From a virus: a stretch of 64,000 nt of DNA. The stretch is from IMG/VR virus record IMGVR_UViG_3300045988_052780, one strand, 5' to 3'. Positions within the stretch are counted from its first letter, which is position 1, and every line of letters starts with the position of its first letter. Below the pieces are notes generated by a model. It searched no databases and was not told the origin of the DNA. It was given only the letters and a program-made list of their open reading frames with translations. Made by a program: the position numbers and the translations under genes. Below, piece by piece: positions 1 to 64,000 of this stretch.

Positions 1-289
1 ATGATAGTTCCATCAATACATCATAGGTTGGAATGCCCTTATCATAGTCAGGATTCATCATTGACTTCTCTATGTCACTTACAAAGACATTAGGAAGGCT
101 GTCGAATGCCATACAACACATAGCATACCTGTATGGGAATCTGGTACTACGCCCCTTCCATATATTCTGATATGCAGGAATTACTAATACTTTATCTACT
201 AGTTTAGAATTAACAACTCCCATTACTACATTGGCATGTCCAATGTGAGGAGGATCGAATGAGCCAAAGAATAAACCTACTCTATTCAT
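1..289 (-). CDS. nadD: nicotinate/nicotinamide mononucleotide adenylyltransferase (NadD/NMNAT-like), N-terminal part only; the gene continues past the window edge
   Basis: Minus-strand translation from ATG at 289..287 gives MNRVGLFFGSFDPPHIGH..., the HxGH nucleotidyltransferase motif of NadD/NMNAT. The ATG overlaps the nadE stop (TATGAATAG). Absent from the ORF track because the window truncates it. Confidence 0.6.
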   Translation of the reverse strand, partial: MNRVGLFFGSFDPPHIGHANVVMGVVNSKLVDKVLVIPAYQNIWKGRSTRFPYRYAMCCMAFDSLPNVFVSDIEKSMMNPDYDKGIPTYDVLMELS

Positions 290-1271
290 ATAACTTTCTA
301 GATATATAAATTGGTGCTTTCTTACGTTTAAATTCAGAAGCTAAATGACGGCCCCAAACCTTATTGACTACATCTTCTCCATGTCTAGCACATAACTGTG
401 ACCAGCAATCAGATTCTGCCATTTCATCATGTGGGTGCATGATTTGTCCAGCTGAATCATAGCTTTTTCTAAAGTCCTCGAATGGAATGAATCTACTAAG
501 TATATCATCCACAGTAGCGTAGTCCTTAGCACCTATCTGGTCTAAGTCACTATTACTAATACCAAGACCATCAGTGGGAACTAGCTTGCAAGAATTATAT
601 ATAGCACATGACATTGCTTTATAATTATCGCAAGTTTCTTTATAATCATTACGAAGAGCTTCTAGAGCTTTACTTTTATAATGGTCTTGCAAATAGTTTG
701 CCAGTCCGTAAACTTCAGTCTTCCACAGGTCTTGAATCGGGTCAAAGTCACCCACATCACCATGAATAGTCCAGAACCCAAGCTGATATTCAGTTTGATT
801 ATCTGTACTCATTACCAATCCTTTATGACGACTAGCTATATCATATAGATACATCATTCTGCACCTAGCTTGAAGATTACCATTAGCAATAGGAGTCCTA
901 CTGGGCATTTCTTCTAGCTCATCGAGATAGTAAGAATTAGCTATATTGACATCACCTGCATCAGCACATGCGTCAAAGAGAGCTGCACGATAGGAACGTT
1001 CGGGCCTATAAACTGAGAAGTCATCACAGAAAGCTTCTCCAACTAACTTAGACACATCAAACTCGTCACTCTTATTCTTAATAGGAAGACTTCTACCTAT
1101 AAGTGGAATGCCAGTTTGTTTACTTACTTCATGACAAATGGCAGCAACAACAGTGGAGTCAATTCCTCCACTGATGCCTAATACCATTGCCTTGAGATTA
1201 TTAACTTTCACATAGTTTGCAGTCTCCTTTACTAGGACTTCAAACACTTTACTATAATCCAAGTTATTCAT
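282..1271 (-). CDS. nadE: NH3-dependent NAD+ synthetase
   Basis: PP-loop ATP pyrophosphatase motif SGGIDSTVV near the N-terminus. Size and layout fit NadE. Confidence 0.8.
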   Translation of the reverse strand: MNNLDYSKVFEVLVKETANYVKVNNLKAMVLGISGGIDSTVVAAICHEVSKQTGIPLIGRSLPIKNKSDEFDVSKLVGEAFCDDFSVYRPERSYRAALFDACADAGDVNIANSYYLDELEEMPSRTPIANGNLQARCRMMYLYDIASRHKGLVMSTDNQTEYQLGFWTIHGDVGDFDPIQDLWKTEVYGLANYLQDHYKSKALEALRNDYKETCDNYKAMSCAIYNSCKLVPTDGLGISNSDLDQIGAKDYATVDDILSRFIPFEDFRKSYDSAGQIMHPHDEMAESDCWSQLCARHGEDVVNKVWGRHLASEFKRKKAPIYISRKLYE

Positions 1272-1453
1272 TTCAATTCACGTTTAAATGTGTATATAAG
1301 TCTTGAAATCTTAGTAGAAATAGAAATGTCTACACGTTTAGAATATTCATGAGATACCATTCCTACTAATTCCCAGCCTAAAGACCCTAGAGCGTCTAAT
1401 TCACTCTCTGATACTGGATAGACTCTTTCTAACATTTTATATTCAAACTTCAT
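1268..1453 (-). CDS. hypothetical small protein inside the NAD operon
   Basis: 61 aa ORF whose start/stop overlap its neighbours. No motif recognised. Confidence 0.4.
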   Translation of the reverse strand: MKFEYKMLERVYPVSESELDALGSLGWELVGMVSHEYSKRVDISISTKISRLIYTFKRELK

Positions 1454-1584
1454 ATTAACTGTGTTTATAAAACAGATAGTTATATTGAGCTTCGGTCATT
1501 TTAACAGCAGCACAGAGAATCCATCCCTGTGCTCCCAGCTCATTTAATTCTTCCACGCTCATTACTGAACCATATACAGTCTTT

Positions 1585-2763
1585 CTAAGGTACTCTATAT
1601 GCATATCCCAAATCAGTTAAACACCTTTGAACATCCTCAATCTTACCGGTGTGTTTACCGGCATCATCTGATAATTTAACACAACCAAATATTGGTTGGT
1701 TAGAATTCATTTGGCAGCTAGTAAGTTTCATTACAATGTTAGCTGGCTTAAAACCAGTATCGTTAGTAAGATTAGTACCAATACCAAATGAACATCTAAT
1801 CCTACCTCTACAGTATTCCATAATATCTTGACATTTGTCAAAATCTAGGGCATTACTAAAGACAATGGTCTTAGTCGTGGGATCAACACCAAGTTCTTTA
1901 TAACGACTAATCATATCGTTTATAAACTTGTATTCATCCCCAGAATCACATCGTACTCCGTCAAACAGTTTAGCTTGCTTACGAGACAGATTCTTCATAA
2001 ACGTATACGAGGTATATGTATCAGACAATGCTATACCTAGATCGCCATCATACACATTTACCCAGTTCTCAAGAGCCATATAGTTAGCCTGCCTATAACC
2101 ATACATAGCACCATGGAACATGAACCATTCATGTGGGTGAGTTCCCATCATAGGCATATCATACTTCATTGCTAAATGGCAATTAGAAGTACCAGTACAA
2201 TAAATAGATCCTTCCTTGATTGTAGATACTACTATGTCTTGCACATTATAACTAAATCGTCTTCTAGTACCAAATTCAGAGAATTTAATCCCGGCAACAT
2301 TAGAAAGCTTAATTTTAGGTGATAGCCTCTTAATAACGTCAGCCAAATCACAGTTGTTATCAAATATTCTGCTGCGCAATTCTGATACTATTGCAAGAAT
2401 AGGTACTTCATATAAAGTAACCTTATAAAGATAGTCAGTTACTTTAATGTGTAAGTGGCCGTTTTCATCTAAGGATGCTTGTATTTTGCCAGAATTGAAT
2501 TTAAATGAAGATAGCCATTCCCAATAGACTGGAGGAATGAATCTACAATTATTATTCATATATTCTTGTTCATCCTTAGCAAGATGTAACATTCCTAGGG
2601 AACCAAGCTCCAAGTATAGTCTCTCTATGAAGTCTTCTGGATACTCAGTATTATCACGATCAATAAATTCAAAAGTTCCTCTAGCTTGAGGAAATAATTT
2701 CATATAAGCATACGAAGTTGTAAACTTATATAAATCTGTATCTAATATAGATTTAATTATCAT
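1585..2763 (-). CDS. pncB: nicotinate phosphoribosyltransferase
   Basis: N-terminal LDTDLYKFT and VPILAIVSE closely match E. coli PncB (LLDTDAYKL..., VPLLAVISE). 392 aa. Confidence 0.85.
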   Translation of the reverse strand: MIIKSILDTDLYKFTTSYAYMKLFPQARGTFEFIDRDNTEYPEDFIERLYLELGSLGMLHLAKDEQEYMNNNCRFIPPVYWEWLSSFKFNSGKIQASLDENGHLHIKVTDYLYKVTLYEVPILAIVSELRSRIFDNNCDLADVIKRLSPKIKLSNVAGIKFSEFGTRRRFSYNVQDIVVSTIKEGSIYCTGTSNCHLAMKYDMPMMGTHPHEWFMFHGAMYGYRQANYMALENWVNVYDGDLGIALSDTYTSYTFMKNLSRKQAKLFDGVRCDSGDEYKFINDMISRYKELGVDPTTKTIVFSNALDFDKCQDIMEYCRGRIRCSFGIGTNLTNDTGFKPANIVMKLTSCQMNSNQPIFGCVKLSDDAGKHTGKIEDVQRCLTDLGYAYRVP

Positions 2764-3055
2764 CTCGTTTAAACATTTCTATAATTCTACACACTACTGA
2801 ATCGATAGTTTGTAATGATTCTATTATTCTACTATCTCTATATTCCTTAGACCAGGTACTATACTCTTTATGGTTAGTTATTCTCTGCACTATAGAGCCT
2901 ATTACTAGAATAGCATTGACATAAGGAATCAAGCCTACTATGCCCGTAAACACTACTACTTTAGTAGTAAGATAAGGCCTAGTAACTTCATTAGAATAAA
3001 CACTAGCAATTACACATACAAACACCAGTACTGAAATAGCATAAATTAATCCCAT
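2753..3055 (-). CDS. small membrane protein (predicted 3 TM)
   Basis: Hydrophobic segments. Located between pncB and pncA. Confidence 0.4.
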   Translation of the reverse strand: MGLIYAISVLVFVCVIASVYSNEVTRPYLTTKVVVFTGIVGLIPYVNAILVIGSIVQRITNHKEYSTWSKEYRDSRIIESLQTIDSVVCRIIEMFKRDDN

Positions 3056-3624
3056 TTTAAGTTATATTCTTTAATTAGTTCAACTAGTTTATCTCCTCCG
3101 TCTATAGAGGCTATATACTTAGTATCTACTATTATGTTGTCTGCATACCCCATAGCTATTAAACTACAAATGGTTTCATACACACAATAATCACCAGCTA
3201 TACCGACTACTCGAATTTCGTTATCTGGGTCAGATTCAAAATCAAGTAATATGTCTGATATAACAGAAAGACTTTCTAGATTATCAAAGATACTATATTC
3301 TTCTTTGTCAGTACTATCTCCTTTAATAAAGATGTCTGTATCCTTACGATAAGCATAGTTGTTTATTACACTCCACAGTGGAGCATACACACAACTACCA
3401 GCAGTACCTTTAACACAATGTGGAGGCCATTGACCTCCGTTCTCTTTAAAGGAGCAGTGATTAGATGGGTGAAAGTCCTTAGTAATCATTACATAGTCAC
3501 AGTCAATTTCACCGTTCTGTAATGCACTAGCAAGAGCATCCATCTTCTCTTTAGCTCCTTCTACAGCTAAGGACCCACTGATAAAATCTACCTGTGGGTC
3601 TACAATTAATAAGATCTTGTCCAT
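3046..3624 (-). CDS. pncA: nicotinamidase (isochorismatase family)
   Basis: LLIVDPQVDF...GSLAV, DFHPSNH and AGDYCV match the PncA catalytic D/K/C framework (E. coli LLLVDLQNDF, DWHPANH, ATDYCV). Confidence 0.85.
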   Translation of the reverse strand: MDKILLIVDPQVDFISGSLAVEGAKEKMDALASALQNGEIDCDYVMITKDFHPSNHCSFKENGGQWPPHCVKGTAGSCVYAPLWSVINNYAYRKDTDIFIKGDSTDKEEYSIFDNLESLSVISDILLDFESDPDNEIRVVGIAGDYCVYETICSLIAMGYADNIIVDTKYIASIDGGDKLVELIKEYNLKWD

Positions 3625-3625
3625 T

Positions 3626-3859
3626 CTACTTACTATATGCTGCTATAGCAGCCCCAATTACTATAATTATTAGAGCAATTATTAAAATTCCGAATACAAG
3701 GGCAACTGGTATCCATAATGGAGCCAGCACCCACCACCAAGACCAAGTAGCTACAGCAGAAACTCCTAATAGCTTAAGAGTTATAAATACAATTGCTAAA
3801 AGTGTACACAAACTGGGTCCTCTATATATTACTTCAGGAGTGTTAACTGTATACTTCAT
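3626..3859 (-). CDS. small hydrophobic membrane protein
   Basis: 77 aa with two long hydrophobic stretches and a WSWWW motif. Confidence 0.35.
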   Translation of the reverse strand: MKYTVNTPEVIYRGPSLCTLLAIVFITLKLLGVSAVATWSWWWVLAPLWIPVALVFGILIIALIIIVIGAAIAAYSK

Positions 3860-3860
3860 T

Positions 3861-4580
3861 TTAGATATTTAAGTATAAGGGTTCATAATGAATATTATAA
3901 TCTTCTCCCACTAAGCTTACATTGGCTAAATGAATACCTGTAATTTCCTGTAATTCATGATTACCACTGTGAATGTGTCCACAAAAGCAATAATCTGGTT
4001 GCTTACGCATTATTTCGTCTGCTAGCCAAGGATTGCCTGCATCTTTACCTGCCCATGCTCCAGTATGTATCTCTCCTAAACCTAACATCTTAGGGGCATC
4101 ATGAGAAAGTAGAATATTGCAATCTATAGGAATATCGGAATATCTATCCTGTAATGTCTCCGATTCTCGCATAAATGCCCAATTACCGAAGATCTTACAG
4201 TATGGAGTTCCAAAGATTCTAAGTTTAACAAAGACTCCAGGCTTTACTTCGTAATCATAATCCCACATTTTATGATGGAGATATACTAGCTTACCATCCG
4301 TAGGTTTATTAAATGTTTCATATATTTCAGGTTCCATACCTCCATTTCTTTCAAACCAGAAGTCATGATTACCTGCTATAAATATAACATGTTTACACGG
4401 AAGATTGTTAGCCCACGGAATAAACTCAGTCTTTAACCATTCTAGAGAAGCAGGCATATTTAACTGAACAGACAGTGGCATTATATCTCCACATATGAAG
4501 AATAACTCACAGGGTTCTATTTCTGGAAGTATTCCATGTAAATCAGATGTTGCTCCTATTCGCATTTCTCGGCTGTACAT
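3861..4580 (-). CDS. calcineurin-like metallophosphoesterase
   Basis: Motifs GATSDLHG, CGDIMP, AGNHDFW, GHIHSGNHE. Confidence 0.6.
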   Translation of the reverse strand: MYSREMRIGATSDLHGILPEIEPCELFFICGDIMPLSVQLNMPASLEWLKTEFIPWANNLPCKHVIFIAGNHDFWFERNGGMEPEIYETFNKPTDGKLVYLHHKMWDYDYEVKPGVFVKLRIFGTPYCKIFGNWAFMRESETLQDRYSDIPIDCNILLSHDAPKMLGLGEIHTGAWAGKDAGNPWLADEIMRKQPDYCFCGHIHSGNHELQEITGIHLANVSLVGEDYNIHYEPLYLNI

Positions 4581-4798
4581 TTAATCCGTATTTCAACCAT
4601 CTCTCCATCGTCAATGTTAGGAAGTGATTCCATAAAGTCTATACCGTAGACATCCTCAATCTCCGTTTCTGGTATCCACTCATAATCCTCTGGTTCCTCA
4701 TCAGAGTTATTCCATATATCTTCATACTTAACTGGAGCTACTGACCCTTTATAAAGCCATTTATCTCCGATGTCGTCTATACAATACCAAAACCTCAT
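4556..4798 (-). CDS. small acidic Trp-rich protein, paralog family A member 1
   Basis: MRFWYCIDDIGDKWLY... shares the R.WY..D..G..Y.Y N-terminus and W/E-rich body with 4801..5049 and 6407..6628. Confidence 0.45.
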   Translation of the reverse strand: MRFWYCIDDIGDKWLYKGSVAPVKYEDIWNNSDEEPEDYEWIPETEIEDVYGIDFMESLPNIDDGEMVEIRIKCTAEKCE

Positions 4799-4800
4799 AG

Positions 4801-5049
4801 TTACTTCATTTTAAGTTCACATACAAGTTCTATCTCCATACATTCCCCTTTATTCAGTTCAGGGAAAGCAACTGTTCCGAACAACTTATTAAGGCTGTCA
4901 TTAAAGTCTTCTTCCGACCAAAATATACCATCGTCGTCTGATTCCTCCCACTTTCCATCATTCATAGTTGGAGGATTGTATCCAACATATAAATATACAT
5001 AATCAGCAAGACTTCCTTTTAAGTCTCTACAATACCATGCTCGTTTCAT
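4801..5049 (-). CDS. small acidic Trp-rich protein, paralog family A member 2
   Basis: MKRAWYCRDLKGSLADYVYLY... same family. Confidence 0.45.
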   Translation of the reverse strand: MKRAWYCRDLKGSLADYVYLYVGYNPPTMNDGKWEESDDDGIFWSEEDFNDSLNKLFGTVAFPELNKGECMEIELVCELKMK

Positions 5050-5309
5050 TCTTTATACCAAGTCGTATTTAACTGTTCGTCAATCTCAAACTGTAATGGG
5101 CCCTTATCAGGCGTAGTGGTTGGAATAAAACAATCTCTAAACACATCGTCTGTAGCCGAGGTCCAAAGAAATTTGTTATCATTTCCACGCCAGCTGCCAC
5201 CCCTTGTTGCTGTAGGCGCATCGCCATCTGTAACATATAAGTCTCCTTCCTGTACAGCTACTACCCACCATTTACCTACTGGACTAGTTATGGGGATTCT
5301 CATGTCCAA
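5046..5309 (-). CDS. hypothetical protein
   Basis: 87 aa ORF tiled with neighbours. Confidence 0.35.
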   Translation of the reverse strand: MDMRIPITSPVGKWWVVAVQEGDLYVTDGDAPTATRGGSWRGNDNKFLWTSATDDVFRDCFIPTTTPDKGPLQFEIDEQLNTTWYKE

Positions 5310-5565
5310 ATTCAGATATATCTTTTAAGTAGTCAAACATTTCATCTTCATCTTTAGTAAGCTCTAAAAGTGGAATTATTGATATGGATATACCAGGTCT
5401 ATATACATAATACCACTTGTTATCAACACCAACCCAAGTAGCTAAGTCCGATGTACGCATATAAGGCTTACCTTGAGCTTCTAGTTCTCTTCTAATGCCT
5501 GGATTTGGACACGAAGGACCAAGTTCTATCTCTATACTGTGTCCATGAATTACTTTAACCGACAT
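5284..5565 (-). CDS. hypothetical protein
   Basis: 93 aa ORF. Confidence 0.35.
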   Translation of the reverse strand: MSVKVIHGHSIEIELGPSCPNPGIRRELEAQGKPYMRTSDLATWVGVDNKWYYVYRPGISISIIPLLELTKDEDEMFDYLKDISEFGHENPHN

Positions 5566-5570
5566 AGGTT

Positions 5571-5807
5571 TTAGTCATTACTAAGAGTTATTGATCCTTC
5601 GAAGCGAGACCATCTAGATAATTCCTTATAAGTCTTTAAAGTTCCAGGTGGCGTTGCATTATGTTGTAAGACAACTACCATATACCCATTATCATCAGAG
5701 CGGCCAACGTAAATACCTATAACAGTTAATCCGAAGTCTCCAAATCTGATTATGGTTCCCTTCTTAGGAGTAGGAACCATTTCGGCATTGTTCATAACTA
5801 CCTTCAT
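5571..5807 (-). CDS. hypothetical protein
   Basis: 78 aa ORF. Confidence 0.35.
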   Translation of the reverse strand: MKVVMNNAEMVPTPKKGTIIRFGDFGLTVIGIYVGRSDDNGYMVVVLQHNATPPGTLKTYKELSRWSRFEGSITLSND

Positions 5808-6211
5808 TCCTTCAAGTCTCCCATTACATTACGGCTAAGCCTGTCATCAATTCTCTCCTTACAAGCATCAAGATAAGCTTCAAGTGCAGCTACCTGTTTG
5901 GCATTCTGTTCACAAGGGAACTTCTCATTGAGCTTCTTTACTCTATCGAGTAAGATAAGTACCAGTTGTTCTGATTGCCAGCCTGGAGTTATTGTGCCAT
6001 CTTCATGTTTATGGACAAACTGAATAGTATCAGTAGCATCCACATACTTAGTTTTACCATTAACAAAGCCAGCACACATTTGGGCACGGTAACGATGAGC
6101 TCCATTGAATCCATCATCGGGAATTACTTCAATAGTTTCCTTATTACTAGGATACACCTTTAAGTCCTTAACTGGAACATACTTCTTTCTACTACTAATA
6201 ATTCTTGCCAT
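5804..6211 (-). CDS. hypothetical protein
   Basis: 135 aa ORF. Confidence 0.4.
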   Translation of the reverse strand: MARIISSRKKYVPVKDLKVYPSNKETIEVIPDDGFNGAHRYRAQMCAGFVNGKTKYVDATDTIQFVHKHEDGTITPGWQSEQLVLILLDRVKKLNEKFPCEQNAKQVAALEAYLDACKERIDDRLSRNVMGDLKE

Positions 6212-6216
6212 AATAC

Positions 6217-6429
6217 TTATTCTTTATAAATGTTAAATGTTTCACCTATTTCATTAAGAGTATCGCATAGATGTTCTACACATCTTATAAGTGCCTCTTT
6301 CTCCAATCCTTCTAGCCATTTAAGTCTAGTCTCTGGAGTACAATCTTCAATACAAGTAGGAATGGGTTTCTCCTCTCCTTCTAGTTTATCGAAGATAAAT
6401 ATACCACTAAGATTTCTCCGCAATTTCAT
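6217..6429 (-). CDS. hypothetical small Cys-containing protein
   Basis: 70 aa ORF. Confidence 0.3.
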   Translation of the reverse strand: MKLRRNLSGIFIFDKLEGEEKPIPTCIEDCTPETRLKWLEGLEKEALIRCVEHLCDTLNEIGETFNIYKE

Positions 6430-6628
6430 ACTTCATTTCAAACTCTATCGGTGTATCATACCAAGTAATGTTTGGAGTTTCTACACCATTAAACAATTCA
6501 CTTGTAGCGGAATATGCTTCTCCATCGCAGTTCCACATTTCACTGTCAACATCTCTGTAAGGTGCTTCTGTATAGAAGTATCCTTCTCCATCTCTGTCAA
6601 CAGCATACCAGACTCTAATTGCTTTCAT
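6407..6628 (-). CDS. small acidic Trp-rich protein, paralog family A member 3
   Basis: [19 protein letters not shown]... same family as 4556..4798 and 4801..5049. Confidence 0.45.
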   Translation of the reverse strand: MKAIRVWYAVDRDGEGYFYTEAPYRDVDSEMWNCDGEAYSATSELFNGVETPNITWYDTPIEFEMKYEIAEKS

Positions 6629-7205
6629 TTACTTGTTTCTCAATTATATGTTTTACTTGTATATATGACACAGGAATATAATTGTTATTATCAACTCCTA
6701 CATCGTATTGAGTCGGGAATAAATATTTTAATCTATCAATATCAATTCCCGTACCATTTGGACCTGAATGCACATGCCCAAATAATTGCCATACAGTAGC
6801 CTCTGGTTTGCGGTATGTTCCGCCATAACACAAGAAAGGATAGTGATTCAAGTAAATACTACGATTCTCTATCCTTATTTGCATTTGTGGAACTACTGCC
6901 TCAAACTTATCCATGTAACCTTGACGTATGTTCTTGTGGTCGTGATTCCCGAGTATTAGGTATATTTTACCATTAAGTCGGGATAAAACCTTATTCCATA
7001 CATCACTGCCACCCAAAGCAAAATCTCCCAAATGGAAGACTGTATCATCGTCTGTGACCACATTATTCCAGTTCTCTACCAACATATCGTTCATATGATT
7101 AACATCTCTGAATGGACGCCTACACAGATTAATAATGTTAGCATGGTTCCAGTGGGTATCTGACGTAAAGAAAGTATGCTCCGGGTCAAATTCAAACTGC
7201 TTCAT
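6615..7205 (-). CDS. calcineurin-like metallophosphoesterase (second copy)
   Basis: Motifs [28 protein letters not shown]. Confidence 0.6.
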
Positions 7206-7534
7206 TTACCACAACAATATTTATACTTCTTACCACTGCCACATGGACACGTTTCATTCCTTCCAATCTTAGGAGCTTCACGTACATATGGAGTTCTACT
7301 TAGATATTTACTAATCATGTTTCTTAATTTAACCTCTTCCTCTGGAGATAGTTCCTTATCAAGGTCTAAGGCTGCTTTAGCTTCTTGCATTCTAAATGTG
7401 AATAAATATTTAACAAATAATATTAATCTACATATCCTATTAATCTGCATATCGAAGATTCTTTGATCAGCTCTGTGCTGTTCACGTTTAGTTCTTCTGA
7501 TATCAGTTCTAAACTTGTATACTCCCTGGATCAT
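7202..7534 (-). CDS. small SEC-C metal-binding motif protein (true start probably an internal Met)
   Basis: C-terminus [17 protein letters not shown] is the SecA-type SEC-C Zn-binding motif. The N-terminal third overlaps ThyX and is doubtful. Confidence 0.4.
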
Positions 7535-8432
7535 AAGTATTAATATAACCTGCTAATATCATCCTATCCCTCAGCTCAATTGCTAACTCCCTAGCTTGAG
7601 GATGAGCATCACGTGCACATCTTAAATTGAAGAATCCTGCCCACTGTTCATCAGTACCAGTCATTATTAATTCTGTCTTTAATGCTAAAGGTAATACATT
7701 TCTAGCTTGTTGAGCAGGCTCACCCTCTGTCAACAATCCGAAATATGTACTTTCTGCCTCACACATAGCTTGTATCCATGCGGCTTCAGTTCGAGACAAT
7801 CCTTCAGATATAGTTAAATCATAAGTATGACATAATTCTATATTATATGAATTACCCTCGAACATATTCTTATACCAGCACGGTATTATACAATTTAATT
7901 CCTTACCAAACTTAGCCTTAGAGTAATTACAATACCTAGTACTCTCTTGAGCAAAACTAAATACTCTATGTCTACAGAACTCTCTGGCAACTCCCATATC
8001 ACATATAAACCTTACAGTTATTCGTCTAACATGATACTCTGTAGGTTCACATAAATATTGCAAATCATCAAGCCAGCCATTCTGAAGTAGTACTCTATAG
8101 TTACTAGTCACACACCAATAATCATAAATTTGACTGTTTTGCACTATAGAATATGGATTATCAATATATTTAGTAGCTATAGCTTCATTAGAGAAATACC
8201 CTGTATCATACATAATTCCATAAGGAATCTTAAGATATACAGTGCCATGCTCTAACATAGCAGTATGACCTCTAGCTACAATAACATTATCAATAAACTT
8301 TCTGGCACTATCTTCAGTAATCTTATCTTCAGACTTGTAACAAGTCCTTGCACACAGTTCCATGTGTTTGAAGAGACCTTCAACACCTGGTTTCTGGTTA
8401 ATAATTTCTACTTTCGGTTTGATTAAACGCAC
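7509..8432 (-). CDS. thyX: flavin-dependent thymidylate synthase
   Basis: ThyX signature RHRxxSxxxxSxRY is present as [16 protein letters not shown]. Confidence 0.85.
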
Positions 8433-8851
8433 TAATAAAATGTTACTTCTTTAGAACCAAATTCATCTAATTCTTTAATTGTTTCATCTTGTACTATATC
8501 ATCTATAGGTTCTGGAGCATTTCTAGACCATATAGACTGTAGGTATTTGGGGTCTTTAAGATACCAAAGTCCACAAGGAGCAGTGTGGGGAAATTCCTTC
8601 CTCTTCTCCTCAACATCAGTATAAACCCTTTTATATACTTCCATTATGTCCCATTCTGAGTTGGTACTACCTTTCACAGTCATATCTGGAGCATAACTAG
8701 AAATATCCATATAACCATTATCAGCTGCAAATATGGTGGTAACTTTATCAACAATCTTATCACAAAAGATCCTAACGTCAGTAAGTACTACATACAGTCC
8801 ACCATTCCTTAGCTTAACAACCATTGTATTCTCTAGATCATTCAGAGTCAT
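8432..8851 (-). CDS. hypothetical protein
   Basis: 139 aa ORF. Confidence 0.4.
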   Translation of the reverse strand: MTLNDLENTMVVKLRNGGLYVVLTDVRIFCDKIVDKVTTIFAADNGYMDISSYAPDMTVKGSTNSEWDIMEVYKRVYTDVEEKRKEFPHTAPCGLWYLKDPKYLQSIWSRNAPEPIDDIVQDETIKELDEFGSKEVTFY

Positions 8852-9323
8852 CGTCCCAATTCAAATAAGGATTAGATGCAAGGTTATAGTTATAATACCT
8901 TGTATCTTCTGTGACTTCGTCTCCAACAAAATCAGGCAATTCTGGATTCAAAGTTGCCTGAGTTAATTCACACTCAGCAATTGTCAATCCTTCATTGTCT
9001 CCCAAGAACTCATCAATTTCCCATTTGTTACCTTTATGGTAAACTATATAACGTACTTTACGTATAACGTTCGGGCAAAGTTTTAACAATTCTAATGCCT
9101 CATACTTTGGAATTTCCTGCCGCCATTCAAACCTACTAAGAGTTCCCTTAGCTTTTATAAATAGCCAGCCTTTATTCTCCCTAATAGCTATTCTAGTCTC
9201 AGATAGAGGATTATCTCCAAGATATCCTTGAATTATTAATCCTGCTTTCTGAGCCTGTACTTTATAGCTATTATTCTTTACTAAATACTTTCTTTCAATT
9301 TCTGTCATAATTAATGTACCCAA
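8838..9323 (-). CDS. CYTH-domain triphosphate tunnel metalloenzyme (CyaB/ThTPase-like)
   Basis: N-terminal EIERKYLV (the defining ExExK motif), followed by the RIAIR, KGTLSRFEWRQEI and ECELTQ strands typical of CYTH. Confidence 0.7.
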   Translation of the reverse strand: MGTLIMTEIERKYLVKNNSYKVQAQKAGLIIQGYLGDNPLSETRIAIRENKGWLFIKAKGTLSRFEWRQEIPKYEALELLKLCPNVIRKVRYIVYHKGNKWEIDEFLGDNEGLTIAECELTQATLNPELPDFVGDEVTEDTRYYNYNLASNPYLNWDDDSE

Positions 9324-11452
9324 TAGTCTTCAATAGATATATCTGCACCCAAATGTGCTCTAGTACAGAATGGCTCACCTCCACTTTCCATACACTTCAC
9401 AAGTATCTTGCCTACCTCTTCAGCAATATTTTCAGGTGCTTCGACATTGTGCTCGTCATGAACAGGTACACAGTATCTAACTGTGAATAACAAATTGTTC
9501 TTCCTTAGCCAATTAAAGAATTTAATGGCAGATAATTTGAAACACATAGAACCAGCATGTTGAATAGGATAATTTATTGACTGTTTCATTGAATCAGATA
9601 ACCTTCTCCTCAAATGCTGAGAGCTTGTTTTGTAATAATTATCACCGTTAGATCCTAACATATATTTAGCTTCTGGAGAACCCAATTCGCTGTCTATCTT
9701 ACAAAGATTATCCCAATCATATATGAATGCTTTATGTTTAGTAATAGGATTAAGAAGGATATATCCCTTATCTAGAACGTCTTCCCTCCTAAATTCCTGA
9801 TATTTCTTTAATCCAGAGAAACCAGACATATAATTATCATATACTTCTTGAGCCCTTCTCTTAGTAAGACCATAGTTCTTCATTAAAGTGTTCCAATCTC
9901 CTCCATAGTTGAAACAGAACTCATACCCTTTAGCAGCATCTCTAAGAGGTTTATATTTAGCCTTAACTTCAGATAATGGAGTATCATCAGGAATATCAGT
10001 GAATACTATTCTAGCAGTTAGACTATGTAAATCTCCACTTCCATTTACTAATTCGTCCAACATGGCCACATCATTAGCAATAGACGCCATTAAGAAGGAT
10101 TCCTGTCCTTTATAATCACAACTGATCCATTTATATCCAGAATCTGCTATAAAACAACTTCTAGTAAATGGATCATGTGGAAGATTCATTAGGGACGGGT
10201 TGGTTGCAGACAATCGACCAGTATCGGCTCCTAATTGGAAATAATCTGGATGAATACGTCCACTAACTGGATTAATCTTATCTATAAACTTCTGCCCAAA
10301 AGTATCAACAAGTATTTTAGCCTTCTTATACTCTACATATAATGGAACTATAGTACACTTATTGGCTTGTGGCTTAATAAGCTTTATATCAACAGATTTC
10401 TTCTTAACTTTAGTCTTTGGGTCTATAGTAGTACAGTTAAGACCTAGATGTTCAAATAAAGGCACTACTTGTTGGCTACTAGACCAGTTTACATTACATT
10501 TAGCACAAGTATCAAATCCAGAGAACAAATCTCCCTGTAGATTACGTGTTACATATGGAAATGCTTTATCATACTCATAATGAATAAGTCCAGTTTGAGG
10601 ATTCTGAACTCTCTTTACATTACTCATATTATTGTTTAGGGAATCAAATAGTTTAAACTCTTCCATAATGGGAACTTCTTCGGTAGATACTCTAATATAT
10701 CCCTCAGTAGAAGATTTATGTTCTTCATAATAATCCTCTACCCACTTATTAAGAGCAGCTTCTGCTTTATTAACTTCTTCTTTATCCCTCGACATCTTTT
10801 GCTTCCATTTGATTGGATCAAGTTTAGCTCCACAATATTCCATATAAGCAATTACTGGAGTAAACTTCATTTCAAATTCAGCAGCCTTAGTTAATTCTTT
10901 CTTCTCTAGCTCTGCATCTTGCTTCTCTTTAATCTTAGTAAGATACATAACATCACCAGCAGCATATTGTACTACTGGTATTGTTAAACCTTGTGTGATA
11001 ATTTGTCCTCGAACTGTTTTATCAATATCTATACCAAGATAGAAGTCAGCGGCAGCTTTTAAAGCAAGACTATGAAACTGAGGAGGATACCCTAGATAGA
11101 GTATCTTCTCAGCAATCATTCCATCCCATACATTATAAGGAACTATTCTATGATGATATAGAAACCTTAAATCAAACGCAATATTCCAACCTAGAAATGT
11201 TTTAGTAGGATCTTCAAGCACACATCTAAGCTTTTCAATTGGAATGGTTACATTATCAATAACTATCTGATCCTCTCCTAAACCATATTGAGTACATAAT
11301 AGAGGTTTTGTATATGGATCAAGACCAGCAGTTTCACTATCATATTCTATCCAACTATGAGGCATTATCATGTCTATAGCGTCAGACAGAGACAGTTCTT
11401 TATAAGCATCAGTTTCAAATAGTGATTTCTGATTACTTACTAGATATATCAT
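9311..11452 (-). CDS. family-A DNA polymerase with N-terminal 3'-5' exonuclease
   Basis: Exo I motif DSETAGLDP. Polymerase motif B RDAAKGYEFCFNYGG. Motif C VHDEHNVEAP. 713 aa. Confidence 0.9.
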   Translation of the reverse strand: MIYLVSNQKSLFETDAYKELSLSDAIDMIMPHSWIEYDSETAGLDPYTKPLLCTQYGLGEDQIVIDNVTIPIEKLRCVLEDPTKTFLGWNIAFDLRFLYHHRIVPYNVWDGMIAEKILYLGYPPQFHSLALKAAADFYLGIDIDKTVRGQIITQGLTIPVVQYAAGDVMYLTKIKEKQDAELEKKELTKAAEFEMKFTPVIAYMEYCGAKLDPIKWKQKMSRDKEEVNKAEAALNKWVEDYYEEHKSSTEGYIRVSTEEVPIMEEFKLFDSLNNNMSNVKRVQNPQTGLIHYEYDKAFPYVTRNLQGDLFSGFDTCAKCNVNWSSSQQVVPLFEHLGLNCTTIDPKTKVKKKSVDIKLIKPQANKCTIVPLYVEYKKAKILVDTFGQKFIDKINPVSGRIHPDYFQLGADTGRLSATNPSLMNLPHDPFTRSCFIADSGYKWISCDYKGQESFLMASIANDVAMLDELVNGSGDLHSLTARIVFTDIPDDTPLSEVKAKYKPLRDAAKGYEFCFNYGGDWNTLMKNYGLTKRRAQEVYDNYMSGFSGLKKYQEFRREDVLDKGYILLNPITKHKAFIYDWDNLCKIDSELGSPEAKYMLGSNGDNYYKTSSQHLRRRLSDSMKQSINYPIQHAGSMCFKLSAIKFFNWLRKNNLLFTVRYCVPVHDEHNVEAPENIAEEVGKILVKCMESGGEPFCTRAHLGADISIEDYWVH

Positions 11453-11673
11453 GAAACCTCTATGTCAATATTACTAATATCAACATCTCCTAAACTACTA
11501 AGTGCGGCTTGTATTCTACTCTTAATAGCTTCTACAGCTTCATCTACATCTAGATGTCCATAATATTCATACCATGCTAATCCTTTAGCGTTAATATCAA
11601 TCTTAAAGACTTTCTCTTCTACATTATATGGAGCAAATGGATCCACGTCTGCCCCTAAAGGTAAATTACTCAT
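11449..11673 (-). CDS. hypothetical small acidic protein
   Basis: 74 aa ORF overlapping the polymerase start by 4 nt. Confidence 0.4.
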   Translation of the reverse strand: MSNLPLGADVDPFAPYNVEEKVFKIDINAKGLAWYEYYGHLDVDEAVEAIKSRIQAALSSLGDVDISNIDIEVS

Positions 11674-11731
11674 TAATTAATGATTATAAATTAATAATAA
11701 GTAATCTATTAACAGATCTCGTTACCGAGTC

Positions 11732-12355
11732 TTAATTTCCGGTATCAAAGTATAATAATGTGGGATTATCCTTTTGAATATCAATAGAATCTAAGTTCCT
11801 AATAGCAAGCTGTTGAGCAAACTGATTAGTATCAAATCCTATTGTTATAAGATGGTATCCGTGGACTGTAGGAATAATATGCTTTACTTTTACGTCTTGA
11901 GAACCTCTACAATTATTAACTATGTTAATAATATTGTTAAGATAATTTTCATTCTTACTGTCAACATCAACAATCCAAAGAGGTTTATAACCTCTAGCTC
12001 TAGTATGTCCACATGAAGAATCCCAAATCCTATATCCTTGATAACAATTGCCTTCCTGAATTAATTTAGCATATTCTTGAATTGCAGTACAAGCAACTTG
12101 CTCAGCATTACGCTTATTCAAAGTTATATATGCTCTTGCATGATTACTCTGACATAATTCTGTAATCTTTGCTCTTTTACGTTCTAGCTGCTCTTTACTA
12201 AATATATAGTAAGTTTTAATGGTTCTATAGCCATTATTACCTGTGTCAGTTACACAACCGTCCTTCTTACGCTGGATAATTTGTAAGAAGTAGAATTCAT
12301 TAGGGTCATTAAACTCTAATATATCTAATATCTGATCAAAATTATCTACTATCAT
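11732..12355 (-). CDS. hypothetical protein
   Basis: 207 aa ORF. Confidence 0.4.
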   Translation of the reverse strand: MIVDNFDQILDILEFNDPNEFYFLQIIQRKKDGCVTDTGNNGYRTIKTYYIFSKEQLERKRAKITELCQSNHARAYITLNKRNAEQVACTAIQEYAKLIQEGNCYQGYRIWDSSCGHTRARGYKPLWIVDVDSKNENYLNNIINIVNNCRGSQDVKVKHIIPTVHGYHLITIGFDTNQFAQQLAIRNLDSIDIQKDNPTLLYFDTGN

Positions 12356-12687
12356 CCTCTTGTTATTTTAAGTTTAGGTGTCCATACTTCTCCTAATGCT
12401 CCTTTGTTACATCCTAGACCTATCCACTTAATAGTTGGAAAGAAGTCAAATAAATAAGAGAATACACTAGCATTTACATTAGGAATTTCAAAATCATTCC
12501 AGTACAGCATTATATACTCATCCTCTATATAATAACCTCTGACTGTGTGTACAAACGGGTAACCAATCTCACTAAACCATTTAGCATGTGAGCAATCCAT
12601 ATGCTTACTAGTTGGAAACTTAACTAGTAGTGTGTCAGACTCCAAATAAAATGGTTTACGCTTCTTGTGAAATTCTTCTTCGCTCAT
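12352..12687 (-). CDS. hypothetical protein
   Basis: 111 aa ORF. Confidence 0.35.
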   Translation of the reverse strand: MSEEEFHKKRKPFYLESDTLLVKFPTSKHMDCSHAKWFSEIGYPFVHTVRGYYIEDEYIMLYWNDFEIPNVNASVFSYLFDFFPTIKWIGLGCNKGALGEVWTPKLKITRG

Positions 12688-12871
12688 TATTATACTTATT
12701 TACTTCAATTAGTCTATCTGTAGTTACAAGGAGCAATCCAATACTAAATGCCCATAAAGGAGCAGCTGGAACTATAAATAGAGTTATGAACCCAAGTACA
12801 GCTCCTAGTATTAGCCAAGGAACTCCCCATATAAATAGATTTAGTATGCTATTATTGTCAAAATCCGTCAT
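12656..12871 (-). CDS. small membrane protein (2 TM)
   Basis: 71 aa, two hydrophobic helices. 32 nt overlap with the downstream ORF. Confidence 0.3.
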   Translation of the reverse strand: MTDFDNNSILNLFIWGVPWLILGAVLGFITLFIVPAAPLWAFSIGLLLVTTDRLIEVNKYNNERRRISQEA

Positions 12872-13050
12872 ATTTCTTGTTTCATATCAGTCACTTGGAA
12901 TTACATCTAAATTTGTTAAATAGAATCCGTTATCATCTAGGTCTCTCTGTACGAAGTATCCGTTAACATCTACAGTCTCTCCCTTGAGAGTATGTATCAT
13001 AACTTCCCTGTCTCGATCATACCTTTGGAGAATTTCAATCAATTGACCTA

Positions 13051-13425
13051 CTAGTAATGCCATTTGTCATAATATAAAGAGAACCTGTATAATCTGTTTG
13101 CAGCCTCAACTGGAGTATGACCATCCCATTCATCAGCTTTCCATCTTTCAGGAACATTGAACAGGTTCCATTCTTCCGCCCTATAATGATTGCTCACTTG
13201 ACCCGTAGGAAGGTTAGCCATAACAATAAACCATCCTCCTCCAAAGCATAGTTCTCCATCTGCATGTCTGTAGGATTTATGGACTTCATATTTACCTTCC
13301 AAGCTGTTAAAGAATGCTGCATTGTACAGCATTCTGTAGTGATATAACTCATCAAAGGTATGAAATCCGTCTGAAACCTCACCTTCAGGTAGGAACAAGT
13401 TCTTTAGTCTTTGTAATAGTCTCAT
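13051..13425 (-). CDS. hypothetical aromatic-rich protein
   Basis: 124 aa ORF. Confidence 0.4.
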   Translation of the reverse strand: MRLLQRLKNLFLPEGEVSDGFHTFDELYHYRMLYNAAFFNSLEGKYEVHKSYRHADGELCFGGGWFIVMANLPTGQVSNHYRAEEWNLFNVPERWKADEWDGHTPVEAANRLYRFSLYYDKWHY

Positions 13426-14351
13426 TAGAATTTACCCTCATTAGGTTGTAAACAAATCAGACCTTCATTACGCCACATTTCCACACATTTGCAATTGTCT
13501 TCAAGTACGAATGGAATATAGTACTTACCTTTGATATTGTCTTCATAGAACTTCTTCTTACATATAGGACCAGCTACGAAGCTATTAGCGGGACGCATAA
13601 GAATCATATCTGGATGTAGGAAGTTATTCTCCAACCACTGTTCTGTAGCTTTACGAACTTCTGGGGTATCTTCCCTACCAGTTAGTATTATTAACTTGGC
13701 AGGATAATTATCACAGAAGTTTCTAATAAGTTCAAGAATAGGAGTAATAGGCTCATCAGTAAGCATACCTTCAGCTGCACCTTCTCCATAGAACGGACGA
13801 CCACTAGTATTCAGACACACAGTTGCATCCATATCTACTATAATTGCTGCTGGTAGGTTAGTGTCTTGAACTAATGCTTTAGCCTTAGCAGCCATAATTT
13901 CCTCATGAATTATGAAGTCTCTATAGCGTCTCCAAGTCTGTCTAATAACTTTCTCACCTATAGGATGTTCTCTTTTAGCATCACGACGAACACACTCATC
14001 TACGGGAGTCCAGAAATCTTTGTATTCAATCTCATACTTCCAATCGTAGGTATAATTCTCGTTAAAGTCCTTAACCATCTTCTCTAACTCTGCACAAGTC
14101 TTAGGATTAAGGTTCATATTATCAACTATGATGTTATAACCTTTCTCCATACTATAAGCTAGTACAGTGTTATAAGTTGCAGTGACAACATCCTCTCTAC
14201 TAGGAACCCAATAGTCTCCCAGCATGTTACGAATATCGTCATTGTTAAATCTTACTCTGTGCTCCGGGTCTTCATGACACCACTGCTTAGCAAAACTAGT
14301 TTTGCCACTTCCCTGAATTCCTCTACAGATTACTAATACTCTAGTTTCCAT
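13425..14351 (-). CDS. pnk: polynucleotide 5'-kinase/3'-phosphatase (T4 Pnk-like)
   Basis: P-loop CRGIQGSGKTS, HAD phosphatase motif IIVDMDATVC, LIILTGRED, and CVEMWRNEGLICLQ (T4 Pnk VVEMWRRIGVECWQV). Confidence 0.9.
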   Translation of the reverse strand: METRVLVICRGIQGSGKTSFAKQWCHEDPEHRVRFNNDDIRNMLGDYWVPSREDVVTATYNTVLAYSMEKGYNIIVDNMNLNPKTCAELEKMVKDFNENYTYDWKYEIEYKDFWTPVDECVRRDAKREHPIGEKVIRQTWRRYRDFIIHEEIMAAKAKALVQDTNLPAAIIVDMDATVCLNTSGRPFYGEGAAEGMLTDEPITPILELIRNFCDNYPAKLIILTGREDTPEVRKATEQWLENNFLHPDMILMRPANSFVAGPICKKKFYEDNIKGKYYIPFVLEDNCKCVEMWRNEGLICLQPNEGKF

Positions 14352-14749
14352 TAATCAATATTACATAAAACATCACTAAATCCGCTATAATCTAAGTCAG
14401 CTAAAATGTCTCGTATAAACGATATGTAATCTCTAGTACTTTGTAAATCCCGTATATATTCCTTAGTGGATATCATCTCCTCTATAAGTTCCGAATTGCC
14501 ATGACAGAATTTCTCGTACTCTACTCGCCTCGCTTCTGCTTTAGCAATGTCATCATCAAGGTCTCGAATTACTGATTCAACATCACTAACAGTGAGTTTA
14601 GTATACTTCTCTTCATTACCAGCATATGCTATACTAAGATTATCAAAGAATCTTTGATACACCTCATTAGACCTACTGAATGATTGAAGTAGTAGCCTCT
14701 CCTCTGGATGTGCTTTAGGCACTAAATAAAATGATAAATAACTACTCAT
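14351..14749 (-). CDS. hypothetical protein
   Basis: 132 aa ORF between pnk and the nucleotidyltransferase. Confidence 0.4.
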   Translation of the reverse strand: MSSYLSFYLVPKAHPEERLLLQSFSRSNEVYQRFFDNLSIAYAGNEEKYTKLTVSDVESVIRDLDDDIAKAEARRVEYEKFCHGNSELIEEMISTKEYIRDLQSTRDYISFIRDILADLDYSGFSDVLCNID

Positions 14750-15540
14750 TTCTCGTTAGTTGGCTTAAGCCACAAGCTAGTTTTAGTAAAGATATAATCT
14801 CTCAGTTCAGTAAGTTCAGATAACCATCCCAATGCTAAAGATGAGTTACATTTAAAGCATTTTGTTAGTTCTTCCCTTATCCTCTCCTCTGATACTACTG
14901 GCATTTTATTGAAATAATCATAAGACTTCATAACTTGCCACATATCTTGAGATACTAGCAACCTTTTAGTAATAGAGAATCTTATACCTCTAAGTATTCT
15001 TAGTGGGTCATCATCGAATGTTGTTATTGGGTCTAATGGGGTTACCAGCAGCCTCCTTGCTAAATGAGTCTTGCCATTAAAGTAGTCTATAATCTCTCCA
15101 GTATCAGGGTCTTTAGCCATAGCGTTGACAGTAAAATCTCTACGAGATAAATCATCATATAGATTACCTGGTTCTACAATGGGAATCCTAGTGCCTGGGA
15201 CATATCCTACTTCCTTCCTTGCCATCACAAAGTCTGCTACACCTTGATACTTATATCCTTCTGGGAATTTAGCACGTATAGTGTAACATTCTGGAGTTAC
15301 TAAGAAGATTTCGAACTTCTGTTCTTCCAAGTAGCTTTTTAATGCTTTAAACATTAGTTGAGCTGGACTAAGCTGAGCTTCACATGGGTGAATTTTACTA
15401 TAGACTGCCTTTGTAGGCACAGCTACATAATCAACATCCTTATTAGTAAGACCTAATAGCTCATCGCGTATCTTACCACCAACTTCGTAGAATTTAAAAT
15501 CTTCCATTTTAATAAAAATATTATTCTTCCATTTTATCAA
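14746..15540 (-). CDS. Pol-beta superfamily nucleotidyltransferase, tRNA CCA/A-adding enzyme head-domain type
   Basis: YEVGGKIRDELLGLTNKDVDYVAV matches the GGxVRDxLLG...DxD signature of CCA-adding/poly(A) polymerase heads. At 264 aa it is shorter than canonical Cca. Confidence 0.6.
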   Translation of the reverse strand: MIKWKNNIFIKMEDFKFYEVGGKIRDELLGLTNKDVDYVAVPTKAVYSKIHPCEAQLSPAQLMFKALKSYLEEQKFEIFLVTPECYTIRAKFPEGYKYQGVADFVMARKEVGYVPGTRIPIVEPGNLYDDLSRRDFTVNAMAKDPDTGEIIDYFNGKTHLARRLLVTPLDPITTFDDDPLRILRGIRFSITKRLLVSQDMWQVMKSYDYFNKMPVVSEERIREELTKCFKCNSSLALGWLSELTELRDYIFTKTSLWLKPTNEK

Positions 15541-15559
15541 ATGACTGTATTAACCCTTC

Positions 15560-16018
15560 TTACCAGTCATAGACGCATCCTATTATTCTGTTCTTCTTAA
15601 CGAATCCATACAATTGATCAATGGCTTCCTCATATGTTATGCCTGGAAAGAGTGGGCAGCATAGATTTTGGCCTTCCTCAAAGTTCTCAGGGACAGTATA
15701 GTCCATATAATTAACCTTAGAATATCGTTCAAAGTATTCATAGCTATCCAGATAGGGAGGAAGACTTACATAGCCATCAGTAGGCAATAAGTTATATGTG
15801 TCTAGAATTTCTAACGCCTGTTCTTTAGTAATAATTCCTGCATCAGCTTCCTCAAACAGTTTATCAGCTATTTCGCCTTTAAGCTGTCCTACTTCTGCTA
15901 GCTTACGGGTTAATAAACTTAGCTTACTAGATACTTCTTCCGTCATATATAAGTGGATATTTGTTAAACTCCTCATCAGTACCTTCAAATGGAGTGATAT
16001 TATAGTTATAATATTCAT
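15560..16018 (-). CDS. hypothetical protein
   Basis: 152 aa ORF. Confidence 0.35.
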   Translation of the reverse strand: MNIITIISLHLKVLMRSLTNIHLYMTEEVSSKLSLLTRKLAEVGQLKGEIADKLFEEADAGIITKEQALEILDTYNLLPTDGYVSLPPYLDSYEYFERYSKVNYMDYTVPENFEEGQNLCCPLFPGITYEEAIDQLYGFVKKNRIIGCVYDW

Positions 16019-16244
16019 CCCAATCTATGCTATTTAGTACTTTAAGGACATCTTCGTCTGTCATATACTCGTAATCATATCCTTCTGCTGTTACTATAAA
16101 TTCATCGTCAACTATGCTGACGGCTAATTCGTAAGCATAATCATCAGCGGCTTTAGACATGTTATCATCATACATAGAAGGTGCATAAGCGACCACAAAT
16201 TCATTCTTGCAGTCGTTTATGCACTCAATTAAATATCTATTCAT
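15927..16244 (-). CDS. small highly acidic, aromatic-rich protein (DNA-mimic candidate)
   Basis: 105 aa with many D/E/Y residues. Overlaps the downstream ORF by about 90 nt in another frame. Confidence 0.35.
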   Translation of the reverse strand: MNRYLIECINDCKNEFVVAYAPSMYDDNMSKAADDYAYELAVSIVDDEFIVTAEGYDYEYMTDEDVLKVLNSIDWDEYYNYNITPFEGTDEEFNKYPLIYDGRSI

Positions 16245-17632
16245 TACTGGTCTGCTTCTATATCAATTTCTCCTTTATCTAATGACTTAGACTCCTCTCC
16301 TAAGAATCTAAAGCATTTAAGTTTGTAAGCTTCAGATAAACCATTCTCAATGCGAATCACTATACCTTCATGTGGTACATCATTGTGACATGTAGGTGAA
16401 AGTTCTTCCATGTAGAACCTTTTATCATTAGCTAGCTTTTGGATAAAATTCTCATTCCAATGCTCAGTCTCATCAAGCTCCGGATATAAATCCTTAGCAT
16501 ATCCGTAATATAACTGTTCTACCGGAGTAAGTCCTTTATCTTTACACCACCGTTGTACTTGTCTAGCAGAGAATTCAAATACCACACCATCTGGATTTGT
16601 ATAAGTAATACGGTAAATTTGGATACCGAAATTCTTACCATATTCATACGGTGTAGTCTGAGTAGTAGGATCCCATATAGGTCTCTCATAACCATAGTCA
16701 TAAGCTTTACCATTCATTGCTTGAATAGCCTGACCTGTAGGCAGCCATCCTATGATTTCATAATAAAGAGTAAGTCCTTTAGTAAGATACGGAGACAATT
16801 TAGAATGAGCTTCACCCCAAATATCACAACCATAATATCCTGCACTTGCTTCTTTATTGTAATACTGATTTTTAACTACCTTTCTAGAAGACCATAAGTA
16901 GTCATACTTAGTGTCTGGAACATCTGTGAACCAGCTAGCCACCTTGTCTTTCCATCTTAATGGTCTTTTACATAGTACATCGGCAGAAATACCTGATGTT
17001 CCATGTACTTTGGAAGTAATACTAATAATATCATTAGGTTTAATAACCCAAGGACATTTCTTAATGAGAACAGTATCATAATGAAATCTAAACTGATTCT
17101 CTACTAATTTACTAATGCCTTTAGGCTGCTTAGCTTGCCTAGAAGAATTTCCAGAAGTTTTAGGAGGATTCACTACATACTTCTTACAAAGTATATGTTT
17201 ATCCAAACTATCAAATTCTGTTCCTTCTTTCAAATTGGTAACTACTTCATGAGATTCTCCTATAAAATCCAGCCATTTATATAACGAATCTATAGGCATT
17301 ATAAATCCCTCTGAAGGAACTCCCTGCAACTTAATAGGCTTTACCCTACCATTATCCTCAAAGAAACCTGGAGAAGCTTCCTTGTTAGCATTGAATTCAT
17401 TGTGTCTAAATAGATTATTAGCTGCCAAATATTTATTAGCAATCTGACATCCTACAGGGAAATATATATATTGCCCTGGTTGAGTATCCTTAGATACGGA
17501 TATCATATAACCATCTACATGAACACATTTCATCCTTTCACATTTAGGATTAGGGTGTGGTGTGAAATCTTTTACTTGAATTATCTTAGCTGCATAATTA
17601 ACATTAAACTTAGAAGATTGATTTATACGCAT
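16244..17632 (-). CDS. ATP-dependent RNA ligase (Rnl2/Rnl5-like nucleotidyltransferase with N-terminal extension)
   Basis: Motif I lysine in ITSKVHGTSG (KxHGT, as in T4 Rnl2 KIHGTN) near residue 200. Downstream EGIVIR and KLKCF resemble motifs IV and V. Confidence 0.55.
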   Translation of the reverse strand: MRINQSSKFNVNYAAKIIQVKDFTPHPNPKCERMKCVHVDGYMISVSKDTQPGQYIYFPVGCQIANKYLAANNLFRHNEFNANKEASPGFFEDNGRVKPIKLQGVPSEGFIMPIDSLYKWLDFIGESHEVVTNLKEGTEFDSLDKHILCKKYVVNPPKTSGNSSRQAKQPKGISKLVENQFRFHYDTVLIKKCPWVIKPNDIISITSKVHGTSGISADVLCKRPLRWKDKVASWFTDVPDTKYDYLWSSRKVVKNQYYNKEASAGYYGCDIWGEAHSKLSPYLTKGLTLYYEIIGWLPTGQAIQAMNGKAYDYGYERPIWDPTTQTTPYEYGKNFGIQIYRITYTNPDGVVFEFSARQVQRWCKDKGLTPVEQLYYGYAKDLYPELDETEHWNENFIQKLANDKRFYMEELSPTCHNDVPHEGIVIRIENGLSEAYKLKCFRFLGEESKSLDKGEIDIEADQ

Positions 17633-17667
17633 GTATTACGGATAATTTCCGTCTGTAAATAGATAAT

Positions 17668-17868
17668 CTATACAAGTGTCCAATCAGTACGCTCTACAGC
17701 ATCAGGGAACCACTTAGTTACCTTGTAATACTGATTAGAGTTAGGCTTTGGATAACATACTATACTGCCCTTAAGCATAGTATACCTTCTACCAGAAGGA
17801 TTAGTAACTGTCTCGCCTATATGCATCATAGATAATGCTTCTCCAAAGTCAAATACTTGTTTCTCCAT
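17668..17868 (-). CDS. hypothetical small protein
   Basis: 66 aa ORF. Confidence 0.3.
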   Translation of the reverse strand: MEKQVFDFGEALSMMHIGETVTNPSGRRYTMLKGSIVCYPKPNSNQYYKVTKWFPDAVERTDWTLV

Positions 17869-17880
17869 AATCTTAAAAAT

Positions 17881-18183
17881 TTATTTGGTTTTACAATTAG
17901 CTTCTAAATAATCATAGAGTTCATCTATGTTCTTTAGAATCTCATTACCTTGCTCGTCTGTAGCAACTATATGTGGATTTTCTGATTTCTCATACACCCA
18001 CCATTGAATCCAGTCCATACCTTCTTCGTTATAATACTCAGACAGAAGTAACATTGCTAAATCCTCAGCATTGGTTACTAGTGGACTTTCCATTATATCA
18101 ATGCCCATATTGTAAAGCTTTCTCATTTGCTCTACAATATTAGTAAGAGAGTGAATTGCATGTAGGAATGTAGTCTTTACCAT
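17881..18183 (-). CDS. hypothetical protein
   Basis: 100 aa ORF. Confidence 0.35.
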   Translation of the reverse strand: MVKTTFLHAIHSLTNIVEQMRKLYNMGIDIMESPLVTNAEDLAMLLLSEYYNEEGMDWIQWWVYEKSENPHIVATDEQGNEILKNIDELYDYLEANCKTK

Positions 18184-18374
18184 ACTATTTTATCGAAGTT
18201 ATCGCTCATAGTTTGAATTGTAGCCGAATCATAGTGTTTTAATAAAGCAAGATAATAATCAAATATAGATTGGTACAAATCATCCTTTTCAGCATCAGTA
18301 AGGGAGTTGCCAGCAAGGGACACCATTAAATCAGCTATATTAGAGCTTAATAATACAGATGTTTTATTTATCAT
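18177..18374 (-). CDS. hypothetical small protein
   Basis: 65 aa ORF. Confidence 0.3.
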   Translation of the reverse strand: MINKTSVLLSSNIADLMVSLAGNSLTDAEKDDLYQSIFDYYLALLKHYDSATIQTMSDNFDKIVW

Positions 18375-18618
18375 CTAACGTTACAAATAAAGTAGCCAGT
18401 ATGTCCAGTATCTTTTTATCACTCATATCATTGATAGTTAGTAATGTTTCTCGAATTGAGAACACATCATTATCTGGGCGATAATGAGTTCTCATAACTC
18501 TAATGACATCATCTACATCTCTGATTAAAGTATCTTCATCATAAGCTATATCGTCCCTGTATTTAAAGAACTGGATTTTGGGCTTACCTTCCCTTCTATA
18601 TGCTACTATATAATTCAT
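18364..18618 (-). CDS. hypothetical small protein
   Basis: 84 aa ORF. Confidence 0.3.
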   Translation of the reverse strand: MNYIVAYRREGKPKIQFFKYRDDIAYDEDTLIRDVDDVIRVMRTHYRPDNDVFSIRETLLTINDMSDKKILDILATLFVTLDDK

Positions 18619-18923
18619 TCTCGTGTAAGTTCAAATTCACGCATAAAGTTAGCAAATACTTGTGCCAACGATTCATCTTGTTTGTTGTTATAGTAATAGT
18701 TGAATGCATGAAACACTTCATGCCAGAAAGAATTCTTAATCTGTTCTTCAGTCAGATTAATTACCTTTCCATCATCAGTCTTCATGCATTCTGCTACCTT
18801 TATTTCTAATGTTAGATTACAATGAGAACCAAAGGTATCACCATCATCTATAAAATCGCACAAAGTGACTTTATACCAATGATTGGCTATTCTAACCTTA
18901 CTAGGGATGTCATATTTATTCAT
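18615..18923 (-). CDS. hypothetical protein
   Basis: 102 aa ORF. Confidence 0.35.
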   Translation of the reverse strand: MNKYDIPSKVRIANHWYKVTLCDFIDDGDTFGSHCNLTLEIKVAECMKTDDGKVINLTEEQIKNSFWHEVFHAFNYYYNNKQDESLAQVFANFMREFELTRE

Positions 18924-20118
18924 AATCCCTAATACATTTTAGAACTGGCTGTAGAGGACAACCTTCATCGCTAAGATAGAAGTACTTCACAGTAGCCATC
19001 TTACCAATAATTTCATCCATTCTGTCAAGATATTCCCATTTTAACTCACGAGGACCCATAGGTTTGGCTTCAAACTCTTTACCCTCTTTAGTTTTACATA
19101 CAAATACCATGTCTTCGGGACGTAATCCTTCACTATAACCAACAATTTCAAATTCTGCGTCCTTATACATTTTGACTTTAATCATAGCATTAGTTCTTCC
19201 TCCAAAGTTATATACCTTAGAAGGATCACGAATAACTATTCCCTCAAAGCCTTCACCTACATACTTGTCATGTAGTTTCTGTATATTAGCCCAACCAACA
19301 ACTGTTTCTTGAGGAACTATTTGGAACTTCAATTCTCCATCATCCCATTCTCTTTCTGGATTGAAACCTAAATTCAATTCATCAGTAATGTCATGAAGAA
19401 TATCTAGTCGTTCCTCAAATGTTTTGGTACTATCCATTACATCATAAATATAATATTCAAGCCAATCCATTCCAGCTGTATCTTTCTCCAATCTTGCCGC
19501 ACCACTGATCTGCTGTAGAGATTTACCATGTTTATATAGTTCACCATCTAATACAATATCAGGATGCTCTTCAAAGAATTGAATAAGTTTTGGATTATGA
19601 CGCATGAAGGAAGTTGAAGCATCGTAATCACCACCTCCTCTAGAGGCAGTTCTTACTTCCCCATCCTTCCAATAGAAGGAGCATCTAACTCCATCTATCT
19701 TTCTGCTACCGTACCAATATTTGATTTTATCAAATACACTAGTAGCAACTTTGTCAGCTTGTTTAGCTAACATATGCTTCTTAAATCCATTTGAATCAGT
19801 AACACCATTACCTAAGTGTTCCTCAACAAATGCCTCAACTGCTACAGCATTATCAATTTTAATTGAAGATGGTAGCAGTTTATACCCTTTATCTGTGTAT
19901 TTCTTTAAATGAGAGTTATACTCTAATCGAGCCTGTTCAGATACGGTTCTTTTAACCTTACCTTTATAAATCCATATCTCTGGCTGTACAGTTACTTTAC
20001 CACCATATTGATATGTCTTTCTTCTAATAACAAACCCATGTTGAGCATCATCCCATTCGTAACTAATCTCAACTACTCTAGTTTTACCCTTGTTGTCTTT
20101 AGTTACTAATATGTCCAT
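18916..20118 (-). CDS. ATP-dependent polynucleotide ligase (DNA-ligase-type KxDG nucleotidyltransferase)
   Basis: Motif I SRKIDGVRC, motif III VLDGELY, motif IV EGFEGIVIR, motif V AMIKVKMYK. Confidence 0.6.
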   Translation of the reverse strand: MDILVTKDNKGKTRVVEISYEWDDAQHGFVIRRKTYQYGGKVTVQPEIWIYKGKVKRTVSEQARLEYNSHLKKYTDKGYKLLPSSIKIDNAVAVEAFVEEHLGNGVTDSNGFKKHMLAKQADKVATSVFDKIKYWYGSRKIDGVRCSFYWKDGEVRTASRGGGDYDASTSFMRHNPKLIQFFEEHPDIVLDGELYKHGKSLQQISGAARLEKDTAGMDWLEYYIYDVMDSTKTFEERLDILHDITDELNLGFNPEREWDDGELKFQIVPQETVVGWANIQKLHDKYVGEGFEGIVIRDPSKVYNFGGRTNAMIKVKMYKDAEFEIVGYSEGLRPEDMVFVCKTKEGKEFEAKPMGPRELKWEYLDRMDEIIGKMATVKYFYLSDEGCPLQPVLKCIRDYE

Positions 20119-20140
20119 ATTAATTTACACTCTTATGCAA

Positions 20141-20353
20141 TTAATCAAGATCGTCAATAGTTACAGATTCATTACAATCTTTAATGAGCGAGTTTACTAA
20201 TTCAGCACGCTCTGTAGTTAACTTCTTAGCTATCTCCTCTGCTTCCTCCGCCTTTGCACGATATTCAAATTGCATCGCATAGGCTTTCTGGATTTCTACA
20301 CCTAATTCTGTAATTTGCTTACTTCTAGTTATTACTTCTTCTGCGTTTATCAT
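20141..20353 (-). CDS. hypothetical small coiled-coil protein
   Basis: 70 aa ORF. Confidence 0.3.
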   Translation of the reverse strand: MINAEEVITRSKQITELGVEIQKAYAMQFEYRAKAEEAEEIAKKLTTERAELVNSLIKDCNESVTIDDLD

Positions 20354-20565
20354 ATAGATTTAACAGACTTATATTTAGAACCTTTATGCTTAGATACATA
20401 GTCCATAGCCTCGGCCCTACTAGAAGTCCACTTAGTAGGGCCACTTCTATCCGTATATATCACATATATGGATTCCGGCATAGAAGTAGGTTCATCTATT
20501 ATTTCATAACAAGCATCTTCAACAACTATATTTATATGTTGTCTTAATTTATCTTCTAACCCCAT
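20350..20565 (-). CDS. hypothetical small protein
   Basis: 71 aa ORF. Confidence 0.3.
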   Translation of the reverse strand: MGLEDKLRQHINIVVEDACYEIIDEPTSMPESIYVIYTDRSGPTKWTSSRAEAMDYVSKHKGSKYKSVKSI

Positions 20566-20984
20566 ATGTAATTATCTAATTGACGTGATTCCATAAATTC
20601 TCCTCTTAAATCTTTAACACATTTCATATCCCAGCGAGTTCCAGCATGTCTAAGAGCTACAGCTAGGTTATTATTGTATTCGAGATTGCTAGAGGGTATA
20701 AATAAATCTTTAGACTCCCATACTGTAGACAGATTAGTCTCCTCGTACTTTATAATGCACCATAAATGATTTCTATGGTCATACTTAGACTCTACTGTCT
20801 CAAATACAATCTTCTTAGTCTCTGGATTAACTGCGACTATTCTTGCATTTGTAATACCCTTTATCTTAAAGCATTTACCTATTACCTGACTTGCTAAGTC
20901 ATTCTGTACAGATACAAGAGCATCCTTCAGTTTAGAAGTAGCCGCAATCAATCCCTCAATCTCAGAAGGTATATAGTTATCCAT
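20556..20984 (-). CDS. hypothetical protein
   Basis: 142 aa ORF. Confidence 0.4.
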   Translation of the reverse strand: MDNYIPSEIEGLIAATSKLKDALVSVQNDLASQVIGKCFKIKGITNARIVAVNPETKKIVFETVESKYDHRNHLWCIIKYEETNLSTVWESKDLFIPSSNLEYNNNLAVALRHAGTRWDMKCVKDLRGEFMESRQLDNYIWG

Positions 20985-20995
20985 TTAAGCAATAA

Positions 20996-21526
20996 TTAAT
21001 TAGTTCCAGTGTGTCCAAATCCACCTTTACGTTCTGTTTCATCTAATCTAGCGACTTCCTTCCACTCACAAGTCTCAACTTTAGTAAAGACTAATTGAGC
21101 TATACGTTCCTTGTCTTCAATCCATACTGCTTCATGCCCTAAGTTAATAAGAACTATGTGTATTTCATCCCTGTAATCAGCATCTACAGTACCAGGCGTG
21201 TTAAGTACAGTAATTCCTTTTTTCAGAGCTAGTCCACTCCTAGGTCTTACTTGACATTCTGCCACAAATCCATCTGTAGGCTCTGGAAGAGCAATTCTCA
21301 GTCCAGTCGGAATAAGTGCTCTAGCTCCTGGATCCAATCTTAGCATAGTTACTTTATTACCGTCCATTTTAGGTGATGCGAATACGACCTCGCAGTCACC
21401 AAAAGCTTTAATAGGATTATCAACTGTCACTCTACTAAAGTCTGCACGTACATCCATGCCTGCTGACATGGGAGTTTCGTACTGAGGAAGCTTGTTGTTG
21501 GATAAATTAATTACTTGTACTTTCAT
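20996..21526 (-). CDS. dut: dUTP diphosphatase
   Basis: All five dUTPase motifs are present: [49 protein letters not shown]. Confidence 0.9.
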
Positions 21527-22028
21527 TGAGTGTAAACGAATAAATTGAATTCTTAGTTTTAAATATCTTTTTATTCCAATCTATAGACATTATATTAGAA
21601 GTAGTATACCACCTATCAGTATTATCAAGGACTAATGGTAGACCTTCTGTAAAGGCGGGAGTCACACCTGATTCTGTAAACCCTACCTTTTGTCTAGCAT
21701 TATTAATTCCCTTAATCTTAGTGATAGTCATATATCCTTTTTTAGCATGTTCCAAAGAGTAATCTTTGAACCACTTAATAATGACTTCAAATTTACATTC
21801 ATCAGCTTCGGTATAAAATGCTTTCACCAATAAATCATTATCATAGACTGCTAGGAATGGATTCTCTCTGGCACTACAACTCCCTTTAATCTTAAATGCC
21901 TTCTTACGCTCCTTATAATGGTTTATATCGAAGGTTTCTAAATTGAAGCAATACCCAGCCATTTCTGTTAATTGATCTCTCAACTTAGTGGAAGACTGGC
22001 TATCGTAAACATATTTAAACGTTAGCAT
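21507..22028 (-). CDS. hypothetical protein
   Basis: 173 aa ORF. Confidence 0.4.
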
Positions 22029-22438
22029 TCAACTATATAATATTTAGGAAATATAATTCCATCTATTTCTAGTTCTACTTCCTGAACAGTATCAAACACA
22101 TCAAATATACTGTCATAGTAAGCATCAGCCATCTCTTTACATGTCACTACAGATGGTTGATTAGACTGACCCTCCATTGTTTGTTTAAGTGAGTCTCTAT
22201 AGTTGTTAACTACCCTATTAGCATCGCCATCATCTAGAATAAGAATAACTTTACCGTTAATTCTGTATTCATAGATGCCATTCCATATACTTTCTTCTTC
22301 GGAACATGTATTTAGAAATGGTTCTAACTCTGCTTCAGTGGCAGTATTGAGTCCTAAATGATAAGCAGTCATATATAACTGCCCTGGATTTTCAAATCCC
22401 TTTAATCTTGCTAATTTAATAAAATCTGTGTAGTGCAT
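22022..22438 (-). CDS. hypothetical protein
   Basis: 138 aa ORF. Confidence 0.4.
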   Translation of the reverse strand: MHYTDFIKLARLKGFENPGQLYMTAYHLGLNTATEAELEPFLNTCSEEESIWNGIYEYRINGKVILILDDGDANRVVNNYRDSLKQTMEGQSNQPSVVTCKEMADAYYDSIFDVFDTVQEVELEIDGIIFPKYYIVEC

Positions 22439-22443
22439 AGTAA

Positions 22444-23808
22444 TTAACTTAATATATAAGCATTAGTTTTGGTTCTTGATAAAGATACATATTGAAGCTG
22501 TCTAAGTTCATTAATATCTCTATCCAACTTTAGATTACCCATGTCTACGAACACATTGTTATAGGAACTCCCTTGACTTCTGTGTGCAGTTATGGCATAA
22601 CCATAGTCGAACGTCTGTGGCTTAATAACTCTATTATCAAATAACAGAGGAACTGGAGTAGCAAACGATTTTACCATATCGAAATATATACCCCATAAAT
22701 ACTTAGATTTAGTCCTATTACTCCACTTTTTAGCTTGTATTGCATCAAGCCTTACAGATTCTATCTTCTGAGCAAGTGTATGTAAATAGTCAGGATTTAT
22801 ATTATCTGGGTCTATTATGAATACGTTCATTAATCTCTTATCAACGCTATCATATAGGCCCAGCTCGAACCCCGAAAGTCTCATAAAATGAGGAATGTTT
22901 CTAGAGGTTCTGCGTATGTTAATAATAATATAGTCAGAAGAATTAAAGAACATGTCGCCATCGTATTCAAAGTTCTCACACCCAGTTAGAAACTCTGATT
23001 TATGATATGGCTCATTGTCTGTAAATAATAATCTTCTGACACAATCATTAAAACCTTTTACGCGCTTATTAGTATATGCTATAAGTTTAGTATGGTTTAC
23101 ATTATTATGTGTCATACCATACTTAATTTCTGGTAAGGCATCTAGCATAAACTCTTTAGCATTATTATAGCAAAAGAGAGAACCCTTCTCTCCGATTCGT
23201 GTTTCAAATCTAGCTATAGGATTCTCTCTTAATGTTAATAATATGGGTGCTAGGGCAGTGTCTTCATCTTGTCTGAATATCTTAGTAAGACGTATTACAT
23301 TCTCATGTTCGAACACCTTACTAAGACCTCCATTATTCACTGGAGCTATTTGGGCAATGTCCCCTATAAACAGAATCTTACACTGATAAAATTCACAATA
23401 GTCTACAAGTAGATCGTAAAGTTCATCACTAACCATAGAGGCTTCATCTATGATAATTAATCCCTTATTAGGAATGTTACCCATACCTTCAGAATAGAAC
23501 TTCAAATCCTTGTAGTCTAAGTTAAATATATCTAGCTTGGGAGATAATGCTAATAGTTTATGTAATGTAGTAGCTGTATAGCCTGTAGCCATCTCTAGGA
23601 CTGCTTTAGCTTTGTGAGTAGGAGCACACAACTTAAAGAATTCTGTTCCTTTGGTACTATCTAAATACTGTACGAACTCATTCATAACTGCTGTTTTACC
23701 TACTCCAGCATATCCAGTAAGAACTAATATTCTTTCCGGACTATCTAAGAACTTAATCATCTTATCAATAGCATACAACTGCTCATCTGACCAAGCTATC
23801 TTATTCAT
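22444..23808 (-). CDS. Dda/RecD-like SF1 DNA helicase
   Basis: Walker A GYAGVGKT, Walker B IIIDEASMV, C-terminal motif ITAHRSQGSSYNNVFV...YVSLSRTK (T4 Dda: STFHKAQGMSVDRAFI...YVGVTRGR). Confidence 0.85.
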   Translation of the reverse strand: MNKIAWSDEQLYAIDKMIKFLDSPERILVLTGYAGVGKTAVMNEFVQYLDSTKGTEFFKLCAPTHKAKAVLEMATGYTATTLHKLLALSPKLDIFNLDYKDLKFYSEGMGNIPNKGLIIIDEASMVSDELYDLLVDYCEFYQCKILFIGDIAQIAPVNNGGLSKVFEHENVIRLTKIFRQDEDTALAPILLTLRENPIARFETRIGEKGSLFCYNNAKEFMLDALPEIKYGMTHNNVNHTKLIAYTNKRVKGFNDCVRRLLFTDNEPYHKSEFLTGCENFEYDGDMFFNSSDYIIINIRRTSRNIPHFMRLSGFELGLYDSVDKRLMNVFIIDPDNINPDYLHTLAQKIESVRLDAIQAKKWSNRTKSKYLWGIYFDMVKSFATPVPLLFDNRVIKPQTFDYGYAITAHRSQGSSYNNVFVDMGNLKLDRDINELRQLQYVSLSRTKTNAYILS

Positions 23809-23810
23809 AA

Positions 23811-24443
23811 CTATTTATCCCAAAATTTATAAGTTATGTTTGTTAACTTGTACTCTCCATCCTCAACTATAACCTTATAAAGCCTTTGGTTGGTGTTTGG
23901 ATTATTAAGTGGTCCACATTCTTCAATGTAAGGGCCGAGCTTAACGTAATTAAAGTTCTTCAGATCAATTTCCTCTGCTAATGTAGCTCTACCACTATAC
24001 CACCCAATCTTTATGTTAAGTGGTACTGTCTCCTGCCATTGCATCTCAGTTTCAGCCGGAATTGTTACCTTAGGAAACTTTACCTCTTTATGAATAGTAA
24101 AGGAATCTACTATCTTAGTAGTAGTTAATGCCCTTACTAAACCAGCATAGTGATTAATGAGTTTAGGGTCATTATCGCCACCCATAAAACAGATAGCAGT
24201 AATACCTTTATTCTCATTAATGAGTTTCTCTATTCTAGTAATTGTTAGAGGTTCTCCAATATCCTCTGCCAAGTAAGAGCTATGACAGCCTGGACAATGG
24301 CAGGGACAATTGGATATATTAATGGCAAGAGTGGTTTCATCAGGAATTTCCCTAAATACTATGTCATATCCTACATATTTAAGCATGTGCGTAGAATCTT
24401 CTGCTAGCTTCTTCTTGTCTTGCTTGACTGAAGTTACTAACAC
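23811..24443 (-). CDS. nrdG: anaerobic ribonucleotide reductase activating protein (radical SAM)
   Basis: NISNCPCHCPGCHSSY gives a CxxxCxxC cluster in the same position as T4 NrdG GCPHRCKGCHN. Sits immediately downstream of the nrdD exons. Confidence 0.7.
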   Translation of the reverse strand: MLVTSVKQDKKKLAEDSTHMLKYVGYDIVFREIPDETTLAINISNCPCHCPGCHSSYLAEDIGEPLTITRIEKLINENKGITAICFMGGDNDPKLINHYAGLVRALTTTKIVDSFTIHKEVKFPKVTIPAETEMQWQETVPLNIKIGWYSGRATLAEEIDLKNFNYVKLGPYIEECGPLNNPNTNQRLYKVIVEDGEYKLTNITYKFWDK

Positions 24444-24651
24444 GTTTTAAATAACCGATAACTCTAGTAGCATAATCAATGTTCTTACTACCACACTTAG
24501 GACATTCTTTGAGATATCTTTTATCAATATGTCCACAATCATTACAAATAGTATTTGGAATATTAAATGTGAAATAGTTAGTACCATTGACAGCTGCAAC
24601 CTTTAATAGGTTACGATACTGTTCTTTGCTAAGATGTTCATCTAGATTCAT
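24379..24651 (-). CDS. nrdD: anaerobic (class III) ribonucleotide reductase NrdD, C-terminal exon (Zn ribbon and glycyl-radical motif)
   Basis: CNDCGH...CPKCGS Zn ribbon followed by the glycyl-radical motif RVIGYL and QEEASRR. The ORF is C-terminus only. Confidence 0.7.
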   Translation of the reverse strand: MNLDEHLSKEQYRNLLKVAAVNGTNYFTFNIPNTICNDCGHIDKRYLKECPKCGSKNIDYATRVIGYLKRVSNFSQARQEEASRRFYAHA

Positions 24652-25678
24652 GTGGAGGGCGCTACCCGTGTTTATCTAATGTTTCCATTAGCACTGACTA
24701 TATCTTAACGGAAGTACTTCCGCAATATCCATTTCAAGCAGCGTACCAATAGCTGCCTTACTCCTCCGATCCGAGGATAGTCGATACAGGATTATAATTA
24801 TCAATGTTTATCTCCTGACCATTAAGTAGCCAGGCAGATTTAACTTTACTGTAGATTGGAAGATGTTTATATGAATTAGCAATTAAACCTCTAAAGCTAT
24901 CTTTAGATTTACTTCTGCTACCATACTTCTCATATGTTTCTGTTAAGGTATGATTAGTATAATACTTACGTATCTCTAAGACTTCTTCGTCAGAGTATAT
25001 TGCATTACCATTCAAACTTCCTGGATTACTCTTTTGAGAACTATGATGTACTTTATTAGATTCAGTATAAACTTCCGGCATAACAGATTGCCAAGTAATT
25101 CCTTCCCAAATCTTCTGAAATGCTGAGTAGGAGATTCTATCCTTAAACATCTCCCAACATTCCTTACATCTCAAGTCTCCATAAGAGTAAATCTCTCGAA
25201 TTTGAATTACATCTTCCACTTTAAGTTTAGCTCTAGGGTTTCCGTCTAACTGGTTAGATTCACCTCCCCCAGTAATATTATATCCTTTATCAGGATTCCT
25301 GGAATCAAAGGTCTTTATATAGTACCTCTCTAATTCCCCAAGCTTCTTAAAGTCGTCAGTATTATCTATCTCTTCTATAGTAAAGTTCTCAAGACCGTAT
25401 TTACGCATAGACCTATATAAGTGTCTATCACACACTCTACTGTCTCTTATGTGACCTCTCCATCTTGCTTCTAGTGTAACTGTAGTTAAACCTATATACA
25501 CCTTGCCGTTAATACTGTTAGTAATTTTATAGATGATCATTATATTAATAATTTCTACAAATTTACTAATTTAAATGGAGATGTGCAACTCATACATCAT
25601 AATTAATTTCCCACGGGATTACCATACATCTAGTCTCACGACTCAAGCTTCAGGCTTCCCCGTTAGCATAGTTAATTA
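24652..25678 (-). mobile_element. group-I-like intervening sequence in nrdD carrying a GIY-YIG homing endonuclease ORF
   Basis: The GIY-YIG ORF is flanked by GC-rich, hairpin-rich non-coding stretches of 139 nt and 106 nt in an otherwise AT-rich genome, lying between two nrdD coding pieces. Exact splice junctions not determined. Confidence 0.5.
24758..25540 (-). CDS. GIY-YIG homing endonuclease
   Basis: N-terminal IYKITNSINGKVYIGLT...RWRGH is the GIY-YIG catalytic module. Confidence 0.8.
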   Translation of the reverse strand: MIIYKITNSINGKVYIGLTTVTLEARWRGHIRDSRVCDRHLYRSMRKYGLENFTIEEIDNTDDFKKLGELERYYIKTFDSRNPDKGYNITGGGESNQLDGNPRAKLKVEDVIQIREIYSYGDLRCKECWEMFKDRISYSAFQKIWEGITWQSVMPEVYTESNKVHHSSQKSNPGSLNGNAIYSDEEVLEIRKYYTNHTLTETYEKYGSRSKSKDSFRGLIANSYKHLPIYSKVKSAWLLNGQEINIDNYNPVSTILGSEE

Positions 25679-26488
25679 CTATACCCGTCTGGTTAAACGC
25701 AAAGATATAACAGGCGATTGTTCACCATCAAGATACTTGATATAATCTTTACCATGTAGTTTAAATTTATCAAGTATAGTCAAGGAAGTATCTTCTACAG
25801 CATAGAAGTAACTATTATAGCAATCTCTTGGTACAAAGTAACCTGCCTTCCTGTCCCACATAGCATGTTTAACTCCCAGGTTCTCCGCTGGGACAAACTC
25901 ACAGTTAAACATCAACTCCTTAGTTCTAGCTTTACGATTTTCATCGCTAATAGTCTTAAGGATAGATTGCATAAATTCTCTGTAAGTAGGATTGTCATTA
26001 ACTGGAATTCCTAAGAACTCAGCAGCTTCGATAACTCCATTAACACCTACAGTTAAATACTGTTTCTTCATATGAATGAATCCAGCAGAATAGACAGTTA
26101 GTAAACCATCATTTAAATAGTCTTTGAGTAATTCATTATATGCAGTTTGATATTTATGAACTTTCTGAACGTTTTCACGTAAATACTCAATCATATCGTA
26201 TCCGTTATTAACTGCATCTTGAACTAATCTATTAATATTTAAAGTCATTACAGATTTGCTACCAGTAGCAATACCACCAGCTCCAAGAGAATAACTAAAT
26301 TGATTATCAGTTACTTCATTGCGAAGTCTACAACAACTTGACAGACTATCTGCTGAATCAGACATATAAGTAAAGAATGAGTGTCCCTTACTATACATCT
26401 CTGCTGTAAAGTCTGCCCATTCTTTATCTACTACATCCTCTCCATCAGTAAGAAGTGCTACAGTTTCGACCATTCTGTTACACCTCAC
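25679..26488 (-). CDS. nrdD: NrdD central exon
   Basis: Segments LTVYSAGFIHMKKQYLTVGVNGVIEAAEFLG and NCEFVPAENLGVKHAMWDRK resemble conserved NrdD core blocks. No ATP-cone or Gly-radical, so it is an internal piece. The ORF start is probably inside the intron. Confidence 0.65.
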   Translation of the reverse strand: MRCNRMVETVALLTDGEDVVDKEWADFTAEMYSKGHSFFTYMSDSADSLSSCCRLRNEVTDNQFSYSLGAGGIATGSKSVMTLNINRLVQDAVNNGYDMIEYLRENVQKVHKYQTAYNELLKDYLNDGLLTVYSAGFIHMKKQYLTVGVNGVIEAAEFLGIPVNDNPTYREFMQSILKTISDENRKARTKELMFNCEFVPAENLGVKHAMWDRKAGYFVPRDCYNSYFYAVEDTSLTILDKFKLHGKDYIKYLDGEQSPVISLRLTRRV

Positions 26489-27224
26489 CCTCGGTAGGTG
26501 AGTGATTTATTAAGTATTCGTATTTCTTGTTCTCACTACTAACTATCTTGCCATAGATTTCTATTTCGTGTAATAGTCTATTCTTGATAGCCTCTTCTTC
26601 CGTGTCATACCATTCGATTAAGGATTCTCCATCCTTCTTTATATAGCATCTCCAGCATTTACCATCTCGTCTATTAGAGTGATAACTAACACCTACTACT
26701 TTACCGTAGTGTCTGTTAACTACATTTATTGCTTGAGATACTACTCTAAGATTCTCCATTCTATTGTCTAGTCTAATTCCATTAATATGGTCCACTACAG
26801 TCTTAGCATCGTAACCCTCTGTTTCAGTCAGAATCTTATGAATTAGCCGCGTCTTACCATCAGTTTTAGTTACTGCGTAACCTTCACTATTAATATAAAT
26901 CTTAAACTGTTGTAAGAACTCTTTCTTATCTAAATCGAATATTACTTCACCAGTGATTTCACCATGTACTCCTCTACATACACAGACATTATCTCTCCAC
27001 TCATTAGCATCCTTCTGGGTGAATTGAGATATCTCTCCATGTCTATACATTTGTAAATAGTGCTTTCTACAATAATACTGTCCATCTCCCTTAAACTTAC
27101 TTACTCTACCAGTGCCATTACCGACACTAGCTCCACATATACAGCAAATTCTTTCGTTAGTCTCCATATTTATAAAGTTGTTACTTGTTTCACTTAATGA
27201 GACAAAGATACAACTTATTCCCAA
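26478..27224 (-). CDS. HNH homing endonuclease
   Basis: VVDHINGIRLDNRMENLRVV is an HNH motif, and an N-terminal CCICG...CRKH Zn-binding region is present. The real start is probably METNERICC, about 19 codons in. Confidence 0.75.
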   Translation of the reverse strand: MGISCIFVSLSETSNNFINMETNERICCICGASVGNGTGRVSKFKGDGQYYCRKHYLQMYRHGEISQFTQKDANEWRDNVCVCRGVHGEITGEVIFDLDKKEFLQQFKIYINSEGYAVTKTDGKTRLIHKILTETEGYDAKTVVDHINGIRLDNRMENLRVVSQAINVVNRHYGKVVGVSYHSNRRDGKCWRCYIKKDGESLIEWYDTEEEAIKNRLLHEIEIYGKIVSSENKKYEYLINHSPTEGEV

Positions 27225-27368
27225 TAGAAACTAACTTTAATGGACATACTTAATAAACGGGAGAATACTTCAATTCTCCTCTATATGTTACCATATAGTT
27301 CCGACTATCGCATACCTTAATACATTATATTCACACATAACGTATTAAAGTCCTCTATATTTAGTCTG
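26489..27368 (-). mobile_element. group-I-like intervening sequence in nrdD carrying an HNH homing endonuclease ORF
   Basis: HNH ORF plus a 144 nt structured non-coding stretch (27225..27368) between NrdD N-terminal and central coding pieces. Junctions approximate. Confidence 0.5.
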
Positions 27369-28496
27369 TCAGGCTGCACACTTAACGTTGCTTGCCCCCT
27401 GTTGTCCTAATATTAGGAGTTCCAAGTCAATTAATAGAGGTTTTAATTCCCCATCGAAATTCCAAGGGAATGTAAGAATACACTTAGTGCGTTCATTATT
27501 AAACCAAGTCATAAACTTCTTCTGTAACCAGTTCAAAGAATCCCATATGGGCTTAGTTCCATCTGGGAATACAAACTCACCAAATAAACCTTCAAAGTAA
27601 TTCTTATCAAAATAACTGATATTCCAGAATACTGATTGGAAGTTACGAGCAGCTGCTGGTTGATTGATTGAATATACAATCTGTTGGAACTTCTGTTCAA
27701 TAGTCTTATCAATATTTCTATGTTTATCAACCATCTCTTCTGGACGTTTCCAATAATCATCACCCCATTCTTTACGAGCGAAGTAATCGAAATACATTAG
27801 GAACTCACCAGTAGCTACTGCTCCAGCGAATTGTGAGCTGATAGCAAATACCAGATTAACAAACATACCGCAGAAGGAGTCCAGATTCTTAGGCTTGGCA
27901 GACAAACCTCCAATTGGCTGTAGCCCTTCAAGTAGGAACGGATACATAGTGATAGCCACGCAGTAGGGCATAATTGATGTTTCATCATGCTTGTAAAGTT
28001 CATGAGATTCCAGTTGTCTAATATACTCCTTAGCTAAATCTTCACCATATAACTGCCTAATTTTATCTGTAAGGATTGCTCTATTAACTTTAATTACATC
28101 ACCCTTAAACAACTCTCCATTTAAAGTTACTATATTCTTCTCAGTAACATTGGCATTAGCATCATATTTACTACCTGTAGCAGCATTAGATGCTTTGGCA
28201 TAATCTTTAATAAACTGCTTCTTCCCAGCTAATGCTCTGAGTTCAGCTTGTTTATGTCGATACAAAATGAATGCTTTAGCGACATCATAGTAATCACAAG
28301 CCATCAAAGCCTTTTCAATTTGATCTTGAAGCTCTTCTACTGATACTATGTTGTTAATATACAATTCATCTTTAATATCATCCAAAATATCGGAATCAAT
28401 TGGTTCGTTAACAGCATTGAACGCCTTAGTAATAGCCGCGTCAATCTTATTAATATCGAAAGGTTCTACTCTCTTATTTCTTTTAATTACTAACAT
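27369..28496 (-). CDS. nrdD: NrdD N-terminal exon (ATP-cone and first half of catalytic domain)
   Basis: Starts MLVIKRNKRVEPFDINKIDAAITKAF, an ATP-cone. The 3' end of the ORF reads through into the intervening sequence. Confidence 0.7.
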   Translation of the reverse strand: MLVIKRNKRVEPFDINKIDAAITKAFNAVNEPIDSDILDDIKDELYINNIVSVEELQDQIEKALMACDYYDVAKAFILYRHKQAELRALAGKKQFIKDYAKASNAATGSKYDANANVTEKNIVTLNGELFKGDVIKVNRAILTDKIRQLYGEDLAKEYIRQLESHELYKHDETSIMPYCVAITMYPFLLEGLQPIGGLSAKPKNLDSFCGMFVNLVFAISSQFAGAVATGEFLMYFDYFARKEWGDDYWKRPEEMVDKHRNIDKTIEQKFQQIVYSINQPAAARNFQSVFWNISYFDKNYFEGLFGEFVFPDGTKPIWDSLNWLQKKFMTWFNNERTKCILTFPWNFDGELKPLLIDLELLILGQQGASNVKCAA

Positions 28497-28501
28497 TCAA
28501 T

Positions 28502-29281
28502 TTAGAAGTTTAATATGTTTCTTAGTAATAGAGTCTTCTCTGCTCTATTCATCAAATCTTTGCCCTTGTCATTACTAATTAACTGAGTAAATGCATTATA
28601 CACAGTAAACATATCCACCTCATTACCCTCTCCTATATAATAGCTAGAATCAGGGTCTTCAAACATAGAACCATAAGCCTTAACAACAAGGTCTGTTCCT
28701 ATCTTTACGTCTCCATACCCACCATTATAGGTCATAGATATAGCGTTTCTAACCCATCTACCTAGATTAGAGTCTATATTACTTGGAGTTCCTTCCCATG
28801 TAGTATTATGTAAGGTGTCCAACATCAATTTAATATCACTGGTTTGTGATAAAAGGTGTTCAACAGCTTTATAATTGATGGGCTTCTCAGACTCTAAGTT
28901 CTGAACTTGCAAGAACTCTGGGTCAAAGACACATAAGTTTGTACATGCTCTATTAAGAGCGCCTCTATAAATCTTAGCTACTGGTTTACGGACATCTAAT
29001 CCATATACCATACCAATAACTTCATCGTGATTATCTATTCTGCAATTCTCTGGCATTACAGCTTGAATAAGTACACGATTATAAGTGATATCATCTGCAT
29101 TAACCTCTCCATCTGCTGTTCTAGTAACTTGCTTAGGAAGTTCTGCTTCCACTATAAAGTTACTAGTAAACTTATACATTCTTTCTAGAAAGGGTTCTAC
29201 ATAAGCAGCCGTAGGGAAGTAATTACGCTTCCCTATTCTGGTTGCTTTACCATTTAACAGTTGATCAATCGTCAGTTGCAT
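28502..29281 (-). CDS. hypothetical protein
   Basis: 259 aa ORF. Confidence 0.4.
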   Translation of the reverse strand: MQLTIDQLLNGKATRIGKRNYFPTAAYVEPFLERMYKFTSNFIVEAELPKQVTRTADGEVNADDITYNRVLIQAVMPENCRIDNHDEVIGMVYGLDVRKPVAKIYRGALNRACTNLCVFDPEFLQVQNLESEKPINYKAVEHLLSQTSDIKLMLDTLHNTTWEGTPSNIDSNLGRWVRNAISMTYNGGYGDVKIGTDLVVKAYGSMFEDPDSSYYIGEGNEVDMFTVYNAFTQLISNDKGKDLMNRAEKTLLLRNILNF

Positions 29282-29934
29282 TATACACAGTACAATATCG
29301 GCTTTGGTAATTCTAGTAATCTAGCAGCATAATATACAGCTCTTAATGGATTCGCATTGTTGCCATCAAAAGGCATAGTATTATAATTAAAATAACCAAC
29401 GCCACATTTCTTAGCAATTGTATATAGTCTTACTAACAACTTAGTAGATTGCTTTTCTATTGGCTCGATATCCTTTAACAAAAGCTGATTTATCAAATAC
29501 TTTAGGGCTTCCGTGCAAGTAGCTCTGGTATCACCACCGCTAAATGTATGATTGTCTATCATAATTGCTCGCACAGTAACTCCACAAAATGCATCCTCAG
29601 CATACTTTACTTCACCACTCATCATTTCAATAGGAGTTCCCACCAATCCCTGTACAGGATGGACAGGTTTCTCTACATCTCTGTCATTAATGGTTATCTT
29701 ACTAGAATCTAGTTGCTTTGAGGCTTTAGAAATCATACTATCTTTAACAATAGTAGGAAAATCATCTATGTTAGTTTGGCCAGTTACTCTAAATCCAACA
29801 GCTGGCAAATTACTCATAAGATTATCCTCGGCTCGTTGAAAGTCTAGTTTACTTTGTTCTAACGCCTTAAAAGCATTTACATAGTCATCACAATTAGCTC
29901 TAAGAGCTATTACATCATCAATAGTTAAAGTCAT
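29281..29934 (-). CDS. hypothetical protein
   Basis: 217 aa ORF. Confidence 0.4.
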   Translation of the reverse strand: MTLTIDDVIALRANCDDYVNAFKALEQSKLDFQRAEDNLMSNLPAVGFRVTGQTNIDDFPTIVKDSMISKASKQLDSSKITINDRDVEKPVHPVQGLVGTPIEMMSGEVKYAEDAFCGVTVRAIMIDNHTFSGGDTRATCTEALKYLINQLLLKDIEPIEKQSTKLLVRLYTIAKKCGVGYFNYNTMPFDGNNANPLRAVYYAARLLELPKPILYCV

Positions 29935-29942
29935 TGTTTACA

Positions 29943-31505
29943 TTATTGTAAGATAATTCGTCCATCTAACGTGTTCTTACCATCTACAATACTATAATCA
30001 CAGGATGCAAGAGTATTACCGAAGTTCTTGTGTATCCACTCAGAACTTCCAAATAATGAGCCTACAGACTTATAAGTAAATCTTCTACCATAGGTAGTAG
30101 CGGACTGATGCAAGTCTCCTTTTACAAAGACTACATTACCGGAGATTCCCCTATTATCTAGATACTCATTAATAAAATTCTCAGTCTTTACATCTAAGGT
30201 TAGCGGTAAATTCTTGAACATATCCTTGTTATCTTTACCATGACACATTACATAAGTAACGTCACCAAGTTTGAACTCTCCGATAAATTTATCAAATACT
30301 TGACACTTAATATCGAACTGTTCAAGTATAGCAGCCAATGCTATATTAGCAGCATATCCAAAATCACCGTCATGGTTGGATTCCCCAACGCAGTAATAAT
30401 ATAAATTGGAATGCTTAATCTCTTCCTGTATAGACTTAATAAAACTAGTCATTAGTTTTATATAAGTATGCAGTTGTTCCTTATTGCTCATATTTTGAGC
30501 TAGGTCATGTCCACCTCTAGTAGTCTGGCCATTATATCCATCTAGAGAGTCTCCAAGATTACAGATAACAATATTCTCAAATCCTCCACCTATATGATAG
30601 GCTTCTGTATATACTCTTTTAAGAATCATATCAAATCTTCTCTTCATCTCTTCCTCATTATAAGGATTTTGATAAATAGATTGTGGAGATACAGCTGCTC
30701 CAGTATGAATATCAGATAGCCAAATGATTAAGTCTTTACCATTGGTTATCATAGGTGCTTTGCCCCAATCATACAAATTATTAATGTCTAAACCTTCTAG
30801 AATATGTTTACCATCTTCAATCTTAGACTTTAATTCTGCATTCTCTAATGCATATTTCTTTAATAAGGATTCATTCTGTTTTATCCTTTGAGTTTCTATG
30901 CCTCTAAGAAAGTCATTCTCCTTCTCTCTTAGTTGCATAACTTGAAGCTGTTCAGGAGTATTCTCCTCTATGATATGAGGAGCAAATGGAGCTGAAGCCT
31001 TAGTAATATTAAACACTCTCAGAATCTTCTTGAAATCTTCCAATGAATATTCTGGGAAGCTACGGCTAACTTCTCTTTGCGTGATAGAAGAGCCATAATA
31101 TGAATACAATCTATAAATCATATTCATTTCATCACGTGTAAGTCTTCCGGCTAAAGGAGCTTTATCACGCAAAGGCACAGTAAATTCATAGGCAATAATC
31201 CTACCTTCTGTGTCTCTTATATACTGAATGGTTCCAGTACTAGTCTTTTCAGAGGTATTCTTGGCTTTGGATTTAGTAGTTCCAACATAACCTCGTTCTT
31301 TAATCTGTTTAAACAAATCCATGACAGTAGAATACTGTTCATTAGATACTTTGTTAGCCTCATAGTCAAACTCCAGTTGCTTACGCTTATTGCAGAAATA
31401 ATTCTGAGGAAGACCTGTCTTCTCAGCATAAGCATTCATACTGACGTTATCTTTAATTACGTTATGTAAGTGACTGATCAATTTGACTAGAGTTTCGTTT
31501 CTCAT
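29943..31505 (-). CDS. two-domain protein: N-terminal HTH-like region plus C-terminal calcineurin-like phosphoesterase-like domain
   Basis: C-terminal half has LGDSLDGYNG, GESNHDGDF, KGDLHQ, a weak MPP pattern. 520 aa. Confidence 0.35.
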   Translation of the reverse strand: MRNETLVKLISHLHNVIKDNVSMNAYAEKTGLPQNYFCNKRKQLEFDYEANKVSNEQYSTVMDLFKQIKERGYVGTTKSKAKNTSEKTSTGTIQYIRDTEGRIIAYEFTVPLRDKAPLAGRLTRDEMNMIYRLYSYYGSSITQREVSRSFPEYSLEDFKKILRVFNITKASAPFAPHIIEENTPEQLQVMQLREKENDFLRGIETQRIKQNESLLKKYALENAELKSKIEDGKHILEGLDINNLYDWGKAPMITNGKDLIIWLSDIHTGAAVSPQSIYQNPYNEEEMKRRFDMILKRVYTEAYHIGGGFENIVICNLGDSLDGYNGQTTRGGHDLAQNMSNKEQLHTYIKLMTSFIKSIQEEIKHSNLYYYCVGESNHDGDFGYAANIALAAILEQFDIKCQVFDKFIGEFKLGDVTYVMCHGKDNKDMFKNLPLTLDVKTENFINEYLDNRGISGNVVFVKGDLHQSATTYGRRFTYKSVGSLFGSSEWIHKNFGNTLASCDYSIVDGKNTLDGRIILQ

Positions 31506-31565
31506 ATTACTGATGTAAATTAGATAGCCTTTCGGCCTTAATATAAAATTTCTAATCTCTTTGTT

Positions 31566-31622
31566 ACTAAGTATCTATAAAGAATAAGGGGACTACCTTA
31601 TTAAACATAAGATAATCCCCTT
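31566..31622 (-). terminator. candidate rho-independent terminator after the 185 aa gene
   Basis: Inverted repeat AAGGGGA...TCCCCTT (31586..31622) with an internal CTTAT/ATAAG stem. On the transcribed strand it is followed by AUUCUUUAU. Confidence 0.35.
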
Positions 31623-31650
31623 GATATTTAAGGTCAATAGAAGTTATAAC

Positions 31651-32208
31651 TTATCCTTCAACCCCAAAGCAGATATATGTACCCATCTTAGCTGACTTAG
31701 ACGGAGTGTACTTAACTTCAAAAGCACCATCCTCACCTTCAACTACTGCCTTAATATACTTGCAATATACGTCACCAGTGTAGTCTTTCTTAGTGTACAG
31801 CTCCTTAGCTACTTCTTTAGCCTTAGTCTTAGTCTCGAAATTGATAAACAGTACTTCACCAGTTGCAGGATTAATACCTTGATAACCAGTCTTATACTTT
31901 CTCTTACCCTTCTCATTCTTAATGTCAATCATAGTGTACGGACGCTCGCGAGTGTCAGCAGAACCTGCCTCAAACGTAATGGAACATCCAACACCAGCAG
32001 CCATCTTAGTATGTTTAGTAAGATATTCAGCGCAGAATTCCTTCAATGCTTTGTCAGTGATGGGCTTACCGGCAGCTTTCCATGCCTGAGTAGCATCACG
32101 AATTACTTGGAATGGGGCTTGTGCAACTGCTTCTTGTTTAGTGTAACCTTTAACTTCTACTTTCTTAAAATTTACTTGATTAGTCATAATTAATTGAGTT
32201 TTAAACAT
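31651..32208 (-). CDS. hypothetical Lys-rich protein, probably highly expressed
   Basis: 185 aa. Locally GC-richer codon usage, a 200 nt leader with duplicated promoter-like repeats, and a terminator candidate downstream. Confidence 0.5.
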   Translation of the reverse strand: MFKTQLIMTNQVNFKKVEVKGYTKQEAVAQAPFQVIRDATQAWKAAGKPITDKALKEFCAEYLTKHTKMAAGVGCSITFEAGSADTRERPYTMIDIKNEKGKRKYKTGYQGINPATGEVLFINFETKTKAKEVAKELYTKKDYTGDVYCKYIKAVVEGEDGAFEVKYTPSKSAKMGTYICFGVEG

Positions 32209-32244
32209 TATTCCATTGAGTGTAATCTCTTTGTTATTGTATTA

Positions 32245-32360
32245 CAAAGGTACTGCTTTAATATTGGATTACCAAGCAATACTGATGTAAAATAATCTTA
32301 ATGTTGTATTCTCAATCTGACCTCTTCTTTCATGGAGGATGCTGCAAAGGTACTACTTTA
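32245..32360 (-). promoter_or_regulatory. tandem promoter candidates: 16 nt direct repeat CAAAGGTACTRCTTTA at 32245..32260 and 32345..32360, containing a Bacteroidetes-type -7 box TACCTTTG on the coding strand
   Basis: Two copies exactly 100 nt apart, upstream of the 31651..32208 start. The reverse complement reads TAAAG(C/T)AGTACCTTTG, matching TAnnTTTG. Confidence 0.4.
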
Positions 32361-32407
32361 TCTCCAATTGGACAAGTAATGACTAATAAATAATACGATA
32401 AATTATT

Positions 32408-32629
32408 TTAACTATTATCATTAGGTGGAAAGCAAAATGTATTATTGCACATTCCACGCCATGTAGCTTCACTCTCTTCATAGAATTTATCTATTATGCC
32501 ATTCTCATCATTAGCGATTATCCCAGTAGCCCATAACAGTTGATTAAATCTCATGTCTGGATACTTGTCTATTAAATCGGATAGCTTACTAAGAATAGCC
32601 TTGTTGTTTACATATCTAGTGTTATTCAT
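32408..32629 (-). CDS. hypothetical small protein
   Basis: 73 aa ORF. Confidence 0.3.
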   Translation of the reverse strand: MNNTRYVNNKAILSKLSDLIDKYPDMRFNQLLWATGIIANDENGIIDKFYEESEATWRGMCNNTFCFPPNDNS

Positions 32630-32634
32630 ACACT

Positions 32635-33027
32635 TTAAAATGGTAAATCTGGAGTTGAATCTTCCCAGGGTAATTCTTTATCAAGAATCTCATTGATTTT
32701 ATCAACCATTTCCTTAGAAGACTTCATATCGAATGTAAGGAACTCTGTGGTATTTCTCATGAAATCGTCGCAGATAACTGCAAGACCTTTAAGAATCCTT
32801 TCAGAGTTATGAGACTCTTTGCCCTTACGAACTTTCTGAATTACTTGCCAGGTAGTAGCATTAGGAGTCTTATTTCTGGCTTGCTTAGTAAGGAAGCATA
32901 TTAGTGAGATTAAGGCAAACTTAGTTCCTATATCACAAGCTAAACACCCCAAACTGAAGTAATCCTTATAATACTCCCTTAAGTCATTCAGAGTTGGTTC
33001 ATAGTATTCCATCAGCATCGTATCCAT
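32635..33027 (-). CDS. hypothetical protein
   Basis: 130 aa ORF. Confidence 0.35.
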   Translation of the reverse strand: MDTMLMEYYEPTLNDLREYYKDYFSLGCLACDIGTKFALISLICFLTKQARNKTPNATTWQVIQKVRKGKESHNSERILKGLAVICDDFMRNTTEFLTFDMKSSKEMVDKINEILDKELPWEDSTPDLPF

Positions 33028-34036
33028 ACAATTCGTAGTATGCTACCATACGTAACAACTTAGTAAACTCTAAGAATCCTTCTTTCATATGGCCATTAGT
33101 AACTGGGTATACTCCAGACCTGAAATCAGGAACTGTAGATACTACCAGCATATTAGCCTTTAAAGAAGGTTTGACCTTATATGTGTTCTCAATATACAGT
33201 TTAAGCATCCACATATACATAGCCATTTGTCTAGCATAATGATACTTATCAAAACTCTCGCCAAACTTAGTAAGATAATGCCCACTTGTCTTTAAGTCAT
33301 TGAGTGTTAACTCATCGCTATCAGGACAGTATGTGAAATTATCAAGTTTAGCTTTAAGTTTTAATACTTTATTCTTGCCACCATGTTCTACTAACACAGA
33401 CATTAATAAGGCTGCTTCATTAGCTATAACAGGTTCTGCAAATAAACCTTCTGGTTTTAGTAATGACTGTATTTGCTTATTGCATTCAACTGATGTGAGA
33501 CATTCTCGTAGCTTGTCTCTAGACTTGGGATCTAAATAAATAGGAACCTTATCGGCAACATATTTACTTCCCCATTCATAGGCTGTACGCTGAGCATAGT
33601 AGTCTTCGCATTTAACACGTAGAGCTTCCATCTTATCAGCATCCATTTTACCCTTATAATAGCTAATTTTATTTGATGCTGCTATAATTTCGTCAGCAGT
33701 AACAACATGATTAGCTACAAATGTAAGATATAATTCATCCGCCATGAATCCAGCTTTAGCTGTAGGTCTATTAACTGTTTCTACAAGAATAAATGATTCT
33801 GGTTGCAGTATTAATTCATGCACTGCTGAACCAAAATACAGTGAGTCAGAATACCTAGAGTCCGCTTCTAAACCAGCTTTATACAAAGCAGGACTTCCAC
33901 CCTGCTCTGGATTTATTAGCTTCAATCTAGAGTTACTGATGTAATCAGAATAAGCATCCCCGAAGTATTCTTCATCACTTATGTCTAAATATTCTATGGT
34001 TTCAATTAGTGGTGTTATTTTAATTTCCTCAAGCAT
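32999..34036 (-). CDS. hypothetical protein (possible nuclease, not supported by motif)
   Basis: 345 aa ORF. Confidence 0.4.
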   Translation of the reverse strand: MLEEIKITPLIETIEYLDISDEEYFGDAYSDYISNSRLKLINPEQGGSPALYKAGLEADSRYSDSLYFGSAVHELILQPESFILVETVNRPTAKAGFMADELYLTFVANHVVTADEIIAASNKISYYKGKMDADKMEALRVKCEDYYAQRTAYEWGSKYVADKVPIYLDPKSRDKLRECLTSVECNKQIQSLLKPEGLFAEPVIANEAALLMSVLVEHGGKNKVLKLKAKLDNFTYCPDSDELTLNDLKTSGHYLTKFGESFDKYHYARQMAMYMWMLKLYIENTYKVKPSLKANMLVVSTVPDFRSGVYPVTNGHMKEGFLEFTKLLRMVAYYELYGYDADGIL

Positions 34037-34532
34037 ATTGCTTCATAAATAGATAAGCATCGATTATCTCAGTTCTATTTAGTGAGAATACCTTGAACAT
34101 AGGGAAGTCAACAGTTCTGTCTGTATGATACAGTAGTGCTGGCACCCCAGAACGTTGACATTTGATTACATTACTTAAAGAATCATCAATAAAGACATCC
34201 ACTTTACCTTTAATCATATCAGCTTTGTTACCATGCTGGTATACCATTTGATAAATTGGTCTGTCAGGAAATCCATTCCTCCTGAGCCATTCTCTAGTCC
34301 ATGCCTTATTATTGACTCTCTTAGTACAATACAGCTCTGGAATAAAGTCAGGTCTATTAATAACTGGGAGATTTAACCAGAAATCTCTCTCCTTACTAAG
34401 GATCTGTTGTACATTCCTAGTAATTATATGGTCTTTAAGCATGTGAGGATTATTAGCTGTATCAAAACGCTCACAATAAGCATCCCAAAACCCAGCCAAA
34501 CAATCATCTATATCTAATCCTATTCTGAACAT
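34029..34532 (-). CDS. HAD-family 5'(3')-deoxyribonucleotidase-like protein
   Basis: N-terminal GLDIDDCLAGF is HAD motif I (DxDx[T/V/C]) in the NT5C/T5 Dmp arrangement. 167 aa. Confidence 0.5.
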   Translation of the reverse strand: MFRIGLDIDDCLAGFWDAYCERFDTANNPHMLKDHIITRNVQQILSKERDFWLNLPVINRPDFIPELYCTKRVNNKAWTREWLRRNGFPDRPIYQMVYQHGNKADMIKGKVDVFIDDSLSNVIKCQRSGVPALLYHTDRTVDFPMFKVFSLNRTEIIDAYLFMKQYA

Positions 34533-34554
34533 TCAATAGCATCTTGTTATGATT

Positions 34555-34776
34555 CTAGAATTCTTCTATATCATAGATGTCACCAATAATTATCTCTCTG
34601 TCTCTTGACATGATTACCCCTAGTTCTTCATAATCTCCAGGTAGATCAATATCATAATCTTCAACGAACAAGTTTATGAACTTGTCTTCAGCTTCTGTGA
34701 AGCTTCTAGCTCTCACTTTCTCTAACCACAAGTCTCCATTATTAAGACCATAACATGGTAGAATGTAAGTACTCAT
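34555..34776 (-). CDS. hypothetical small acidic protein
   Basis: 73 aa ORF. Confidence 0.3.
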   Translation of the reverse strand: MSTYILPCYGLNNGDLWLEKVRARSFTEAEDKFINLFVEDYDIDLPGDYEELGVIMSRDREIIIGDIYDIEEF

Positions 34777-34885
34777 TTATTTAGTTTAAAATTTTAAGGC
34801 AATATAGAACTTCATAAGACAAATCAAAGCCGTAGGTAAGTCTTACTTCAGTTAAAGTGTCTTCATAAATTTCAACCATCTCTTA

Positions 34886-35275
34886 CTAAGACTTCTTAAT
34901 AAGTTCGTAAAAGAAATCTTTACTCATCATAACGTATTCTCCATCAGAGCCCATATTCACACCTTTATCAACTTGTTTATTCCAGACTATTACTAATGGT
35001 CTGTCTTTACGTCCACAAGTTTTGATGATTTCAGCAATAGATGGAGTATTCTTAGTACATTTGCATTGAACATAACAAGGTAATTTGTCCTCGGTTTCTG
35101 CAATATCAATCTTAGCATCATCCAAATTCTTAGATTCACTACGAGACGATTTCAATCCTTTATAACCGAGTTCAATTAATTCCTTAATAATTTTAAGTTC
35201 ATAATTATTACCCTTACGTTTAGCATAAGCACCGTTACGTTTCTTCTTTGGTTTTACTTCTTCAGTACCTTCCAT
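34886..35275 (-). CDS. Hjc-like Holliday junction resolvase / PD-(D/E)xK nuclease (putative)
   Basis: KRKGNNYELKIIKELIELGY...SSRS...DAKIDIAE...QCKC parallels the archaeal Hjc pattern KRKGSxxERELvxxL..GF...R..SG...DiiA..E.K. Confidence 0.4.
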   Translation of the reverse strand: MEGTEEVKPKKKRNGAYAKRKGNNYELKIIKELIELGYKGLKSSRSESKNLDDAKIDIAETEDKLPCYVQCKCTKNTPSIAEIIKTCGRKDRPLVIVWNKQVDKGVNMGSDGEYVMMSKDFFYELIKKS

Positions 35276-36255
35276 GCTTCGTTAATTAAGTTAAGTGTTG
35301 CATCTCTACCATATTTAGCATGAAAGTCGGATATATCCTTAGCTCCATAAGATCTAGGAATCCATAGGCATTCTACTCCAAATTGCTTCCTTATCCGATT
35401 CATATTATGAATTCCAGCTAAGTCATTGTCATAGAACACTACTATCTTCTTAAATCTCTTGCTGAGTTTCTCAAACTGAGATTCAGTTATGAATAGATTC
35501 TCAGAATTAGGAGCTATTGCAGTAATCCCTAAAGAATATAAGCACATTACATCCTTCATACTTTTAGTAATTACTAACAAATTACCTTCTGCTGGGAGTT
35601 GATGAGCTCCTTGCAACATGATAGCCTTCCAATTAGAAAGGAATCTTGTAGTTCCTTTGTCCCTAAATGGAAAGTATATACGCCATAACTCAATGCCTTT
35701 ATCGTTTTTACCTCGATAATAGCCGAATATGGGGTTCTGAGAACCAGTAGTAGCATAATAATTCCCATTCAGGAATACAGTTTTACATGAGTACACTCTA
35801 AATTTCTTTAGAATATCCTTAGTAATTCCATATCTATGCCACCATTCCAGCTCTTTATCAGTGAATTCCTGTATTTCAGCCCGTATAACAGCAGGTCCCT
35901 TGTCTTTAAACTCAGTACTACTAATTACTGGCTTACTACCTTTAGGCAACGTCTTGTGTTTGATATAACCAAAATCATTAGCAATGATTTGTAAAGCCTT
36001 ATAATAAGAGCAGCTATACTTATACATTACTACACTGATAAAATTGCCATAAAATTGTCCACTGAAATCATTGAAGATGATATCCCCAGACGCATTCCTA
36101 TAAAAGGAACACGTAGGAGAGTTATCATTTCTCAACGGAGATTTAAACAGTCCCTTCTTTACTGGGATACCAAGATAATACTCAAGATATGTCTCCTGAG
36201 ATTGCCTTTCAAGTAAATACTTCTTAGTAATTTTAGGTTCATACTCTAATACCAT
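35254..36255 (-). CDS. DnaG-type TOPRIM primase
   Basis: TOPRIM elements LLVITKSMKD (conserved acidic) and VVFYDNDLAG (DxD). Cys/His cluster near the N-terminus (SPTCSFY). Confidence 0.5.
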   Translation of the reverse strand: MVLEYEPKITKKYLLERQSQETYLEYYLGIPVKKGLFKSPLRNDNSPTCSFYRNASGDIIFNDFSGQFYGNFISVVMYKYSCSYYKALQIIANDFGYIKHKTLPKGSKPVISSTEFKDKGPAVIRAEIQEFTDKELEWWHRYGITKDILKKFRVYSCKTVFLNGNYYATTGSQNPIFGYYRGKNDKGIELWRIYFPFRDKGTTRFLSNWKAIMLQGAHQLPAEGNLLVITKSMKDVMCLYSLGITAIAPNSENLFITESQFEKLSKRFKKIVVFYDNDLAGIHNMNRIRKQFGVECLWIPRSYGAKDISDFHAKYGRDATLNLINEAWKVLKK

Positions 36256-36302
36256 ATTGATTCGATACTTAATGTTAGAACCTTAAAGTTACTAATTATT
36301 TC

Positions 36303-36986
36303 TTATACATCAAAGTCAAGGTCTGAATTAGCTGATGCAGCGTCTCCTGCTACCCCAAAATCATCAGAACTTGTTCCCGGCATATCTGTAGGACCGTTAC
36401 TCTTCTGTTTATTCATCTGATTAGTTTCGTAATCAGAGAAGAAGACCTTATCACCCAACCAGTTATTAGAGATATAAGCATCACCTGCTTTACTAATATT
36501 AACGAAGTATGGCAAACAAGGTTCACCCTTCTTATTAGCAATCAGTTTCAGTTTAGTCTGCTTATTAACAGCGTCCTTGGTAATCTCAATAAAAGTCTTA
36601 GCTAGCTTCTCAAATTCATCGGGAAGCGCAAAGGTCATAGATTTAAACTTCTCATATTTCTTAGGAGATAGTTGTTCTCCAACATGAGCTAACATAAACT
36701 TAAACTTCTCCAAATTAGACGGATTCTCACGTTCTACCCCACCATTAGAGGTTACTGGTCTCACATCATCACCTTCTTTAGGACAGAATATAGTCTCTTC
36801 ATATACTCCATTCTCATTCTCAAACGAAATCTTCATGGTCTTCCAAGTAGTACTTGGGTCTTTCTTACCAGCGAATTCGCTATAAGTTACACCCTTAAAG
36901 AGTACAGTATGGATTTCCCAAGGTTTCAGTCTAGGTTTGATTGATGATGTACCGTTAGTGTTGGATAAGTTGAAATTCATTGACAT
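36303..36986 (-). CDS. candidate ssDNA-binding protein (T7 gp2.5-like size, acidic C-terminal tail)
   Basis: 227 aa with a strongly acidic tail ...SDLDFDV in a replication-gene context. No motif-level proof. Confidence 0.3.
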   Translation of the reverse strand: MSMNFNLSNTNGTSSIKPRLKPWEIHTVLFKGVTYSEFAGKKDPSTTWKTMKISFENENGVYEETIFCPKEGDDVRPVTSNGGVERENPSNLEKFKFMLAHVGEQLSPKKYEKFKSMTFALPDEFEKLAKTFIEITKDAVNKQTKLKLIANKKGEPCLPYFVNISKAGDAYISNNWLGDKVFFSDYETNQMNKQKSNGPTDMPGTSSDDFGVAGDAASANSDLDFDV

Positions 36987-37001
36987 AGTTCTAATAGAAT
37001 A

Positions 37002-37556
37002 TTAAAGTTCGAAAGTTAATGGGTCAATCTCTTTAGCTGACTCATCTTCAATCTCTGTGTCTAGTGGCAAATCTACATTGTCAAAATCTTCCTTAACTTC
37101 TATGTTATCTACTTCAGGTTCTATAGGTCTGTCAGCATTACCAACTAATACAAACAAATCATCATAGCCCTTCATTTTAGTTACTGTAAATGTATCTCCA
37201 TACTGTCTTAATAACTCATTGGATTTACCTCTACAGCTTACAGATAGACCTTTAGTAAGCTTATTACCACCTTTGGTACCAAAAGCTTCATCAGTACCAA
37301 TAATTGGGAATGTTACTCCTTCAATCTTCTGGTAATTAATACTAATTCTATCTCCCCAGGCAGCACCTATCATAGCAGCAGCTGCCTTATTAAGTATATA
37401 CTTATTGGAATCTAATGTTACTTGAGGTTCCGCTGTATCTTCAACCTCTACCGCAACCTTCTTGGTAGGTTCCTCCTTGACTATCTCCTGCTTCAGAGAT
37501 TTATATTCTCCAGTAGCAGGATCAAAGTCTAGGGTTAATAGCATTTTAACTATCAT
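37002..37556 (-). CDS. hypothetical protein with acidic C-terminal tail
   Basis: 184 aa. The last 40 aa are D/E-rich and end TFEL. Confidence 0.3.
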   Translation of the reverse strand: MIVKMLLTLDFDPATGEYKSLKQEIVKEEPTKKVAVEVEDTAEPQVTLDSNKYILNKAAAAMIGAAWGDRISINYQKIEGVTFPIIGTDEAFGTKGGNKLTKGLSVSCRGKSNELLRQYGDTFTVTKMKGYDDLFVLVGNADRPIEPEVDNIEVKEDFDNVDLPLDTEIEDESAKEIDPLTFEL

Positions 37557-38245
37557 TCTCCTAATTCAAACTTATTAATTGTATCAATAACCATCTTCAT
37601 ATTAGGTTCGATATATAAGTCAGAGAAACATCCAGCAGTACTTCTACAAGTATCAGGACCTAAGGATTTAGTTCTGAATTTATACGTAACTTCCTCATCA
37701 TTAACTATCTTCTCCGCATAGAGCAAATAATTAAACAGTCCATCAATATTAACACTTCTGTCCAACATCTTACCGGTGGTGAAGAGTTTGTATTTAGGAT
37801 CATAATCGTTACCATCATTCACAATATGTGATATGAAGATTACGATTAAATCGTCTCGAAGAGTCATTGCCTTAAGAATTAAGTCATAATAATGCTTTGC
37901 AAAGTCAATATGCTTATCATATCCTTTCTCGGCACTTCTAGACATTACTTCTTGAGAGAGAAGATAATTACTATCATCAATAGCTAAGACTTTAATCTCC
38001 GGCAGTTTAACATTAACTACGTTCATAATATTCATTACCTTAGCAAATTCATTACTAAAATACCAGTTACCAACGTAATTCTTGTCCTTATCCTGAGTTA
38101 ACTTCTTATAATTCTTTCTAAATCCTGGAATAGATAATTGTTTTGGAGTACAACTAATAATAAACGTTTCTTTAGGATTCAGATATTGCAGCGAACTAGA
38201 CTTACCACTACCTGAAAATCCTCCAAGTCCTATAATTTGGCTCAT
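37553..38245 (-). CDS. small RecA-core P-loop ATPase (Sak4-like candidate)
   Basis: Walker A GLGGFSGSGKSS at the N-terminus and a hydrophobic-DD stretch VLAIDDSNYLL. Its 230 aa size is typical of Sak4-type annealing ATPases, which sit next to an SSB. Confidence 0.35.
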   Translation of the reverse strand: MSQIIGLGGFSGSGKSSSLQYLNPKETFIISCTPKQLSIPGFRKNYKKLTQDKDKNYVGNWYFSNEFAKVMNIMNVVNVKLPEIKVLAIDDSNYLLSQEVMSRSAEKGYDKHIDFAKHYYDLILKAMTLRDDLIVIFISHIVNDGNDYDPKYKLFTTGKMLDRSVNIDGLFNYLLYAEKIVNDEEVTYKFRTKSLGPDTCRSTAGCFSDLYIEPNMKMVIDTINKFELGE

Positions 38246-38249
38246 TAAG

Positions 38250-39332
38250 TTATAATGTTATGGTTACGCGTAAATCATCTCGTTTAGCTTTAGCTTCATC
38301 TTCTGGAAAGTCGATGATAGTCCAATCTGGATGTTTATACCTCTCATAGTCATTGATTTCAGATGGAATAGGTAATTCTTTAAAGATACCACATCTACCA
38401 TAAAATCCTGTACCAATAGCTATGTCAGACGAACCAAATCTATTCTTAAGAACCAGTAATGACCTGAATCCATCCTTTAGTTCCTTTATGTCATATCCTC
38501 TATAAGAAGACAATTTGTTCCTAAATGGATTATACAATACTAATACAACATTAGCATCCTCGCTAGGAGAACCACTTTCCTTCAAATCGGACAAATCTGG
38601 CTCCTGTAACCCTTGCTTTAGTCTTTCAGAATTATTAGAATTTCTATTAAACTGCATAATATTAATTGGAGATACTTTACATTTATTTCTAAATGATACC
38701 CCATATGCAGAAATAGTATCAATCTCTTCTTTCTTACTACGACCTGGCAACGGTCTTACTAAGCCCAAATGGTCAGTAATTATAGCTATGATCTGATTAG
38801 GATTATTAAGTACATAAGTGTCTTCATCAACAAAGGTTCCAAACTTCTTCAAGTCTGCTATAACCATTTCTTTATACTTCTCTGAATTTAAAGTTCCATC
38901 ATGTATTATAAGTCTGTCTTCTATTGATTCCAGCCATGGAATACATTCCTGAACTAAATCATAATCCTCATCAGATAATGTCACCCCCTTACCTCTAGAA
39001 AGCAATTCTTTAAAAGATATCTGTTTACCATAAGTCTCATAAATGTGAATAGAAAGCAGTTTAGCTAATAATTGCTCTGCACTCATTTCTAATGAGAATA
39101 TAATAAACTGTAAATCTCTATCTTGACTTGTATCAAGAAGTGCTTTATAAATAAAAGAGTGAAGTACTAAACTGGTTTTACCATTACCAGTTCCTGCTGC
39201 TACTAAGTAATATGTTTCTTGAGTTAATCCATCAATAATCTGTTCTAATTTGGGCAGACCTAGTGATAATCCTTGATTGTCACCTCTTCTACCTCTTTCG
39301 ATTAGATTTAACAAGCTACTAGTATGTGTCAT
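38250..39332 (-). CDS. DnaB-family replicative helicase (C-terminal RecA-like domain)
   Basis: Walker A LVAAGTGNGKTS and the H1a block FIIFSLEMSAEQLLAKL (DnaB: FSLEMS..QL). Confidence 0.8.
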   Translation of the reverse strand: MTHTSSLLNLIERGRRGDNQGLSLGLPKLEQIIDGLTQETYYLVAAGTGNGKTSLVLHSFIYKALLDTSQDRDLQFIIFSLEMSAEQLLAKLLSIHIYETYGKQISFKELLSRGKGVTLSDEDYDLVQECIPWLESIEDRLIIHDGTLNSEKYKEMVIADLKKFGTFVDEDTYVLNNPNQIIAIITDHLGLVRPLPGRSKKEEIDTISAYGVSFRNKCKVSPINIMQFNRNSNNSERLKQGLQEPDLSDLKESGSPSEDANVVLVLYNPFRNKLSSYRGYDIKELKDGFRSLLVLKNRFGSSDIAIGTGFYGRCGIFKELPIPSEINDYERYKHPDWTIIDFPEDEAKAKRDDLRVTITL

Positions 39333-39952
39333 AATTCTGTTATAGTATCAAATACCATTTCATCAAAGTGACCTTCCTTAAATGCTTTAATGGATTCCCA
39401 AGATTTGGATATAATGAAATCAGCTATATTCTTATTAAGCAGATTACATTTATTCTTTTTAGCCCAGTCGATTAACTCTAGTACTTCTTTATGCTTATCT
39501 TTACTCCATCCGATATTCTTACCATATCGAAAGAACATTTCATCTTCAGTAAAGAATCGTTTGGCGAAATTCCGCATATCATATTCTTTACCGTTAATAA
39601 TACCTATTGGAGGATAAGCATCCCATAATTCTTGACCCAGTTCTCCTGAGTACTTTCTGTAATTTCTCATGAAATTCTCATTAAAGATTACAGTTTCGGG
39701 GTCAAACTTCTGACCCGCTTCAGGGACTTTATACTTCTTAGTAATAATTCCCTTAGTTTGAAGACTCAGTAAGATAGTCCTCAATCCAGTTTTAGTAATA
39801 GGCAATCCAAGATATTTAGTAAGGAATTCTCCATGACCTTCTTCTGGTTGCGCTATAAATAATAACTCAATCATTAACAACTCCTCAGCAGTAAGTCTAT
39901 ACTGCTCCATCATTAACAATTGATTGTCCAAAGACGTCTTTAATTTATCCAA
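39329..39952 (-). CDS. hypothetical protein (immediately upstream of helicase; possible loader)
   Basis: 207 aa ORF with a 4 nt overlap with the DnaB-like gene. Confidence 0.35.
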   Translation of the reverse strand: MDKLKTSLDNQLLMMEQYRLTAEELLMIELLFIAQPEEGHGEFLTKYLGLPITKTGLRTILLSLQTKGIITKKYKVPEAGQKFDPETVIFNENFMRNYRKYSGELGQELWDAYPPIGIINGKEYDMRNFAKRFFTEDEMFFRYGKNIGWSKDKHKEVLELIDWAKKNKCNLLNKNIADFIISKSWESIKAFKEGHFDEMVFDTITEL

Positions 39953-40003
39953 GCTAATGATTAATAAGTTAGTAACTTACCAATCTATTATGCTGCAATA
40001 GTG

Positions 40004-40225
40004 TTATTCTGATTTCTCAGTGTCCTCAATTACATAAGCATCCTCAGCTACTTCAAATGGAGATAAGAAATCCTCAATGAGTTCTTCCTGTCTTTTAGCC
40101 ATAGCCTTAGAATCATATACTTTACCATTAAAGGTAAATTCTCCCTTCCTATTTATGCCATTAGTAGCAACAGCATCAAATACAGAAGTAAGAGTAAATA
40201 GTTCAACTATACGTTCAACTGTCAT
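40004..40225 (-). CDS. hypothetical small acidic protein
   Basis: 73 aa. TAnnTTTG-type box (RC of 40247..40254, TATCTTTG) about 21 nt upstream of the ATG. Confidence 0.35.
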   Translation of the reverse strand: MTVERIVELFTLTSVFDAVATNGINRKGEFTFNGKVYDSKAMAKRQEELIEDFLSPFEVAEDAYVIEDTEKSE

Positions 40226-40284
40226 TTCAAATTCTCGATATGAGTTACAAAGATAATCAAATCTATTTATACTACCAACTGAAT

Positions 40285-40485
40285 CTACCTAAATTTGAGG
40301 CTTCTCATAAGGCTTGGTACATCTAACATCTTATTCCCTATAGAAGCAGAGACAATGCAAATGCTAGCCTTAGAATGTCTTTCTAATAGGTGTAACAGAC
40401 CAAATATGTCTACATTCGCAGTAGTATCTGGCAAAGGTAACACAACTTCTTGGTCTATTACGTCATAATAGTTTACGGTATACAT
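40285..40485 (-). CDS. hypothetical small protein
   Basis: 66 aa ORF. Confidence 0.3.
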   Translation of the reverse strand: MYTVNYYDVIDQEVVLPLPDTTANVDIFGLLHLLERHSKASICIVSASIGNKMLDVPSLMRSLKFR

Positions 40486-41759
40486 CAGAATCTAAATATC
40501 ATTTTAGTTTCTTTGTTCTTCTTAGGAGTAAATTCTCTTCCTTCTAAGACATCTAGCAGATTAGAGCTGTCTATGGTTATGAAATCTTTACCACTAGTAC
40601 TTTTACGAAACCATTCTTCTTCAACAGTTCCTTTAATTACAAAGGTAAATACTTCTGCCACTTTGTTCTCCGCCTTCCTAATAACTCTGCCAATTCTTTG
40701 TGTCTTAGTAGTAGGACTAGAATCAAATCCAAGAATAACAGCTACAGACAATCCCGGAATGTCAGCACCTTCGTCCAACATTTTAGAGGTATTAAGTACT
40801 CCCACTTTAGCTTCCTTGAATTCCTCCAAGGTCATACGCCCTTTCTTCTTAGTTTCCTTACTAGATAACACTTTACCATATCCAATCTTCTCCGCGACCT
40901 TAATTGTCTTACTAAACGTAATACATTTCTTGTCTTGACGGTGCTTCAATATTAAATCAGTAAGTTCTATCTTCTTAGGATGGTTATATATAAACTGCTT
41001 CCTTCCTTGCAGGGCTCTGTTAAACCCCATTGCATGTATTAGAATCTGTTTATTAATAGCCTTAAATTCGTCAGGCTTATTAGCATAATCAGGACACATT
41101 CTCTTAGCTAATTCAATGCGTTTCTGCCATTTAGAAGCACATGCCATAGCTAAGGTAAAATCATGGTTAAAGAAAGAGAAATGATCGTAAAACTCTCTAT
41201 TTAATTCTAGATACTTGCTTAGATCATCTACTTCTATTAAGACTTTGTACTCCCTATAAGGAGACAACCAGCCTCTGGCAGTAGCTTCACTAACATCTAC
41301 TCTATCAACTACAGGACAATACTTCTTGATGTAACTGTCTTTACCATCAAGCCTTTCCATAGTTGCTGTTAAGCCTAGAATTATTTTATACTTAACTACT
41401 TCGAACACCTTTCCAAATAAATCGGAGGCATATTTATGACACTCATCAAGTATTAATAGATCACAATTCCATTCCTTTCTTACTACAGTATTAATGATAA
41501 GCACCTGATAAACTTTAGGTACTTTTTGCTCAGCTAAATCTGCTAACCATTGTCTTTGCAAAGCATCTGTAGGTACTACTATTATAACACTCTTTCCAGG
41601 ATTCTTAGCCAAGAATCTCTTCATACACATAATGGCAGTTCTAGTCTTACCGAAACCAGTACAATAGACTAGACTTCCACATAATCTGTTATTAACCCAT
41701 CGTTGAACACCTAAAGCTTGACGTTCACTTCTGGTAATATTTCCAAATAAGTCTGCCAT
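40485..41759 (-). CDS. SF2 DEAD/DEAH-box DNA helicase (UvsW/Res-subunit-like)
   Basis: Walker A CTGFGKTRTA, DEAH-type box LLILDECHKYA, motif III GLTATMER, motif VI QRIGRVIR. Confidence 0.75.
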   Translation of the reverse strand: MADLFGNITRSERQALGVQRWVNNRLCGSLVYCTGFGKTRTAIMCMKRFLAKNPGKSVIIVVPTDALQRQWLADLAEQKVPKVYQVLIINTVVRKEWNCDLLILDECHKYASDLFGKVFEVVKYKIILGLTATMERLDGKDSYIKKYCPVVDRVDVSEATARGWLSPYREYKVLIEVDDLSKYLELNREFYDHFSFFNHDFTLAMACASKWQKRIELAKRMCPDYANKPDEFKAINKQILIHAMGFNRALQGRKQFIYNHPKKIELTDLILKHRQDKKCITFSKTIKVAEKIGYGKVLSSKETKKKGRMTLEEFKEAKVGVLNTSKMLDEGADIPGLSVAVILGFDSSPTTKTQRIGRVIRKAENKVAEVFTFVIKGTVEEEWFRKSTSGKDFITIDSSNLLDVLEGREFTPKKNKETKMIFRF

Positions 41760-41910
41760 TTGTTATGTAAAGAGCTATTACACCTTAAATTAAATCATCT
41801 ATCCCTTAAGTCTTGTGATATGACTATAATGAAATTAAATTAAGTAATGCATAGCTATTACATAATAATCTGGATTAATAACTGTCAACCAATTACAATT
41901 CAGATATAAT

Positions 41911-42738
41911 TTACAGAGTAAATCCTTTAGCATCACATACCATTTTAATTTGTTCCTTACGAGTTTCCCATTGAGAGATGTGGAACTTAACTTCTTCAGC
42001 CAAAGAATAGAGTATTCTATTTCTGAGAACCTTAAGTTGGTCTGTAGTTAACTCTGTATATTTCTTACTCTTCAGATTAACCATAGCTCTTAATTGAGTA
42101 TAATTCAATCCTTTGGGAGTAATATAGATGGGAGCGGTAGGTTTAAGACCTAATCTCTCTCTAGCCACTACAAGCTTGTCTCTCAGCTGACCATCAGAGT
42201 CTTTCTCTACCAAGTCCTTGCTCTCTTGAGCAGTAAACCAGAGACCTTGCTTGAGAATGAATGTGAGTGTAATATGTTGCTTGTTGAACTTTCCCAGTCT
42301 GTCCAAACAACCTTCACGAACAAGTTCAGTAGGAATATCTTTGAATTCCTCCGGACAATTATTCATGGTTCCGTCAATCGGATAATCCTTAGGGTCTATA
42401 GCATCCTTATTAATGTCTAGGAAAGATACTAGGGCCTCTAAGAATTTAAATCTAGGCAGATGTTGCTCTTGCTCTAGCCATCTTAAGAATAGCTCAGCAT
42501 TACAACGCTGCTTCTGGTCATTAATAATGTCCAATAAAACATAACGACCAGGATACTCCTTGCTAGTATTGTGAAGCATAGATTCACAATGGGCGTAGAA
42601 ACTACGAAGTTCTTCCTCAGTACAATCAACCAAACGCTTCTCCTCTTGTACTAATTCTCCATTAACTTCTTGTTTACGACCCTTCCATACGAAGGAGTTA
42701 ATATTATTCATAGCAGCTGCCAATTTCTCTTTAAACAT
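41911..42738 (-). CDS. hypothetical protein
   Basis: 275 aa ORF. Confidence 0.4.
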   Translation of the reverse strand: MFKEKLAAAMNNINSFVWKGRKQEVNGELVQEEKRLVDCTEEELRSFYAHCESMLHNTSKEYPGRYVLLDIINDQKQRCNAELFLRWLEQEQHLPRFKFLEALVSFLDINKDAIDPKDYPIDGTMNNCPEEFKDIPTELVREGCLDRLGKFNKQHITLTFILKQGLWFTAQESKDLVEKDSDGQLRDKLVVARERLGLKPTAPIYITPKGLNYTQLRAMVNLKSKKYTELTTDQLKVLRNRILYSLAEEVKFHISQWETRKEQIKMVCDAKGFTL

Positions 42739-42796
42739 ACAGATATATCATATTAATTTGATGTAATGGTCTAATCTCTTTAATTTAGATAATCTT

Positions 42797-43099
42797 TTAC
42801 AGTATAATCTCACCTTCTGGTGGCTTCTCGTAAATAAAAGTCTCAAAATAAAAGTCAGTATTCTTATAAGGAACTTGAATATTATTCTCAGAATCGTACC
42901 AAGTATCCTTACCAGCTACTACTTCCCTATATTTTAAGAATCCGATGTCCCCAACTACTAGGAATGGACTATCCCAATTGGGACATCGCGTACACGCTTT
43001 ATATGCACCAGTTTTTAAGTCTTCAAACACATATTGAATATAGCCACCTACGTTCTCTTGTGCAGCTACAAGCCGCACACGTAAGGTCTCTATTATCAT
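42797..43099 (-). CDS. hypothetical protein
   Basis: 100 aa ORF. Confidence 0.35.
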   Translation of the reverse strand: MIIETLRVRLVAAQENVGGYIQYVFEDLKTGAYKACTRCPNWDSPFLVVGDIGFLKYREVVAGKDTWYDSENNIQVPYKNTDFYFETFIYEKPPEGEIIL

Positions 43100-43317
43100 A
43101 GATATCTTGAGCCTACACGCATATCTTCAGGAATGTTATCTTCTTCAAATGGAACTGCTTTCCATTCTAGATCGTCTGGATTCCATCCAAATGCTTCTGC
43201 ATCTGCGTGGGCAATATCTCTACCTCTATCTAGAGCTTCTTGTTGTGTTTCGAATTCTTCTGTTTCTTGATAGGTAATATTACCCTTCAACCCTGCATAA
43301 ATGTTGTACTCAGTCAT
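43096..43317 (-). CDS. hypothetical small acidic protein
   Basis: 73 aa ORF. Confidence 0.3.
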   Translation of the reverse strand: MTEYNIYAGLKGNITYQETEEFETQQEALDRGRDIAHADAEAFGWNPDDLEWKAVPFEEDNIPEDMRVGSRYL

Positions 43318-43508
43318 TCTTCTGATTCGTTAGTGTTAATTTTACCATCTTTATAAGTTACACAACCGTATTTAGCGAAGTCACATACACTCTTCTCAAT
43401 ACCTCTGAAACAGGGATATTTAGCACATTCTTTACAGGTGCGCTCAGGATACTTGTATTTAACTCCATCTCTGTCTTTGTCACAGTCTTCGGATTGCTTC
43501 TTAGCCAT
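43314..43508 (-). CDS. hypothetical small Cys-rich protein
   Basis: 64 aa with 6 Cys in the pattern CDKD...CKECAKYPC...CDFAKYGC. Confidence 0.35.
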   Translation of the reverse strand: MAKKQSEDCDKDRDGVKYKYPERTCKECAKYPCFRGIEKSVCDFAKYGCVTYKDGKINTNESEE

Positions 43509-43538
43509 GCGCCTCTGAGTTAGTTGTGTCTTAGTAAA

Positions 43539-43952
43539 TTACTTGAATAATAAGGCCATTATTACTCCTACAGTAACTACTCCTAGACTTGTTGATAAAG
43601 TGGTTAATCTTTTATTCTTCTTAGTTATTTTACGTAACTGCTCTTGCTGTGTTTGAATAGCTGTATCTTGCAACTTAATGTGCATGTTAGCTCTTTCCAG
43701 TTGAAGTTTACGTAGACTATCAGCTTTAGCCAAGTTTGCAGTTAGTAAGGCATAAGAATCTACTTGCTTTATAAGTTCTACCTTCTCAAGTTTTAACTTC
43801 TTATGCTCCAGGAATATAAGATTAGTCGACTTTAGCTGTTTAGGAGTTATAACTATTAATGAGTCATTTACCAACTTCGGATAGATATTCTGTGAAGAAC
43901 ACCACATCGTTGGCAATAGGCTGATTAGTAATATTAATAAACTCCTTCTCAT
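43539..43952 (-). CDS. secreted/membrane coiled-coil protein (o-spanin-like candidate)
   Basis: N-terminal signal-like MRRSLLILLISLLPTMWCSS, central coiled coil, C-terminal hydrophobic segment. Overlaps the upstream ORF by 89 nt. Confidence 0.3.
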   Translation of the reverse strand: MRRSLLILLISLLPTMWCSSQNIYPKLVNDSLIVITPKQLKSTNLIFLEHKKLKLEKVELIKQVDSYALLTANLAKADSLRKLQLERANMHIKLQDTAIQTQQEQLRKITKKNKRLTTLSTSLGVVTVGVIMALLFK

Positions 43953-44172
43953 ATGTATACTTTATAGTATCTATTTTACCGTTACTAGTAGCGATAACAC
44001 TAAGAATACTATCATTAGTATTTGCTAAATCTCTTATTTCCTTATTAAGCGAATCAATAGTCATTTCATATTTGTTGGTATCTGGCATTACTACAGGATC
44101 TTCCTTTAGTAATAAACCAACTACAACTATTATAATGGCTATAGTAGCTCCTATTATAAATGGTTTACTCAT
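43864..44172 (-). CDS. N-terminally anchored membrane protein (i-spanin/holin-like candidate)
   Basis: N-terminal TM IIGATIAIIIVVVGLLL followed by a polar domain. Confidence 0.3.
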   Translation of the reverse strand: MSKPFIIGATIAIIIVVVGLLLKEDPVVMPDTNKYEMTIDSLNKEIRDLANTNDSILSVIATSNGKIDTIKYTYEKEFINITNQPIANDVVFFTEYLSEVGK

Positions 44173-44690
44173 TGCAGATAGTAATGATTATACAAATCTA
44201 CAATATCATTCACTTTCTCTGGTGAGGCTGTGAGCAATGTGTCTAAACATTCTCTTTCCTTGTCATTCAGATTAAGTTCAACTTCTACCATTCGGGAATC
44301 TAATTCATATACCTCTTTTGCTGTATTATAACCAGCAATATACTTCCCTGGGCATTGTTTAAAGAATGCAACTTCTTGATCTAAGAGTGCATTTACCACA
44401 CCACGATTGATTAAACCTGGATCTGTACTGTAGAAAGCATGTTTGTTTCCTTTGCGAGCTTTACCTAAGGCAATTGTTTTACCTACTTCCTCGTTAAACT
44501 CATCTTCCGGGTTACATATCGCAACCCCTATTGATAGTTTCTTTACACCATCACAATGAACTGCATCAGAATCACTATAATCAGTAATAACAGCATCTAC
44601 TTCTTGTGATACTGCTGCCATAATGAATTTACGTTCAATGTTTGCGTAATCAGTAAAGGAATCAATTCTATATTCTACTCTCTCTTTCAT
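44169..44690 (-). CDS. hypothetical protein
   Basis: 173 aa ORF. Confidence 0.4.
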   Translation of the reverse strand: MKERVEYRIDSFTDYANIERKFIMAAVSQEVDAVITDYSDSDAVHCDGVKKLSIGVAICNPEDEFNEEVGKTIALGKARKGNKHAFYSTDPGLINRGVVNALLDQEVAFFKQCPGKYIAGYNTAKEVYELDSRMVEVELNLNDKERECLDTLLTASPEKVNDIVDLYNHYYLQ

Positions 44691-44753
44691 AAGATTAACT
44701 TTATAAGATAATAAGTCTTATCTCTTTAGATGGTCTAATCTTCTATTTAGATA

Positions 44754-45395
44754 TTATTTCCTACCTAAACCATTATAGAAGTCAAGTATGGCGTTCTCTT
44801 TACGAAGCCATGTGGCTTGTTCTCTAGCCATATCAAGAATAGTTCTACTAATGGACTCTTCTTCTACCTGTTCTTTAACTAGCATACCAGTATCTTCATC
44901 ATCTCCGTTTAGCCACTGGAATGTAGCCCAATCTCCTTCTTTCTGAGCCTGGTCTACAATCTTGTTGATACTCATAGTAGTCTCAATTTCCCTGTCTACC
45001 GTAGCAGCAAAAGGCATGATTCTATCTACGATATCTACTTTAATAGGAGGAACTGGGGGATACTGGAACAAGGCATCATTCTCGGTTAGATATTCAAATA
45101 TCCACGAATGATGTAGGTACTCTTCTTTAGCTCTACCTCTCCAGTAGATGCCAAGTTTAGGAAGTCCTTCTACTTCAAAGTAATTAGCGAATGTCATATA
45201 CAAAGCATGATTAGCTAGTTCAGCAGACATCTGCTTTACTAACATTTCAATCATTACCGACGATAAAGGACATTTACGTCTTGTAGTATCAATAACTCTC
45301 TCAGTATATTTCATAGTAGGTTCTGCACCCACTGTTTGAACTCCATCACTTGTTACTTCTTGTATTGGATTTCCGTCTTTGTCTAGCTTTCTCAC
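44754..45395 (-). CDS. ferritin-like di-iron protein (putative)
   Basis: ELANHALYMTFANYF...RGRAKEEYLHHSWIFEYL resembles ferritin helix A/B with an ExxH ligand pair. 213 aa. Confidence 0.4.
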   Translation of the reverse strand: MRKLDKDGNPIQEVTSDGVQTVGAEPTMKYTERVIDTTRRKCPLSSVMIEMLVKQMSAELANHALYMTFANYFEVEGLPKLGIYWRGRAKEEYLHHSWIFEYLTENDALFQYPPVPPIKVDIVDRIMPFAATVDREIETTMSINKIVDQAQKEGDWATFQWLNGDDEDTGMLVKEQVEEESISRTILDMAREQATWLRKENAILDFYNGLGRK

Positions 45396-45666
45396 TGTTA
45401 AATACTTTAAAGTTATTATTTCGCAAATAATCTAATGGTGCTCCTATCCAAGTAATGTACTTAGCACAGGTAATCTCTTTATCCATCTTGATGAACTGCG
45501 ACTCCTTAACTTTTAAAGGTTTATCAGAAGAGAAGAATTTGGTACCTACACATTCTGCCCCATCCTTTCTAATAAGATATAATTGCACTTCATATAGAAA
45601 GGTGGGATATTCTGTTAGTTTAACGTCCCCAGAATGGTAGATTGTCTGGGCTGTACGTTTTACCAT
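45346..45666 (-). CDS. hypothetical protein with basic C-terminus
   Basis: 106 aa ORF. Confidence 0.35.
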   Translation of the reverse strand: MVKRTAQTIYHSGDVKLTEYPTFLYEVQLYLIRKDGAECVGTKFFSSDKPLKVKESQFIKMDKEITCAKYITWIGAPLDYLRNNNFKVFNSEKARQRRKSNTRSNK

Positions 45667-46084
45667 TCCAGGAATACTTTAGTACTTCCGATTTGGGCGT
45701 CTTATACTTCCCTAAAATATAAGGAATGTCAGACTGGATACACTTATGACTAAACGTAGTCTTAGGTATAGGTTTCTTGGTCTTCGGGTTAAGCTTACCT
45801 GTAGTAAAATTACCACCCTTTACATAGACTACCAAAGTTCCAGGTATGTCTATGATTTTAACCGGCTCAGACCAATTGTAATTAGGAGCAGGAACTCTTC
45901 TAAATTTCTTCCACAGCTTACGCTCCTTTGGAGTTTTAGTCCAAACATTAGGGTCGCGAGGTTTAACACTAGGCTGTCTCAGATGCTCAGCTACTAGGAA
46001 AGCATCATCATTCCAGTCTCTAATTCTAAGTCTCTTAACTCTGTCCTCTGGACTTTCTTTCTCCTTAAAAGTCTTCTTCTCCAT
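45620..46084 (-). CDS. hypothetical Lys-rich basic protein (possible nucleic-acid binding)
   Basis: 154 aa, many K/R/P/W residues. Confidence 0.35.
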   Translation of the reverse strand: MEKKTFKEKESPEDRVKRLRIRDWNDDAFLVAEHLRQPSVKPRDPNVWTKTPKERKLWKKFRRVPAPNYNWSEPVKIIDIPGTLVVYVKGGNFTTGKLNPKTKKPIPKTTFSHKCIQSDIPYILGKYKTPKSEVLKYSWNGKTYSPDNLPFWGR

Positions 46085-46108
46085 TTTACTGATAAGATTA
46101 AATGTTAA

Positions 46109-46276
46109 TTACTTCGTATGAATAGTACCACAAGTATTACACTTATAGATACCTTTCTCATAATCATACAGCGTGTGATTAGTAAGTCTACCACACCTAG
46201 TACAATTCATAACTTTTACAGATTCATATACTCTCCTTGACCTTTTCTTGGGAGTCACCCCTACAGTTGAAGTCAT
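46109..46276 (-). CDS. small zinc-ribbon protein (55 aa, below the ORF-track cutoff)
   Basis: Minus-strand ORF MTSTVGVTPKKRSRRVYESVKVMNCTRCGRLTNHTLYDYEKGIYKCNTCGTIHTK with two CxxC pairs. It fills an otherwise empty 194 nt gap. Confidence 0.4.
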   Translation of the reverse strand: MTSTVGVTPKKRSRRVYESVKVMNCTRCGRLTNHTLYDYEKGIYKCNTCGTIHTK

Positions 46277-46278
46277 AG

Positions 46279-46554
46279 TTAAATACCTTTAGTCAGTTCT
46301 TCTAATCTCCGTATTGCTTCTCTATAATCTGCAATATAAGTTGCCAAAGACATGGATTCTGGATGTTTCATTTCAACACGATAATTGGCAATAATCTTAA
46401 GACATGTAAGCAACGGCACCCCATACGCTGCTATCTTTAATTCTTGCCGTTCTCCTTCCTTGGATTTGACAGTTCTTAGCACTGACAAATCCCAGAAGTG
46501 TGAACTATCACCTACAGATTCCATTCTGAAATCAGCTTCTTCTATTACCATCAA
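46279..46554 (-). CDS. hypothetical protein
   Basis: 91 aa ORF. Confidence 0.35.
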   Translation of the reverse strand: MMVIEEADFRMESVGDSSHFWDLSVLRTVKSKEGERQELKIAAYGVPLLTCLKIIANYRVEMKHPESMSLATYIADYREAIRRLEELTKGI

Positions 46555-46576
46555 CTTTGTAATGTTAATTTATAAA

Positions 46577-46792
46577 TTAGTTAATCTCCATTTCCTTGAG
46601 TATCTTGTGAATTAGCCAAATAAATACAAACGGTGATATGAATGGACACAGAGACATAGTATAAAACTCATCACTTAGAGATTCATAAAAGGTATCTGGG
46701 TCTTCACAGTGACTATTTATTAAATAATCAGCCAATGTAGACAATAGGAAAGATACTCCATACGTTACCAATGCTATAATTACGACTGTCAT
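46577..46792 (-). CDS. small membrane protein
   Basis: 71 aa with an N-terminal TM helix. Confidence 0.3.
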   Translation of the reverse strand: MTVVIIALVTYGVSFLLSTLADYLINSHCEDPDTFYESLSDEFYTMSLCPFISPFVFIWLIHKILKEMEIN

Positions 46793-47256
46793 TTCTCTCT
46801 GTTTAATATATTACAGAGTCTCTGTAAGTCTGCTATAATGGGGACTAACGTACCAGCGCCTTTAACAAGGGCTGCTCTCTGGTCGGCTATTCTACTAGCG
46901 TATTCTAATTTAACCGCATTAACAGAATCATCATAACCCTTCTTCATAGAAGCTCTATTAGCTAGAAAGGTCGGAATGGTAATATATAAATGTAATAATG
47001 CATCCAGAGTTTTAGTGAGTTCCTTATAAGTCATAGCTTTAGTAACTCTGTCATATACAAATATATATGTGTCAACTCCATCTGGTATTATATTTACATA
47101 TTTATCAGTCTCCGTACCCTTTCTCCCTACATGGTCAGAGATTCTTATTACAGGCGGAAATCCTTCAATAGTAAAATATTCTGAGGTTCCTACATAATCA
47201 GTAGAAGTAAATCCCTTCCTCCTCAGCCATGCTCTTAGCTTGCTCACCCCTCTCAT
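46789..47256 (-). CDS. hypothetical protein
   Basis: 155 aa ORF. Confidence 0.4.
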   Translation of the reverse strand: MRGVSKLRAWLRRKGFTSTDYVGTSEYFTIEGFPPVIRISDHVGRKGTETDKYVNIIPDGVDTYIFVYDRVTKAMTYKELTKTLDALLHLYITIPTFLANRASMKKGYDDSVNAVKLEYASRIADQRAALVKGAGTLVPIIADLQRLCNILNREK

Positions 47257-47506
47257 CTTGTTTATTATTCTTCAATGTCTTCAGAAATACCTGAGCACCA
47301 GTTAATGGACAGTAATTTGCCCTACATTCGTTATGCTCATCTCTAAAGTAGCAATACTTGCATGAGCCACTAGAATTAACTGGTTCAGCTATTTCAAAGT
47401 AACTACCATCCACCTCGATGATGTCTCCTGTACTTAAAACAGGTGATATATAACCATCAACAAATTCAAATGTAATCATAATTAGATTCAAAAAAATAAG
47501 GGTCAA
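47198..47506 (-). CDS. hypothetical Cys-rich protein
   Basis: 102 aa with CKYCYFRDEHNECRANYCPLTG. Confidence 0.35.
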   Translation of the reverse strand: MTLIFLNLIMITFEFVDGYISPVLSTGDIIEVDGSYFEIAEPVNSSGSCKYCYFRDEHNECRANYCPLTGAQVFLKTLKNNKQDERGEQAKSMAEEEGIYFY

Positions 47507-47764
47507 ACCCAGACAGCTATATAGGTTAGACCTTACCTCTGTTAAAGATAAAGCATAATCTAAATAAACTAATCTAAATTTGACCCAATACGGCAGTACA
47601 AGTATGCACTACTCGATAAATGCCGCTAATCGGCTAGGTTTCATCGCACATAATTGCGATAATAGCAATATTTATTACTAGGTGTACTACATATTAGTAG
47701 TGGGAAGGAGACTAAACCCCCCCCCCTCATAGCAATTGGCTGGTAAATACCATGACCTGCTATG

Positions 47765-48118
47765 TTATTCGAAATAATCAGGAAATTTGTTTCGGAAGGA
47801 ATCATCAATTTTAAGTCCATCCAAATCCTCACAAACCGCCAGTTCCTCCAGAAGTGCGTCCTCTGAATCGTCCACTGCACCATTATCGGAGTTAATCAAT
47901 TCAATAAGAAGGTTTGCTTTCTGGGAAGTTAAATCAGTACCAATCCAGCTGACTATAACTTCTACAAAGAAATCATCGAACTCAAGAGAAGTACCTACAT
48001 CAGAGGCAGCAATCTCATTCTTCTTATCGAATAACTCTTTGATAACATCATCACTGATAGGTTCTTTAAATTTATCCCTAAGTACAGTGACCAATTGTGA
48101 TTGTTCTTTAAAGTTCAT
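47765..48118 (-). CDS. small highly acidic protein (DNA-mimic / anti-restriction candidate)
   Basis: 117 aa with a very high D/E fraction and no basic patches. Standalone gene flanked by long non-coding regions. Confidence 0.4.
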   Translation of the reverse strand: MNFKEQSQLVTVLRDKFKEPISDDVIKELFDKKNEIAASDVGTSLEFDDFFVEVIVSWIGTDLTSQKANLLIELINSDNGAVDDSEDALLEELAVCEDLDGLKIDDSFRNKFPDYFE

Positions 48119-48289
48119 ATGTGTATATGATAATTACAAATGCTAGCAACAGCTAACACGCACTTCGTAAGAAGTTATTACTAATACGTAATGATATAAT
48201 TCAATAGTATTGAATTTCACGGCATTCGTAATGCCTAAAGTAGACATATCCTCTCATATACATCCACTAGCTATATTAGAATAAAGAAT

Positions 48290-48613
48290 TTACCTTTTCC
48301 AAGATATAAACAAGTAACTACCTACCAATCCGGGATAACCTTCCTTATTAATTACTTTTACGAAGAATTGCTTCTCCTCGTAATATTTAAGAATGTCATC
48401 AATAGATTTTAGTTCGTCATCGTTTAAATCCATTACTAGACTAAAGTAATTATTCTCACTTTTAGCCTTAATAAAGCTGTCAGTAGTACTAATGAACCTC
48501 TTAAGTATAATTTCTTGAGTTACTACTTCATTGTACGTTGCAACCGAATATGCTTCCTCCGCATTCATTGAACTTCCTTCTAACAGTTTGCTGAAATCAA
48601 ATAACTTTCTCAT
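48290..48613 (-). CDS. hypothetical protein
   Basis: 107 aa ORF. Confidence 0.35.
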   Translation of the reverse strand: MRKLFDFSKLLEGSSMNAEEAYSVATYNEVVTQEIILKRFISTTDSFIKAKSENNYFSLVMDLNDDELKSIDDILKYYEEKQFFVKVINKEGYPGLVGSYLFISWKR

Positions 48614-48641
48614 AATCTAATTAATTTAAGCCTCCTTTTAG

Positions 48642-48715
48642 TGACTTGAGTGGGACTCTAACCCACAACCTGCTCCTTAGGACGGAGATGCTCTATACTA
48701 TTGAGCTATCAAGCC
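48642..48715 (-). tRNA. tRNA-Arg (anticodon CCT)
   Basis: Hand-folded cloverleaf on the minus strand: acceptor GGCTTGA/TCAAGTC, D stem GCTC/GAGC, anticodon stem CTCC/GGAG with loop GTCCTAA (U33, A37), T arm GTGGG-TTAGAGT-CCCAC. 74 nt. Confidence 0.7.
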
Positions 48716-48722
48716 TTGACGG

Positions 48723-49190
48723 TTACATACTAATAGATCCGGTATGTTTACCTCTTACTTTAACAGAGTTAGCAGTAATATCTCCCTCTACATCACCACC
48801 TACTTCGATGCTGTTAGCTTCTATACTACCTCCTACATTACCTTTAACTTTGACACTATTACCATGTACAGTAAGAGCGTTTCCATCAATGTCACATGTA
48901 TTACAGTTAAGCTCCTTTACATTACCAGTAAAACTGATATGTACACTATCATTATTGACTTCAGATATTAATTTACCATTCACATAAATTCTATTCTTTA
49001 TTTGTGACAGGGTAATATCATCTTCATCAATATCAAACGATTCATTGTCAATAAACAGTTTATTCATGATTCTTCTTATCCAGTTCATAGTACTTAATAA
49101 GTTTATCAAATGCTTTAACTCTAGCATTATGTCCTTCCTCACTATCAGGGGTCCACCAATAAGCTTTACCATACCTGTCTTTAGGAGCAT
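48723..49190 (-). CDS. repeat-containing beta-helix/bactofilin-like protein (putative)
   Basis: C-terminal half is built from repeats GN(S/A)VKV(K/R)G / GGSIEANSIEVGGDVEGDITANSVKV. Confidence 0.3.
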   Translation of the reverse strand: MLLKTGMVKLIGGPLIVRKDIMLELKHLINLLSTMNWIRRIMNKLFIDNESFDIDEDDITLSQIKNRIYVNGKLISEVNNDSVHISFTGNVKELNCNTCDIDGNALTVHGNSVKVKGNVGGSIEANSIEVGGDVEGDITANSVKVRGKHTGSISM

Positions 49191-49368
49191 CTAGAAACTT
49201 CCTGTTAAATTCTGGAATCATGGTAATTATATCACGTTGGCTATAAATAGTGATTCCACGTTCGGTTCCTGCCATAGCGTGTTCTATACAGAAACACATT
49301 CCCCAGTATTCAGGGTGGGTTACAAATAATTCTTTAGCTTTTTTAAGAACACTTACAACATCTGTCAT
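49060..49368 (-). CDS. hypothetical protein
   Basis: 102 aa ORF overlapping the previous ORF's 5' end in another frame. Confidence 0.35.
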   Translation of the reverse strand: MTDVVSVLKKAKELFVTHPEYWGMCFCIEHAMAGTERGITIYSQRDIITMIPEFNRKFLDAPKDRYGKAYWWTPDSEEGHNARVKAFDKLIKYYELDKKNHE

Positions 49369-49541
49369 TTCACTTTAGATTTAGTTAGTTGGCCAATCAT
49401 TTGATTTCTAAAGCCCTCAACTTGATGGGGACATATATTAGTAATCCATTCTTTAAAATATCTATGATATTTAGTGTGATTACTTTTATAGAACTCTCTT
49501 TCCAACCAGTTATACAATTCTCTTTCCATATTTATTAAATT

Positions 49542-49613
49542 AGTAGTCTTATTCAGAATCGAACTGAAACCTCCATATCCGTAGTATGGTATTCTATCCG
49601 TTAAACTATAAGA
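49542..49613 (-). tRNA. tRNA-Arg (anticodon ACG)
   Basis: Minus-strand cloverleaf: acceptor AGTCTTA/TAAGACT, anticodon stem CCATA/TATGG with loop CTACGGA, T arm TTCAG-TTCGATT-CTGAA. The D stem is weak (GTTT/GAAT with G-U pairs). 72 nt. Confidence 0.6.
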
Positions 49614-49847
49614 CTAAAGAATAGAGGGTGTGCTGTTACGCCAAATGCTCTGACTGAGTTTCACTCTTATCTCGTTTACCTTCCTCCGTCTATATAGGCA
49701 GTTTCAACATGAGTATTCTAAACGACATTATTACATTCTTGATTCGAGGCTATCAGTAAGGATGCTGCCTAATTATACTTCAATAGAAACCTACTCGCAA
49801 CTCTTTAAATGATGGCCGCTTTTAAGCCTACATCCCCTCTATTATAA

Positions 49848-50108
49848 TTATTCTATACCATAGTACATTAAGTACAATACTTGCTGCCTTAAACCGTATC
49901 TACGTGTAACAACATTGGCATTAAACCTTCCAGTTATGGCTACATTAATGCTTCTCTTCAATTTGTCGGCAGTAAATGATTTACCAGTAGTACCAATTAA
50001 TCCATTAGGTTCATCAGCGCAAATAAAATCTACAGCTTCAAATAACTGTTCTTTGGTCTCTGCACTATTTACCTTTTGCCACTTCTCTAATTCTCTCTCA
50101 GAATTCAT
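49848..50108 (-). CDS. hypothetical protein
   Basis: 86 aa ORF. Confidence 0.35.
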   Translation of the reverse strand: MNSERELEKWQKVNSAETKEQLFEAVDFICADEPNGLIGTTGKSFTADKLKRSINVAITGRFNANVVTRRYGLRQQVLYLMYYGIE

Positions 50109-50111
50109 AAC

Positions 50112-50486
50112 TTAAGACAATGCTTCAAGCTCTTTAGCCAATTCTTCATAAGATTTACTCTCAAGCTCTGCATCCTGTTTCTTAGCCATGAGATCAAGAA
50201 TCTTTTGACGCTTAGCTTTCTTCTCAGCAGCTACAATGCGTTCTTCCTGTTCCTGTAACTTAACGTCAATAATGTGTTTTACAATATTGAATTTCAGTTC
50301 AAGTTCAGTGGCGTCTTTAGTACGAGTCTTAATGAAACTTTCGGTTTGTGATTCCTTTAGCCTCTTATTAAGATTAATAGCAATAGGATCAAGTTGTTCC
50401 AGAGATAAATCCCACAAATCTTCAACAGATAATACTCCACGATTAGTGGAATAACGTAATTTTACCCTTGATGCTTTCTCAAACAT
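50112..50486 (-). CDS. hypothetical coiled-coil protein
   Basis: 124 aa ORF. Confidence 0.35.
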   Translation of the reverse strand: MFEKASRVKLRYSTNRGVLSVEDLWDLSLEQLDPIAINLNKRLKESQTESFIKTRTKDATELELKFNIVKHIIDVKLQEQEERIVAAEKKAKRQKILDLMAKKQDAELESKSYEELAKELEALS

Positions 50487-50497
50487 AACATTTTCAT

Positions 50498-52510
50498 TTA
50501 AAAGTTAACTTTAATGGTTCTTGTAAAGCTGCCAGTAACTTTACAGATAACACTATTGCGGATGGTAGATGAGAATCCTAAACCACTCAACTGATTATCA
50601 GAATAAGGAGCCTTCATCTTATTAGCTAACATCTCAAATGTCTTACGATCCTGAGATAGTTCACTCCTAAGATATTCGTTAAAGAATCCTCTTACTGGAG
50701 ATGGATTCTTGCACCCATCTAAGATAAAGAAATAGTGTTTATTGCCTACTTCTGCACCGTTCCAATAATTTGGAGACAGAGTGAGTAACGATACCTTATG
50801 GAATTTGTTAGTAGACAAGTGCCACGTCTCTTTATCACTTGAATTACTCGGAAGGACATCATGTATGACAATTCCCTTGGCCTTAGAATACTCAAATCTG
50901 GCTACTGTCACTTTATCACGACCTCGAAGATCTGTTGTGTAGGTATACTCACGTACTTCTCCGTTACATTCAATTTCAACAGTAAATCCAACATCGTGAT
51001 AATCTCTTTTGCAGAAATTGTGTACATATACGGTATACATACCTTCCATACGTGGTTCATCCTCCCAGATAACGTTCTCTACTGGTTTACGAGAATGTAT
51101 ACCACCAGCATTCATGTCAACATCTAGCACCCCACCAGAAGCTCCAGTTCTATGTGAATAATAGATTTCATTATCACGTGGTTGTATGATATGGATGTCT
51201 AAATCATCACCATTATACCATGCAAGAGAACACCTTAGATATCCATTCACCTTACCTCCAGCAGCCTGCACCTTATCCTTAATAGAAGAATCTGCAAGGT
51301 CTCCATTGTATGTCCAAGCGAAATTGTTTGGCCATTTAAATAGATTCTTTGCATCTTTATTAGATGGAGCTGTTAGAGTCATAAGGTTGTTTATATGTCT
51401 ACTTTCTAATAGAACTTCTATACTGGTAGCATTGGGAACAACATCCTTAATAAAGTCCTCAATTGATATTTCAGCAACAGTACCTAATTTCTTAGGATTA
51501 ACTGGAATATCTTCCGCTAAATCTTGGAATACACTATTCCCAAGCATTGACTTCTTAGCATTTCTATCAGCAAAGATTACATCATTAACTGTAATGTCAG
51601 TAATTTCTGCATGTCGCCTTGGAAGTGCATCCATTAGCCCTAGTTCAATAACCCTAGCTTCAGCAGCTTGAATCATCTTCTTAGTAGCTATTGTCTTAGG
51701 TCTTTGATAATTAGCAGGAGCTACTATTCTCTCGTAAGCTCTTACACTTTCATCAAGTTCACGTCCATTGGAGATGTCTACAAGCAAAGTGCCTATAGCA
51801 GTATTCCTAATACGTCCTACATATCCAACTTTAGCAGATTCAACCCAGCAGAAATTATCACGTTCCTCGCGGGGTACTACTTCATATTTCTTCTTAAGTG
51901 CAACAAATGCCTCTAGATCGGATTTGTACTGGTCTCCACGATACAAAGAACCTTGTGAAATCAAATCCAGAACAATGTCAAAAGCATCCATGGATAACTC
52001 ATCCAAAGCCCGCTTCAATACTGTTTTATTGGTACGAAGTGCTCCTCTTACTGCTTCTTCAGAATCAGATACTGCACAAAGTAAATGATTAGGAAGCTTG
52101 TAAAATAAATGATTCCATGTATGTACGTGTCTCGTAGGAGTTTCTATCCACACATTGTTCTTATCTGTACCCAGTTTAACCACCTTACTAACAAATACGT
52201 CACATACTGGTTTAGATTTAACAAGTTGGGCTAAGTTTCTGGCTACTGTAGCATAAGGTTCATCTAACACTAAGGAATCCCAAATACTTACTAACTTGTT
52301 ATTAACTATTGCAACTACATTGCCATAAGGTTTGATAAATTGACGACAGCAATTACATGTATGTGATTGTCTCTCGTCTTCTGGATAAGAATCTATGTAA
52401 CAATCCCACAGCTCATCCTTATTAACATTAGTTAAATACAATCTATCAGCATTATTAGCTAAGGCATCAAATTGCTTATAAACTGCTCGTTTAAAATCAA
52501 TAAATTCCAC
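50498..52510 (-). CDS. large hypothetical protein (670 aa) with N-terminal Cys cluster
   Basis: Long uninterrupted ORF containing HTCNCCRQF. No catalytic motif recognised. Confidence 0.5.
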   Translation of the reverse strand: MEFIDFKRAVYKQFDALANNADRLYLTNVNKDELWDCYIDSYPEDERQSHTCNCCRQFIKPYGNVVAIVNNKLVSIWDSLVLDEPYATVARNLAQLVKSKPVCDVFVSKVVKLGTDKNNVWIETPTRHVHTWNHLFYKLPNHLLCAVSDSEEAVRGALRTNKTVLKRALDELSMDAFDIVLDLISQGSLYRGDQYKSDLEAFVALKKKYEVVPREERDNFCWVESAKVGYVGRIRNTAIGTLLVDISNGRELDESVRAYERIVAPANYQRPKTIATKKMIQAAEARVIELGLMDALPRRHAEITDITVNDVIFADRNAKKSMLGNSVFQDLAEDIPVNPKKLGTVAEISIEDFIKDVVPNATSIEVLLESRHINNLMTLTAPSNKDAKNLFKWPNNFAWTYNGDLADSSIKDKVQAAGGKVNGYLRCSLAWYNGDDLDIHIIQPRDNEIYYSHRTGASGGVLDVDMNAGGIHSRKPVENVIWEDEPRMEGMYTVYVHNFCKRDYHDVGFTVEIECNGEVREYTYTTDLRGRDKVTVARFEYSKAKGIVIHDVLPSNSSDKETWHLSTNKFHKVSLLTLSPNYWNGAEVGNKHYFFILDGCKNPSPVRGFFNEYLRSELSQDRKTFEMLANKMKAPYSDNQLSGLGFSSTIRNSVICKVTGSFTRTIKVNF

Positions 52511-52522
52511 GATAATTAAATT

Positions 52523-53344
52523 TTATAAAGGTTTTACATTATCAAAGATAGCATCACTGGCTTCTTCTCCCCATTTAGAATAGATAACAACACCTATTGG
52601 GGTCACTTGGAATACAAATGGATCAATACTTCGCGGCATTACTCTTATCTCAGTTTCAGTAAAAGATACCAGTTGTTGCATATCGTCTACTGGTGCAGCT
52701 ATAAATAAGTCTGTAGATTTACAGGCAGTATGAGACATAGTTACTCCCTCAGTTCTTCCATTCCAATACTTGGCAAATGGATACGCTAGAAGTTCTTTCT
52801 TGTGGTATTGTAAGAATATTAGACCTTCGGGAACAGGCTCTTCACGATAAAAGTTATAGTGAGAGTATGGATTTGAAGTACTACTCCTTCTGACATTGAC
52901 TTTTACGTTAGTAATAAGAGCATTATCACGATTAGAGTATTTATTATCCGTTAACGAGTCTAGTGTAGTCTTAGTAGCCAAGATTTCATTTAGATTATCT
53001 TCTGGTATATCACCTTTATAATACGATAGTGGCCCGGATACCAATCCATACTTAACATTCAGATTAATAAAATCTTCCTCTTTGAGTATAATGCATCCAG
53101 GGAAGTTCTGCGAGAAGAAGTTATAGCATTTAAAAGTCTCTAAGTTATTCATATACTTCTCAGCATCTGTAATAACTGAAGAGTGATCAAATCCTAGTAA
53201 CTTAGCTTTCTCAGCTTTCTCAATTGCAACATGATTCATCTCTAAGCTTCTGGTTTGTTGCAACCAGTTTAAGCTAGCTAATATATAAGCTTGATGAATC
53301 TCTAGAGCTCCTATTTGGGGTCTAGTACCAATTTGTGTGTCCAT
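52523..53344 (-). CDS. hypothetical protein, paralog family B member 1
   Basis: Shares KYGLVSGPLSYYKGDIPEDNLNEI (compare KYNLACGPISTYKGVIPEENIEAI) and the C-terminal ...GVVIYSKWGEEASDAIFDN block with 57672..58475. Confidence 0.5.
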   Translation of the reverse strand: MDTQIGTRPQIGALEIHQAYILASLNWLQQTRSLEMNHVAIEKAEKAKLLGFDHSSVITDAEKYMNNLETFKCYNFFSQNFPGCIILKEEDFINLNVKYGLVSGPLSYYKGDIPEDNLNEILATKTTLDSLTDNKYSNRDNALITNVKVNVRRSSTSNPYSHYNFYREEPVPEGLIFLQYHKKELLAYPFAKYWNGRTEGVTMSHTACKSTDLFIAAPVDDMQQLVSFTETEIRVMPRSIDPFVFQVTPIGVVIYSKWGEEASDAIFDNVKPL

Positions 53345-53434
53345 AATCTTTATGCTTTCTTTTTAATAGAACCTGGTCTTGTAGTAGCCCTTTTGAATGT
53401 ATCAGACTGCTTATCCCACCATGCTTGACGGTCT

Positions 53435-53896
53435 CTAAGACGTTGTTGTTTCTTCTTGTATTTCATACATATTTAAGTTTAATTCATTGCTAGCATTATA
53501 AGCAAGCTTATCAGCTTTCTCATTATACTCAGAACCATTATGTCCTTTGACCCATCTCACGTCTATAAGCTTATGACGTTCAATAGCCCTATCAAGTCTA
53601 GCCCATAAGTCAGTATTAGCTTTCCTTTTCCAGTTCTTAGTAAGAGTACCTACTATATACATGGAATCAGTAACTATAATGACTTCTGAGCTAGTTTTAA
53701 TGGATTCTAATGCGACTATAACTGCCATTAGTTCCATTCTTTGATTAGTACTATTTACATACATTTTACTGTAGGAGAATACTTCCTTTCCATCTTCCAC
53801 GATAACGAATCCTATTCCACCTTGATTTCTAGCAGGAGAGTATGCTCCATCAGTAAATATTGTATACTTATGCATCAGCTGTAGGATCTTCAACAA
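53435..53896 (-). CDS. rnh: ribonuclease H (RNase HI type)
   Basis: IFTDGAYS...GIGFVI at the N-terminus and C-terminal WVKGHNGSEYNEKADKLA (canonical WVKGHxG..NExAD). Confidence 0.85.
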   Translation of the reverse strand: MLKILQLMHKYTIFTDGAYSPARNQGGIGFVIVEDGKEVFSYSKMYVNSTNQRMELMAVIVALESIKTSSEVIIVTDSMYIVGTLTKNWKRKANTDLWARLDRAIERHKLIDVRWVKGHNGSEYNEKADKLAYNASNELNLNMYEIQEETTTS

Positions 53897-54446
53897 AATC
53901 TTCGTCGGAATCTGTTTCAGCTTCTGTTGCTTTGTGAAGTAAATGTAATGTCCACATTCCTAATACGAATGCAACATACAGTTCATCCTCAGGCTCTTCA
54001 TATGTAAGCTGATCTAATACAGCATTACATACTTCCATCAATGAGAAATCATCCTTAGACATTTCTTCATCAGATATCTTAGTCATATCATTTACATAAG
54101 GTCTAACTTTCTGTATAGCCATATCAAATGACTTAGATAGTCGCAAACCCTTATCACCAGCATCTATAGCTGCATGAAGAGGTTCTTGTAACTCATCTCT
54201 AAGATATCCTAATGCAAAGGCTCTAGTTATGTCTCCTTTAGCTAAATCTAAGAAAGACTCAGCATTAAGAAACTCGTCTAATTCAAATTCGATGTCTTTA
54301 ATGTCTATTAATTTACCCATTTGATTATTGAAGTAAACTTCCAATCTTATCGGCCATGGAAGTTGCTTTATTAGAGACTTCGCTAAGATTAGCTGTCTCA
54401 GTTTGTAATAAAATAATCTCTTGTTCCTTAGCTGCTTTCTCATCAT
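53868..54446 (-). CDS. hypothetical acidic protein
   Basis: 192 aa ORF. Confidence 0.4.
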   Translation of the reverse strand: MMRKQLRNKRLFYYKLRQLILAKSLIKQLPWPIRLEVYFNNQMGKLIDIKDIEFELDEFLNAESFLDLAKGDITRAFALGYLRDELQEPLHAAIDAGDKGLRLSKSFDMAIQKVRPYVNDMTKISDEEMSKDDFSLMEVCNAVLDQLTYEEPEDELYVAFVLGMWTLHLLHKATEAETDSDEDFVEDPTADA

Positions 54447-54567
54447 CTGCTCTTTTAGCTACATCACGTAACTTATTAACAGTAGACTGAAATGCATCAA
54501 TAATCTTGGAAGATTCTTCTGCCAGAGAAGAACTAGTAATCTTATTTACTTTCTTACCTATTATCAT
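54325..54567 (-). CDS. hypothetical small coiled-coil protein
   Basis: 80 aa. Overlaps the previous ORF's 5' region in another frame. Confidence 0.3.
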   Translation of the reverse strand: MIIGKKVNKITSSSLAEESSKIIDAFQSTVNKLRDVAKRADDEKAAKEQEIILLQTETANLSEVSNKATSMADKIGSLLQ

Positions 54568-54601
54568 AAGAGTTATTTAGTTACAAGACTTAAGGGATGT
54601 C

Positions 54602-54670
54602 GCCATCAGAGGATTCGAACCCCTGCCACTACGCGTACTGTGGACCCGATCAAAACGATTGTTAATGGCG
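54602..54670 (-). pseudogene. degenerate tRNA-like element (intact T arm and acceptor stem; D and anticodon arms do not fold)
   Basis: Minus strand reads ...AGGGG-TTCGAAT-CCTCT-GATGGCG-A at the 3' side, pairing with CGCCATT at 54664..54670. The intervening 39 nt contains palindrome TACGCGTA but no canonical D or anticodon stem-loop. Confidence 0.3.
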
Positions 54671-54983
54671 TTGGAGCAGTGATTAAGACTTATGTCCCTA
54701 AAGAGGTATGCTGCAACCACCCCACTCCTTGTACTTCGGAGCACATCTTATTCCATATGCTAGACTCTGCTTTAGTCTTCATCGCCAGAGTTAATTATAA
54801 TCCAGTCTCTAGCCTGGTTTCATTTTCACTTGCTTAAACTTACCACACTTAGTGCATACCAAAAGGTATACATGGGAATAAGGAATTTCTTCATCATTCA
54901 TGTATACATTCATGTGCTTTAATTCCTTCCAATTATGCCGACACGTTAGTTTCAGTATCCAATTCTTTAATAGCTCTTTCATA

Positions 54984-55268
54984 TTACAATATTTTAGTCA
55001 CTTTGCCAAACACGGATTTAGTCCATCCATTAATCTTACCATGATTGTTGCCTATAAGGACTCCTCTATCTCCCTTAGCTTTGACTAAGTGAGTATAGTA
55101 TCTACCTTTGACTTTACAAAAGACAATATCTCCCACTTCTACTTTATCTAGGGTTACTGGACTTAAGACATGCTTTTGTCCCGATTTGATTAGAGGAGTC
55201 ATGGAATTTCCCTTCTCTGAAGTTACGAAGGAGTTTCCTTCTGCCAACATCTTTACCTTGTATAGCAT
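54984..55268 (-). CDS. hypothetical protein
   Basis: 94 aa ORF. Confidence 0.35.
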   Translation of the reverse strand: MLYKVKMLAEGNSFVTSEKGNSMTPLIKSGQKHVLSPVTLDKVEVGDIVFCKVKGRYYTHLVKAKGDRGVLIGNNHGKINGWTKSVFGKVTKIL

Positions 55269-55641
55269 TAGCCATTAATTGCATTTCGTAAATAAAGTTT
55301 AATCTCTGTTCCATTCTAGAACCGTTAGTTATTCTCTCAAACATAGATAAATGTCCTCCATTGCCACATAAACAATATTCCATTAAAGTGTCATATCGTT
55401 GTTTCTTAGCCTCTAGCTCGGCTTCTGGAATGGGATATCTCTTAAGTTCAAGACCTCTATATAAATCAACAAGTTCGCCCAATGTAGATGACAGTTTTAA
55501 TAATGCCATTACATTGGGCGCACGATGCCTTTCACATTTATTGACGTATTCCTCTAAAGCTAAATCCCAGTCACCGAATACATATTTGACTTGTGACAAT
55601 TCAATTTCAGTAACCTTTCTTAGAAATTCATAAATCTTCAT
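55144..55641 (-). CDS. hypothetical protein
   Basis: 165 aa. Its 3' part overlaps 54984..55268 in another frame, so one of the two may be shorter. Confidence 0.4.
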   Translation of the reverse strand: MKIYEFLRKVTEIELSQVKYVFGDWDLALEEYVNKCERHRAPNVMALLKLSSTLGELVDLYRGLELKRYPIPEAELEAKKQRYDTLMEYCLCGNGGHLSMFERITNGSRMEQRLNFIYEMQLMANAIQGKDVGRRKLLRNFREGKFHDSSNQIGTKACLKSSNPR

Positions 55642-55786
55642 TATTAACTGCTTTAGACGTTACTACCTTATTTTCAGTCCTTTCTTTAGTCTTGATAGCA
55701 GACTTACAAGCCTTCTTTCTCATTACTAACGGACAATCACAATACCCTGCTGGATTATACCAACAACAATAATCACACTGATGCAT
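55628..55786 (-). CDS. small Cys-rich protein (start moved to internal Met to avoid tRNA overlap)
   Basis: The track ORF 55628..55837 would overlap tRNA-Leu by 33 nt. Internal Met18 gives MHQCDYCCWYNPAGYCDCP. Confidence 0.35.
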   Translation of the reverse strand: MHQCDYCCWYNPAGYCDCPLVMRKKACKSAIKTKERTENKVVTSKAVNNEDL

Positions 55787-55804
55787 ACAACATAATTTTA
55801 ATTG

Positions 55805-55890
55805 TAGCCAGAACGGGAGTCGAACCCGCACGAGCACTTCTGCCCACCAGATTTTAAGTCTGACGCGTCTACCAGTTCCGCCATCTGGCC
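55805..55890 (-). tRNA. tRNA-Leu (anticodon TAA), type II with long variable arm
   Basis: Acceptor GGCCAGA/TCTGGCT, 3 bp D stem GCG/CGC with loop GAACTGGTAGA (as in E. coli tRNA-Leu), anticodon stem TCAGA/TCTGG with loop CTTAAAA, 17 nt variable arm, T arm GCGGG-TTCGACT-CCCGT. 86 nt. Confidence 0.7.
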
Positions 55891-55897
55891 ATCCTTG

Positions 55898-56056
55898 TTA
55901 CACAATACATGCAAGAAGAAGTAACATTATTGTAGTTACCATTGATATGGAGAACATTACTTTAATGAATTTATCATTGGCATTCCATATCATTGCTAGA
56001 ACTGCACTTCCTAGGGACATTGCAGCTAAAGTTACCAATACACATCTTAAAACCAT
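55898..56056 (-). CDS. small hydrophobic membrane peptide (52 aa, below track cutoff)
   Basis: MVLRCVLVTLAAMSLGSAVLAMIWNAN...TTIMLLLLACIV fills the gap between tRNA-Leu and the next ORF. Confidence 0.3.
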   Translation of the reverse strand: MVLRCVLVTLAAMSLGSAVLAMIWNANDKFIKVMFSISMVTTIMLLLLACIV

Positions 56057-56120
56057 CATATTTCACACTGCTCTTCATTTAATCTATCAATCCAGTTGAT
56101 TAATAGACGATACAACCATT

Positions 56121-56390
56121 TCATTTCCTTAATACTTTCTTTGCATATTCACCATAGGAACCATGTCTCTTCATAAACGGAGTTAGAAACCTATAATCGA
56201 ATTTATAATCACATACATCATAATCGTTCACAATCTCCCTACTAGAAGAAATCTCATAGTCTAGGATATCTTTAAGTGTTAGAATATCTCTAGTCTGTTG
56301 CCTTTGGTGTCTCTTAACCCTTCGGTTATACCAATTGCGTTTAACTTTAGGTCCTTTAACAATAGGAATTTTACGTCTACTTCTAGTCAT
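56121..56390 (-). CDS. hypothetical very basic protein
   Basis: 89 aa. The N-terminus MTRSRRKIPIVKGPKVKRNWYNRRVKRHQRQQTR is Arg/Lys-rich. Confidence 0.35.
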   Translation of the reverse strand: MTRSRRKIPIVKGPKVKRNWYNRRVKRHQRQQTRDILTLKDILDYEISSSREIVNDYDVCDYKFDYRFLTPFMKRHGSYGEYAKKVLRK

Positions 56391-56784
56391 TTAATACATA
56401 ATCACAATAAGTATCAACAAAATCTTTGGCTTCTTTCAAACCACATTTGGTAGACTCCTTTACATGCTTAACTGCTTGTAGTTTGGTACCCCTCTGCACA
56501 AGCTGCTTCATCTTAAAAAAGTCTTCACATGACAAATCAATTGTATTATTCCAACGCTTCTCGTATGCAAGCATTGCATCATTATACTCTTGAGGATGTT
56601 CTGTCCAAGTGATTTGCTGGTCCAGGATAACTGTACAAGTTCCATCAAGTATATCATACTCTCTGGAATCTACAGTAAATTTGCCAGCTTCTAGCACCAC
56701 TGTGTCTGTAGGGAATGGAATCATCTCTGATGAGATTGATACTTCCTCTATTGTCTTATCGTCTTTTACAAACTTTACGTACAT
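56383..56784 (-). CDS. hypothetical protein
   Basis: 133 aa ORF. Confidence 0.4.
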   Translation of the reverse strand: MYVKFVKDDKTIEEVSISSEMIPFPTDTVVLEAGKFTVDSREYDILDGTCTVILDQQITWTEHPQEYNDAMLAYEKRWNNTIDLSCEDFFKMKQLVQRGTKLQAVKHVKESTKCGLKEAKDFVDTYCDYVLND

Positions 56785-56809
56785 AATCTTTAAGTATTAA
56801 TTAGTAATG

Positions 56810-56846
56810 TGGCGAGAAGGTGACTCGAACACCCAACCTTGCGATT
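56810..56846 (-). tRNA. tRNA-Met/Ile2 (anticodon CAT), 3' exon
   Basis: AA-TCGCA (anticodon 3' stem), AGGTT, GGGTG-TTCGAGT-CACCT, TCTCGCC-A. The acceptor 3' strand is exactly complementary to GGCGAGA at 57544..57550. Confidence 0.6.
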
Positions 56847-57426
56847 ATTTCTTTGGACGTGTGCTCTTAGCATTTAATCGTCCGTAATTCTCAGTTAAGC
56901 TGTGACAATTTGGACACAGTAACTGTAGATTGTCTTCTGAGTTGTTGGTAGCATCACCATCTATGTGGTGAACATGAAGTGGAGGTTCTCCTGTAATCGG
57001 GTGAATCTTATCCCACCCACAAACTTGGCACTTACGTTCATGCTTATCCATGAGATAGTCCCTAATGTGTTTAGAAATGGAACGAGTTCCACACATGCCA
57101 GTTTCTTCACCTTCCTTCCATCTTCTAATGTACTCTTTATGTTTGTACTCGGCTTGACATACGTTGTTACAGTACTTAGTAGTACTGTTATGATTGCTTA
57201 ATTCTTTACCGCAATTTAAACAGACTCTAGTTACTAACTTCTTGCCCTTGTTAAAGGTTTCGTTAGCATTTATACTTCTTCGTTTAACTATGCTGATGTT
57301 AAGTCTCTTAGCAACCCTTCGTATGTTTGAGCCTGTACAGCCGTACATTCTACCAATCTCCTCATAAGACACTTTGTCTGTTAATATTAACCTTTCTAAG
57401 TTCTCTTTCTCTAAATTCCAGTCCAT
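56845..57426 (-). CDS. HNH homing endonuclease with N-terminal HTH
   Basis: HVHHIDGDATNNSEDNLQLLCPNCH is an HNH motif, with CLNCG...CNNVC and CQVCG Zn-binding pairs. The N-terminus has an HTH-like segment YEEIGRMYGCTGSNIRRVAKRL. Confidence 0.75.
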   Translation of the reverse strand: MDWNLEKENLERLILTDKVSYEEIGRMYGCTGSNIRRVAKRLNISIVKRRSINANETFNKGKKLVTRVCLNCGKELSNHNSTTKYCNNVCQAEYKHKEYIRRWKEGEETGMCGTRSISKHIRDYLMDKHERKCQVCGWDKIHPITGEPPLHVHHIDGDATNNSEDNLQLLCPNCHSLTENYGRLNAKSTRPKK

Positions 57427-57513
57427 TTGTATAACTCTTAATTGAATTACAAATGTAATGATTTTAGATAAAGAAACCTAGGAATTCGATTCTTATTAAG
57501 AATTATTAACAGT
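56847..57513 (-). mobile_element. intervening sequence of about 667 nt in the tRNA-CAT anticodon loop, carrying an HNH endonuclease ORF (group-I-intron-like)
   Basis: Separates the 5' half (ending CTCAT in the anticodon loop) from the 3' half of one tRNA. The ORF stop TAA at 56845..56847 abuts the 3' exon. Confidence 0.55.
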
Positions 57514-57550
57514 ATGAGTCGCACGCTCTAACCAGTTGAGCTATCTCGCC
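57514..57550 (-). tRNA. tRNA-Met/Ile2 (anticodon CAT), 5' exon
   Basis: GGCGAGA-TA-GCTC-AACTGGTTA-GAGC-G-TGCGA-CTCAT: canonical acceptor, D arm and anticodon 5' stem, with U33 and CAT at positions 34-36. Confidence 0.6.
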
Positions 57551-57671
57551 ATTAATAAGAACATAAAGCTCGTCGTGTTTACATCGTCACCAATGTAACC
57601 TTAATACCTCCCGTTTGCTTCACTGCCGGCTAGTCTGGCTTTGTCTCCTTATGTTCTTATGGATTTATAAG

Positions 57672-58475
57672 TTAACGATATTTATCGAATATGCTATCTG
57701 TAGCTTCAGTATCCCACATAGTAGCAATAATTGCTCCTATTTCATTTGCCTTAAAGACAATTGGATCCTCAAGCTGACGTTTTCTAGCCTCTTCTTTACC
57801 TGAATACATTCTGATAGTTATATTATCTGTCATAGTATCATAGGGAGCTGCTATACACCAGTCACTGTCATTTAAGGTAAGTGGACTGAAGCTTACACTG
57901 TCCTCAACTTCTGGGTGTCCTATAGCACGCATATATTGCCATCCAGAAGAGATATCGTCCACTACAAACGGGAATCTTGAGAAGTATTCAACGATTTCAT
58001 TTACTATACTCTTTGGCATATCGGAATCTATATCTATTCTAGGAACCCATTGCATGTTATTAATATTCCTTATTTTACGCAATTCCTCTCCGGCCTTTAC
58101 AATAGCTTCAATGTTCTCTTCAGGGATAACTCCCTTATAAGTTGAAATGGGACCACAAGCTAAGTTGTACTTCTTCAATACTTTAAAGAAATCATCATAA
58201 GGAACTATCATACAAGAGGGACTAACTTTCTTGATTCTGTCAATAAGAGAGGCAATTTCATCTCTAGATTTACTAGAACCTTTAGCAGTTAATAGAGTAC
58301 GAAGTACTTCAGCATTCTTAGTTCTACCTAATCCATTAGCTTCCAGCTTAGCAATCTGAGCTTTAATATCTTCTGTCTTATCGACATTCTGCCCTTCCAA
58401 GTATTTCTTACAATACTCCATAGAAGCAACTACTAGGGCATTACGTAGAGCTTCTGCATTCAAATTATTTACCAT
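57672..58475 (-). CDS. hypothetical protein, paralog family B member 2
   Basis: Paralog of 52523..53344 (see that entry). Confidence 0.5.
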   Translation of the reverse strand: MVNNLNAEALRNALVVASMEYCKKYLEGQNVDKTEDIKAQIAKLEANGLGRTKNAEVLRTLLTAKGSSKSRDEIASLIDRIKKVSPSCMIVPYDDFFKVLKKYNLACGPISTYKGVIPEENIEAIVKAGEELRKIRNINNMQWVPRIDIDSDMPKSIVNEIVEYFSRFPFVVDDISSGWQYMRAIGHPEVEDSVSFSPLTLNDSDWCIAAPYDTMTDNITIRMYSGKEEARKRQLEDPIVFKANEIGAIIATMWDTEATDSIFDKYR

Positions 58476-58938
58476 TGTTATGACTTATTATACTAGTTAT
58501 ATAACGCACACTATACACTATGAACGAACAGCCACTACTTCCAGTTACTAAGAGTAAGAGTACACATATAAGCTGATTGTGCCAAGGTCCGTACTCGGTT
58601 CTAGATATATTAAAATAGAATGTATTCTTAACACCATTAATAATAGCCCTATTCCAGGTTGGAGTGTCTACGGCTAGCTTAAATGTGTTATTAAACCCTT
58701 CAGCTTGTAATACAAGTTTATTTACCTTCTTAGTAGTAGAATTACCATCTTGTGTAATAGTTTCATCCTCTACTATTCTGTCTATGACTTTGCATTTAAC
58801 TCTGTGGTCAACATTCATATCATGCCAGAACTGAGTAGTATATACTTTAATACATAAACATAGTATTAACAAAGCTACTATTGCAATCCTTCCTGAAACC
58901 TTTTCAATTTCAGGTCTTAAGTCAATTATTGTTGGCAT
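58465..58938 (-). CDS. membrane protein
   Basis: 157 aa with two hydrophobic helices (IAIVALLILCLCIKVY, LICVLLLLVTGSSG). Confidence 0.4.
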   Translation of the reverse strand: MPTIIDLRPEIEKVSGRIAIVALLILCLCIKVYTTQFWHDMNVDHRVKCKVIDRIVEDETITQDGNSTTKKVNKLVLQAEGFNNTFKLAVDTPTWNRAIINGVKNTFYFNISRTEYGPWHNQLICVLLLLVTGSSGCSFIVYSVRYITSIISHNNGK

Positions 58939-59120
58939 CTTTTACACTTAATAATTGCGTTGCTGTATTCAGTCCTAATTCATATGCTTCAGCAATCAAT
59001 ACCACTGCATCGGCTAATGTAAGCTTGTTATTATTTGCTTCAGCAAACTCACCTGCTTCTTCAAAGATTTCTTTCAAATTATCTGCCATAATTAAATAAG
59101 TTTTAAAGTTACTACTCTAG

Positions 59121-59201
59121 TAGGGTAGGAGAGACTCGAACTCTCACACCCGAAGGCATCAGTGCCTAAAACTGACGTGTCTACCATTCCACCACTACCC
59201 C
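59121..59201 (-). tRNA. tRNA-Leu (anticodon TAG), type II
   Basis: Acceptor GGGGTAG/CTACCCT, 3 bp D stem GTG/CAC with loop GAATGGTAGA, perfect anticodon stem TCAGT/ACTGA with loop TTTAGGC (G37), 13 nt variable hairpin TGCCTTCGGGTGT, perfect T arm GAGAG-TTCGAGT-CTCTC. 81 nt. Confidence 0.75.
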
Positions 59202-59202
59202 A

Positions 59203-59445
59203 TTACCGTTTTAATAATTTAATGAACTCATCTTCATTCCCCTTGTAGTATTGCTGAAGATATGCTATATATACAGCTTCATTCTTAACTATTTGAGGGA
59301 ATTTATTCTCAAACTCAATTACTCTCTCTTCTCCAACTACGCTAACATGAAAGCCTCTAGCATCATTACTAGGACTGCATAGCAACATAAATAAAATAAC
59401 TATTAGATACTTCATTATAAATAAAAGAAAGAGGAGTGTTGCCAC
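59203..59445 (-). CDS. small secreted/membrane protein
   Basis: 80 aa with an N-terminal hydrophobic signal-like segment. Confidence 0.35.
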   Translation of the reverse strand: MATLLFLLFIMKYLIVILFMLLCSPSNDARGFHVSVVGEERVIEFENKFPQIVKNEAVYIAYLQQYYKGNEDEFIKLLKR

Positions 59446-59475
59446 TCCCTTTCTAGTTTTAACCCAAAGTCAGTG

Positions 59476-60915
59476 TTAATCTTTAAAGTCGTTACGACTA
59501 TATTCGAAATAAGTTTCACACATCTTTAAAGTCGTTTCAATCTTATCGGCTCCAAGCAATCCTATTAACCCAGCGGCTAATTTATCAGCAGGAGTTTCGA
59601 TAACAGCTTTCTTAGAAGCAAGACCAACTTGACGTTGATAGGATTCAACACTGGTTTTAATATGGAACGACGTTACATGGGTCTCTTCAGTAAAGATAAG
59701 CTTAGACTTAGTAGATTCTACAATTTCAGCCATAAATGCCGGAGCAATCTGTGCTTTAGCAATGTAGTTACATACATCTGACAAGTCGTCGTCTACGCTA
59801 TAACCTTCAGCTTCGGAGAATGTTTCACGAATAAACCTTTCAGCTGTTTCAGCATCAAGACAATCCATAGTAATCACAGAACCAATTCTTTTACCTCTTA
59901 AGAAGGTAGGTTCAATCAGCTCAATATGATTAGTAGTAAATAAAGTGATTACGTTCATATCTTTGGTATCGCCACCATCCAAAGTATTCAGAATATCCTG
60001 CATTGCAGAATCTCTGTTACCTCTAGTTACCTGGTCAATATCCTCTACAAAGACAATAACACCATGACCTGAACGGTCTACCACTTTACACATACGGAGA
60101 GTTTCAGCTAACAGAGAAGGGTCTTTTAGATATACGAATGACCATCCGTTGTTTACCGCATCTTTGGCCAGTTTAAATGCCAGTAGGGTCTTACCAGTAC
60201 CATATTTACCTTCCAGTAAGCAGCCATACTTCAAAGGAATACCCTTTGCAATACATTTCTCTGGGTACAAGATTCTTGAACGAAGCGGTTGCAGCTCAAA
60301 TTCTGTCTTCTTTGACAGAACCATAAACTGCTTATCGATACCGGCTAGAGTCATAATCTTCGGTTCACTCAGATTGGTAATTTCAAGTGCCTGGTTCTTA
60401 TAGATAGATTCAGTTGCGAGCAATTCTTTAGTTCTTTCAACAATATCATCAATAAGAGATTGGTACTTGAATTGGCACTGACCTTTAACCAATAGTAAAT
60501 GACGGTCGTTGTCATAGTTAATATTGATTTCAGAATCCTCACCAAGTTCTTCCAAAGAGATTTTACCAAAAGGTACTTTAGTACGAGAGCCATCAGCTAA
60601 GATAACATCTACGGTGTCAATATTACTGTTGCCGGAAGGACTCTTATCCTCCTTACTAACAGCAGAACCAAACACTTCATTGATAGCTCTATTCAGCTGA
60701 TACACGCCATCTGGTTTCCAACATAGGAGTGTGTACTTGAATGATGCCATCTTCTTAGACTGCTTGATTTCGCCTTCAATGAAGCCCAGAACGTCTGCAT
60801 ACTTCATATTACTTTGGCACACTTCGATGATTCTCTGTTTCTGAGATTCCTCGTACTTGTTAACTCTAGCTGCTATAGCAGCGGTGGTTCCTTGCGGAAT
60901 AATGTTCTTCGCCAT
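59476..60915 (-). CDS. AAA+ ATPase with about 200 aa N-terminal domain
   Basis: Walker A LEGKYGTGKTLLA, Walker B VIVFVEDIDQ, sensor-1 LFTTNH, Arg-finger region FLRGKRIG. Confidence 0.7.
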   Translation of the reverse strand: MAKNIIPQGTTAAIAARVNKYEESQKQRIIEVCQSNMKYADVLGFIEGEIKQSKKMASFKYTLLCWKPDGVYQLNRAINEVFGSAVSKEDKSPSGNSNIDTVDVILADGSRTKVPFGKISLEELGEDSEININYDNDRHLLLVKGQCQFKYQSLIDDIVERTKELLATESIYKNQALEITNLSEPKIMTLAGIDKQFMVLSKKTEFELQPLRSRILYPEKCIAKGIPLKYGCLLEGKYGTGKTLLAFKLAKDAVNNGWSFVYLKDPSLLAETLRMCKVVDRSGHGVIVFVEDIDQVTRGNRDSAMQDILNTLDGGDTKDMNVITLFTTNHIELIEPTFLRGKRIGSVITMDCLDAETAERFIRETFSEAEGYSVDDDLSDVCNYIAKAQIAPAFMAEIVESTKSKLIFTEETHVTSFHIKTSVESYQRQVGLASKKAVIETPADKLAAGLIGLLGADKIETTLKMCETYFEYSRNDFKD

Positions 60916-61181
60916 TACTTGTTAGGTTTATTAATCTTATTTACTTCCTTAATAATTGCCTCGCAATTCTCTCTGGTTGTAGTTAAACAACCTAATTGAA
61001 TAATTGAACCATCTTGAGTGATGGTAAGATTCTTATCATCAATTGTGGTTCTACATTCACTTCCCCTAATAATACTTTTAATCAATGGGTAGGGTAATGC
61101 AGTATTCTTACAGAATATTACATTCTTGCCTTCCACATAAATGACATCGTAGCCGTCAATGCTACCTACTACCTTCCTCAT
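60915..61181 (-). CDS. hypothetical protein
   Basis: 88 aa ORF. Confidence 0.35.
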   Translation of the reverse strand: MRKVVGSIDGYDVIYVEGKNVIFCKNTALPYPLIKSIIRGSECRTTIDDKNLTITQDGSIIQLGCLTTTRENCEAIIKEVNKINKPNK

Positions 61182-61205
61182 AAAAGATTCTTATCATCAA
61201 TTGTG

Positions 61206-61279
61206 TGGGCCCAGCCAGACTTGAACTGACAACCTCAACATTACGAGTGTTTTGCTCTAACCAATTGAGCTATGAGCCC
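61206..61279 (-). tRNA. tRNA-Thr (anticodon CGT)
   Basis: Acceptor GGGCTCA/TGGGCCC, D arm GCTC-AATTGGTTA-GAGC, anticodon stem AAACA/TGTTG (one mismatch at 27-43) with loop CTCGTAA, T arm GTCAG-TTCAAGT-CTGGC. 74 nt. Confidence 0.7.
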
Positions 61280-61361
61280 TTAATTCTTTAAGACTAACAC
61301 AATTAATAGTAAGGTCTTATTAATAACAAACTCATTAACATATTAAAATCATAATTAGTAG

Positions 61362-61432
61362 TTGGACCACCAGGATTCGAACCTGGACAAACAGAACCAA
61401 AACCTGTTGTGCTGCCGTTACACCATAGTCCA
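61362..61432 (-). tRNA. tRNA-Gln (anticodon TTG)
   Basis: Acceptor TGGACTA/TGGTCCA, D stem GTGT/GCAC, anticodon stem ACAGG/TCTGT with loop TTTTGGT, T arm CCAGG-TTCGAAT-CCTGG. 71 nt. Confidence 0.65.
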
Positions 61433-61447
61433 ATTACTAAGGGAATA

Positions 61448-62494
61448 CTATGACTCCCTTACATACTCTTCATAAATATACAGTTCAAAGTTAGGTCTTA
61501 TAAACATATCTTTGTCTGTAGCTTCGTCCCAATGAGTAACTATAACCTTCTTGCGAACGTTATGGCTAAACATAGAATCAATATTGAGACTATGCCTAAA
61601 CAAAACTGGATCAAACTCTATAGCCCGGAAAGATTTCTGAAAGTCGTTAAATTGGTTGTTGGGGTCTACAACAGGTCTAACTGGCTTATCAGAAGGAAAC
61701 GGACCGTTACCATGACGCGTTATGTATGGTCTAGTAACGTAATTAACCGTAACGGTGTCATTACATCCAATTTGTTTTAGTATTCGATGAGCATTCTGTG
61801 ATGTTGTATTAGATGGAGTGCAATGGGGCATTATTCCGAATCTTTGGTCTAATAATATACCTTGAGAACCTTCAAAGATAAGATTGTCGTAATCTTCCCA
61901 TATAGCTTCTAAGGTACTTACTTGGACAGTGTTGAAATATGCATTCACAGTTCTGCACCAATTATCCAAGTCAATTGATGGATATACACTATTCATGTGA
62001 TAATAGTTGTCTGCTATTGCATTAACTTTCTCCCTAAGAATATGTATATTCAAGCAATCTATAACCATAAGATTATACCCCGACTTCACTCGGTCTAAAC
62101 ACGTTTTAAAACCAGTCCCTACAGTACCATGACGTAGATTTACTACGTCACTTACTTGGGAATAGACGTCGAATGGTACTATGACTTGACATAATGGATT
62201 ATAAATAATTTTAGGAGTAATACCTAATTTCTTTAAATCCATTGCTTCAAGTGTAGAGGTTACTGGGTCTACAGTACAGTATTCAGACCAATATGTAGGC
62301 ACTCCTAGCAAGGTTCCACTTCCAAAGTTACTAAATGTGTGCATAAGGTCTCCGTATTTAACAGTATGGCCAACTTGATGTCCACCACTAAACCTTATTA
62401 CAAGTGAGTTCTCTGGATTCTTAGCACATATATTATGTACCGTCTGTCCCTTACCTTCATCGCCCATAAATGAGCCTAACACTATACTAATCAT
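61448..62494 (-). CDS. adenylosuccinate synthetase homolog, short form (PurA/PurZ-like); start moved to Met37 of the track ORF
   Basis: GSFMGDEGKGQTV P-loop and FSGGHQVGHTV match the PurA GDEGKGK / GGxNAGHT blocks. At about 348 aa it lacks roughly 80 aa relative to bacterial PurA. ATG at 62494..62492 leaves a 4 nt gap after the upstream vWA gene instead of a 104 nt overlap. Confidence 0.6.
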   Translation of the reverse strand: MISIVLGSFMGDEGKGQTVHNICAKNPENSLVIRFSGGHQVGHTVKYGDLMHTFSNFGSGTLLGVPTYWSEYCTVDPVTSTLEAMDLKKLGITPKIIYNPLCQVIVPFDVYSQVSDVVNLRHGTVGTGFKTCLDRVKSGYNLMVIDCLNIHILREKVNAIADNYYHMNSVYPSIDLDNWCRTVNAYFNTVQVSTLEAIWEDYDNLIFEGSQGILLDQRFGIMPHCTPSNTTSQNAHRILKQIGCNDTVTVNYVTRPYITRHGNGPFPSDKPVRPVVDPNNQFNDFQKSFRAIEFDPVLFRHSLNIDSMFSHNVRKKVIVTHWDEATDKDMFIRPNFELYIYEEYVRES

Positions 62495-62498
62495 GATT

Positions 62499-63419
62499 TT
62501 AATAGAAATTTTGTTTGTCTTCGGTAGTTGTACTACTAGAAGCATCACTAGGAGTTTCTGCATACACAGGCTCCTCGTAATTGTCTTTAATTGCTTTAGC
62601 AATTACTTTATCCACTTCATCAGATTTGCACATTAGTACATTCTGTCCAAGTAGATTCTTCCAAGATTCAGCCACCCTTGTGCCATAACTGGCATTAGTA
62701 ATGTGAATGTGGAATACATGGTACTGCTCTTGTGCTTTCAGAATTGCTTCATTAGCACTAATAGAACCAGCACCTTTTTGATACCCTAGAATTTCAGTCA
62801 AACTGTTACCTGGGATTCCTTGTAGATTAGGTTCATCACCAATAGTAAACAAGAATCCTTTAGTGTGTCTTTTGAACCAAGAATCGGTTTCAGTGTGATA
62901 TCCTGCAACTATGTGAGCTAATAAATAGCTCTCACCTGCATTACCACCACCTCCACCTTCTATTACTAAGGACTCTAATGAATTTAGAATCTTCTCAGTA
63001 TCAGATTCAAACTGTCCAACCTGAATAGGATATCTATCGAATTCGTGGTCTCCAACTGCCATAAACAACAATTGAGGATCACGTACTCCCATTTGCATGA
63101 CAGAATCCATAATCTTAGGTAAATGGTTCTTAATCATTTCATAAGGAGTATTCATCATTGAACCAGTAACATCTAGTGCAATGATTATCGGAGTAGAGTA
63201 TGGATGTTCTTGAGAGTCACGACACTCACGAACTCCAACATTGACCATTTCAGCTTTAACTTGAGTATTAAAGCTACGTGCATTTACATTAAATGACGCT
63301 GCTGTATTACTAGCATTTACTGAAATGTTCTTAAAGAGCTGGTCACGCGATGCTTTAGCATATCCTCTATCATCGGATAAAGTTCTATAAGCAATACTAC
63401 TGTAAACACCACTTCCCAT
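62499..63419 (-). CDS. von Willebrand factor A (vWA) domain protein
   Basis: MIDAS motif IIIALDVTGSM (DxSxS). Paired with the AAA+ ATPase two genes upstream, as in MoxR/CobST-type systems. Confidence 0.6.
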   Translation of the reverse strand: MGSGVYSSIAYRTLSDDRGYAKASRDQLFKNISVNASNTAASFNVNARSFNTQVKAEMVNVGVRECRDSQEHPYSTPIIIALDVTGSMMNTPYEMIKNHLPKIMDSVMQMGVRDPQLLFMAVGDHEFDRYPIQVGQFESDTEKILNSLESLVIEGGGGGNAGESYLLAHIVAGYHTETDSWFKRHTKGFLFTIGDEPNLQGIPGNSLTEILGYQKGAGSISANEAILKAQEQYHVFHIHITNASYGTRVAESWKNLLGQNVLMCKSDEVDKVIAKAIKDNYEEPVYAETPSDASSSTTTEDKQNFY

Positions 63420-63421
63420 GA

Positions 63422-63802
63422 TTAATTATCTAATGGGTTAGTAATGTCTCCTTTTACATCATCCAAATTAATGGATTCTGTTGCATCAGCAGGAAATTCT
63501 TCTTCGTCTACCTGCATGGCTAGAGCAAGTTCAATCTTTGCAACACGCAGTTTACGTGCCAATTCATGTCTTGTTTTTACCCATTCAGCCGGATTCAGAT
63601 TCTCTCCCGGATTCAAAGAGTCTCTTGATTTAACGGCAAGATCATTATGCTTATTGATTTCTCCCTGAATACGGAGTACTTTCAACTTGCAGTCCTGAAC
63701 GAATCTGTCTTCTTCAATTTTAGTCAATTCATACAGATTCTGTGCTCTTGCATCAAGTACACTCTGACCACTCTTACTCAATTTCTCTTTAAAACTGCTC
63801 AT
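63422..63802 (-). CDS. hypothetical coiled-coil protein
   Basis: 126 aa ORF. Confidence 0.35.
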   Translation of the reverse strand: MSSFKEKLSKSGQSVLDARAQNLYELTKIEEDRFVQDCKLKVLRIQGEINKHNDLAVKSRDSLNPGENLNPAEWVKTRHELARKLRVAKIELALAMQVDEEEFPADATESINLDDVKGDITNPLDN

Positions 63803-63884
63803 TTACATTTCACTTTAACATGTTAACTTCATAAGCATCTCTGTGTGTTAAAAATAATCTAACAATAGCCTAAGACTATCATCG

Positions 63885-63957
63885 AGCCTCCTACCGGAAT
63901 CGAACCGATAACCTATCGCTTACAAGACGATTGCTCTGCCAGTTGAGCTAAGGAGGC
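63885..63957 (-). tRNA. tRNA-Thr (anticodon TGT)
   Basis: Perfect acceptor GCCTCCT/AGGAGGC, D arm GCTC-AACTGGCA-GAGC, anticodon stem ATCGT/GCGAT with loop CTTGTAA, T arm ATCGG-TTCGATT-CCGGT. 73 nt. Confidence 0.75.
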
Positions 63958-64000
63958 AATTTCAGAAGACTTTGATATAAAACTATACTGCTGTAGTCTT

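Follow-up and report, generated by a model that had tools for sequence, protein, structure and literature searches.

NAD+ depletion is a major theme of bacterial immunity. To our knowledge, experiments have established three phage routes that rebuild NAD+, each of them in phages that infect model Proteobacteria or Firmicutes. These routes combine Adps, a PRPS-like enzyme, with Namat (NARP1), Nampt with Nmnat (NARP2) or the transporter PnuC with NadR (NARP3). The abstract on NARP3 (Sci Adv 2026, PMC13464706) presents NARP2 as an established means by which phages counter NAD+-directed immunity, and describes NARP3 as restoring NAD+ depleted by Sir2-HerA. In the human gut, Li et al. (2024, Microbiome; PMC11662467) described 'NAD-jumbo phages' with Bacteroidota hosts and clustered pncB-nadD-nadE genes, for example Kuafu_71, and proposed from purely computational evidence that these supply NAD+ and counter NAD+-depletion defence. 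The genes nadE, nadD, pncA and pncB were also reported on human gut viral contigs (Theranostics 2025; PMC11780533).

The locus described here lies at one end of the window, that is, the whole 64-kb stretch of DNA that was analysed. The minus strand of positions 1..3624 codes for PncA, PncB, NadE and the N-terminal 96 residues of NadD. Together with the remainder of NadD these make up the complete route Nam to NA to NaMN to NaAD to NAD+, which starts from an NADase product and has its catalytic motifs intact. Judged by sequence, the cluster is a further member of a kind of phage Preiss-Handler cluster that is already known from computational descriptions. The original prediction had suggested that a four-enzyme phage route would be a distinct new way to rebuild NAD+; clusters of this kind and the counter-defence idea are already found in Li et al., and the four genes in PMC11780533.

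Organization of the NAD cluster

All genes of the cluster lie on the minus strand. The cluster head is a metallophosphoesterase of 239 aa (3861..4580; PF00149, 41.7 bits), followed by a small Trp-rich membrane ORF of 77 aa (3626..3859) that matched phrog_1374 at 5e-20 and TIGR04438 at 26.7 bits, below the cut-off. The nicotinamidase gene pncA (3046..3624, 192 aa) and the nicotinate phosphoribosyltransferase gene pncB (1585..2763, 392 aa) are separated by TM100 (2753..3055), and pncB is followed by two paralogous DUF4177-like ORFs, s49 (1455..1604; weak NF053529 match) and s61 (1268..1453; weak PF13783 and NF053529 matches). The NAD synthetase gene nadE (282..1271) and the nicotinate-mononucleotide adenylyltransferase gene nadD (1..289, the first 96 codons, cut by the window edge) complete the set. 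Neighbouring genes overlap or abut, with nadE and nadD sharing 8 nt (ATGAATAG).

Profile searches and motifs bore out the four enzyme genes, their strand and their positions as originally predicted. Two small interleaved ORFs had been counted, where three are present. TM100 is a small, lineage-specific ORF with two predicted membrane helices that gave no match in family and profile searches and was found in close relatives only, apart from one further locus (L001) at 43% identity. The s61 ORF is present in 14 related loci and missing from the sister species, while s49 was found in 16 related loci. The designation of the cluster as an operon was not supported: the entire window is a single co-directional gene array and a promoter and terminator scan revealed no excess of sites.

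Enzyme assignments

PncA scored 33.2 bits against PF00857 (cut-off 27) and 66.8 bits against the NCBIfam equivalog PRK11609 (cut-off 174). Its best solved-structure matches are all nicotinamidases, led by yeast Pnc1 (1e-21) and followed by 3r2j and 3pl1. The catalytic triad D9/K101/C147 aligns with D8, K122 and C167 of Pnc1, and the metal site D50/H52/H69 aligns with D51, H53 and H94; both were invariant in 31 distinct copies with identities down to 31%. A metal-binding Asp/His/His site of this kind, which PncA has, separates nicotinamidases from other isochorismatase-like enzymes.

For PncB the scores exceeded both curated equivalog/subfamily cut-offs, with 444 bits for NF003704 (cut-off 379) and 413 bits for TIGR01514 (cut-off 270), and both domains (PF17767 and PF04095) were found. 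The protein aligned with the solved NAPRTase 2im5 at E=2e-118, and the GTHPHEW segment is identical in that structure. The active-site motifs, this His-containing segment together with FGTRRR and FGIGTNLT, were invariant in 30 distinct copies, the one exception being an M206I change flanking GTHPHEW.

NadE (329 aa, with a C-terminal extension) matched PF02540 at 1.4e-33 and TIGR00552 at 120.7 bits (cut-off 63.65). PF02540 was the sole domain detected and no nitrilase-like glutaminase domain was present, which places NadE in the single-domain, NH3-dependent type. The SGGIDS motif, T156-D-N, E161, H170-G-D and K184-T-E were invariant in 27 distinct copies from the clade.

The NadD fragment carries the HxGH motif as PHIGH within FDPPHIGH; its best matches are NadD models, with PF01467 and partial TIGR00482 and NF000840 matches. 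Near-identical public contigs of this phage supplied the full gene, whose recovery had been proposed. L007:10983-11561 encodes a NadD of 192 aa that is identical to the window fragment at 96 of 96 residues, and L006 has 98.96% DNA identity to window positions 1..11273. The full protein can be aligned over its whole length with solved NadD structures, and in L006 and L007, beyond the window, residues 159-164 read C-S-T-C-I-R, corresponding to the C-terminal S-T-x-x-R motif of the ISSTxxR type. H15, G17 and H18 were invariant in 31 copies, and S, T, I and R of the C-terminal motif were kept in 30 of the 31. Full-length NadD scored 93.9 bits against NF000840 (cut-off 150) and 85.8 bits against TIGR00482 (cut-off 112). 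With this, the profile-HMM and catalytic-residue check that the original prediction called for found the motifs intact in all four enzymes.

Phage, host and genomic surroundings

The phage context of the cluster is given by the IMG/VR contigs and by replication genes. The genome is approximately 185 kb, with the longest contigs clustering at 177-191 kb; one contig of 381,860 bp, about twice the usual genome, suggests a dimer. The DnaB protein of the phage is indexed in 2,655 collection blocks, and few large phages from the human gut are assembled more often. Its host is probably a member of the Bacteroidales (Bacteroides-type bacteria), pncB similarity being the one indication.

The surroundings of the cluster are a block of nucleotide-metabolism and replication genes encoding ThyX, dUTPase, NrdD, a dNMP kinase and adenylosuccinate synthetase. 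An RNA-repair-like gene set (a ligase, PNKP, a CCA-adding/PolyA_pol enzyme and HAD_SAK_2+YqeY) is also nearby. The ligase is of the ATP-dependent kind (PF01068, 71 bits, against 20.7 for the NAD-ligase domain, below the latter's cut-off) and the ribonucleotide reductase is a class III NrdD, leaving ThyX as the only one of the three to use a pyridine nucleotide. The Pfam survey covered approximately 75 kb of the genome.

Conservation and origin of the cluster

The NAD cluster is larger than originally described: nadD is followed by genes for a Nudix hydrolase and then a SLOG protein, and the metallophosphoesterase gene comes before pncA. Among 70 IMG/VR loci that have full flanks and a PncB relative, all four enzymes were found in 64, the Nudix as well in 63 and a YpsA-like SLOG as well in 54. 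The four enzyme genes and the Nudix gene lie within 3.9-7.6 kb in three different orders, one of them the compact Nudix-PncA-PncB-NadE-NadD; since the five genes stay together in all three, the linkage survives rearrangement. The block is kept in lineages whose DNA polymerases are only 34-60% identical. The best family matches of the Nudix protein are the Nudix halves of bifunctional NMNAT/ADPR pyrophosphatases and NrtR; the assignment is weak, at approximately 32 bits, and the protein is probably an ADP-ribose pyrophosphatase. All loci of the close clade, and some more distant lineages, have the metallophosphoesterase just ahead of pncA; its closest solved relative is MPPED2, and it was missing in 18 of 48 additional loci.

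Between sister species, dN/dS was 0.05-0.15 for PncA, PncB, NadE, NadD and Nudix and 0.095 for the metallophosphoesterase, values that show strong purifying selection on the enzyme genes. We also found 34 distinct in-frame deletion chimeras within the cluster, each of them rare. These recurrent internal deletions show that the cluster is dispensable and mark it as conditionally useful accessory cargo. As natural variants they would allow phages that have the pathway to be compared directly with phages that lack it.

The chromosomal PncB proteins of Bacteroides, Phocaeicola and Parabacteroides share 64-69% identity with the phage PncB, which points to a Bacteroidales origin for the phage pncB, and none of 80 Bacteroidales pncB loci had pncA, nadE, nadD or Nudix within 6 kb. 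Since the chromosomal relatives lack such neighbours, the cluster was assembled in the phage. Comparable groupings occur in two unrelated giant phages: in Atu_ph07 a stretch of 6 kb takes in PncB, a PncA-like gene and an annotated ADP-ribose pyrophosphatase, and in LR756501, of 735 kb, PncA, NadE and PncB fall within 8 kb.

Proposed route and alternative explanations

The four enzymes very probably constitute a functional route from nicotinamide to NAD+. PncA would deamidate nicotinamide to nicotinate, PncB would join nicotinate and PRPP to give NaMN, NadD would adenylate NaMN to NaAD, and the single-domain NadE, supplied with ATP and free ammonia, would amidate NaAD to NAD+. The Nudix protein, encoded outside the window, may return the other NADase product, ADP-ribose, as AMP and ribose-5-phosphate; the YpsA-like SLOG protein, a predicted nucleotide-binding protein, comes after it in the module. 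Such a module would uphold the NAD+ pool of the infected cell free of host regulation.

One alternative keeps the enzymes and swaps the last two steps, so that NadE would act as an NMN synthetase (NaMN to NMN) and the NadD-like enzyme would then convert NMN to NAD+. The NadE of Francisella reportedly works in this way, and the phage NadE is of the short single-domain class; its third-best solved relative, at 60 bits, is 3fiu, which we take to be that Francisella enzyme, of the NMN-synthetase type. NadD scores under the NaMN-specific equivalog cut-offs and touches NMNAT models. Since the best solved relatives of NadE, 3p52 and 1xng, are annotated as NH3-dependent NAD+ synthetases and the top models for full NadD are nicotinate-nucleotide adenylyltransferases, we consider the swapped order improbable. 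A different role altogether, in which the module replaces the phage's own spending on an NAD+-consuming activity encoded elsewhere (ADP-ribosylation of host proteins or NAD+-dependent RNA repair), would fit the RNA-repair-like genes and leaves room in the roughly 110 kb beyond the survey. It seems very improbable to us, as the Pfam calls for the 75 kb contained no ADP-ribosyltransferase, sirtuin, Tpt1/KptA or NAD-dependent ligase domain.

The same absence of an NAD+ consumer from the surveyed 75 kb counts against a general auxiliary metabolic module, which would supply NAD+ (for instance, once the host has been shut off or when niacin or nicotinamide is scarce in the gut) with no specific relation to NADase immunity. 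The original prediction had named reductase, ligase and thymidylate synthase as beneficiaries; with an ATP-dependent ligase and a class III reductase, ThyX alone is left and the proposal is weak in that form. Likely hosts already encode PncB, so the module would be at least partly redundant with the host, and simple NAD+ supply needs neither a conserved Nudix nor a SLOG protein. In favour of a metabolic role are the setting among nucleotide-metabolism and replication genes, which is typical of general auxiliary metabolic genes, the dispensability shown by the deletion variants, the treatment of gut viral NAD-synthesis genes as auxiliary metabolic genes (PMC11780533) and the complementarity with host pathways stressed by Li et al. 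(PMC11662467). We regard a solely metabolic role as a plausible though rather less than even prospect; it would make the cluster an ordinary, well-conserved auxiliary metabolic module.

That the deamidating salvage module benefits the phage in part by countering NADase defence is, in our estimation, an even proposition, argued by analogy. The route starts from nicotinamide, which is an NADase product. Nicotinamide removal could, as in yeast Pnc1/Sir2, relieve product inhibition of sirtuin-type NADases, which counts against such a benefit. The route is also long and costly, requiring PRPP and at least two ATP, with a third if PncB hydrolyses ATP, and may not keep pace with a fast NADase. PncA and NadD fall under the NCBIfam equivalog cut-offs, and the Nudix score and the single line of evidence for the host likewise weigh on this side. 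TIR proteins that act as NADases are known from Bacteroides strains (PMC9092222), which counts for counter-defence, as does the fact that ordinary salvage enzymes (Nampt with Nmnat, and PnuC with NadR) have been reported in that role. In the literature searched, we found no experiment on a deamidating route in phage counter-defence. The benefit would be greatest while host TIR/SIR2-type NADases destroy NAD+, which makes the module a candidate fourth NAD+ reconstitution route. If it works in this way, it would add a fourth solution with a biochemistry of its own, and counter-defence would explain the recurrence of NAD-synthesis genes in gut viromes.

A stronger reading, which we consider unlikely, is that PncA, PncB, NadE, NadD, Nudix and SLOG, possibly with the upstream metallophosphoesterase and p152, form a dedicated anti-NADase island ('NARP4'). 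Both NADase products would then be recycled, nicotinamide by deamidation and ADP-ribose by the Nudix to AMP and to ribose-5-phosphate for PRPP, while the SLOG protein would bind or destroy cADPR-type Thoeris signals. Abundant Bacteroidales phages would in that case combine NAD+ rebuilding with signal quenching.

Comparison with known systems

None of the experimentally described routes accounts for the cluster. NARP2 was rejected because PncB passes the NAPRTase equivalog threshold and its match to the phage NAMPT family phrog_448 is partial (46 bits). By the same threshold PncB is bona fide and the surveyed 75 kb held no PRPS-like gene, on which grounds NARP1 was rejected; NARP3 was rejected since the same survey found neither a PnuC nor a NadR domain.

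The original expectation that the route differs from the described phage NAD+ pathways was upheld, NARP1, NARP2 and NARP3 all using other enzymes. NARP1 likewise rebuilds NAD+ from NADase products, and its Namat and PncB fall into one broad phosphoribosyltransferase fold family, but NARP1 uses ADPR-pyrophosphate and nicotinamide directly. NARP3 (PMC13464706) also restores NAD+ by ordinary salvage enzymes, while importing nicotinamide riboside. NARP2, represented by NadV-NatV (Nampt and Nmnat-Nudix) of Vibrio phage KVP40, shares the start from nicotinamide, the use of PRPP and ATP in a standard salvage route, and an ADPR-type Nudix tied to the adenylyltransferase. It is a two-step amidated route via NMN, whereas the present one would take four steps via nicotinate, NaMN and NaAD, one of them an additional, ammonia-requiring amidation. 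NARP2 is backed by experiments, and the present module is described from sequence.

The chemistry is the same as in chromosomal Preiss-Handler salvage of Bacteroidales (PncA, PncB, NadD, NadE). There pncB stands alone, whereas the phage has gathered the steps in one block, and a glutamine-dependent NadE is the usual type in Bacteroides, in contrast to the short ammonia-dependent enzyme of the phage. The human gut viral contigs of PMC11780533 carry the same four KEGG functions, and were reported without enzyme-level checks, gene-neighbourhood analysis or a defence hypothesis. Closest are the NAD-jumbo phages of Li et al. (2024), with pncB, nadD and nadE clustered on a phage genome, a gut habitat and Bacteroidota hosts. 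The present genome, at approximately 183-190 kb, lies below their 200-kb cut-off, and its cluster differs in beginning with pncA and in being tied to Nudix and SLOG.

Gene layout and enzyme assignment

The cluster lies in a gapless run of minus-strand ORFs (window 1..4580), in which neighbours either overlap or stand 1 base apart. In transcription order the run starts with a metallophosphoesterase (3861..4580) and a Trp-rich membrane ORF of 77 aa (3626..3859), followed by PncA (3046..3624), the 100-aa membrane ORF TM100 (2753..3055), PncB (1585..2763), a small DUF4177-like ORF, s49 (1455..1604), its paralogue s61 (1268..1453), NadE (282..1271) and the first 96 codons of NadD (1..289), which is cut by the window edge. 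The overlap between nadE and nadD is 8 nt long (ATGAATAG). A re-check of ORFs and motifs bore out the coordinates and motifs of the four enzyme genes in the original prediction, which had counted two small interleaved ORFs where three were found (TM100, s49 and s61). A promoter and terminator scan of 1..7000 gave nothing above shuffled controls, using a sigma-70 model that is inappropriate for Bacteroidota. Since this consensus scan was uninformative and all 64 kb of the window has a single transcription direction, calling the cluster an operon is a reasonable guess and no more.

PncB can be assigned without ambiguity: it clears the cut-offs of two curated NCBIfam models (444 bits, cut-off 379; 413 bits, cut-off 270), contains both Pfam domains and matches the solved nicotinate phosphoribosyltransferase 2im5 with E=2e-118. 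These equivalog scores rule out Namat or Nampt as alternative assignments. NadE is a single-domain synthetase (TIGR00552, 121 bits against a cut-off of 64) with the SGGIDS PP-loop; no glutaminase domain was found in it, and it is therefore predicted to use free ammonia. PncA scores above the Pfam cut-off and reaches 66.8 bits against an NCBIfam equivalog threshold of 174. All of its best solved relatives are nicotinamidases, and alignment to yeast Pnc1 places D9, K101 and C147 on the catalytic triad and D50, H52 and H69 on the metal site.

The NadD fragment in the window carries the HxGH motif. The full gene, whose recovery the original prediction had called for, was obtained from public assemblies of the same phage: L006 is 98.96% identical to the window across 1..11273, and the NadD of L007 matches the window fragment at all 96 residues. 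The complete NadD, 192 aa long, can be aligned with solved NadD enzymes over its entire length, and the C-terminal S-T-x-x-R motif is present; its full-length score is below the equivalog thresholds. Catalytic and motif residues of all four enzymes do not vary among the 27-31 distinct copies found on related viral contigs, where PncA identity falls as low as 31%, and comparison of the window species with its sister species gives a dN/dS of 0.05-0.15 for every enzyme. Loss of catalytic residues, named in the original prediction as evidence that would count against it, was therefore not seen.

Further genes of the cluster

The cluster is larger than the four genes predicted originally. In the same phage, NadD is followed by p152 (152 aa; L006:11554-12012), a Nudix hydrolase (184 aa, with an intact Nudix box), the YpsA-like SLOG protein SLOG173 (173 aa), a HAD_SAK_2+YqeY protein and a dNMP kinase. 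Among protein families the Nudix protein comes closest, at weak scores of ~32 bits, to the Nudix portions of bifunctional NMN adenylyltransferase/ADP-ribose pyrophosphatases and to the ADP-ribose (ADPR)-sensing NrtR.

The p152 protein is conserved, with invariant Y5, S7, D48, G69, E73, P83, A87 and Y88, and is missing from the sister species. It has no family match in Pfam, NCBIfam or PHROG, is unrelated to the SLOG family at the profile level and has no relative among solved structures. A TIR-like or nucleoside-deoxyribosyltransferase-like fold was suspected from its motif pattern, and nothing was found in favour of either. Its AF2 model reaches a pLDDT of only 56, because the alignment is shallow. 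At the other end, the metallophosphoesterase is one of two in the window (the second at 6615..7205) and keeps its position in the close clade and in some distant lineages. Among solved structures it is closest to MPPED2, a nucleotide phosphodiesterase-like protein; an aRES-type phage phosphatase was ruled out, as that type is a Macro-domain protein.

Conservation across viral loci

We analysed 70 IMG/VR loci, each with complete flanks and a gene for a PncB relative. These were recruited through PncB, so the following counts describe a sample biased towards this phage group: all four enzymes were present in 64 of the 70 loci, the four enzymes plus Nudix in 63, and the SLOG protein in addition in 54. 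Three gene orders were seen for the five genes, which together cover 3.9-7.6 kb; one of the three is the compact Nudix-PncA-PncB-NadE-NadD. Lineages whose DNA polymerase shares only 34-60% identity with that of the window still retain the block.

Unrelated giant phages repeat parts of the gene association. In Agrobacterium phage Atu_ph07 (L049, 185173..191071), a PncA-like ORF annotated as a hypothetical protein, an ORF annotated as ADP-ribose pyrophosphatase and PncB lie no more than 6 kb apart. The 735-kb phage LR756501 (L050, ~423-431 kb), to which Li 2024 (PMC11662467) credits only nadD, has PncA, NadE and PncB within 8 kb. Among GenBank phage records, only 13 of 50,697 contain PncB relatives and 8 contain PncA relatives.

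Carrier phage and host

The carrier is a ~185-kb phage, smaller than the jumbo-phage cut-off. The longest contigs cluster at 177-191 kb, and a single contig of 381,860 bp, about double the others, suggests a dimer. In a public collection the exact NadE protein was found in 426 blocks and DnaB in 2,655 blocks, and the sample and contig names that were readable point to human-gut metagenomes. Many IMG/VR contigs belong to the clade, and the only near relatives among GenBank phage records are faecal virome scaffolds that carry no annotation and are 78% identical.

The window forms a block for replication and nucleotide metabolism that encodes PolA, DnaB, a primase and a Pif1-like helicase, together with ThyX, dUTPase, the class III ribonucleotide reductase NrdD, an ATP-dependent ligase and PNKP. 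The nrdD gene (24440..28496, minus) is split by two endonuclease ORFs on the same strand: a piece with the ATP-cone and NRDD profile positions 6-165 (27369..28496), an HNH_3 endonuclease (26478..27224), a piece with positions 223-462 (25679..26488) and a GIY-YIG endonuclease (24758..25540). In one relative (L008) a further NRDD piece of ~90 aa comes next, and in another (L009) NrdD is unbroken at 688 aa; the interruptions look like homing-endonuclease introns or inteins. An RNA-repair-like set comprises the ATP-dependent DNA/RNA ligase-family protein (18916..20118), a PolyA_pol/CCA-adding enzyme (14746..15540) and PNKP (13425..14351), all within 13425..20118, plus the HAD_SAK_2+YqeY protein just beyond the window (L006:13128-14060). 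Together with seven tRNA genes at 48.6-64 kb, this set hints at defence against tRNA-targeting nucleases. An adenylosuccinate synthetase-like gene (61448..62602) and a ferritin-like gene (44754..45395) are auxiliary genes unusual in phage.

PncB similarity, the sole and indirect evidence on the host, suggests a member of the Bacteroidales. The phage protein shares 64-69% identity with the PncB encoded on chromosomes of Bacteroides, Phocaeicola, Parabacteroides and Paraprevotella, and the best 80 bacterial PncB matches, found by searching genome contigs with the PncB alignment as query, are all from Bacteroidales. The G+C content of ~35% and the gut source are consistent with such a host.

Origin and variation of the cluster

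No pncA, nadE, nadD or Nudix gene lies within 6 kb of pncB in any of the 80 Bacteroidales loci, and the cluster was therefore assembled by the phage and not captured as a host operon. Host contamination was likewise ruled out, as the contigs are viral genomes of 140-190 kb. The closest bacterial relatives of pncB are evidence that this gene came from a Bacteroidales source.

With p152 and SLOG173 as queries, public assemblies yielded 34 distinct chimeric ORFs that join the PncB N-terminus to p152/SLOG, NadE to p152/SLOG, NadD to SLOG, or p152/SLOG to YqeY (for example P0121, P0137, P0161, P0200, P0204 and P0141). They are in-frame deletion junctions within the cluster, which is a recurrent deletion site. 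Every chimera is rare, with 1-18 member sequences compared with 325-427 for the intact forms, and deletions are directly visible in IMG/VR loci L011, L045 and L004. The pathway is thus dispensable and repeatedly lost at low frequency, which fits conditionally useful cargo, whatever the condition.

Two divergent NadD alleles are also present, with N-terminal identity to the window of 55/96 (L003, L004 and L012) or 90-96/96 (L002 and L005-L007). Genomes with differing alleles are ~98% identical elsewhere, which suggests allele replacement by recombination. The sister species has a 367-aa AAA ATPase and an 85-aa ORF between nadE and nadD (L001:6903-8006; L051:3983-5086) and lacks both DUF4177-like ORFs.

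Mechanism and purpose

From their family assignments, PncA would deamidate nicotinamide to nicotinate, PncB would combine nicotinate with PRPP to give NaMN, NadD would adenylate NaMN to NaAD, and NadE would amidate NaAD to NAD+ with ATP and ammonia. The four enzymes are presumed active, and the Nudix protein probably hydrolyses ADP-ribose. That NadD acts before NadE is likewise the expected order; a Francisella-type order of the last two steps, via NMN, appears improbable, even with 3fiu, presumably the Francisella enzyme, among the solved relatives of NadE.

We give about even odds to a counter-defence benefit against NAD+-depleting immunity. This reading is favoured because the route starts from what NADases produce, because its conserved partners come from ADPR-related families and because the module duplicates host salvage at least in part. 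It is favoured also because Bacteroides strains encode TIR NADases (PMC9092222) and because PMC13464706 describes NARP2 and NARP3, both made of ordinary salvage enzymes, as phage countermeasures against NAD+-directed immunity. The length of the route, its cost of several ATP and the position of the cluster among ordinary nucleotide-metabolism genes weaken it. So does the prospect that sirtuin-type NADases could be released from product inhibition once nicotinamide is removed.

General NAD+ supply is a possible purpose to which we give tentative credence, and the two readings are not mutually exclusive; the small remaining weight goes to variants. The form in which the original prediction had put it, as NAD+ for the phage reductase, ligase and thymidylate synthase, is weak: the reductase is class III and the ligase is ATP-dependent (PF01068 at 71 bits; NAD-ligase domain at 20.7, below its cut-off). 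No NAD+-consuming phage enzyme was found in the ~75 kb surveyed; the remaining genome amounts to ~110 kb.

Comparison with known phage NAD+ pathways

The original prediction held that the route differs from described phage NAD+ reconstitution pathways, and this stands against all three. The cluster is biochemically distinct from NARP1, which uses Adps and Namat, from NARP2 of the KVP40 type, which uses Nampt and Nmnat, and from NARP3, which uses PnuC and NadR (Sci Adv 2026, PMC13464706). Neither a 'NARP4' nor an experimentally tested deamidating route was found in the literature searched.

The novelty claimed for the cluster was overstated. Li 2024 (PMC11662467) had reported 174 'NAD-jumbo phages' from the gut, many of which have Bacteroidota hosts and some of which carry clustered pncB-nadD-nadE, and had suggested NAD+ synthesis as a counter to NAD+ depletion. 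The original reading thus holds in its enzymology and yields on priority: the cluster belongs to a kind already described computationally. Added here are residue-level validation of the enzymes with a full NadD, the tight Nudix/SLOG association across lineages, evidence for assembly of the cluster within phage and for a Bacteroidales source of its pncB, its deletion polymorphism, and a carrier that at ~185 kb is under the jumbo-phage cut-off. Beside NARP1-3, the module is a concrete and abundant candidate for a fourth NAD+ reconstitution route, for which natural knock-outs exist.

Follow-up and report, generated by a model that had tools for sequence, protein, structure and literature searches.

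Two mobile group I introns, independent of each other, very probably interrupt the nrdD gene of a gut phage that looks crAss-like

In the 64,000-nt window (the whole stretch of DNA analysed), the minus strand encodes nrdD, the gene for an anaerobic ribonucleotide reductase, in three pieces with an endonuclease ORF in each of the two intervals. This raises the question of what interrupts the gene and whether a single enzyme could still be produced from it. An earlier note on this DNA had proposed that nrdD is split by two group-I-like, endonuclease-bearing introns, and the five ORFs that it listed are all present on the minus strand where it had placed them. The joined ORF, the covarying RNA folds and the HNH_3 and GIY-YIG domains described below bear that proposal out, making it very probable that two mobile group I introns have entered the nrdD of this crAss-like gut phage independently, with splicing and endonuclease activity predicted for both. 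The boundaries were set from intron-less homologues, with MT835470.1 as the main reference, and gave the following arrangement.

27465..28496, minus strand: nrdD exon 1, encoding aa 1-344 with the ATP-cone and the N-terminal half, ending ...ILTFP (collinear with MT835470.1 up to 27465; Pfam)
26471..27464, minus strand: intron 1 (site A), a predicted group I intron of 994 nt that separates codons 344 and 345 (missing at this exact point in intron-less homologues)
26478..27167, minus strand: predicted HNH homing endonuclease ORF in intron 1, with 229 aa counted from an ATG at 27167 (Pfam)
25724..26470, minus strand: nrdD exon 2, aa 345-593, VETVALL...KYLDG, with the SSCCRLRN catalytic loop (homologue alignment, joined ORF, Pfam)
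24667..25723, minus strand: intron 2 (site C), a predicted td-like group I intron of 1057 nt that separates codons 593 and 594 (missing at this exact point in intron-less homologues)
24758..25540, minus strand: predicted GIY-YIG homing endonuclease ORF, 260 aa, looped out of P6 of intron 2 (Pfam)
24379..24666, minus strand: nrdD exon 3, aa 594-688, GSALHMNLDE..., with the Zn ribbon CNDCG...CPKCG and the glycyl-radical motif RVIGYL (homologue alignment, joined ORF, Pfam)
23811..24386, minus strand: probable nrdG (activase), immediately 3' of nrdD (ORF and sequence)

MT835470.1 aligned to the window nrdD in three collinear blocks, which abut exactly at the first junction and leave at the second an unaligned gap of 18 nt, equal in length on both sides; at the level of sequence comparison, the boundaries of both introns are fixed to the base by the intron-less relatives. 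When the three exons were joined, as the earlier note had suggested, a seamless ORF of 2067 nt and 688 aa was obtained, with the layout of the intron-less relatives and matching the MT835470.1 NrdD end to end with 93% identity. In Pfam searches the joined product gave an ATP-cone (E 2.4e-22) and a full-length NRDD domain, PF13597 (E 4.8e-105), in a match that covers positions 6-560 of the 562 in the profile. The NRDD domain, the Zn ribbon, the glycyl-radical motif and the adjoining CxxxCxxC ORF identify it as a predicted class III ribonucleotide reductase, NrdD. The adjoining nrdG candidate has a CPCHCPGC (CxxxCxxC) cluster motif and a weak Pfam Fer4_12 hit below the cut-off (E 0.0011), and its likely ATG, a start chosen by inference, overlaps the nrdD stop (ATGCTTAA).

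The three pieces of nrdD stood as first proposed, but their ORFs do not end where the exons end: intron sequence makes up the final 96 nt of the "N-terminal" ORF (27369..27464) and the final 45 nt of the "middle" ORF (25679..25723), and exon 3 begins 15 nt upstream of its ATG. Similarly, the HNH ORF had been read as 26478..27224, from a TTG at 27224, and its start is most likely the ATG at 27167. As for the GC-rich flanks that had been described, only 24652..24757 is GC-rich (0.45), whereas the remaining two stretches have values of 0.31 and 0.33 against 0.356 in the window.

Exon 2 lies at +1 with respect to exon 1, and exon 3 at +1 with respect to exon 2. This bears on whether both insertions could be inteins, with a single polyprotein from which the endonuclease segments remove themselves at the protein level. 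NrdD inteins exist, and in Clostridium phage c-st an insertion close to the SSCC/RL loop keeps the frame, with the whole annotated as one CDS of 978 aa, but in the window exons 2 and 3 are each out of frame with the preceding exon, in-frame stops follow both 5' junctions (27369-27371 in intron 1, 25679-25681 in intron 2), no Hint/intein domain was found in the Pfam search, and both insertions contain covarying RNA folds. The changes of frame, together with these stops, refute the intein reading, and we give it practically no probability.

The predicted introns were also followed among 79 related gut-phage contigs, in which they are present or absent at exactly the sites of the window. No nrdD intron is found in 54 of these contigs; intron 1 recurs at the same site in 9 and intron 2 in 10. 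The insertion sites are A, A', B and C, two more than the A and C of the window, and the introns occur singly or as A+C, A+B, A'+B, A'+C or B+C. In every intron-bearing allele the exon flank fits P1 (A CCT/, B GTGCCT/, C GATGGT/GGT, the slash marking the splice site) with a U at -1, whereas the intron-less alleles mostly differ. Judging from these flanks, intron presence tracks the flanking exon sequence, the pattern expected under homing. Related introns are found at the same nrdD sites in crAss-like phages and Lak megaphages, and nrdD in phages infecting anaerobes seems to act as a common landing pad, with seven or more insertion sites. At the level of position, the nrdD of a Desulfovibrio phage is also interrupted at site B.

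Both introns start after a U that makes a U.G pair with the internal guide sequence, and both end in G. Intron 1 starts with TGGAATTTCG and finishes with CAGAATG. Its elements were modelled as follows.

27260..27464, minus strand: catalytic core, contiguous, upstream of the HNH ORF (RNAalifold, 12 site-A and site-B introns)
27459-27453 and 27452-27446, minus strand: P10 strand TTTCGAT and guide sequence GGGGAAT
27440-27435 with 27357-27352, minus strand: P3
27428-27371, minus strand: P4/P5/P6
27368-27362 with 27307-27302, minus strand: P7
27351-27314, minus strand: P8
27298-27281 and 27279-27260, minus strand: P9 and P9.1
26471..26502, minus strand: 3' element, hairpin CTCACCT/GGGTGAG in the last HNH codons, then the conserved tail GTGTAACAGAATG to the terminal G

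The fold (P1, P3-P9.1, with the P3/P7 pseudoknot) comprises 52 pairs, of which 17 are compensatory, where slid controls had at most one. Pairing was complete, in 624 of 624 cells (100%), and the slid controls reached 36-44%. P1 is formed by ATTCCCT and GGGGAAT, with a U.G at the splice site that is invariant in the 12 sequences and three compensatory pairs between sites A and B. In P10, TTTCGA(T) pairs with (G)TCGAAA in exon 2, and P7 is C(A)GACUA with UAGUCG, with a bulged base and an outer pair that covaries from C-G to A-U. P4 and P6 can be formed in every sequence and are invariant in the alignments, partly through the selection of the sequences; because the aligned sequences do not vary there, covariation gives no separate proof of these two helices, which do agree with the fold. 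The hairpin of the 3' element is preserved by two compensatory changes in a variant (contig L072), and the site-B intron has an analogous hairpin and tail. The P7'-P9 module is similar to that of Staphylococcus phage introns recognised by Rfam. Subgroup IA2 was ruled out for intron 1, because its core has neither P7.1/P7.2 nor P2.

Intron 2 starts with GAACAATCG and finishes with AAACACG. Its core lies in two halves.

25599..25723, minus strand: 5' half with P1, P3 5' strand, hairpins A and B, P4, P5, P5a and P6 5' strand (30-sequence family alignment)
25717-25713, minus strand: TCGCC, pairing in P1 with exon GGT plus GA
25708-25704, minus strand: P3 5' strand ATATC
25699-25686 and 25685-25665, minus strand: hairpins A and B
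25662-25658 with 25617-25613, minus strand: P4, CGGGG with CCCGT
25643-25632, minus strand: P5 and P5a hairpin
25605-25599, minus strand: P6 5' strand
24667..24801, minus strand: 3' half, opening with the P6 3' strand (RNAalifold and pair counts, 30 family members)
24790-24778, minus strand: J6/7 and P7 (CGACTA)
24777-24762 and 24757-24737, minus strand: P7.1 and P7.2
24730-24723 and 24722-24709, minus strand: P3 3' strand, and P8 (the latter by eye)
24708-24694, minus strand: J8/7 and P7' (TTAAGATATAGTCAG)
24691-24676 and 24675-24667, minus strand: P9 with GAAA loop, and tail to the terminal G

P1 pairs GGU/GA with UCGCC, with the U.G at the splice site, and in a relative of intron 2 from Enterococcus phage EF1 the corresponding GGGU/GA pairs with UCGCCC. 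Among the 30 members, P7, P7.1, P7.2 and P9 are 97.6% paired, with 17 of 24 pairs compensatory, and the outer P7 pair, next to the bulged base, is U-A, A-U or G-C across the family. For P3, a permutation test gave a mean run of 5.41 in cognate pairs against 4.48 +/- 0.18 in permuted ones. Hairpins A and B and P5a covary in the family alignment. P4/P5/P4' are similar to those of T4 td; P4 and P5 can be formed in every sequence and are invariant in the alignments, partly through sequence selection, and for lack of variation they are compatible with the fold without being independently proven. P10 has only 3 bp. Introns of subgroup IA2 (T4 td / nrdB type) have P7.1 and P7.2 between P7 and P3', plus P2. 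Intron 2 has P7.1/P7.2, both covarying, but its layout is atypical, with P2 missing and two extra hairpins after P3, before P4.

In order to know if nrdD could instead be a gene in pieces, split by free-standing endonuclease genes, its three fragments being translated apart and assembling without RNA splicing, these junctions were considered together with the ORFs. There is a precedent in the nrdA of Aeromonas phage Aeh1 (PMC3653736), and the three nrdD pieces do show as separate ORFs. Nevertheless, no plausible start codon is available to exon 2, because the listed GTG lies inside the intron; a start at the exon 3 ATG would lose five conserved residues; both junctions have a P1 with U.G, a terminal G and a complete covarying ribozyme core; and relatives without the insertions are clean to the base. 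We consider such fragmentation very improbable.

The group I model search proposed in the earlier note did not locate the core: Rfam RF00028 gave zero matches in the window, both at the gathering score and at E<=10, and the core is supported by the other evidence above. In a control, the same model scored 105 bits on the T4 nrdD intron. An ORF-less relative of intron 2 reached 36.5 bits (E 6e-8 in that search, cut-off 50), in an alignment covering P4, P5, P6, P7, J8/7 and P9, in such a way that even ORF-less relatives of intron 2 stay below the Rfam threshold. A covariance model built from the family of intron 2 (R1), with the T4 introns outside its training set, scored 131.7 bits on intron 2 and 42.9, 37.2 and 25.5 bits on the T4 nrdD, td and nrdB introns. 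The silence of RF00028 reflects the limited reach of the model, not a missing core.

That silence could also be expected if one or both introns were decayed relics that no longer splice and nrdD a pseudogene. In the same direction, some relatives have damaged endonuclease ORFs (the start ATG changed to GTG in contig L080, a shortened ORF in L084 and in the site-B intron of L083), and one nrdD junction of Jug phages is without splicing evidence (PMC12880540). In the window copies, however, all modelled base pairs are intact and each endonuclease ORF has its full length, the protein encoded by the exons shares 93% identity with intron-less relatives without frameshift or stop, and intron 2 has exactly the same non-coding core segments as L071, an independent contig. 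Decay is very improbable on these data.

Regarding the ORFs, the one in intron 1 matches HNH_3 PF13392 (E 2.8e-9, 36.9 bits, cut-off 24.8), ends 7 nt ahead of the 3' splice site, and is 91-95% identical to other site-A intron ORFs and 38% to the site-B intron ORF; it is predicted to be an HNH homing endonuclease of a mobile intron. The ORF in intron 2 matches PF01541 (E 5.6e-9, 36.6 bits, cut-off 22.6), its final codons double as the P6 3' strand, J6/7, the P7 5' strand and P7.1, and it is 34% identical over 118 aa to the N-terminal domain of I-TevI, with no match detectable to I-TevII. By this N-terminal catalytic domain, we predict it to be a GIY-YIG homing endonuclease of I-TevI type, likewise in a mobile intron.

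We compared both introns with known systems. The T4 nrdD (sunY) intron, with I-TevII, has the same host gene; as in intron 1, its endonuclease ORF comes after a contiguous core and its 3' splice site lies far downstream, and like intron 1, sunY has no P2. It differs in its insertion at ~QAYE/YEVN, corresponding to window aa ~272-276 instead of 344/345 and 593/594, in its GIY-YIG instead of HNH endonuclease, and in a core with P7.1/P7.2 that scores 105 bits with Rfam, whereas intron 1 lacks both helices and has no Rfam match. The T4 endonuclease had been called often defunct in the earlier note, but the defective one is I-TevIII in nrdB, and I-TevII carries no note of a defect in the T4 record. 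The T4 td intron (I-TevI, subgroup IA2) has in common with intron 2 the sequence motifs of P4/P5/P4', an ORF that loops out of P6, both P7.1 and P7.2, a J8/7-P7' motif (AAGATATAGTC) and a P9 with a GNRA loop, and the GIY-YIG domains are 34% identical. It is located in another host gene, and intron 2 has no P2, has two conserved hairpins between the P3 5' strand and P4, and ends its ORF inside P7.1, whereas that of td ends just before P7.

At least 98 intron 2-like stretches were found in IMG/VR, plus the one in Enterococcus phage EF1; they have no P2, the P3 5' strand directly after P1 and two conserved hairpins before J3/4-P4. No description of a P2-less layout with two hairpins between P3 and J3/4-P4 was found in the literature. 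Intron 2 may be part of a large subclass of group I introns unrecognised by Rfam; that such a subclass exists and that nrdD is also a shared landing pad is, taken jointly, a tentative proposal that we consider rather unlikely.

We propose that nrdD would be transcribed as a single pre-mRNA of ~4.1 kb, in which each intron would fold into a ribozyme. Free guanosine would attack the 5' splice site, just past the U of the U.G pair of P1, and the freed exon end would attack the 3' splice site, just past the terminal G of the intron. Ligation would give ...ILTFP/VETV... and ...YLDG/GSAL... and a class III reductase of 688 aa, whose production would need the removal of both introns. Close to its own insertion site, each endonuclease would cut or nick those nrdD alleles of co-infecting relatives that have no intron, and repair would copy the intron along with some flanking exon sequence (homing).

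The phage looks crAss-like, as its PolA is 40-47% identical to those of crAss-like phages and its gene content fits a crAss-like replication module, and we infer that it belongs to the Zeta group. A Zeta crAss-like genome can have as many as 14 introns and 3 inteins (PMC7886860). Among Jug gut phages, 95 of 104 genomes have a split nrdD, in four fragments at most, and metatranscriptome reads demonstrate splicing of a multi-intron nrdD, with support for only 37 of 76 predicted introns (PMC12880540). These Zeta crAss-like and Jug jumbo phages share the gut habitat and are of a similar kind to the window phage, and neither report describes its nrdD introns, sites or folds (PMC7886860, PMC12880540). 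In Staphylococcus phage Twort, nrdE has two group I introns, one with HNH, that of Brochothrix phage A9 has three introns and an intein, and SPbeta bnrdE/bnrdF are also known (PMC3653736, PMC3984707). As predicted for the window, these are phage genes for the reductase large subunit with several introns that splice themselves, placed at conserved residues and in part endonuclease-bearing, but they are class Ib, from phages of Gram-positive hosts, unlike the class III nrdD of a crAss-like gut phage with other introns and sites. Multi-intron genes are already known in crAss-like, Jug, Twort and other phages, including an nrdD in four pieces, and the nrdD of the window adds a case to them.

All five open reading frames that the earlier note had named in nrdD, which it read as three pieces separated by two endonuclease-bearing insertions, were found on the minus strand, and Pfam searches matched 26478..27224 to HNH_3 and 24758..25540 to GIY-YIG. 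To place the exon boundaries we used the uninterrupted nrdD of MT835470.1, a 117-kb scaffold of a human faecal phage that carries no annotation; the phage collection had no other close relative, and this one covers 51% of the region in three collinear blocks. After re-alignment, this homologue matches window positions 28560..27465, continues gapless on to 26470..25742 and resumes from 24666, in such a way that 18 unaligned bases, equal in length on both sides, are left at the second junction. The alignment to MT835470.1 gives the following map (a slash marks a splice junction here and below).

28496..27465, minus strand, nrdD exon 1
27464..26471, minus strand, intron 1 (994 nt), at site A, with the HNH ORF
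26470..25724, minus strand, nrdD exon 2
25723..24667, minus strand, intron 2 (1057 nt), at site C, with the GIY-YIG ORF
24666..24379, minus strand, nrdD exon 3

The joined exons form a 2067-nt ORF. Its 688-aa product and the homologous NrdD align over their full lengths at 93% identity, and the product contains an ATP-cone and a full-length NRDD domain (Pfam, E 4.8e-105). The protein reads ILTFP/VETVALL and KYLDG/GSALHMNLDE across the junctions, and the predicted spliced nucleotides are ...ACATTCCCT/GTCGAAACT... and ...CTTGATGGT/GGTAGCGCC... Exons 2 and 3 are each shifted by one frame with respect to the exon before, and in-frame stops follow both 5' junctions, so that protein splicing is excluded. 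The exons themselves are free of frameshifts and stops, and their similarity to intron-less relatives stays high. The insertions are not inteins, and nrdD is not a broken gene.

These data confirm the split nrdD with three corrections. The exons do not end where the ORFs do, since intron sequence makes up 96 bases of the "N-terminal" ORF and 45 of the "middle" one; the ATG at 27167 is the probable start of the HNH ORF; and, among the three non-coding stretches described as GC-rich, one is so (GC 0.45) and the other two are not (0.31 and 0.33, against 0.356 for the window). No further copies of either intron or endonuclease were found elsewhere in the window. At the 3' end of the gene, the nrdD stop and the likely nrdG start overlap (ATGCTTAA, 24379-24386), which suggests translational coupling; the longest nrdG ORF call (GTG at 24443) would share 65 nt with nrdD.

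The search with a group I intron model that had been proposed as a check returned nothing: RF00028, the Rfam model, gave no match in the window at the gathering score or at E<=10, whereas the T4 nrdD intron scored 105 bits with it and introns of Staphylococcus phages 69-106 bits. For an ORF-less relative of intron 2 the score was only 36.5 bits, under the cut-off of 50, with P4, P5, P6, P7, J8/7 and P9 aligned and P3 and P8 failing to align. Because even ORF-less relatives fall under the threshold, the silence of Rfam was not taken as absence, and on that search the claim would have been wrongly discarded. Both introns were instead analyzed through their own relatives.

Scanning IMG/VR with the spliced NrdD as query yielded 79 related loci. 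Nine carry an intron of identical type to intron 1 at site A, and another nine have a homologue of it between FVP and AEN, at a different site, B. Twelve distinct cores from both sites were aligned, and RNAalifold produced P1, P3, P4, P5, P6, P8, P9 and P9.1, to which P7 was added as a pseudoknot before the pairs were counted. All 624 of 624 cells pair and 17 of the 52 pairs show compensatory changes; when the partners were slid by 1-3 columns, pairing fell to 36-44% with at most one compensatory pair. P7 is canonical, C(A)GACUA with UAGUCG and a bulged base, and its outer pair switches from C-G to A-U between the site A and site B introns. P4 and P6 can form but never vary among the twelve cores, and being invariant they are compatible with the fold yet unproven. 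By direct reading, the exon end ATTCCCT pairs with GGGGAAT (27452-27446) as P1, with a U.G at the splice site, and TTTCGA(T), adjacent to the guide sequence, pairs with the exon 2 start (G)TCGAAA as P10; the last base of the intron is G. As judged from this covariation, intron 1 is a group I intron. Its core is compact and lies entirely upstream of the HNH ORF, and has neither P2 nor P7.1/P7.2. The HNH stop is 7 nt before the 3' splice site, and a hairpin within the last HNH codons is retained through two compensatory changes, with an analogous hairpin in the site B intron.

The core of intron 2 is interrupted by its ORF. Its family was gathered from IMG/VR with a P4-P5-P4' pattern, giving 98 stretches, some of them ORF-less. 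RNAalifold, applied unaided to 30 distinct 3' halves, recovered P7, P7.1, P7.2 and P9, and in this half pairing is 97.6% and 17 of 24 pairs are compensatory, whereas slid controls reach 29-42% pairing; the pair next to the P7 bulge can be U-A, A-U or G-C. P3 is formed by ATATC (25708-25704) with GATAT within 24730-24723, and across the family the complementarity of cognate strands exceeds that of permuted ones (mean run 5.41 vs 4.48 +/- 0.18; the highest value among 1000 permutations was 5.13). In the 5' half, covariation was detected in two hairpins between P3 and P4 and in P5a, where AGTC/GACT becomes AGTT/AACT in relatives, and P4 and P5 are invariant, partly through how the sequences were selected. 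P1 pairs GGU/GA with UCGCC, with a U.G at the splice site, and P10 has 3 bp at most. A covariance model of the 3' half matched the T4 nrdD, td and nrdB introns (42.9, 37.2 and 25.5 bits, respectively) and two introns in the nrdD of Lak-B5, all of them outside the training set. The predicted structure makes intron 2 a td-like group I intron.

Other pairings proposed for intron 2 were rejected. The by-eye reading of GAGACTAGA (25637-25629) as the P7 5' strand takes the 3' half of the covarying P5a hairpin; the long pairing of CTGTTATATCTT with AAGATATAGTCAG in a single-sequence fold is a side effect of the GATAT common to P3 and J8/7; and a P7 made of AGCTA with TAGTC gave way to the covarying P7.2 hairpin.

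In the intron 2 family (L090-L187; window 25665-25699) the P3 5' strand directly follows P1, without P2, and two conserved covarying hairpins precede J3/4-P4; no relevant account of hairpins between P3 and P4 turned up in a literature search. Comparison with T4 td and the related Enterococcus phage EF1 intron places the P7 5' strand (CGACTA) and P7.1 inside the last GIY-YIG codons, with the stop codon between P7.1 and P7.2. The last ~14 codons (24758-24801) encode the P6 3' strand, J6/7, P7 and P7.1. We infer a functional effect of this overlap: since these codons encode core strands, ribosomes ending GIY-YIG translation would unfold the ribozyme core of the RNA being translated.

With respect to T4, intron 2 resembles td in its fold, and its endonuclease resembles I-TevI (34% identity over 118 aa), with no detectable match to I-TevII. 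By contrast, intron 1 is like the T4 nrdD intron only in its general layout, with the core first and the ORF after. The T4 nrdD site, around QAYE/YEVN, corresponds to window residues ~272-276 and is used by neither intron; its identity with site A or C was rejected, as the positions differ.

No nrdD intron is present in 54 of the 79 related contigs. The others carry introns at four sites, either singly or as A+C (the window's combination), A+B, A'+B, A'+C or B+C. In nucleotides of nrdD the sites are as follows.

1032/1033, site A
Two bases downstream of A, site A', which carries a different intron
1614/1615, site B
1779/1780, site C

The exon flank fits P1 in every intron-bearing allele (CCT/ at A, GTGCCT/ at B, GATGGT/GGT at C), and the flanks of most empty alleles differ (e.g., CCA/ or GACGGA/GGT). 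This linkage is the pattern that would be expected from co-conversion in homing, or from the need for a U at -1. Two loci, L017 and L072, have the intron-bearing type of flank at site C (TATCTTGATGGT/GGTTCTGC) yet no intron, the NrdD of L072 being 99.7% identical to that of the window; this could represent precise intron loss or an unoccupied homing site.

The site B introns (FVP/AEN; L043-L047, L049, L069, L080 and L083) have a core and an HNH ORF homologous to those of intron 1, with a different guide sequence, the HNH proteins of both sites being 38% identical. This homology of cores and proteins suggests that a single element moved to a second site with an altered guide sequence. Desulfovibrio phage 7757, too, has an interruption at the site B position. 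The A' intron, found in L071 (6035-6890) and L083, is 856 nt long with another HNH ORF of 191 aa; over 710 nt it shares 71% identity with an intron at the same position in the nrdD of the Prevotella megaphage Lak-B5 (L006, about 6711-7518), and over 107 nt its 3' core shares 80% identity with the T4 nrdB intron. The catalytic cysteine loop SSCC/RLRN (aa 391/392, window about 26332) is a hot spot for insertions among other phages (L003-L007): Lak-C1, Lak-B5, MT835492 and Desulfovibrio phage 7757 have it interrupted, Clostridium phage c-st contains an in-frame insertion (intein) there, and in the window the site is empty. Some endonuclease ORFs are altered, with the ATG start changed to GTG or a shortened frame (L080 and L084 at site A, L083 at site B), in introns that retain the ribozyme core, in agreement with the decay cycle usual for homing endonuclease genes.

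The window spans a block of replication and nucleotide metabolism, with genes for PolA (40-47% identical to crAss-like phages), DnaB, primase, SNF2 and SF1 helicases, ligase, PNKP, CCA-adding enzyme, Thy1, dUTPase, a PD-(D/E)XK nuclease and a metallophosphatase, and seven tRNAs (two each for Arg, Leu and Thr, one for Gln, no suppressor). All seven tRNAs and all large ORFs in 1-64000 are on the minus strand, and related IMG/VR contigs measure 94-190 kb and larger. The auxiliary genes include the following.

1585-2763, minus strand, NAPRTase
44754-45395, minus strand, ferritin-like protein
61448-62602, minus strand, adenylosuccinate synthetase

Split RNR genes are well documented in phages. Of 104 genomes of the Jug jumbo gut phages, 95 have a split nrdD, in as many as four fragments, and RNA reads show splicing (PMC12880540). 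In a survey of phage RNR genes, nrdD was split more often than any other, and two introns were listed in the nrdE of Twort and three introns plus an intein in that of Brochothrix phage A9 (PMC3653736). The division of nrdD by two group I introns is a correct finding, now precisely mapped, of a well-known kind, and it leaves existing knowledge of group I introns, homing endonucleases and ribonucleotide reductases unchanged. Its most unusual, possibly new, points are the layout of the intron 2 family, which has P3-P4 hairpins and is not recognized by Rfam, and how many insertion sites are common to unrelated phages.

For annotation, the phage has one intact nrdD, not three fragments, with exact predicted splice junctions; both introns are predicted to splice and both endonucleases to be active. 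The single group I model of Rfam misses two intron families common in gut viromes. The four sites, with their many presence/absence combinations and intron-linked flanks, offer a natural data set for homing in uncultured gut phages.

Follow-up and report, generated by a model that had tools for sequence, protein, structure and literature searches.

The prevailing view is that a homing endonuclease gene persists within another gene only under cover of an intron or an intein, and that such genes otherwise reside between genes. In phage tRNA clusters, the HNH nucleases F-TflI, F-TflII as well as F-TflIV of T5 and the GIY-YIG nuclease SegB of T4 are encoded by free-standing genes whose ends abut or overlap tRNA genes, and these genes display presence/absence polymorphism among related phages, DNA-level spread with co-conversion and tight expression control (PMC2330249). 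Group I introns occupy the anticodon loops of bacterial tRNA genes, including tRNA-Ile(CAU) of Azoarcus, tRNA-Leu and tRNA-fMet of cyanobacteria and tRNA-Asn and tRNA-Asp of Patescibacteria, and some of them carry an HNH gene (PMC13011429). An intron-less insertion is found in Aeromonas phage Aeh1, where the endonuclease gene mobE lies in nrdA and the gene survives in two pieces ('genes in pieces'). The 'fractured genes' carry a homing endonuclease between the halves of a split intein (PMC2677866). Protein-only joining of tRNA halves broken in the anticodon loop is represented by archaeal bulge-helix-bulge (BHB) introns and split tRNAs and by the Pnkp/Rnl1 pair of T4.

The window analyzed here, a 64,000-nt stretch of viral DNA (IMG/VR record IMGVR_UViG_3300045988_052780), contains a minus-strand elongator-type tRNA(CAU) gene interrupted in the anticodon loop by a 667-nt insert (56847-57513) that constitutes a complete HNH homing-endonuclease cassette. 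Like the T5 and T4 genes, the cassette is embedded in a tRNA cluster and belongs to a family whose ORF ends abut or overlap tRNA genes, but it is located inside a tRNA gene rather than between two of them, resulting in a split tRNA. It shares the anticodon-loop site and the possibility of an HNH ORF with the tRNA group I introns, whereas a terminal G, P1/P7 and space for a catalytic core are absent and the ORF reaches the exon. The gene in two pieces resembles Aeh1 nrdA; however, the pieces in Aeh1 and the fractured genes are protein pieces that reassemble or trans-splice, while those in the window are tRNA halves, for which we know of no reassembly route in bacteria. Homologues of Pnkp and RNA ligase are encoded in the window, but neither a BHB motif nor, among the ORFs examined, a splicing endonuclease was seen. 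None of the publications turned up by a literature search described a tRNA gene interrupted by an endonuclease gene alone. On balance, the locus is best read as a case of homing without an intron, in which a dispensable tRNA is split and probably inactivated.

The 5' half of the tRNA (57514..57550, minus strand) comprises the acceptor 5' strand, the D arm, the anticodon-stem 5' strand and C32-U36, and reads GGCGAGA UA GCUC..GAGC G UGCGA CUCAU from 57550 to 57514, the same or nearly the same as the 5' part of the uninterrupted alleles L001, L002 and L019-L029. The 3' half (56810..56846, minus strand) comprises A37, A38, the anticodon-stem 3' strand, the variable loop, the T arm, the acceptor 3' strand and the discriminator A, and reads AA UCGCA AGGUU GGGUG UUCGAGU CACCU UCUCGCC A from 56846 to 56810, without any difference from the 3' part of L019-L029; CCA is not encoded at its end. 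Across the insert, the 7-bp acceptor stem and the 5-bp anticodon stem are perfectly complementary. ARAGORN did not call the gene without intron search, while ARAGORN -i recovered tRNA-Met(cat) at c[56809,57550] with an intron of 667 nt; no second tRNA(CAU) was called by ARAGORN within the 64-kb window. The coordinates proposed for the split tRNA in an earlier note, made from the sequence alone, were exact, and its assignment of both halves to one tRNA was borne out by the sequence, by ARAGORN -i and by uninterrupted relatives.

These relatives are 13 viral contigs in which the same tRNA is uninterrupted at the syntenic site (...GCGACTCAT|AATCGCAAGG...), and therefore the two halves are one gene from which no bases were lost and to which none were gained. 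The possibility that the halves are unrelated tRNA fragments or a chance resemblance is ruled out by the same alleles, and an assembly artefact is likewise ruled out because the split form is present in several independent assemblies (L030, L031, L032-35, L037-39). The 193-aa ORF between the halves (56845..57426, minus strand) was identified as an HNH endonuclease by Pfam (HNH, PF01844, E=3e-7), in agreement with the earlier note. Its stop codon TAA (56847-56845) spans the boundary between insert and exon, as had also been noticed, and takes in the tRNA bases A37 and A38. On the 3' side, 0 nt of non-coding sequence separates the stop codon from the exon, and the less than 90 nt expected on the 5' side were measured as 87 AU-rich nt with promoter- and ribosome-binding-site-like elements. 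A TA repeat at the junction shifts the boundary by 1 nt either way, leaving three possible positions for the cut (35/36, 36/37 or 37/38). This repeat might suggest the target duplication of a Tc1/IS630-like transposon, a candidate rejected for want of a transposase and because a 2-nt repeat is within chance.

Besides the window, interrupted alleles were found in eight independent contigs (L030, L031, L032-35, L037-39) and decayed alleles in two (L003 and L036). Metagenomes ERZ1673743, SRR31708052, SRR8133847, ERR11564793 and ERR14042398 contain the interrupted form. The insert of the window and that of L030 differ at 0 of 667 positions, while the upstream flanks differ at 5 of 147; the cassette is thus mobile and was recently transferred, the same 667-nt copy residing in a different genetic background. 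L032-35, L037/38 and L039 carry diverged copies at this site of the tRNA, and the tRNA(CAU) of L037/L038 is more distant than those of the other interrupted alleles. Synonymous divergence between same-site copies is near saturation (dS 0.55-2.3), with dN/dS of 0.04-0.13, demonstrating purifying selection on the nuclease. Decay is seen at several loci, as the 5' exon and 37 codons are gone in L003, the tRNA 5' end is gone in L036, and the CAU anticodon is missing from L132. At 8 of 64 loci, the 3' portion of an otherwise absent tRNA begins at the HNH stop as an orphan, and in L065 an intact tRNA-Ala has been restored upstream of the cassette.

The nuclease belongs to a large family with 1720 homologues at E<=1e-10, and the invariant C/H/N motif is present across the 38 homologues that were aligned. 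A tRNA lies within 150 nt at 72 of 80 IMG/VR family loci, and at 39 of the 80 the ORF end is within 25 nt of the next tRNA or overlaps it. Only 2 of the 80 loci are inside a tRNA and the other 78 do not span one, a count biased by the use of ARAGORN for the census, which sees only anticodon-loop inserts. Annotated examples of the family occur in the crAss-like phage cr116_1 and the T5-like phage HdH2, and the HdH2 homologue, 46% identical, ends exactly at the start of tRNA-Thr. Altogether, this appears to be a large HNH family that is resident in phage tRNA clusters and targets tRNA genes. What the window adds is a member of such a very large, tRNA-cluster-specific family standing bare inside a tRNA gene, across copies near synonymous saturation.

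The 5' UTR of the cassette contains several candidate expression signals on the minus strand. A promoter- or operator-like TCGAA box (57485..57489) is kept in every copy of the element, and 20 of 38 unique family members have TCGAA at -85..-40, compared with 1 of 38 control windows. The octamer TACATTTG (57450..57457), 24 nt upstream of the ATG, matches TAnnTTTG, which we take to be the Bacteroidota promoter consensus (-7), and may therefore serve as a promoter; this motif is retained in L032, L037, L039 and L132 and occurs at -50..-15 in 13/38 family members versus 0/38 controls. No sigma-70-type promoter was found on the minus strand at the cassette. The purine-rich UAAGAG (57435..57440) resembles a ribosome-binding site in sequence and in position relative to the ATG and is conserved among copies. 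Judged from their sequences, the two boxes, the putative ribosome-binding site and the 5' stem described below are family traits common to free-standing homologues, and would equip the cassette with its own expression signals, independent of an intron or intein. A pattern scan of IMG/VR for the cassette 5' UTR yielded 74 loci, but an HNH gene was present at none of them.

The 5' stem, referred to as P-x, is formed by insert nt 2-10 (CUGUUAAUA, 57504..57512, minus strand) and ORF codons 14-17 (UAUUAACAG, 57378..57386, minus strand). These 9 bp close the 5' domain in minimum free energy (MFE) folds and are retained in L039, in L032 with one U.G, in L037 with a compensatory U-A to A-U change and in L132 with two wobbles. 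Of 200 column shuffles, a single one produced a conserved helix of 9 bp. Comparable stems of at least 9 bp between the 5' UTR and codons 11-16 were found in 12 of 38 family members versus 13% in six control windows, and translational control by P-x may be envisaged. The 742-nt precursor is predicted to retain all four tRNA stems around a self-folded insert (MFE; z=-10.2), and the ORF RNA is unusually structured as well (z=-4.5), although strong mRNA structure is also a property of free-standing homologues. RNAalifold predicts a long-range helix joining the ORF ends, between codons 19-26 (UGUCUUAUGAGGAGAUUGGUAG, 57350..57371, minus strand) and codons 159-166 (CUACCAACAACUCAGAAGACA, 56931..56951, minus strand). 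The predicted duplex reaches -20 to -25 kcal/mol only in the window, L039, L032 and L037, being strong only in copies with intact tRNA halves; its strands lie in a zone of low synonymous divergence, and covariation gave it no support. Two further pairings were discarded: that of the insert 3' end (AAAGAAA) with UUUCUUU of the 5' UTR lacks conservation in both L032 and L037, and that of the anticodon loop with UGUGGGU of the ORF, with one covarying column in ~744^2 pairs and absent in L132, was taken as chance.

In the favoured reading, the insert would on balance be an autonomous mobile HNH homing-endonuclease gene cassette that lacks a surrounding intron ribozyme, has an ORF ending at the last possible base and lies directly where the tRNA(CAU) gene encodes its anticodon loop. 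The earlier note had preferred a group I intron and offered a different kind of tRNA-interrupting mobile element as its fallback; the fallback came closer, now taking the form of a homing-endonuclease cassette of the free-standing type without splicing RNA. Spread would occur at the DNA level, the nuclease presumably cutting the uninterrupted allele of a co-infecting relative, after which repair would copy the cassette, on occasion together with a few bases of the adjoining exon. Self-splicing is not envisaged for the RNA, and the two halves would be transcribed joined by the highly structured HNH mRNA. The tRNA is probably broken rather than spliced, since the insert lacks the self-splicing RNA usual for such insertions. 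Most likely it is lost for decoding, a loss that the phage could tolerate given the accessory nature of phage tRNAs. Should the tRNA be dead, the locus represents a clean natural case of intron-less homing into a dispensable RNA gene, with the whole cycle of invasion, decay and tRNA restoration by duplication visible in metagenomes, and it would account for the failure of tRNA finders to detect certain genes in phage tRNA clusters.

Speaking against this reading, both halves are flawless in the window, L030, L032-35 and L037-39, and three different anticodon stems are complementary across the insert (UGCGA/UCGCA, UAGGA/CCCUA and UGGGA/CCCCA). The lack of a second tRNA(CAU) call in the 64-kb window also counts against it. 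Such stems can be explained by repeated homing into intact alleles, and would also be explained by continued selection on the tRNA. The UAGGA/CCCUA anticodon arm also exists in uninterrupted tRNAs of other, unrelated phage contigs. Among uninterrupted alleles, 0 with an L037-type stem turned up in a search. Exon conservation was rejected as a test of tRNA function, as the flanks are closely related phage backbones whose divergence is outpaced by the cassette; intact halves prove nothing on function for the same reason.

The alternative that survives best, though unlikely, is protein-dependent splicing or repair, in which an endoribonuclease of host or phage cuts a cloverleaf-shaped precursor at both junctions, Pnkp heals the ends and RNA ligase seals them to yield a functional tRNA. 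T4 Pnkp and Rnl1 are known to reseal tRNA-Lys cut by the anticodon nuclease, and clustered genes in the window encode Pnkp (13425-14351, kinase and HAD phosphatase), a CCA-adding enzyme (14746-15540) and an RNA ligase (16244-17632). Together with the predicted retention of the cloverleaf, these enzymes make RNA-level rescue conceivable, if at rather low probability. The predicted helix uniting the ORF ends only in intact-half copies, and the intact halves and complementary stems in four diverged lineages, are consistent with it. Moreover, tRNA anticodon loops in related large phages contain non-group-I inserts of 42-64 nt that would likewise need removal without a ribozyme; no report of phage tRNA mini-introns was found in the literature search. 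On the other hand, T4 repair deals with a single nick and not with a 667-nt excision, no nuclease for two precise cuts is known or was identified, and the junctions bear no BHB or other recognizable cleavage motif. Sets of Pnkp and ligase are common anti-defence genes in large phages and thus not specific evidence, strong mRNA structure recurs in free-standing homologues, and the tRNA was lost or replaced in several lineages, including L132, L003, L036 and those with orphan or resolved 3' halves.

A ribozyme-free, 'protein-spliced' phage tRNA intron, with the structured HNH RNA self-folded so that the halves can adopt the cloverleaf, and with endoribonuclease excision followed by Pnkp and RNA ligase resealing and CCA addition, is put forward as a doubtful candidate. 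This route may also remove the 42-64-nt hairpin+UAACAGCAAG inserts that tRNAs of related large phages carry. A ligated mature tRNA(CAU) junction would read ...GCGACUCAUAAUCGCAAGG... with a window-type T arm, and sequencing reads of a rescued tRNA would contain ...GAGCGUGCGACUCAUAAUCGCAAGGUUGGGUG... Enzymatic tRNA splicing is, to our knowledge, not known in bacteria, and a rescued tRNA would reveal such a route in bacteriophages, which, if carried out by proteins, would parallel in viruses of bacteria the enzymatic tRNA splicing of eukaryotes and archaea.

Similarly unlikely is a scaffold role, in which the halves would no longer decode and the cloverleaf around the HNH mRNA would instead provide RNase P, RNase Z and CCA-adding sites together with protected ends, allowing orderly processing of the polycistronic tRNA transcript to the benefit of the cassette or the phage. 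Besides the cloverleaf predicted for the precursor, L132 fits this role, since its acceptor, D and T arms are perfect, with compensatory changes relative to L037, while its anticodon loop has no CAU. Free-standing nuclease ORFs of T4 and T5 overlap tRNA genes too, with tRNA processing regarded as a limit on their expression (PMC2330249). However, co-conversion can account for L132 equally well, with cassette-adjacent bases moving along and decaying and the recipient allele supplying the outer arms. In addition, most family members have no enclosing tRNA. The artificial 'spliced' constructs of L132 submitted to ARAGORN were set aside, the program being too permissive to inform.

A self-splicing group I intron, or another ribozyme, with a core overlapping coding sequence is very improbable. 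All bacterial tRNA group I introns lie at the anticodon-loop position, the 3'-terminal G is required, and a G-to-C change abolishes exon ligation (PMC13011429). The 5' exon of the window can be written as ending in U36, but the insert ends in ...GAAAU/A, which makes A, U or A the last base in the three registers available. A terminal G is obtained in the window, L030, L032-35, L039 and L132 only at the cost of an 8- to 11-nt anticodon loop, although in L037 a CATA repeat formally permits a U33|...G|C34 boundary. An internal guide sequence for CUCAU is absent, with no GUGAG/AUGAG-like guide, and insert nt 2-10 pair instead with codons 14-17. Conserved P3-P9 elements are also absent, the 0 nt 3' of the ORF leave no room for P7-P9, R/S-like strings are not conserved among copies, and the predicted consensus fold has no group I topology. 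The structured ORF RNA might hint at a ribozyme, but the similarly structured free-standing homologues indicate that it is not special to split copies.

The Rfam intron models suggested as a check gave no match at E<=10 in 56700-57700 and none at gathering score in the whole window, and no ribozyme family was matched either. This silence is weak evidence against a group I intron, as the group I model (RF00028) likewise failed to detect the introns of L005 and L006, which are genuine and carry ORFs, and boundary rules and manual comparison were relied on because Rfam had failed on these evident cases. The tRNA-Thr group I intron of L005, which harbours a homologous HNH gene, displays by eye GGGGAAACCUA, AGAGACU, AGUCC and a terminal G, all of which are missing in the window insert. 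Group II introns are recognized by a GUGYG 5' end, an AY 3' end, domain V and a reverse-transcriptase ORF; the insert starts with (U)ACUGUU, gave no Rfam group II match and encodes HNH only, and this class was rejected.

Least credible of all is an archaeal/eukaryal-type BHB intron at the canonical 37/38 position excised by a splicing endonuclease: the TA ambiguity permits the 37/38 junction, stem P-x would then begin at the first intron base, and archaeal BHB introns can carry homing endonuclease genes, but the partner of the 5'-junction stem is ~120 nt downstream and far from the 3' junction, the two 3-nt bulges with splice sites and the 4-bp helix between them that define the motif are absent from the junction-region and whole-precursor folds, no EndA-like gene is among the ORFs examined, and promoter type, tRNA features and every relative indicate bacteriophages.

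Megablast and blastn searches of the region against 50,697 phage records returned no match. Elsewhere in the window, the ORF at 50498-52510 has its best match, at 47%, in Klebsiella phages.

The tRNA(CAU) gene on the minus strand consists of a 5′ half (57550-57514), which holds the first 36 tRNA positions with acceptor GGCGAGA, D arm, anticodon-stem strand UGCGA and CUCAU, and a 3′ half (56846-56810) with AA, UCGCA, variable loop AGGUU, T arm GGGUG-UUCGAGU-CACCU, acceptor UCUCGCC and discriminator A, ending without CCA at this locus. Between the halves lies an HNH ORF of 193 codons (57426-56845, minus strand; Pfam HNH, E=3e-7), whose TAA stop is formed by the last insert base together with A37 and A38 of the tRNA. 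The coordinates and description of these elements in the earlier note were borne out by re-reading of the sequence, the ORF list and Pfam. The split gene was called neither by ARAGORN in default mode nor by the Rfam tRNA model; with intron search, ARAGORN recovered tRNA-Met(cat) c[56809,57550] across a 667-nt intron. Owing to a TA repeat at the junction, the cut position is ambiguous between 35/36, 36/37 and 37/38.

An exact-match scan with the 5′ half revealed the same tRNA in continuous form (...GCGACTCATAATCGCAAGG...) in two related viral contigs, L001 and L002, flanked as in the window by a conserved RNA element on the upstream side and by the ORF MFVKFVKDDK... downstream. Scanning with the 3′ half added 11 further contigs, in ten of which the tRNA is uninterrupted and has the same T arm as the window. 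This comparison with phages free of the insertion, which the earlier note had proposed, established that the halves are one gene, and the syntenic uninterrupted alleles demonstrate that the insertion brought in 667 nt without any loss of sequence. Immediately 5′ of the tRNA lies a conserved structured RNA of ~105 nt (57555-57660, minus strand) with a 14-bp closing stem AUAAGAACAUAAGG / CUUUAUGUUCUUAU and no Rfam family match; the 125-nt region 57551-57675 has an MFE of -29 kcal/mol (z=-3.4). It is found in relatives both with and without the HNH insert, with a different inner hairpin between the same flanks in contig L026, and L001-type relatives feature an additional structured non-coding stretch, ~140 nt long, upstream.

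The HNH protein family is very large (1720 database clusters, E<=1e-10), and its annotated phage members are named HNH endonucleases and located in tRNA clusters. For instance, the family gene occupies the gap between tRNA-Leu and tRNA-Arg in crAss-like cr116_1, ends on the first base of tRNA-Thr in T5-like HdH2, and lies among twelve tRNAs in Enterococcus phage iF6. Among 80 IMG/VR loci collected with the family profile, a tRNA is at most 150 nt away in 72, and in 39 no more than 25 nt separate the end of the reading frame from the next tRNA, or the two overlap; only two lie inside a tRNA. The non-coding sequence 5′ of the ORF, put at under 90 nt in the earlier note, measures 87 nt and is AU-rich, with hairpins, a TCGAA box, a TAnnTTTG box and a ribosome-binding site. 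Both boxes recur 5′ of free-standing members (TCGAA in 20/38 unique family members versus 1/38 controls, TAnnTTTG in 13/38 versus 0/38), and the window's leader is not peculiar to insertion in a tRNA.

A stem between the cassette start and codons ~11-16 is also enriched in the family, reaching at least 9 bp in 12/38 members versus 13% in control windows. In the window this stem, P-x, pairs 57512-57504 with 57386-57378 (minus strand) over 9 bp, beginning at the second insert base. All 9 bp are retained in the related loci L039, L032 (with a U.G pair), L132 (with two wobbles) and L037, where a U-A to A-U change is compensated via a synonymous Ile codon, and a conserved helix of this length appeared in 1/200 column shuffles. 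Since the promoter-like boxes sit between its two strands, P-x can form only in read-through transcripts, whose translation it would repress by analogy. Translational repression of read-through RNA is known for other phage homing endonucleases, including I-TevI and MobE. The same logic has been discussed for SegB and the T5 enzymes (PMC2330249). With boxes and a leader stem that recur in the family, the insert is a minimal self-contained endonuclease cassette, opening with a presumed regulatory stem and closing with a stop codon. Set against known systems, it is a new form of the T5 F-TflI/II/IV and T4 SegB type, in which free-standing homing endonucleases reside in phage tRNA clusters, and is closest in spirit to mobE, which splits nrdA in phage Aeh1.

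The insert in contig L030 is identical to that of the window at 667/667 positions while the 147 nt upstream contain five differences, which amounts to recent lateral transfer; an extra stretch of ~140 nt lies farther up. The genes of the homologous proteins P0001-P0003 (93%, 81% and 78% identical) all interrupt a tRNA(CAU) at this position. L039 and L032-35 have the same phage backbone, and L037/38 belong to a phage of 188 kb, with compensatory changes in every arm of its tRNA. With dS of 0.55-2.3 and dN/dS of 0.04-0.13 among the tRNA(CAU)-borne copies, the nuclease is functional and its association with this site is old. Exon differences among the alleles are concentrated in the anticodon arm beside the insert (UGCGA/UCGCA, UAGGA/CCCUA, UGGGA/CCCCA), and all three variants are still complementary across it. 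As the UAGGA...CCCUA arm also occurs in uninterrupted tRNAs of other phages, the complementary stems can be explained as those of functional alleles, either the recipient's or co-converted ones, and do not have to reflect selection acting once the insert was in place.

Several relatives display decay of the split gene. In L003, a 95%-identical gene carries one deletion that takes out the 5′ exon, the leader, 37 codons and a portion of the upstream RNA element; in L036 the tRNA is missing its first ~19 nt. L132 encodes a 60% identical protein with the same leader and P-x; its tRNA has perfect acceptor, D and T arms, but the anticodon stem is poor and UAAUUU stands in place of CUCAUA. In 8/64 unique family loci, the stop codon runs straight into an orphan tRNA 3′ part, the T loop being 10-28 nt past the stop; such parts begin at the HNH stop codon in L049, L078 and L102. 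In L065, an intact tRNA-Ala (1327-1399) just upstream of the cassette is accompanied by a 77%-identical copy of its 3′ part after the stop codon (about 2056-2090), which looks like a restored tRNA beside the old split one. The recurrence in the family of a stop codon flush with tRNA position 38/39 suggests that these enzymes target anticodon-loop DNA and that genomes regain an intact tRNA by duplication, a pattern that argues against the split form being functional, or at least fully so.

Two more tRNA-internal members were observed. At L007 2709-3430 (same contig as L101), an ORF-only insert of 646 nt, without terminal G, separates C32 from U33 of a clean tRNA-Ile(GAU); at L067 1356-2064, in a TGA-recoded phage, the tRNA 3′ side has no proper anticodon-stem strand. 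Otherwise conserved HNH genes contain in-frame stop codons in L063, L064, L067 (TGA at an expected Trp position), L073, L075, L078 and L083, indicating stop-codon recoding in these phages, and suppressor-like tRNAs (anticodons UUA, UCA) occur in L007, L050 and L130.

The locus is read, with somewhat better than even confidence, as the outcome of intron-less homing, in which an HNH cassette of the free-standing type entered the anticodon-loop DNA of the tRNA(CAU), a phage tRNA that would be dispensable and would lose its decoding function once split. Enzymatic rescue of the tRNA by nuclease cleavage followed by heal-and-seal is unlikely. In its favour, the predicted fold of the 742-nt precursor retains all four tRNA stems with the insert as a closed domain, and the window encodes side by side a Pnkp-like kinase with HAD phosphatase (13425-14351), a head-domain protein of the CCA-adding or poly(A)-polymerase type (14746-15540) and a 462-aa RNA ligase (16244-17632), all on the minus strand, the last matching the PHROG RNA ligase family and no Pfam or PDB sequence. 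Rescue is opposed by the recurring stop-flush junction and the apparent regain of tRNAs by duplication. The fold, the predicted long-range pairing within the ORF and the repair genes fit an RNA in which the halves would meet, which could serve tRNA rescue or merely processing and stability of the nuclease mRNA; that the cloverleaf is kept as a scaffold for this mRNA is quite unlikely as well.

The precursor has an MFE of -209.6 kcal/mol, against -158.9+/-5.0 in a small set of 20 shuffled sequences (z=-10.2), the ORF alone gives z=-4.5, and two neighbouring genes give -0.3 and -2.4. With a custom dinucleotide shuffle, the five tRNA-borne copies ranged from -2.5 to -7.0 and eight free-standing homologues from -0.8 to -6.9, so strong mRNA structure is largely a family trait. 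RNAalifold predicted nested long-range helices, the outermost, without covariation support, pairing codons 19-26 with 159-166 at -20 to -25 kcal/mol in the window, L039, L032 and L037, compared with -4 to -17 in 36 other homologues and -4.9 in L132. Its strands coincide with two zones of reduced synonymous divergence, codons 11-40 and 151-190 of the HNH gene (56848-57426, minus strand). Similarly strong mRNA structure is seen in several free-standing homologues, L084 (z=-6.9) among them.

A group I intron or other ribozyme, the former being the favoured reading of the earlier note, is highly improbable. In bacterial tRNA genes, group I introns invariably follow a 5′ exon that ends in U and themselves end in G, and exon ligation is abolished when this G is changed (PMC13011429). 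The insert offers a terminal G in none of its three registers, and taking the nearest G as its end would give an anticodon loop of 8-11 nt. No insert sequence is left 3′ of the ORF, no guide sequence for CUCAU follows the junction, and P7-like strings (GAGACU, CGUCC) are present but not kept among insert copies. The proposed search of Rfam intron models returned no match at E<=10, which carries little weight because the group I model also missed, at E<=0.1, the evident introns of L005 and L006, which are ORF-bearing or long and at related loci. In L005, a homologous HNH ORF is looped out of an IC-type core (GGGGAAACCUA..., GUAGAGACU..., AGUCCAGACUACA..., terminal G), whereas the window insert has none of these elements and no terminal G. 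A bulge-helix-bulge intron is practically negligible, its features being absent, group II was rejected on the same ground, and the insert belongs to no intron class.

Genuine group I introns were found in phage tRNA genes at L005 3008-3660 (tRNA-Thr(UGU)), L006 4550-5232 (tRNA-Leu(UAA), interrupted at 34/35) and L117 835-1104 (tRNA-Arg(UCU), 197-nt intron). In addition, inserts of 42-64 nt occupy tRNA anticodon loops of several large phage contigs (170-300 kb): L007 4820-4939, 4945-5064 and 5073-5206, L004 336-452, L128 2612-2728, L066 1048-1170, L119 329-454 and L120 3180-3294. All comprise a hairpin followed by (U/A)AACAGCAA(G), and the 646-nt insert of L007 likewise has AAACAG 11 nt before its 3′ junction. 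The Rfam tRNA model aligns these tRNAs with 49-71 nt instead of a 7-nt loop, and some mature loops are hard to reconstruct. The mini-inserts are too small for group I introns; no report of them in phage tRNAs was found in the literature, and they may be more novel than the split tRNA(CAU) itself.

Elsewhere in the window, an ORF at 61448-62602 (minus strand) matches the PHROG family '2-aminooxy adenylosuccinate synthetase' (PurZ-like), and an Adenylsucc_synt gene occupies the same neighbourhood in L037; the DNA of the window phage may contain 2-aminoadenine.
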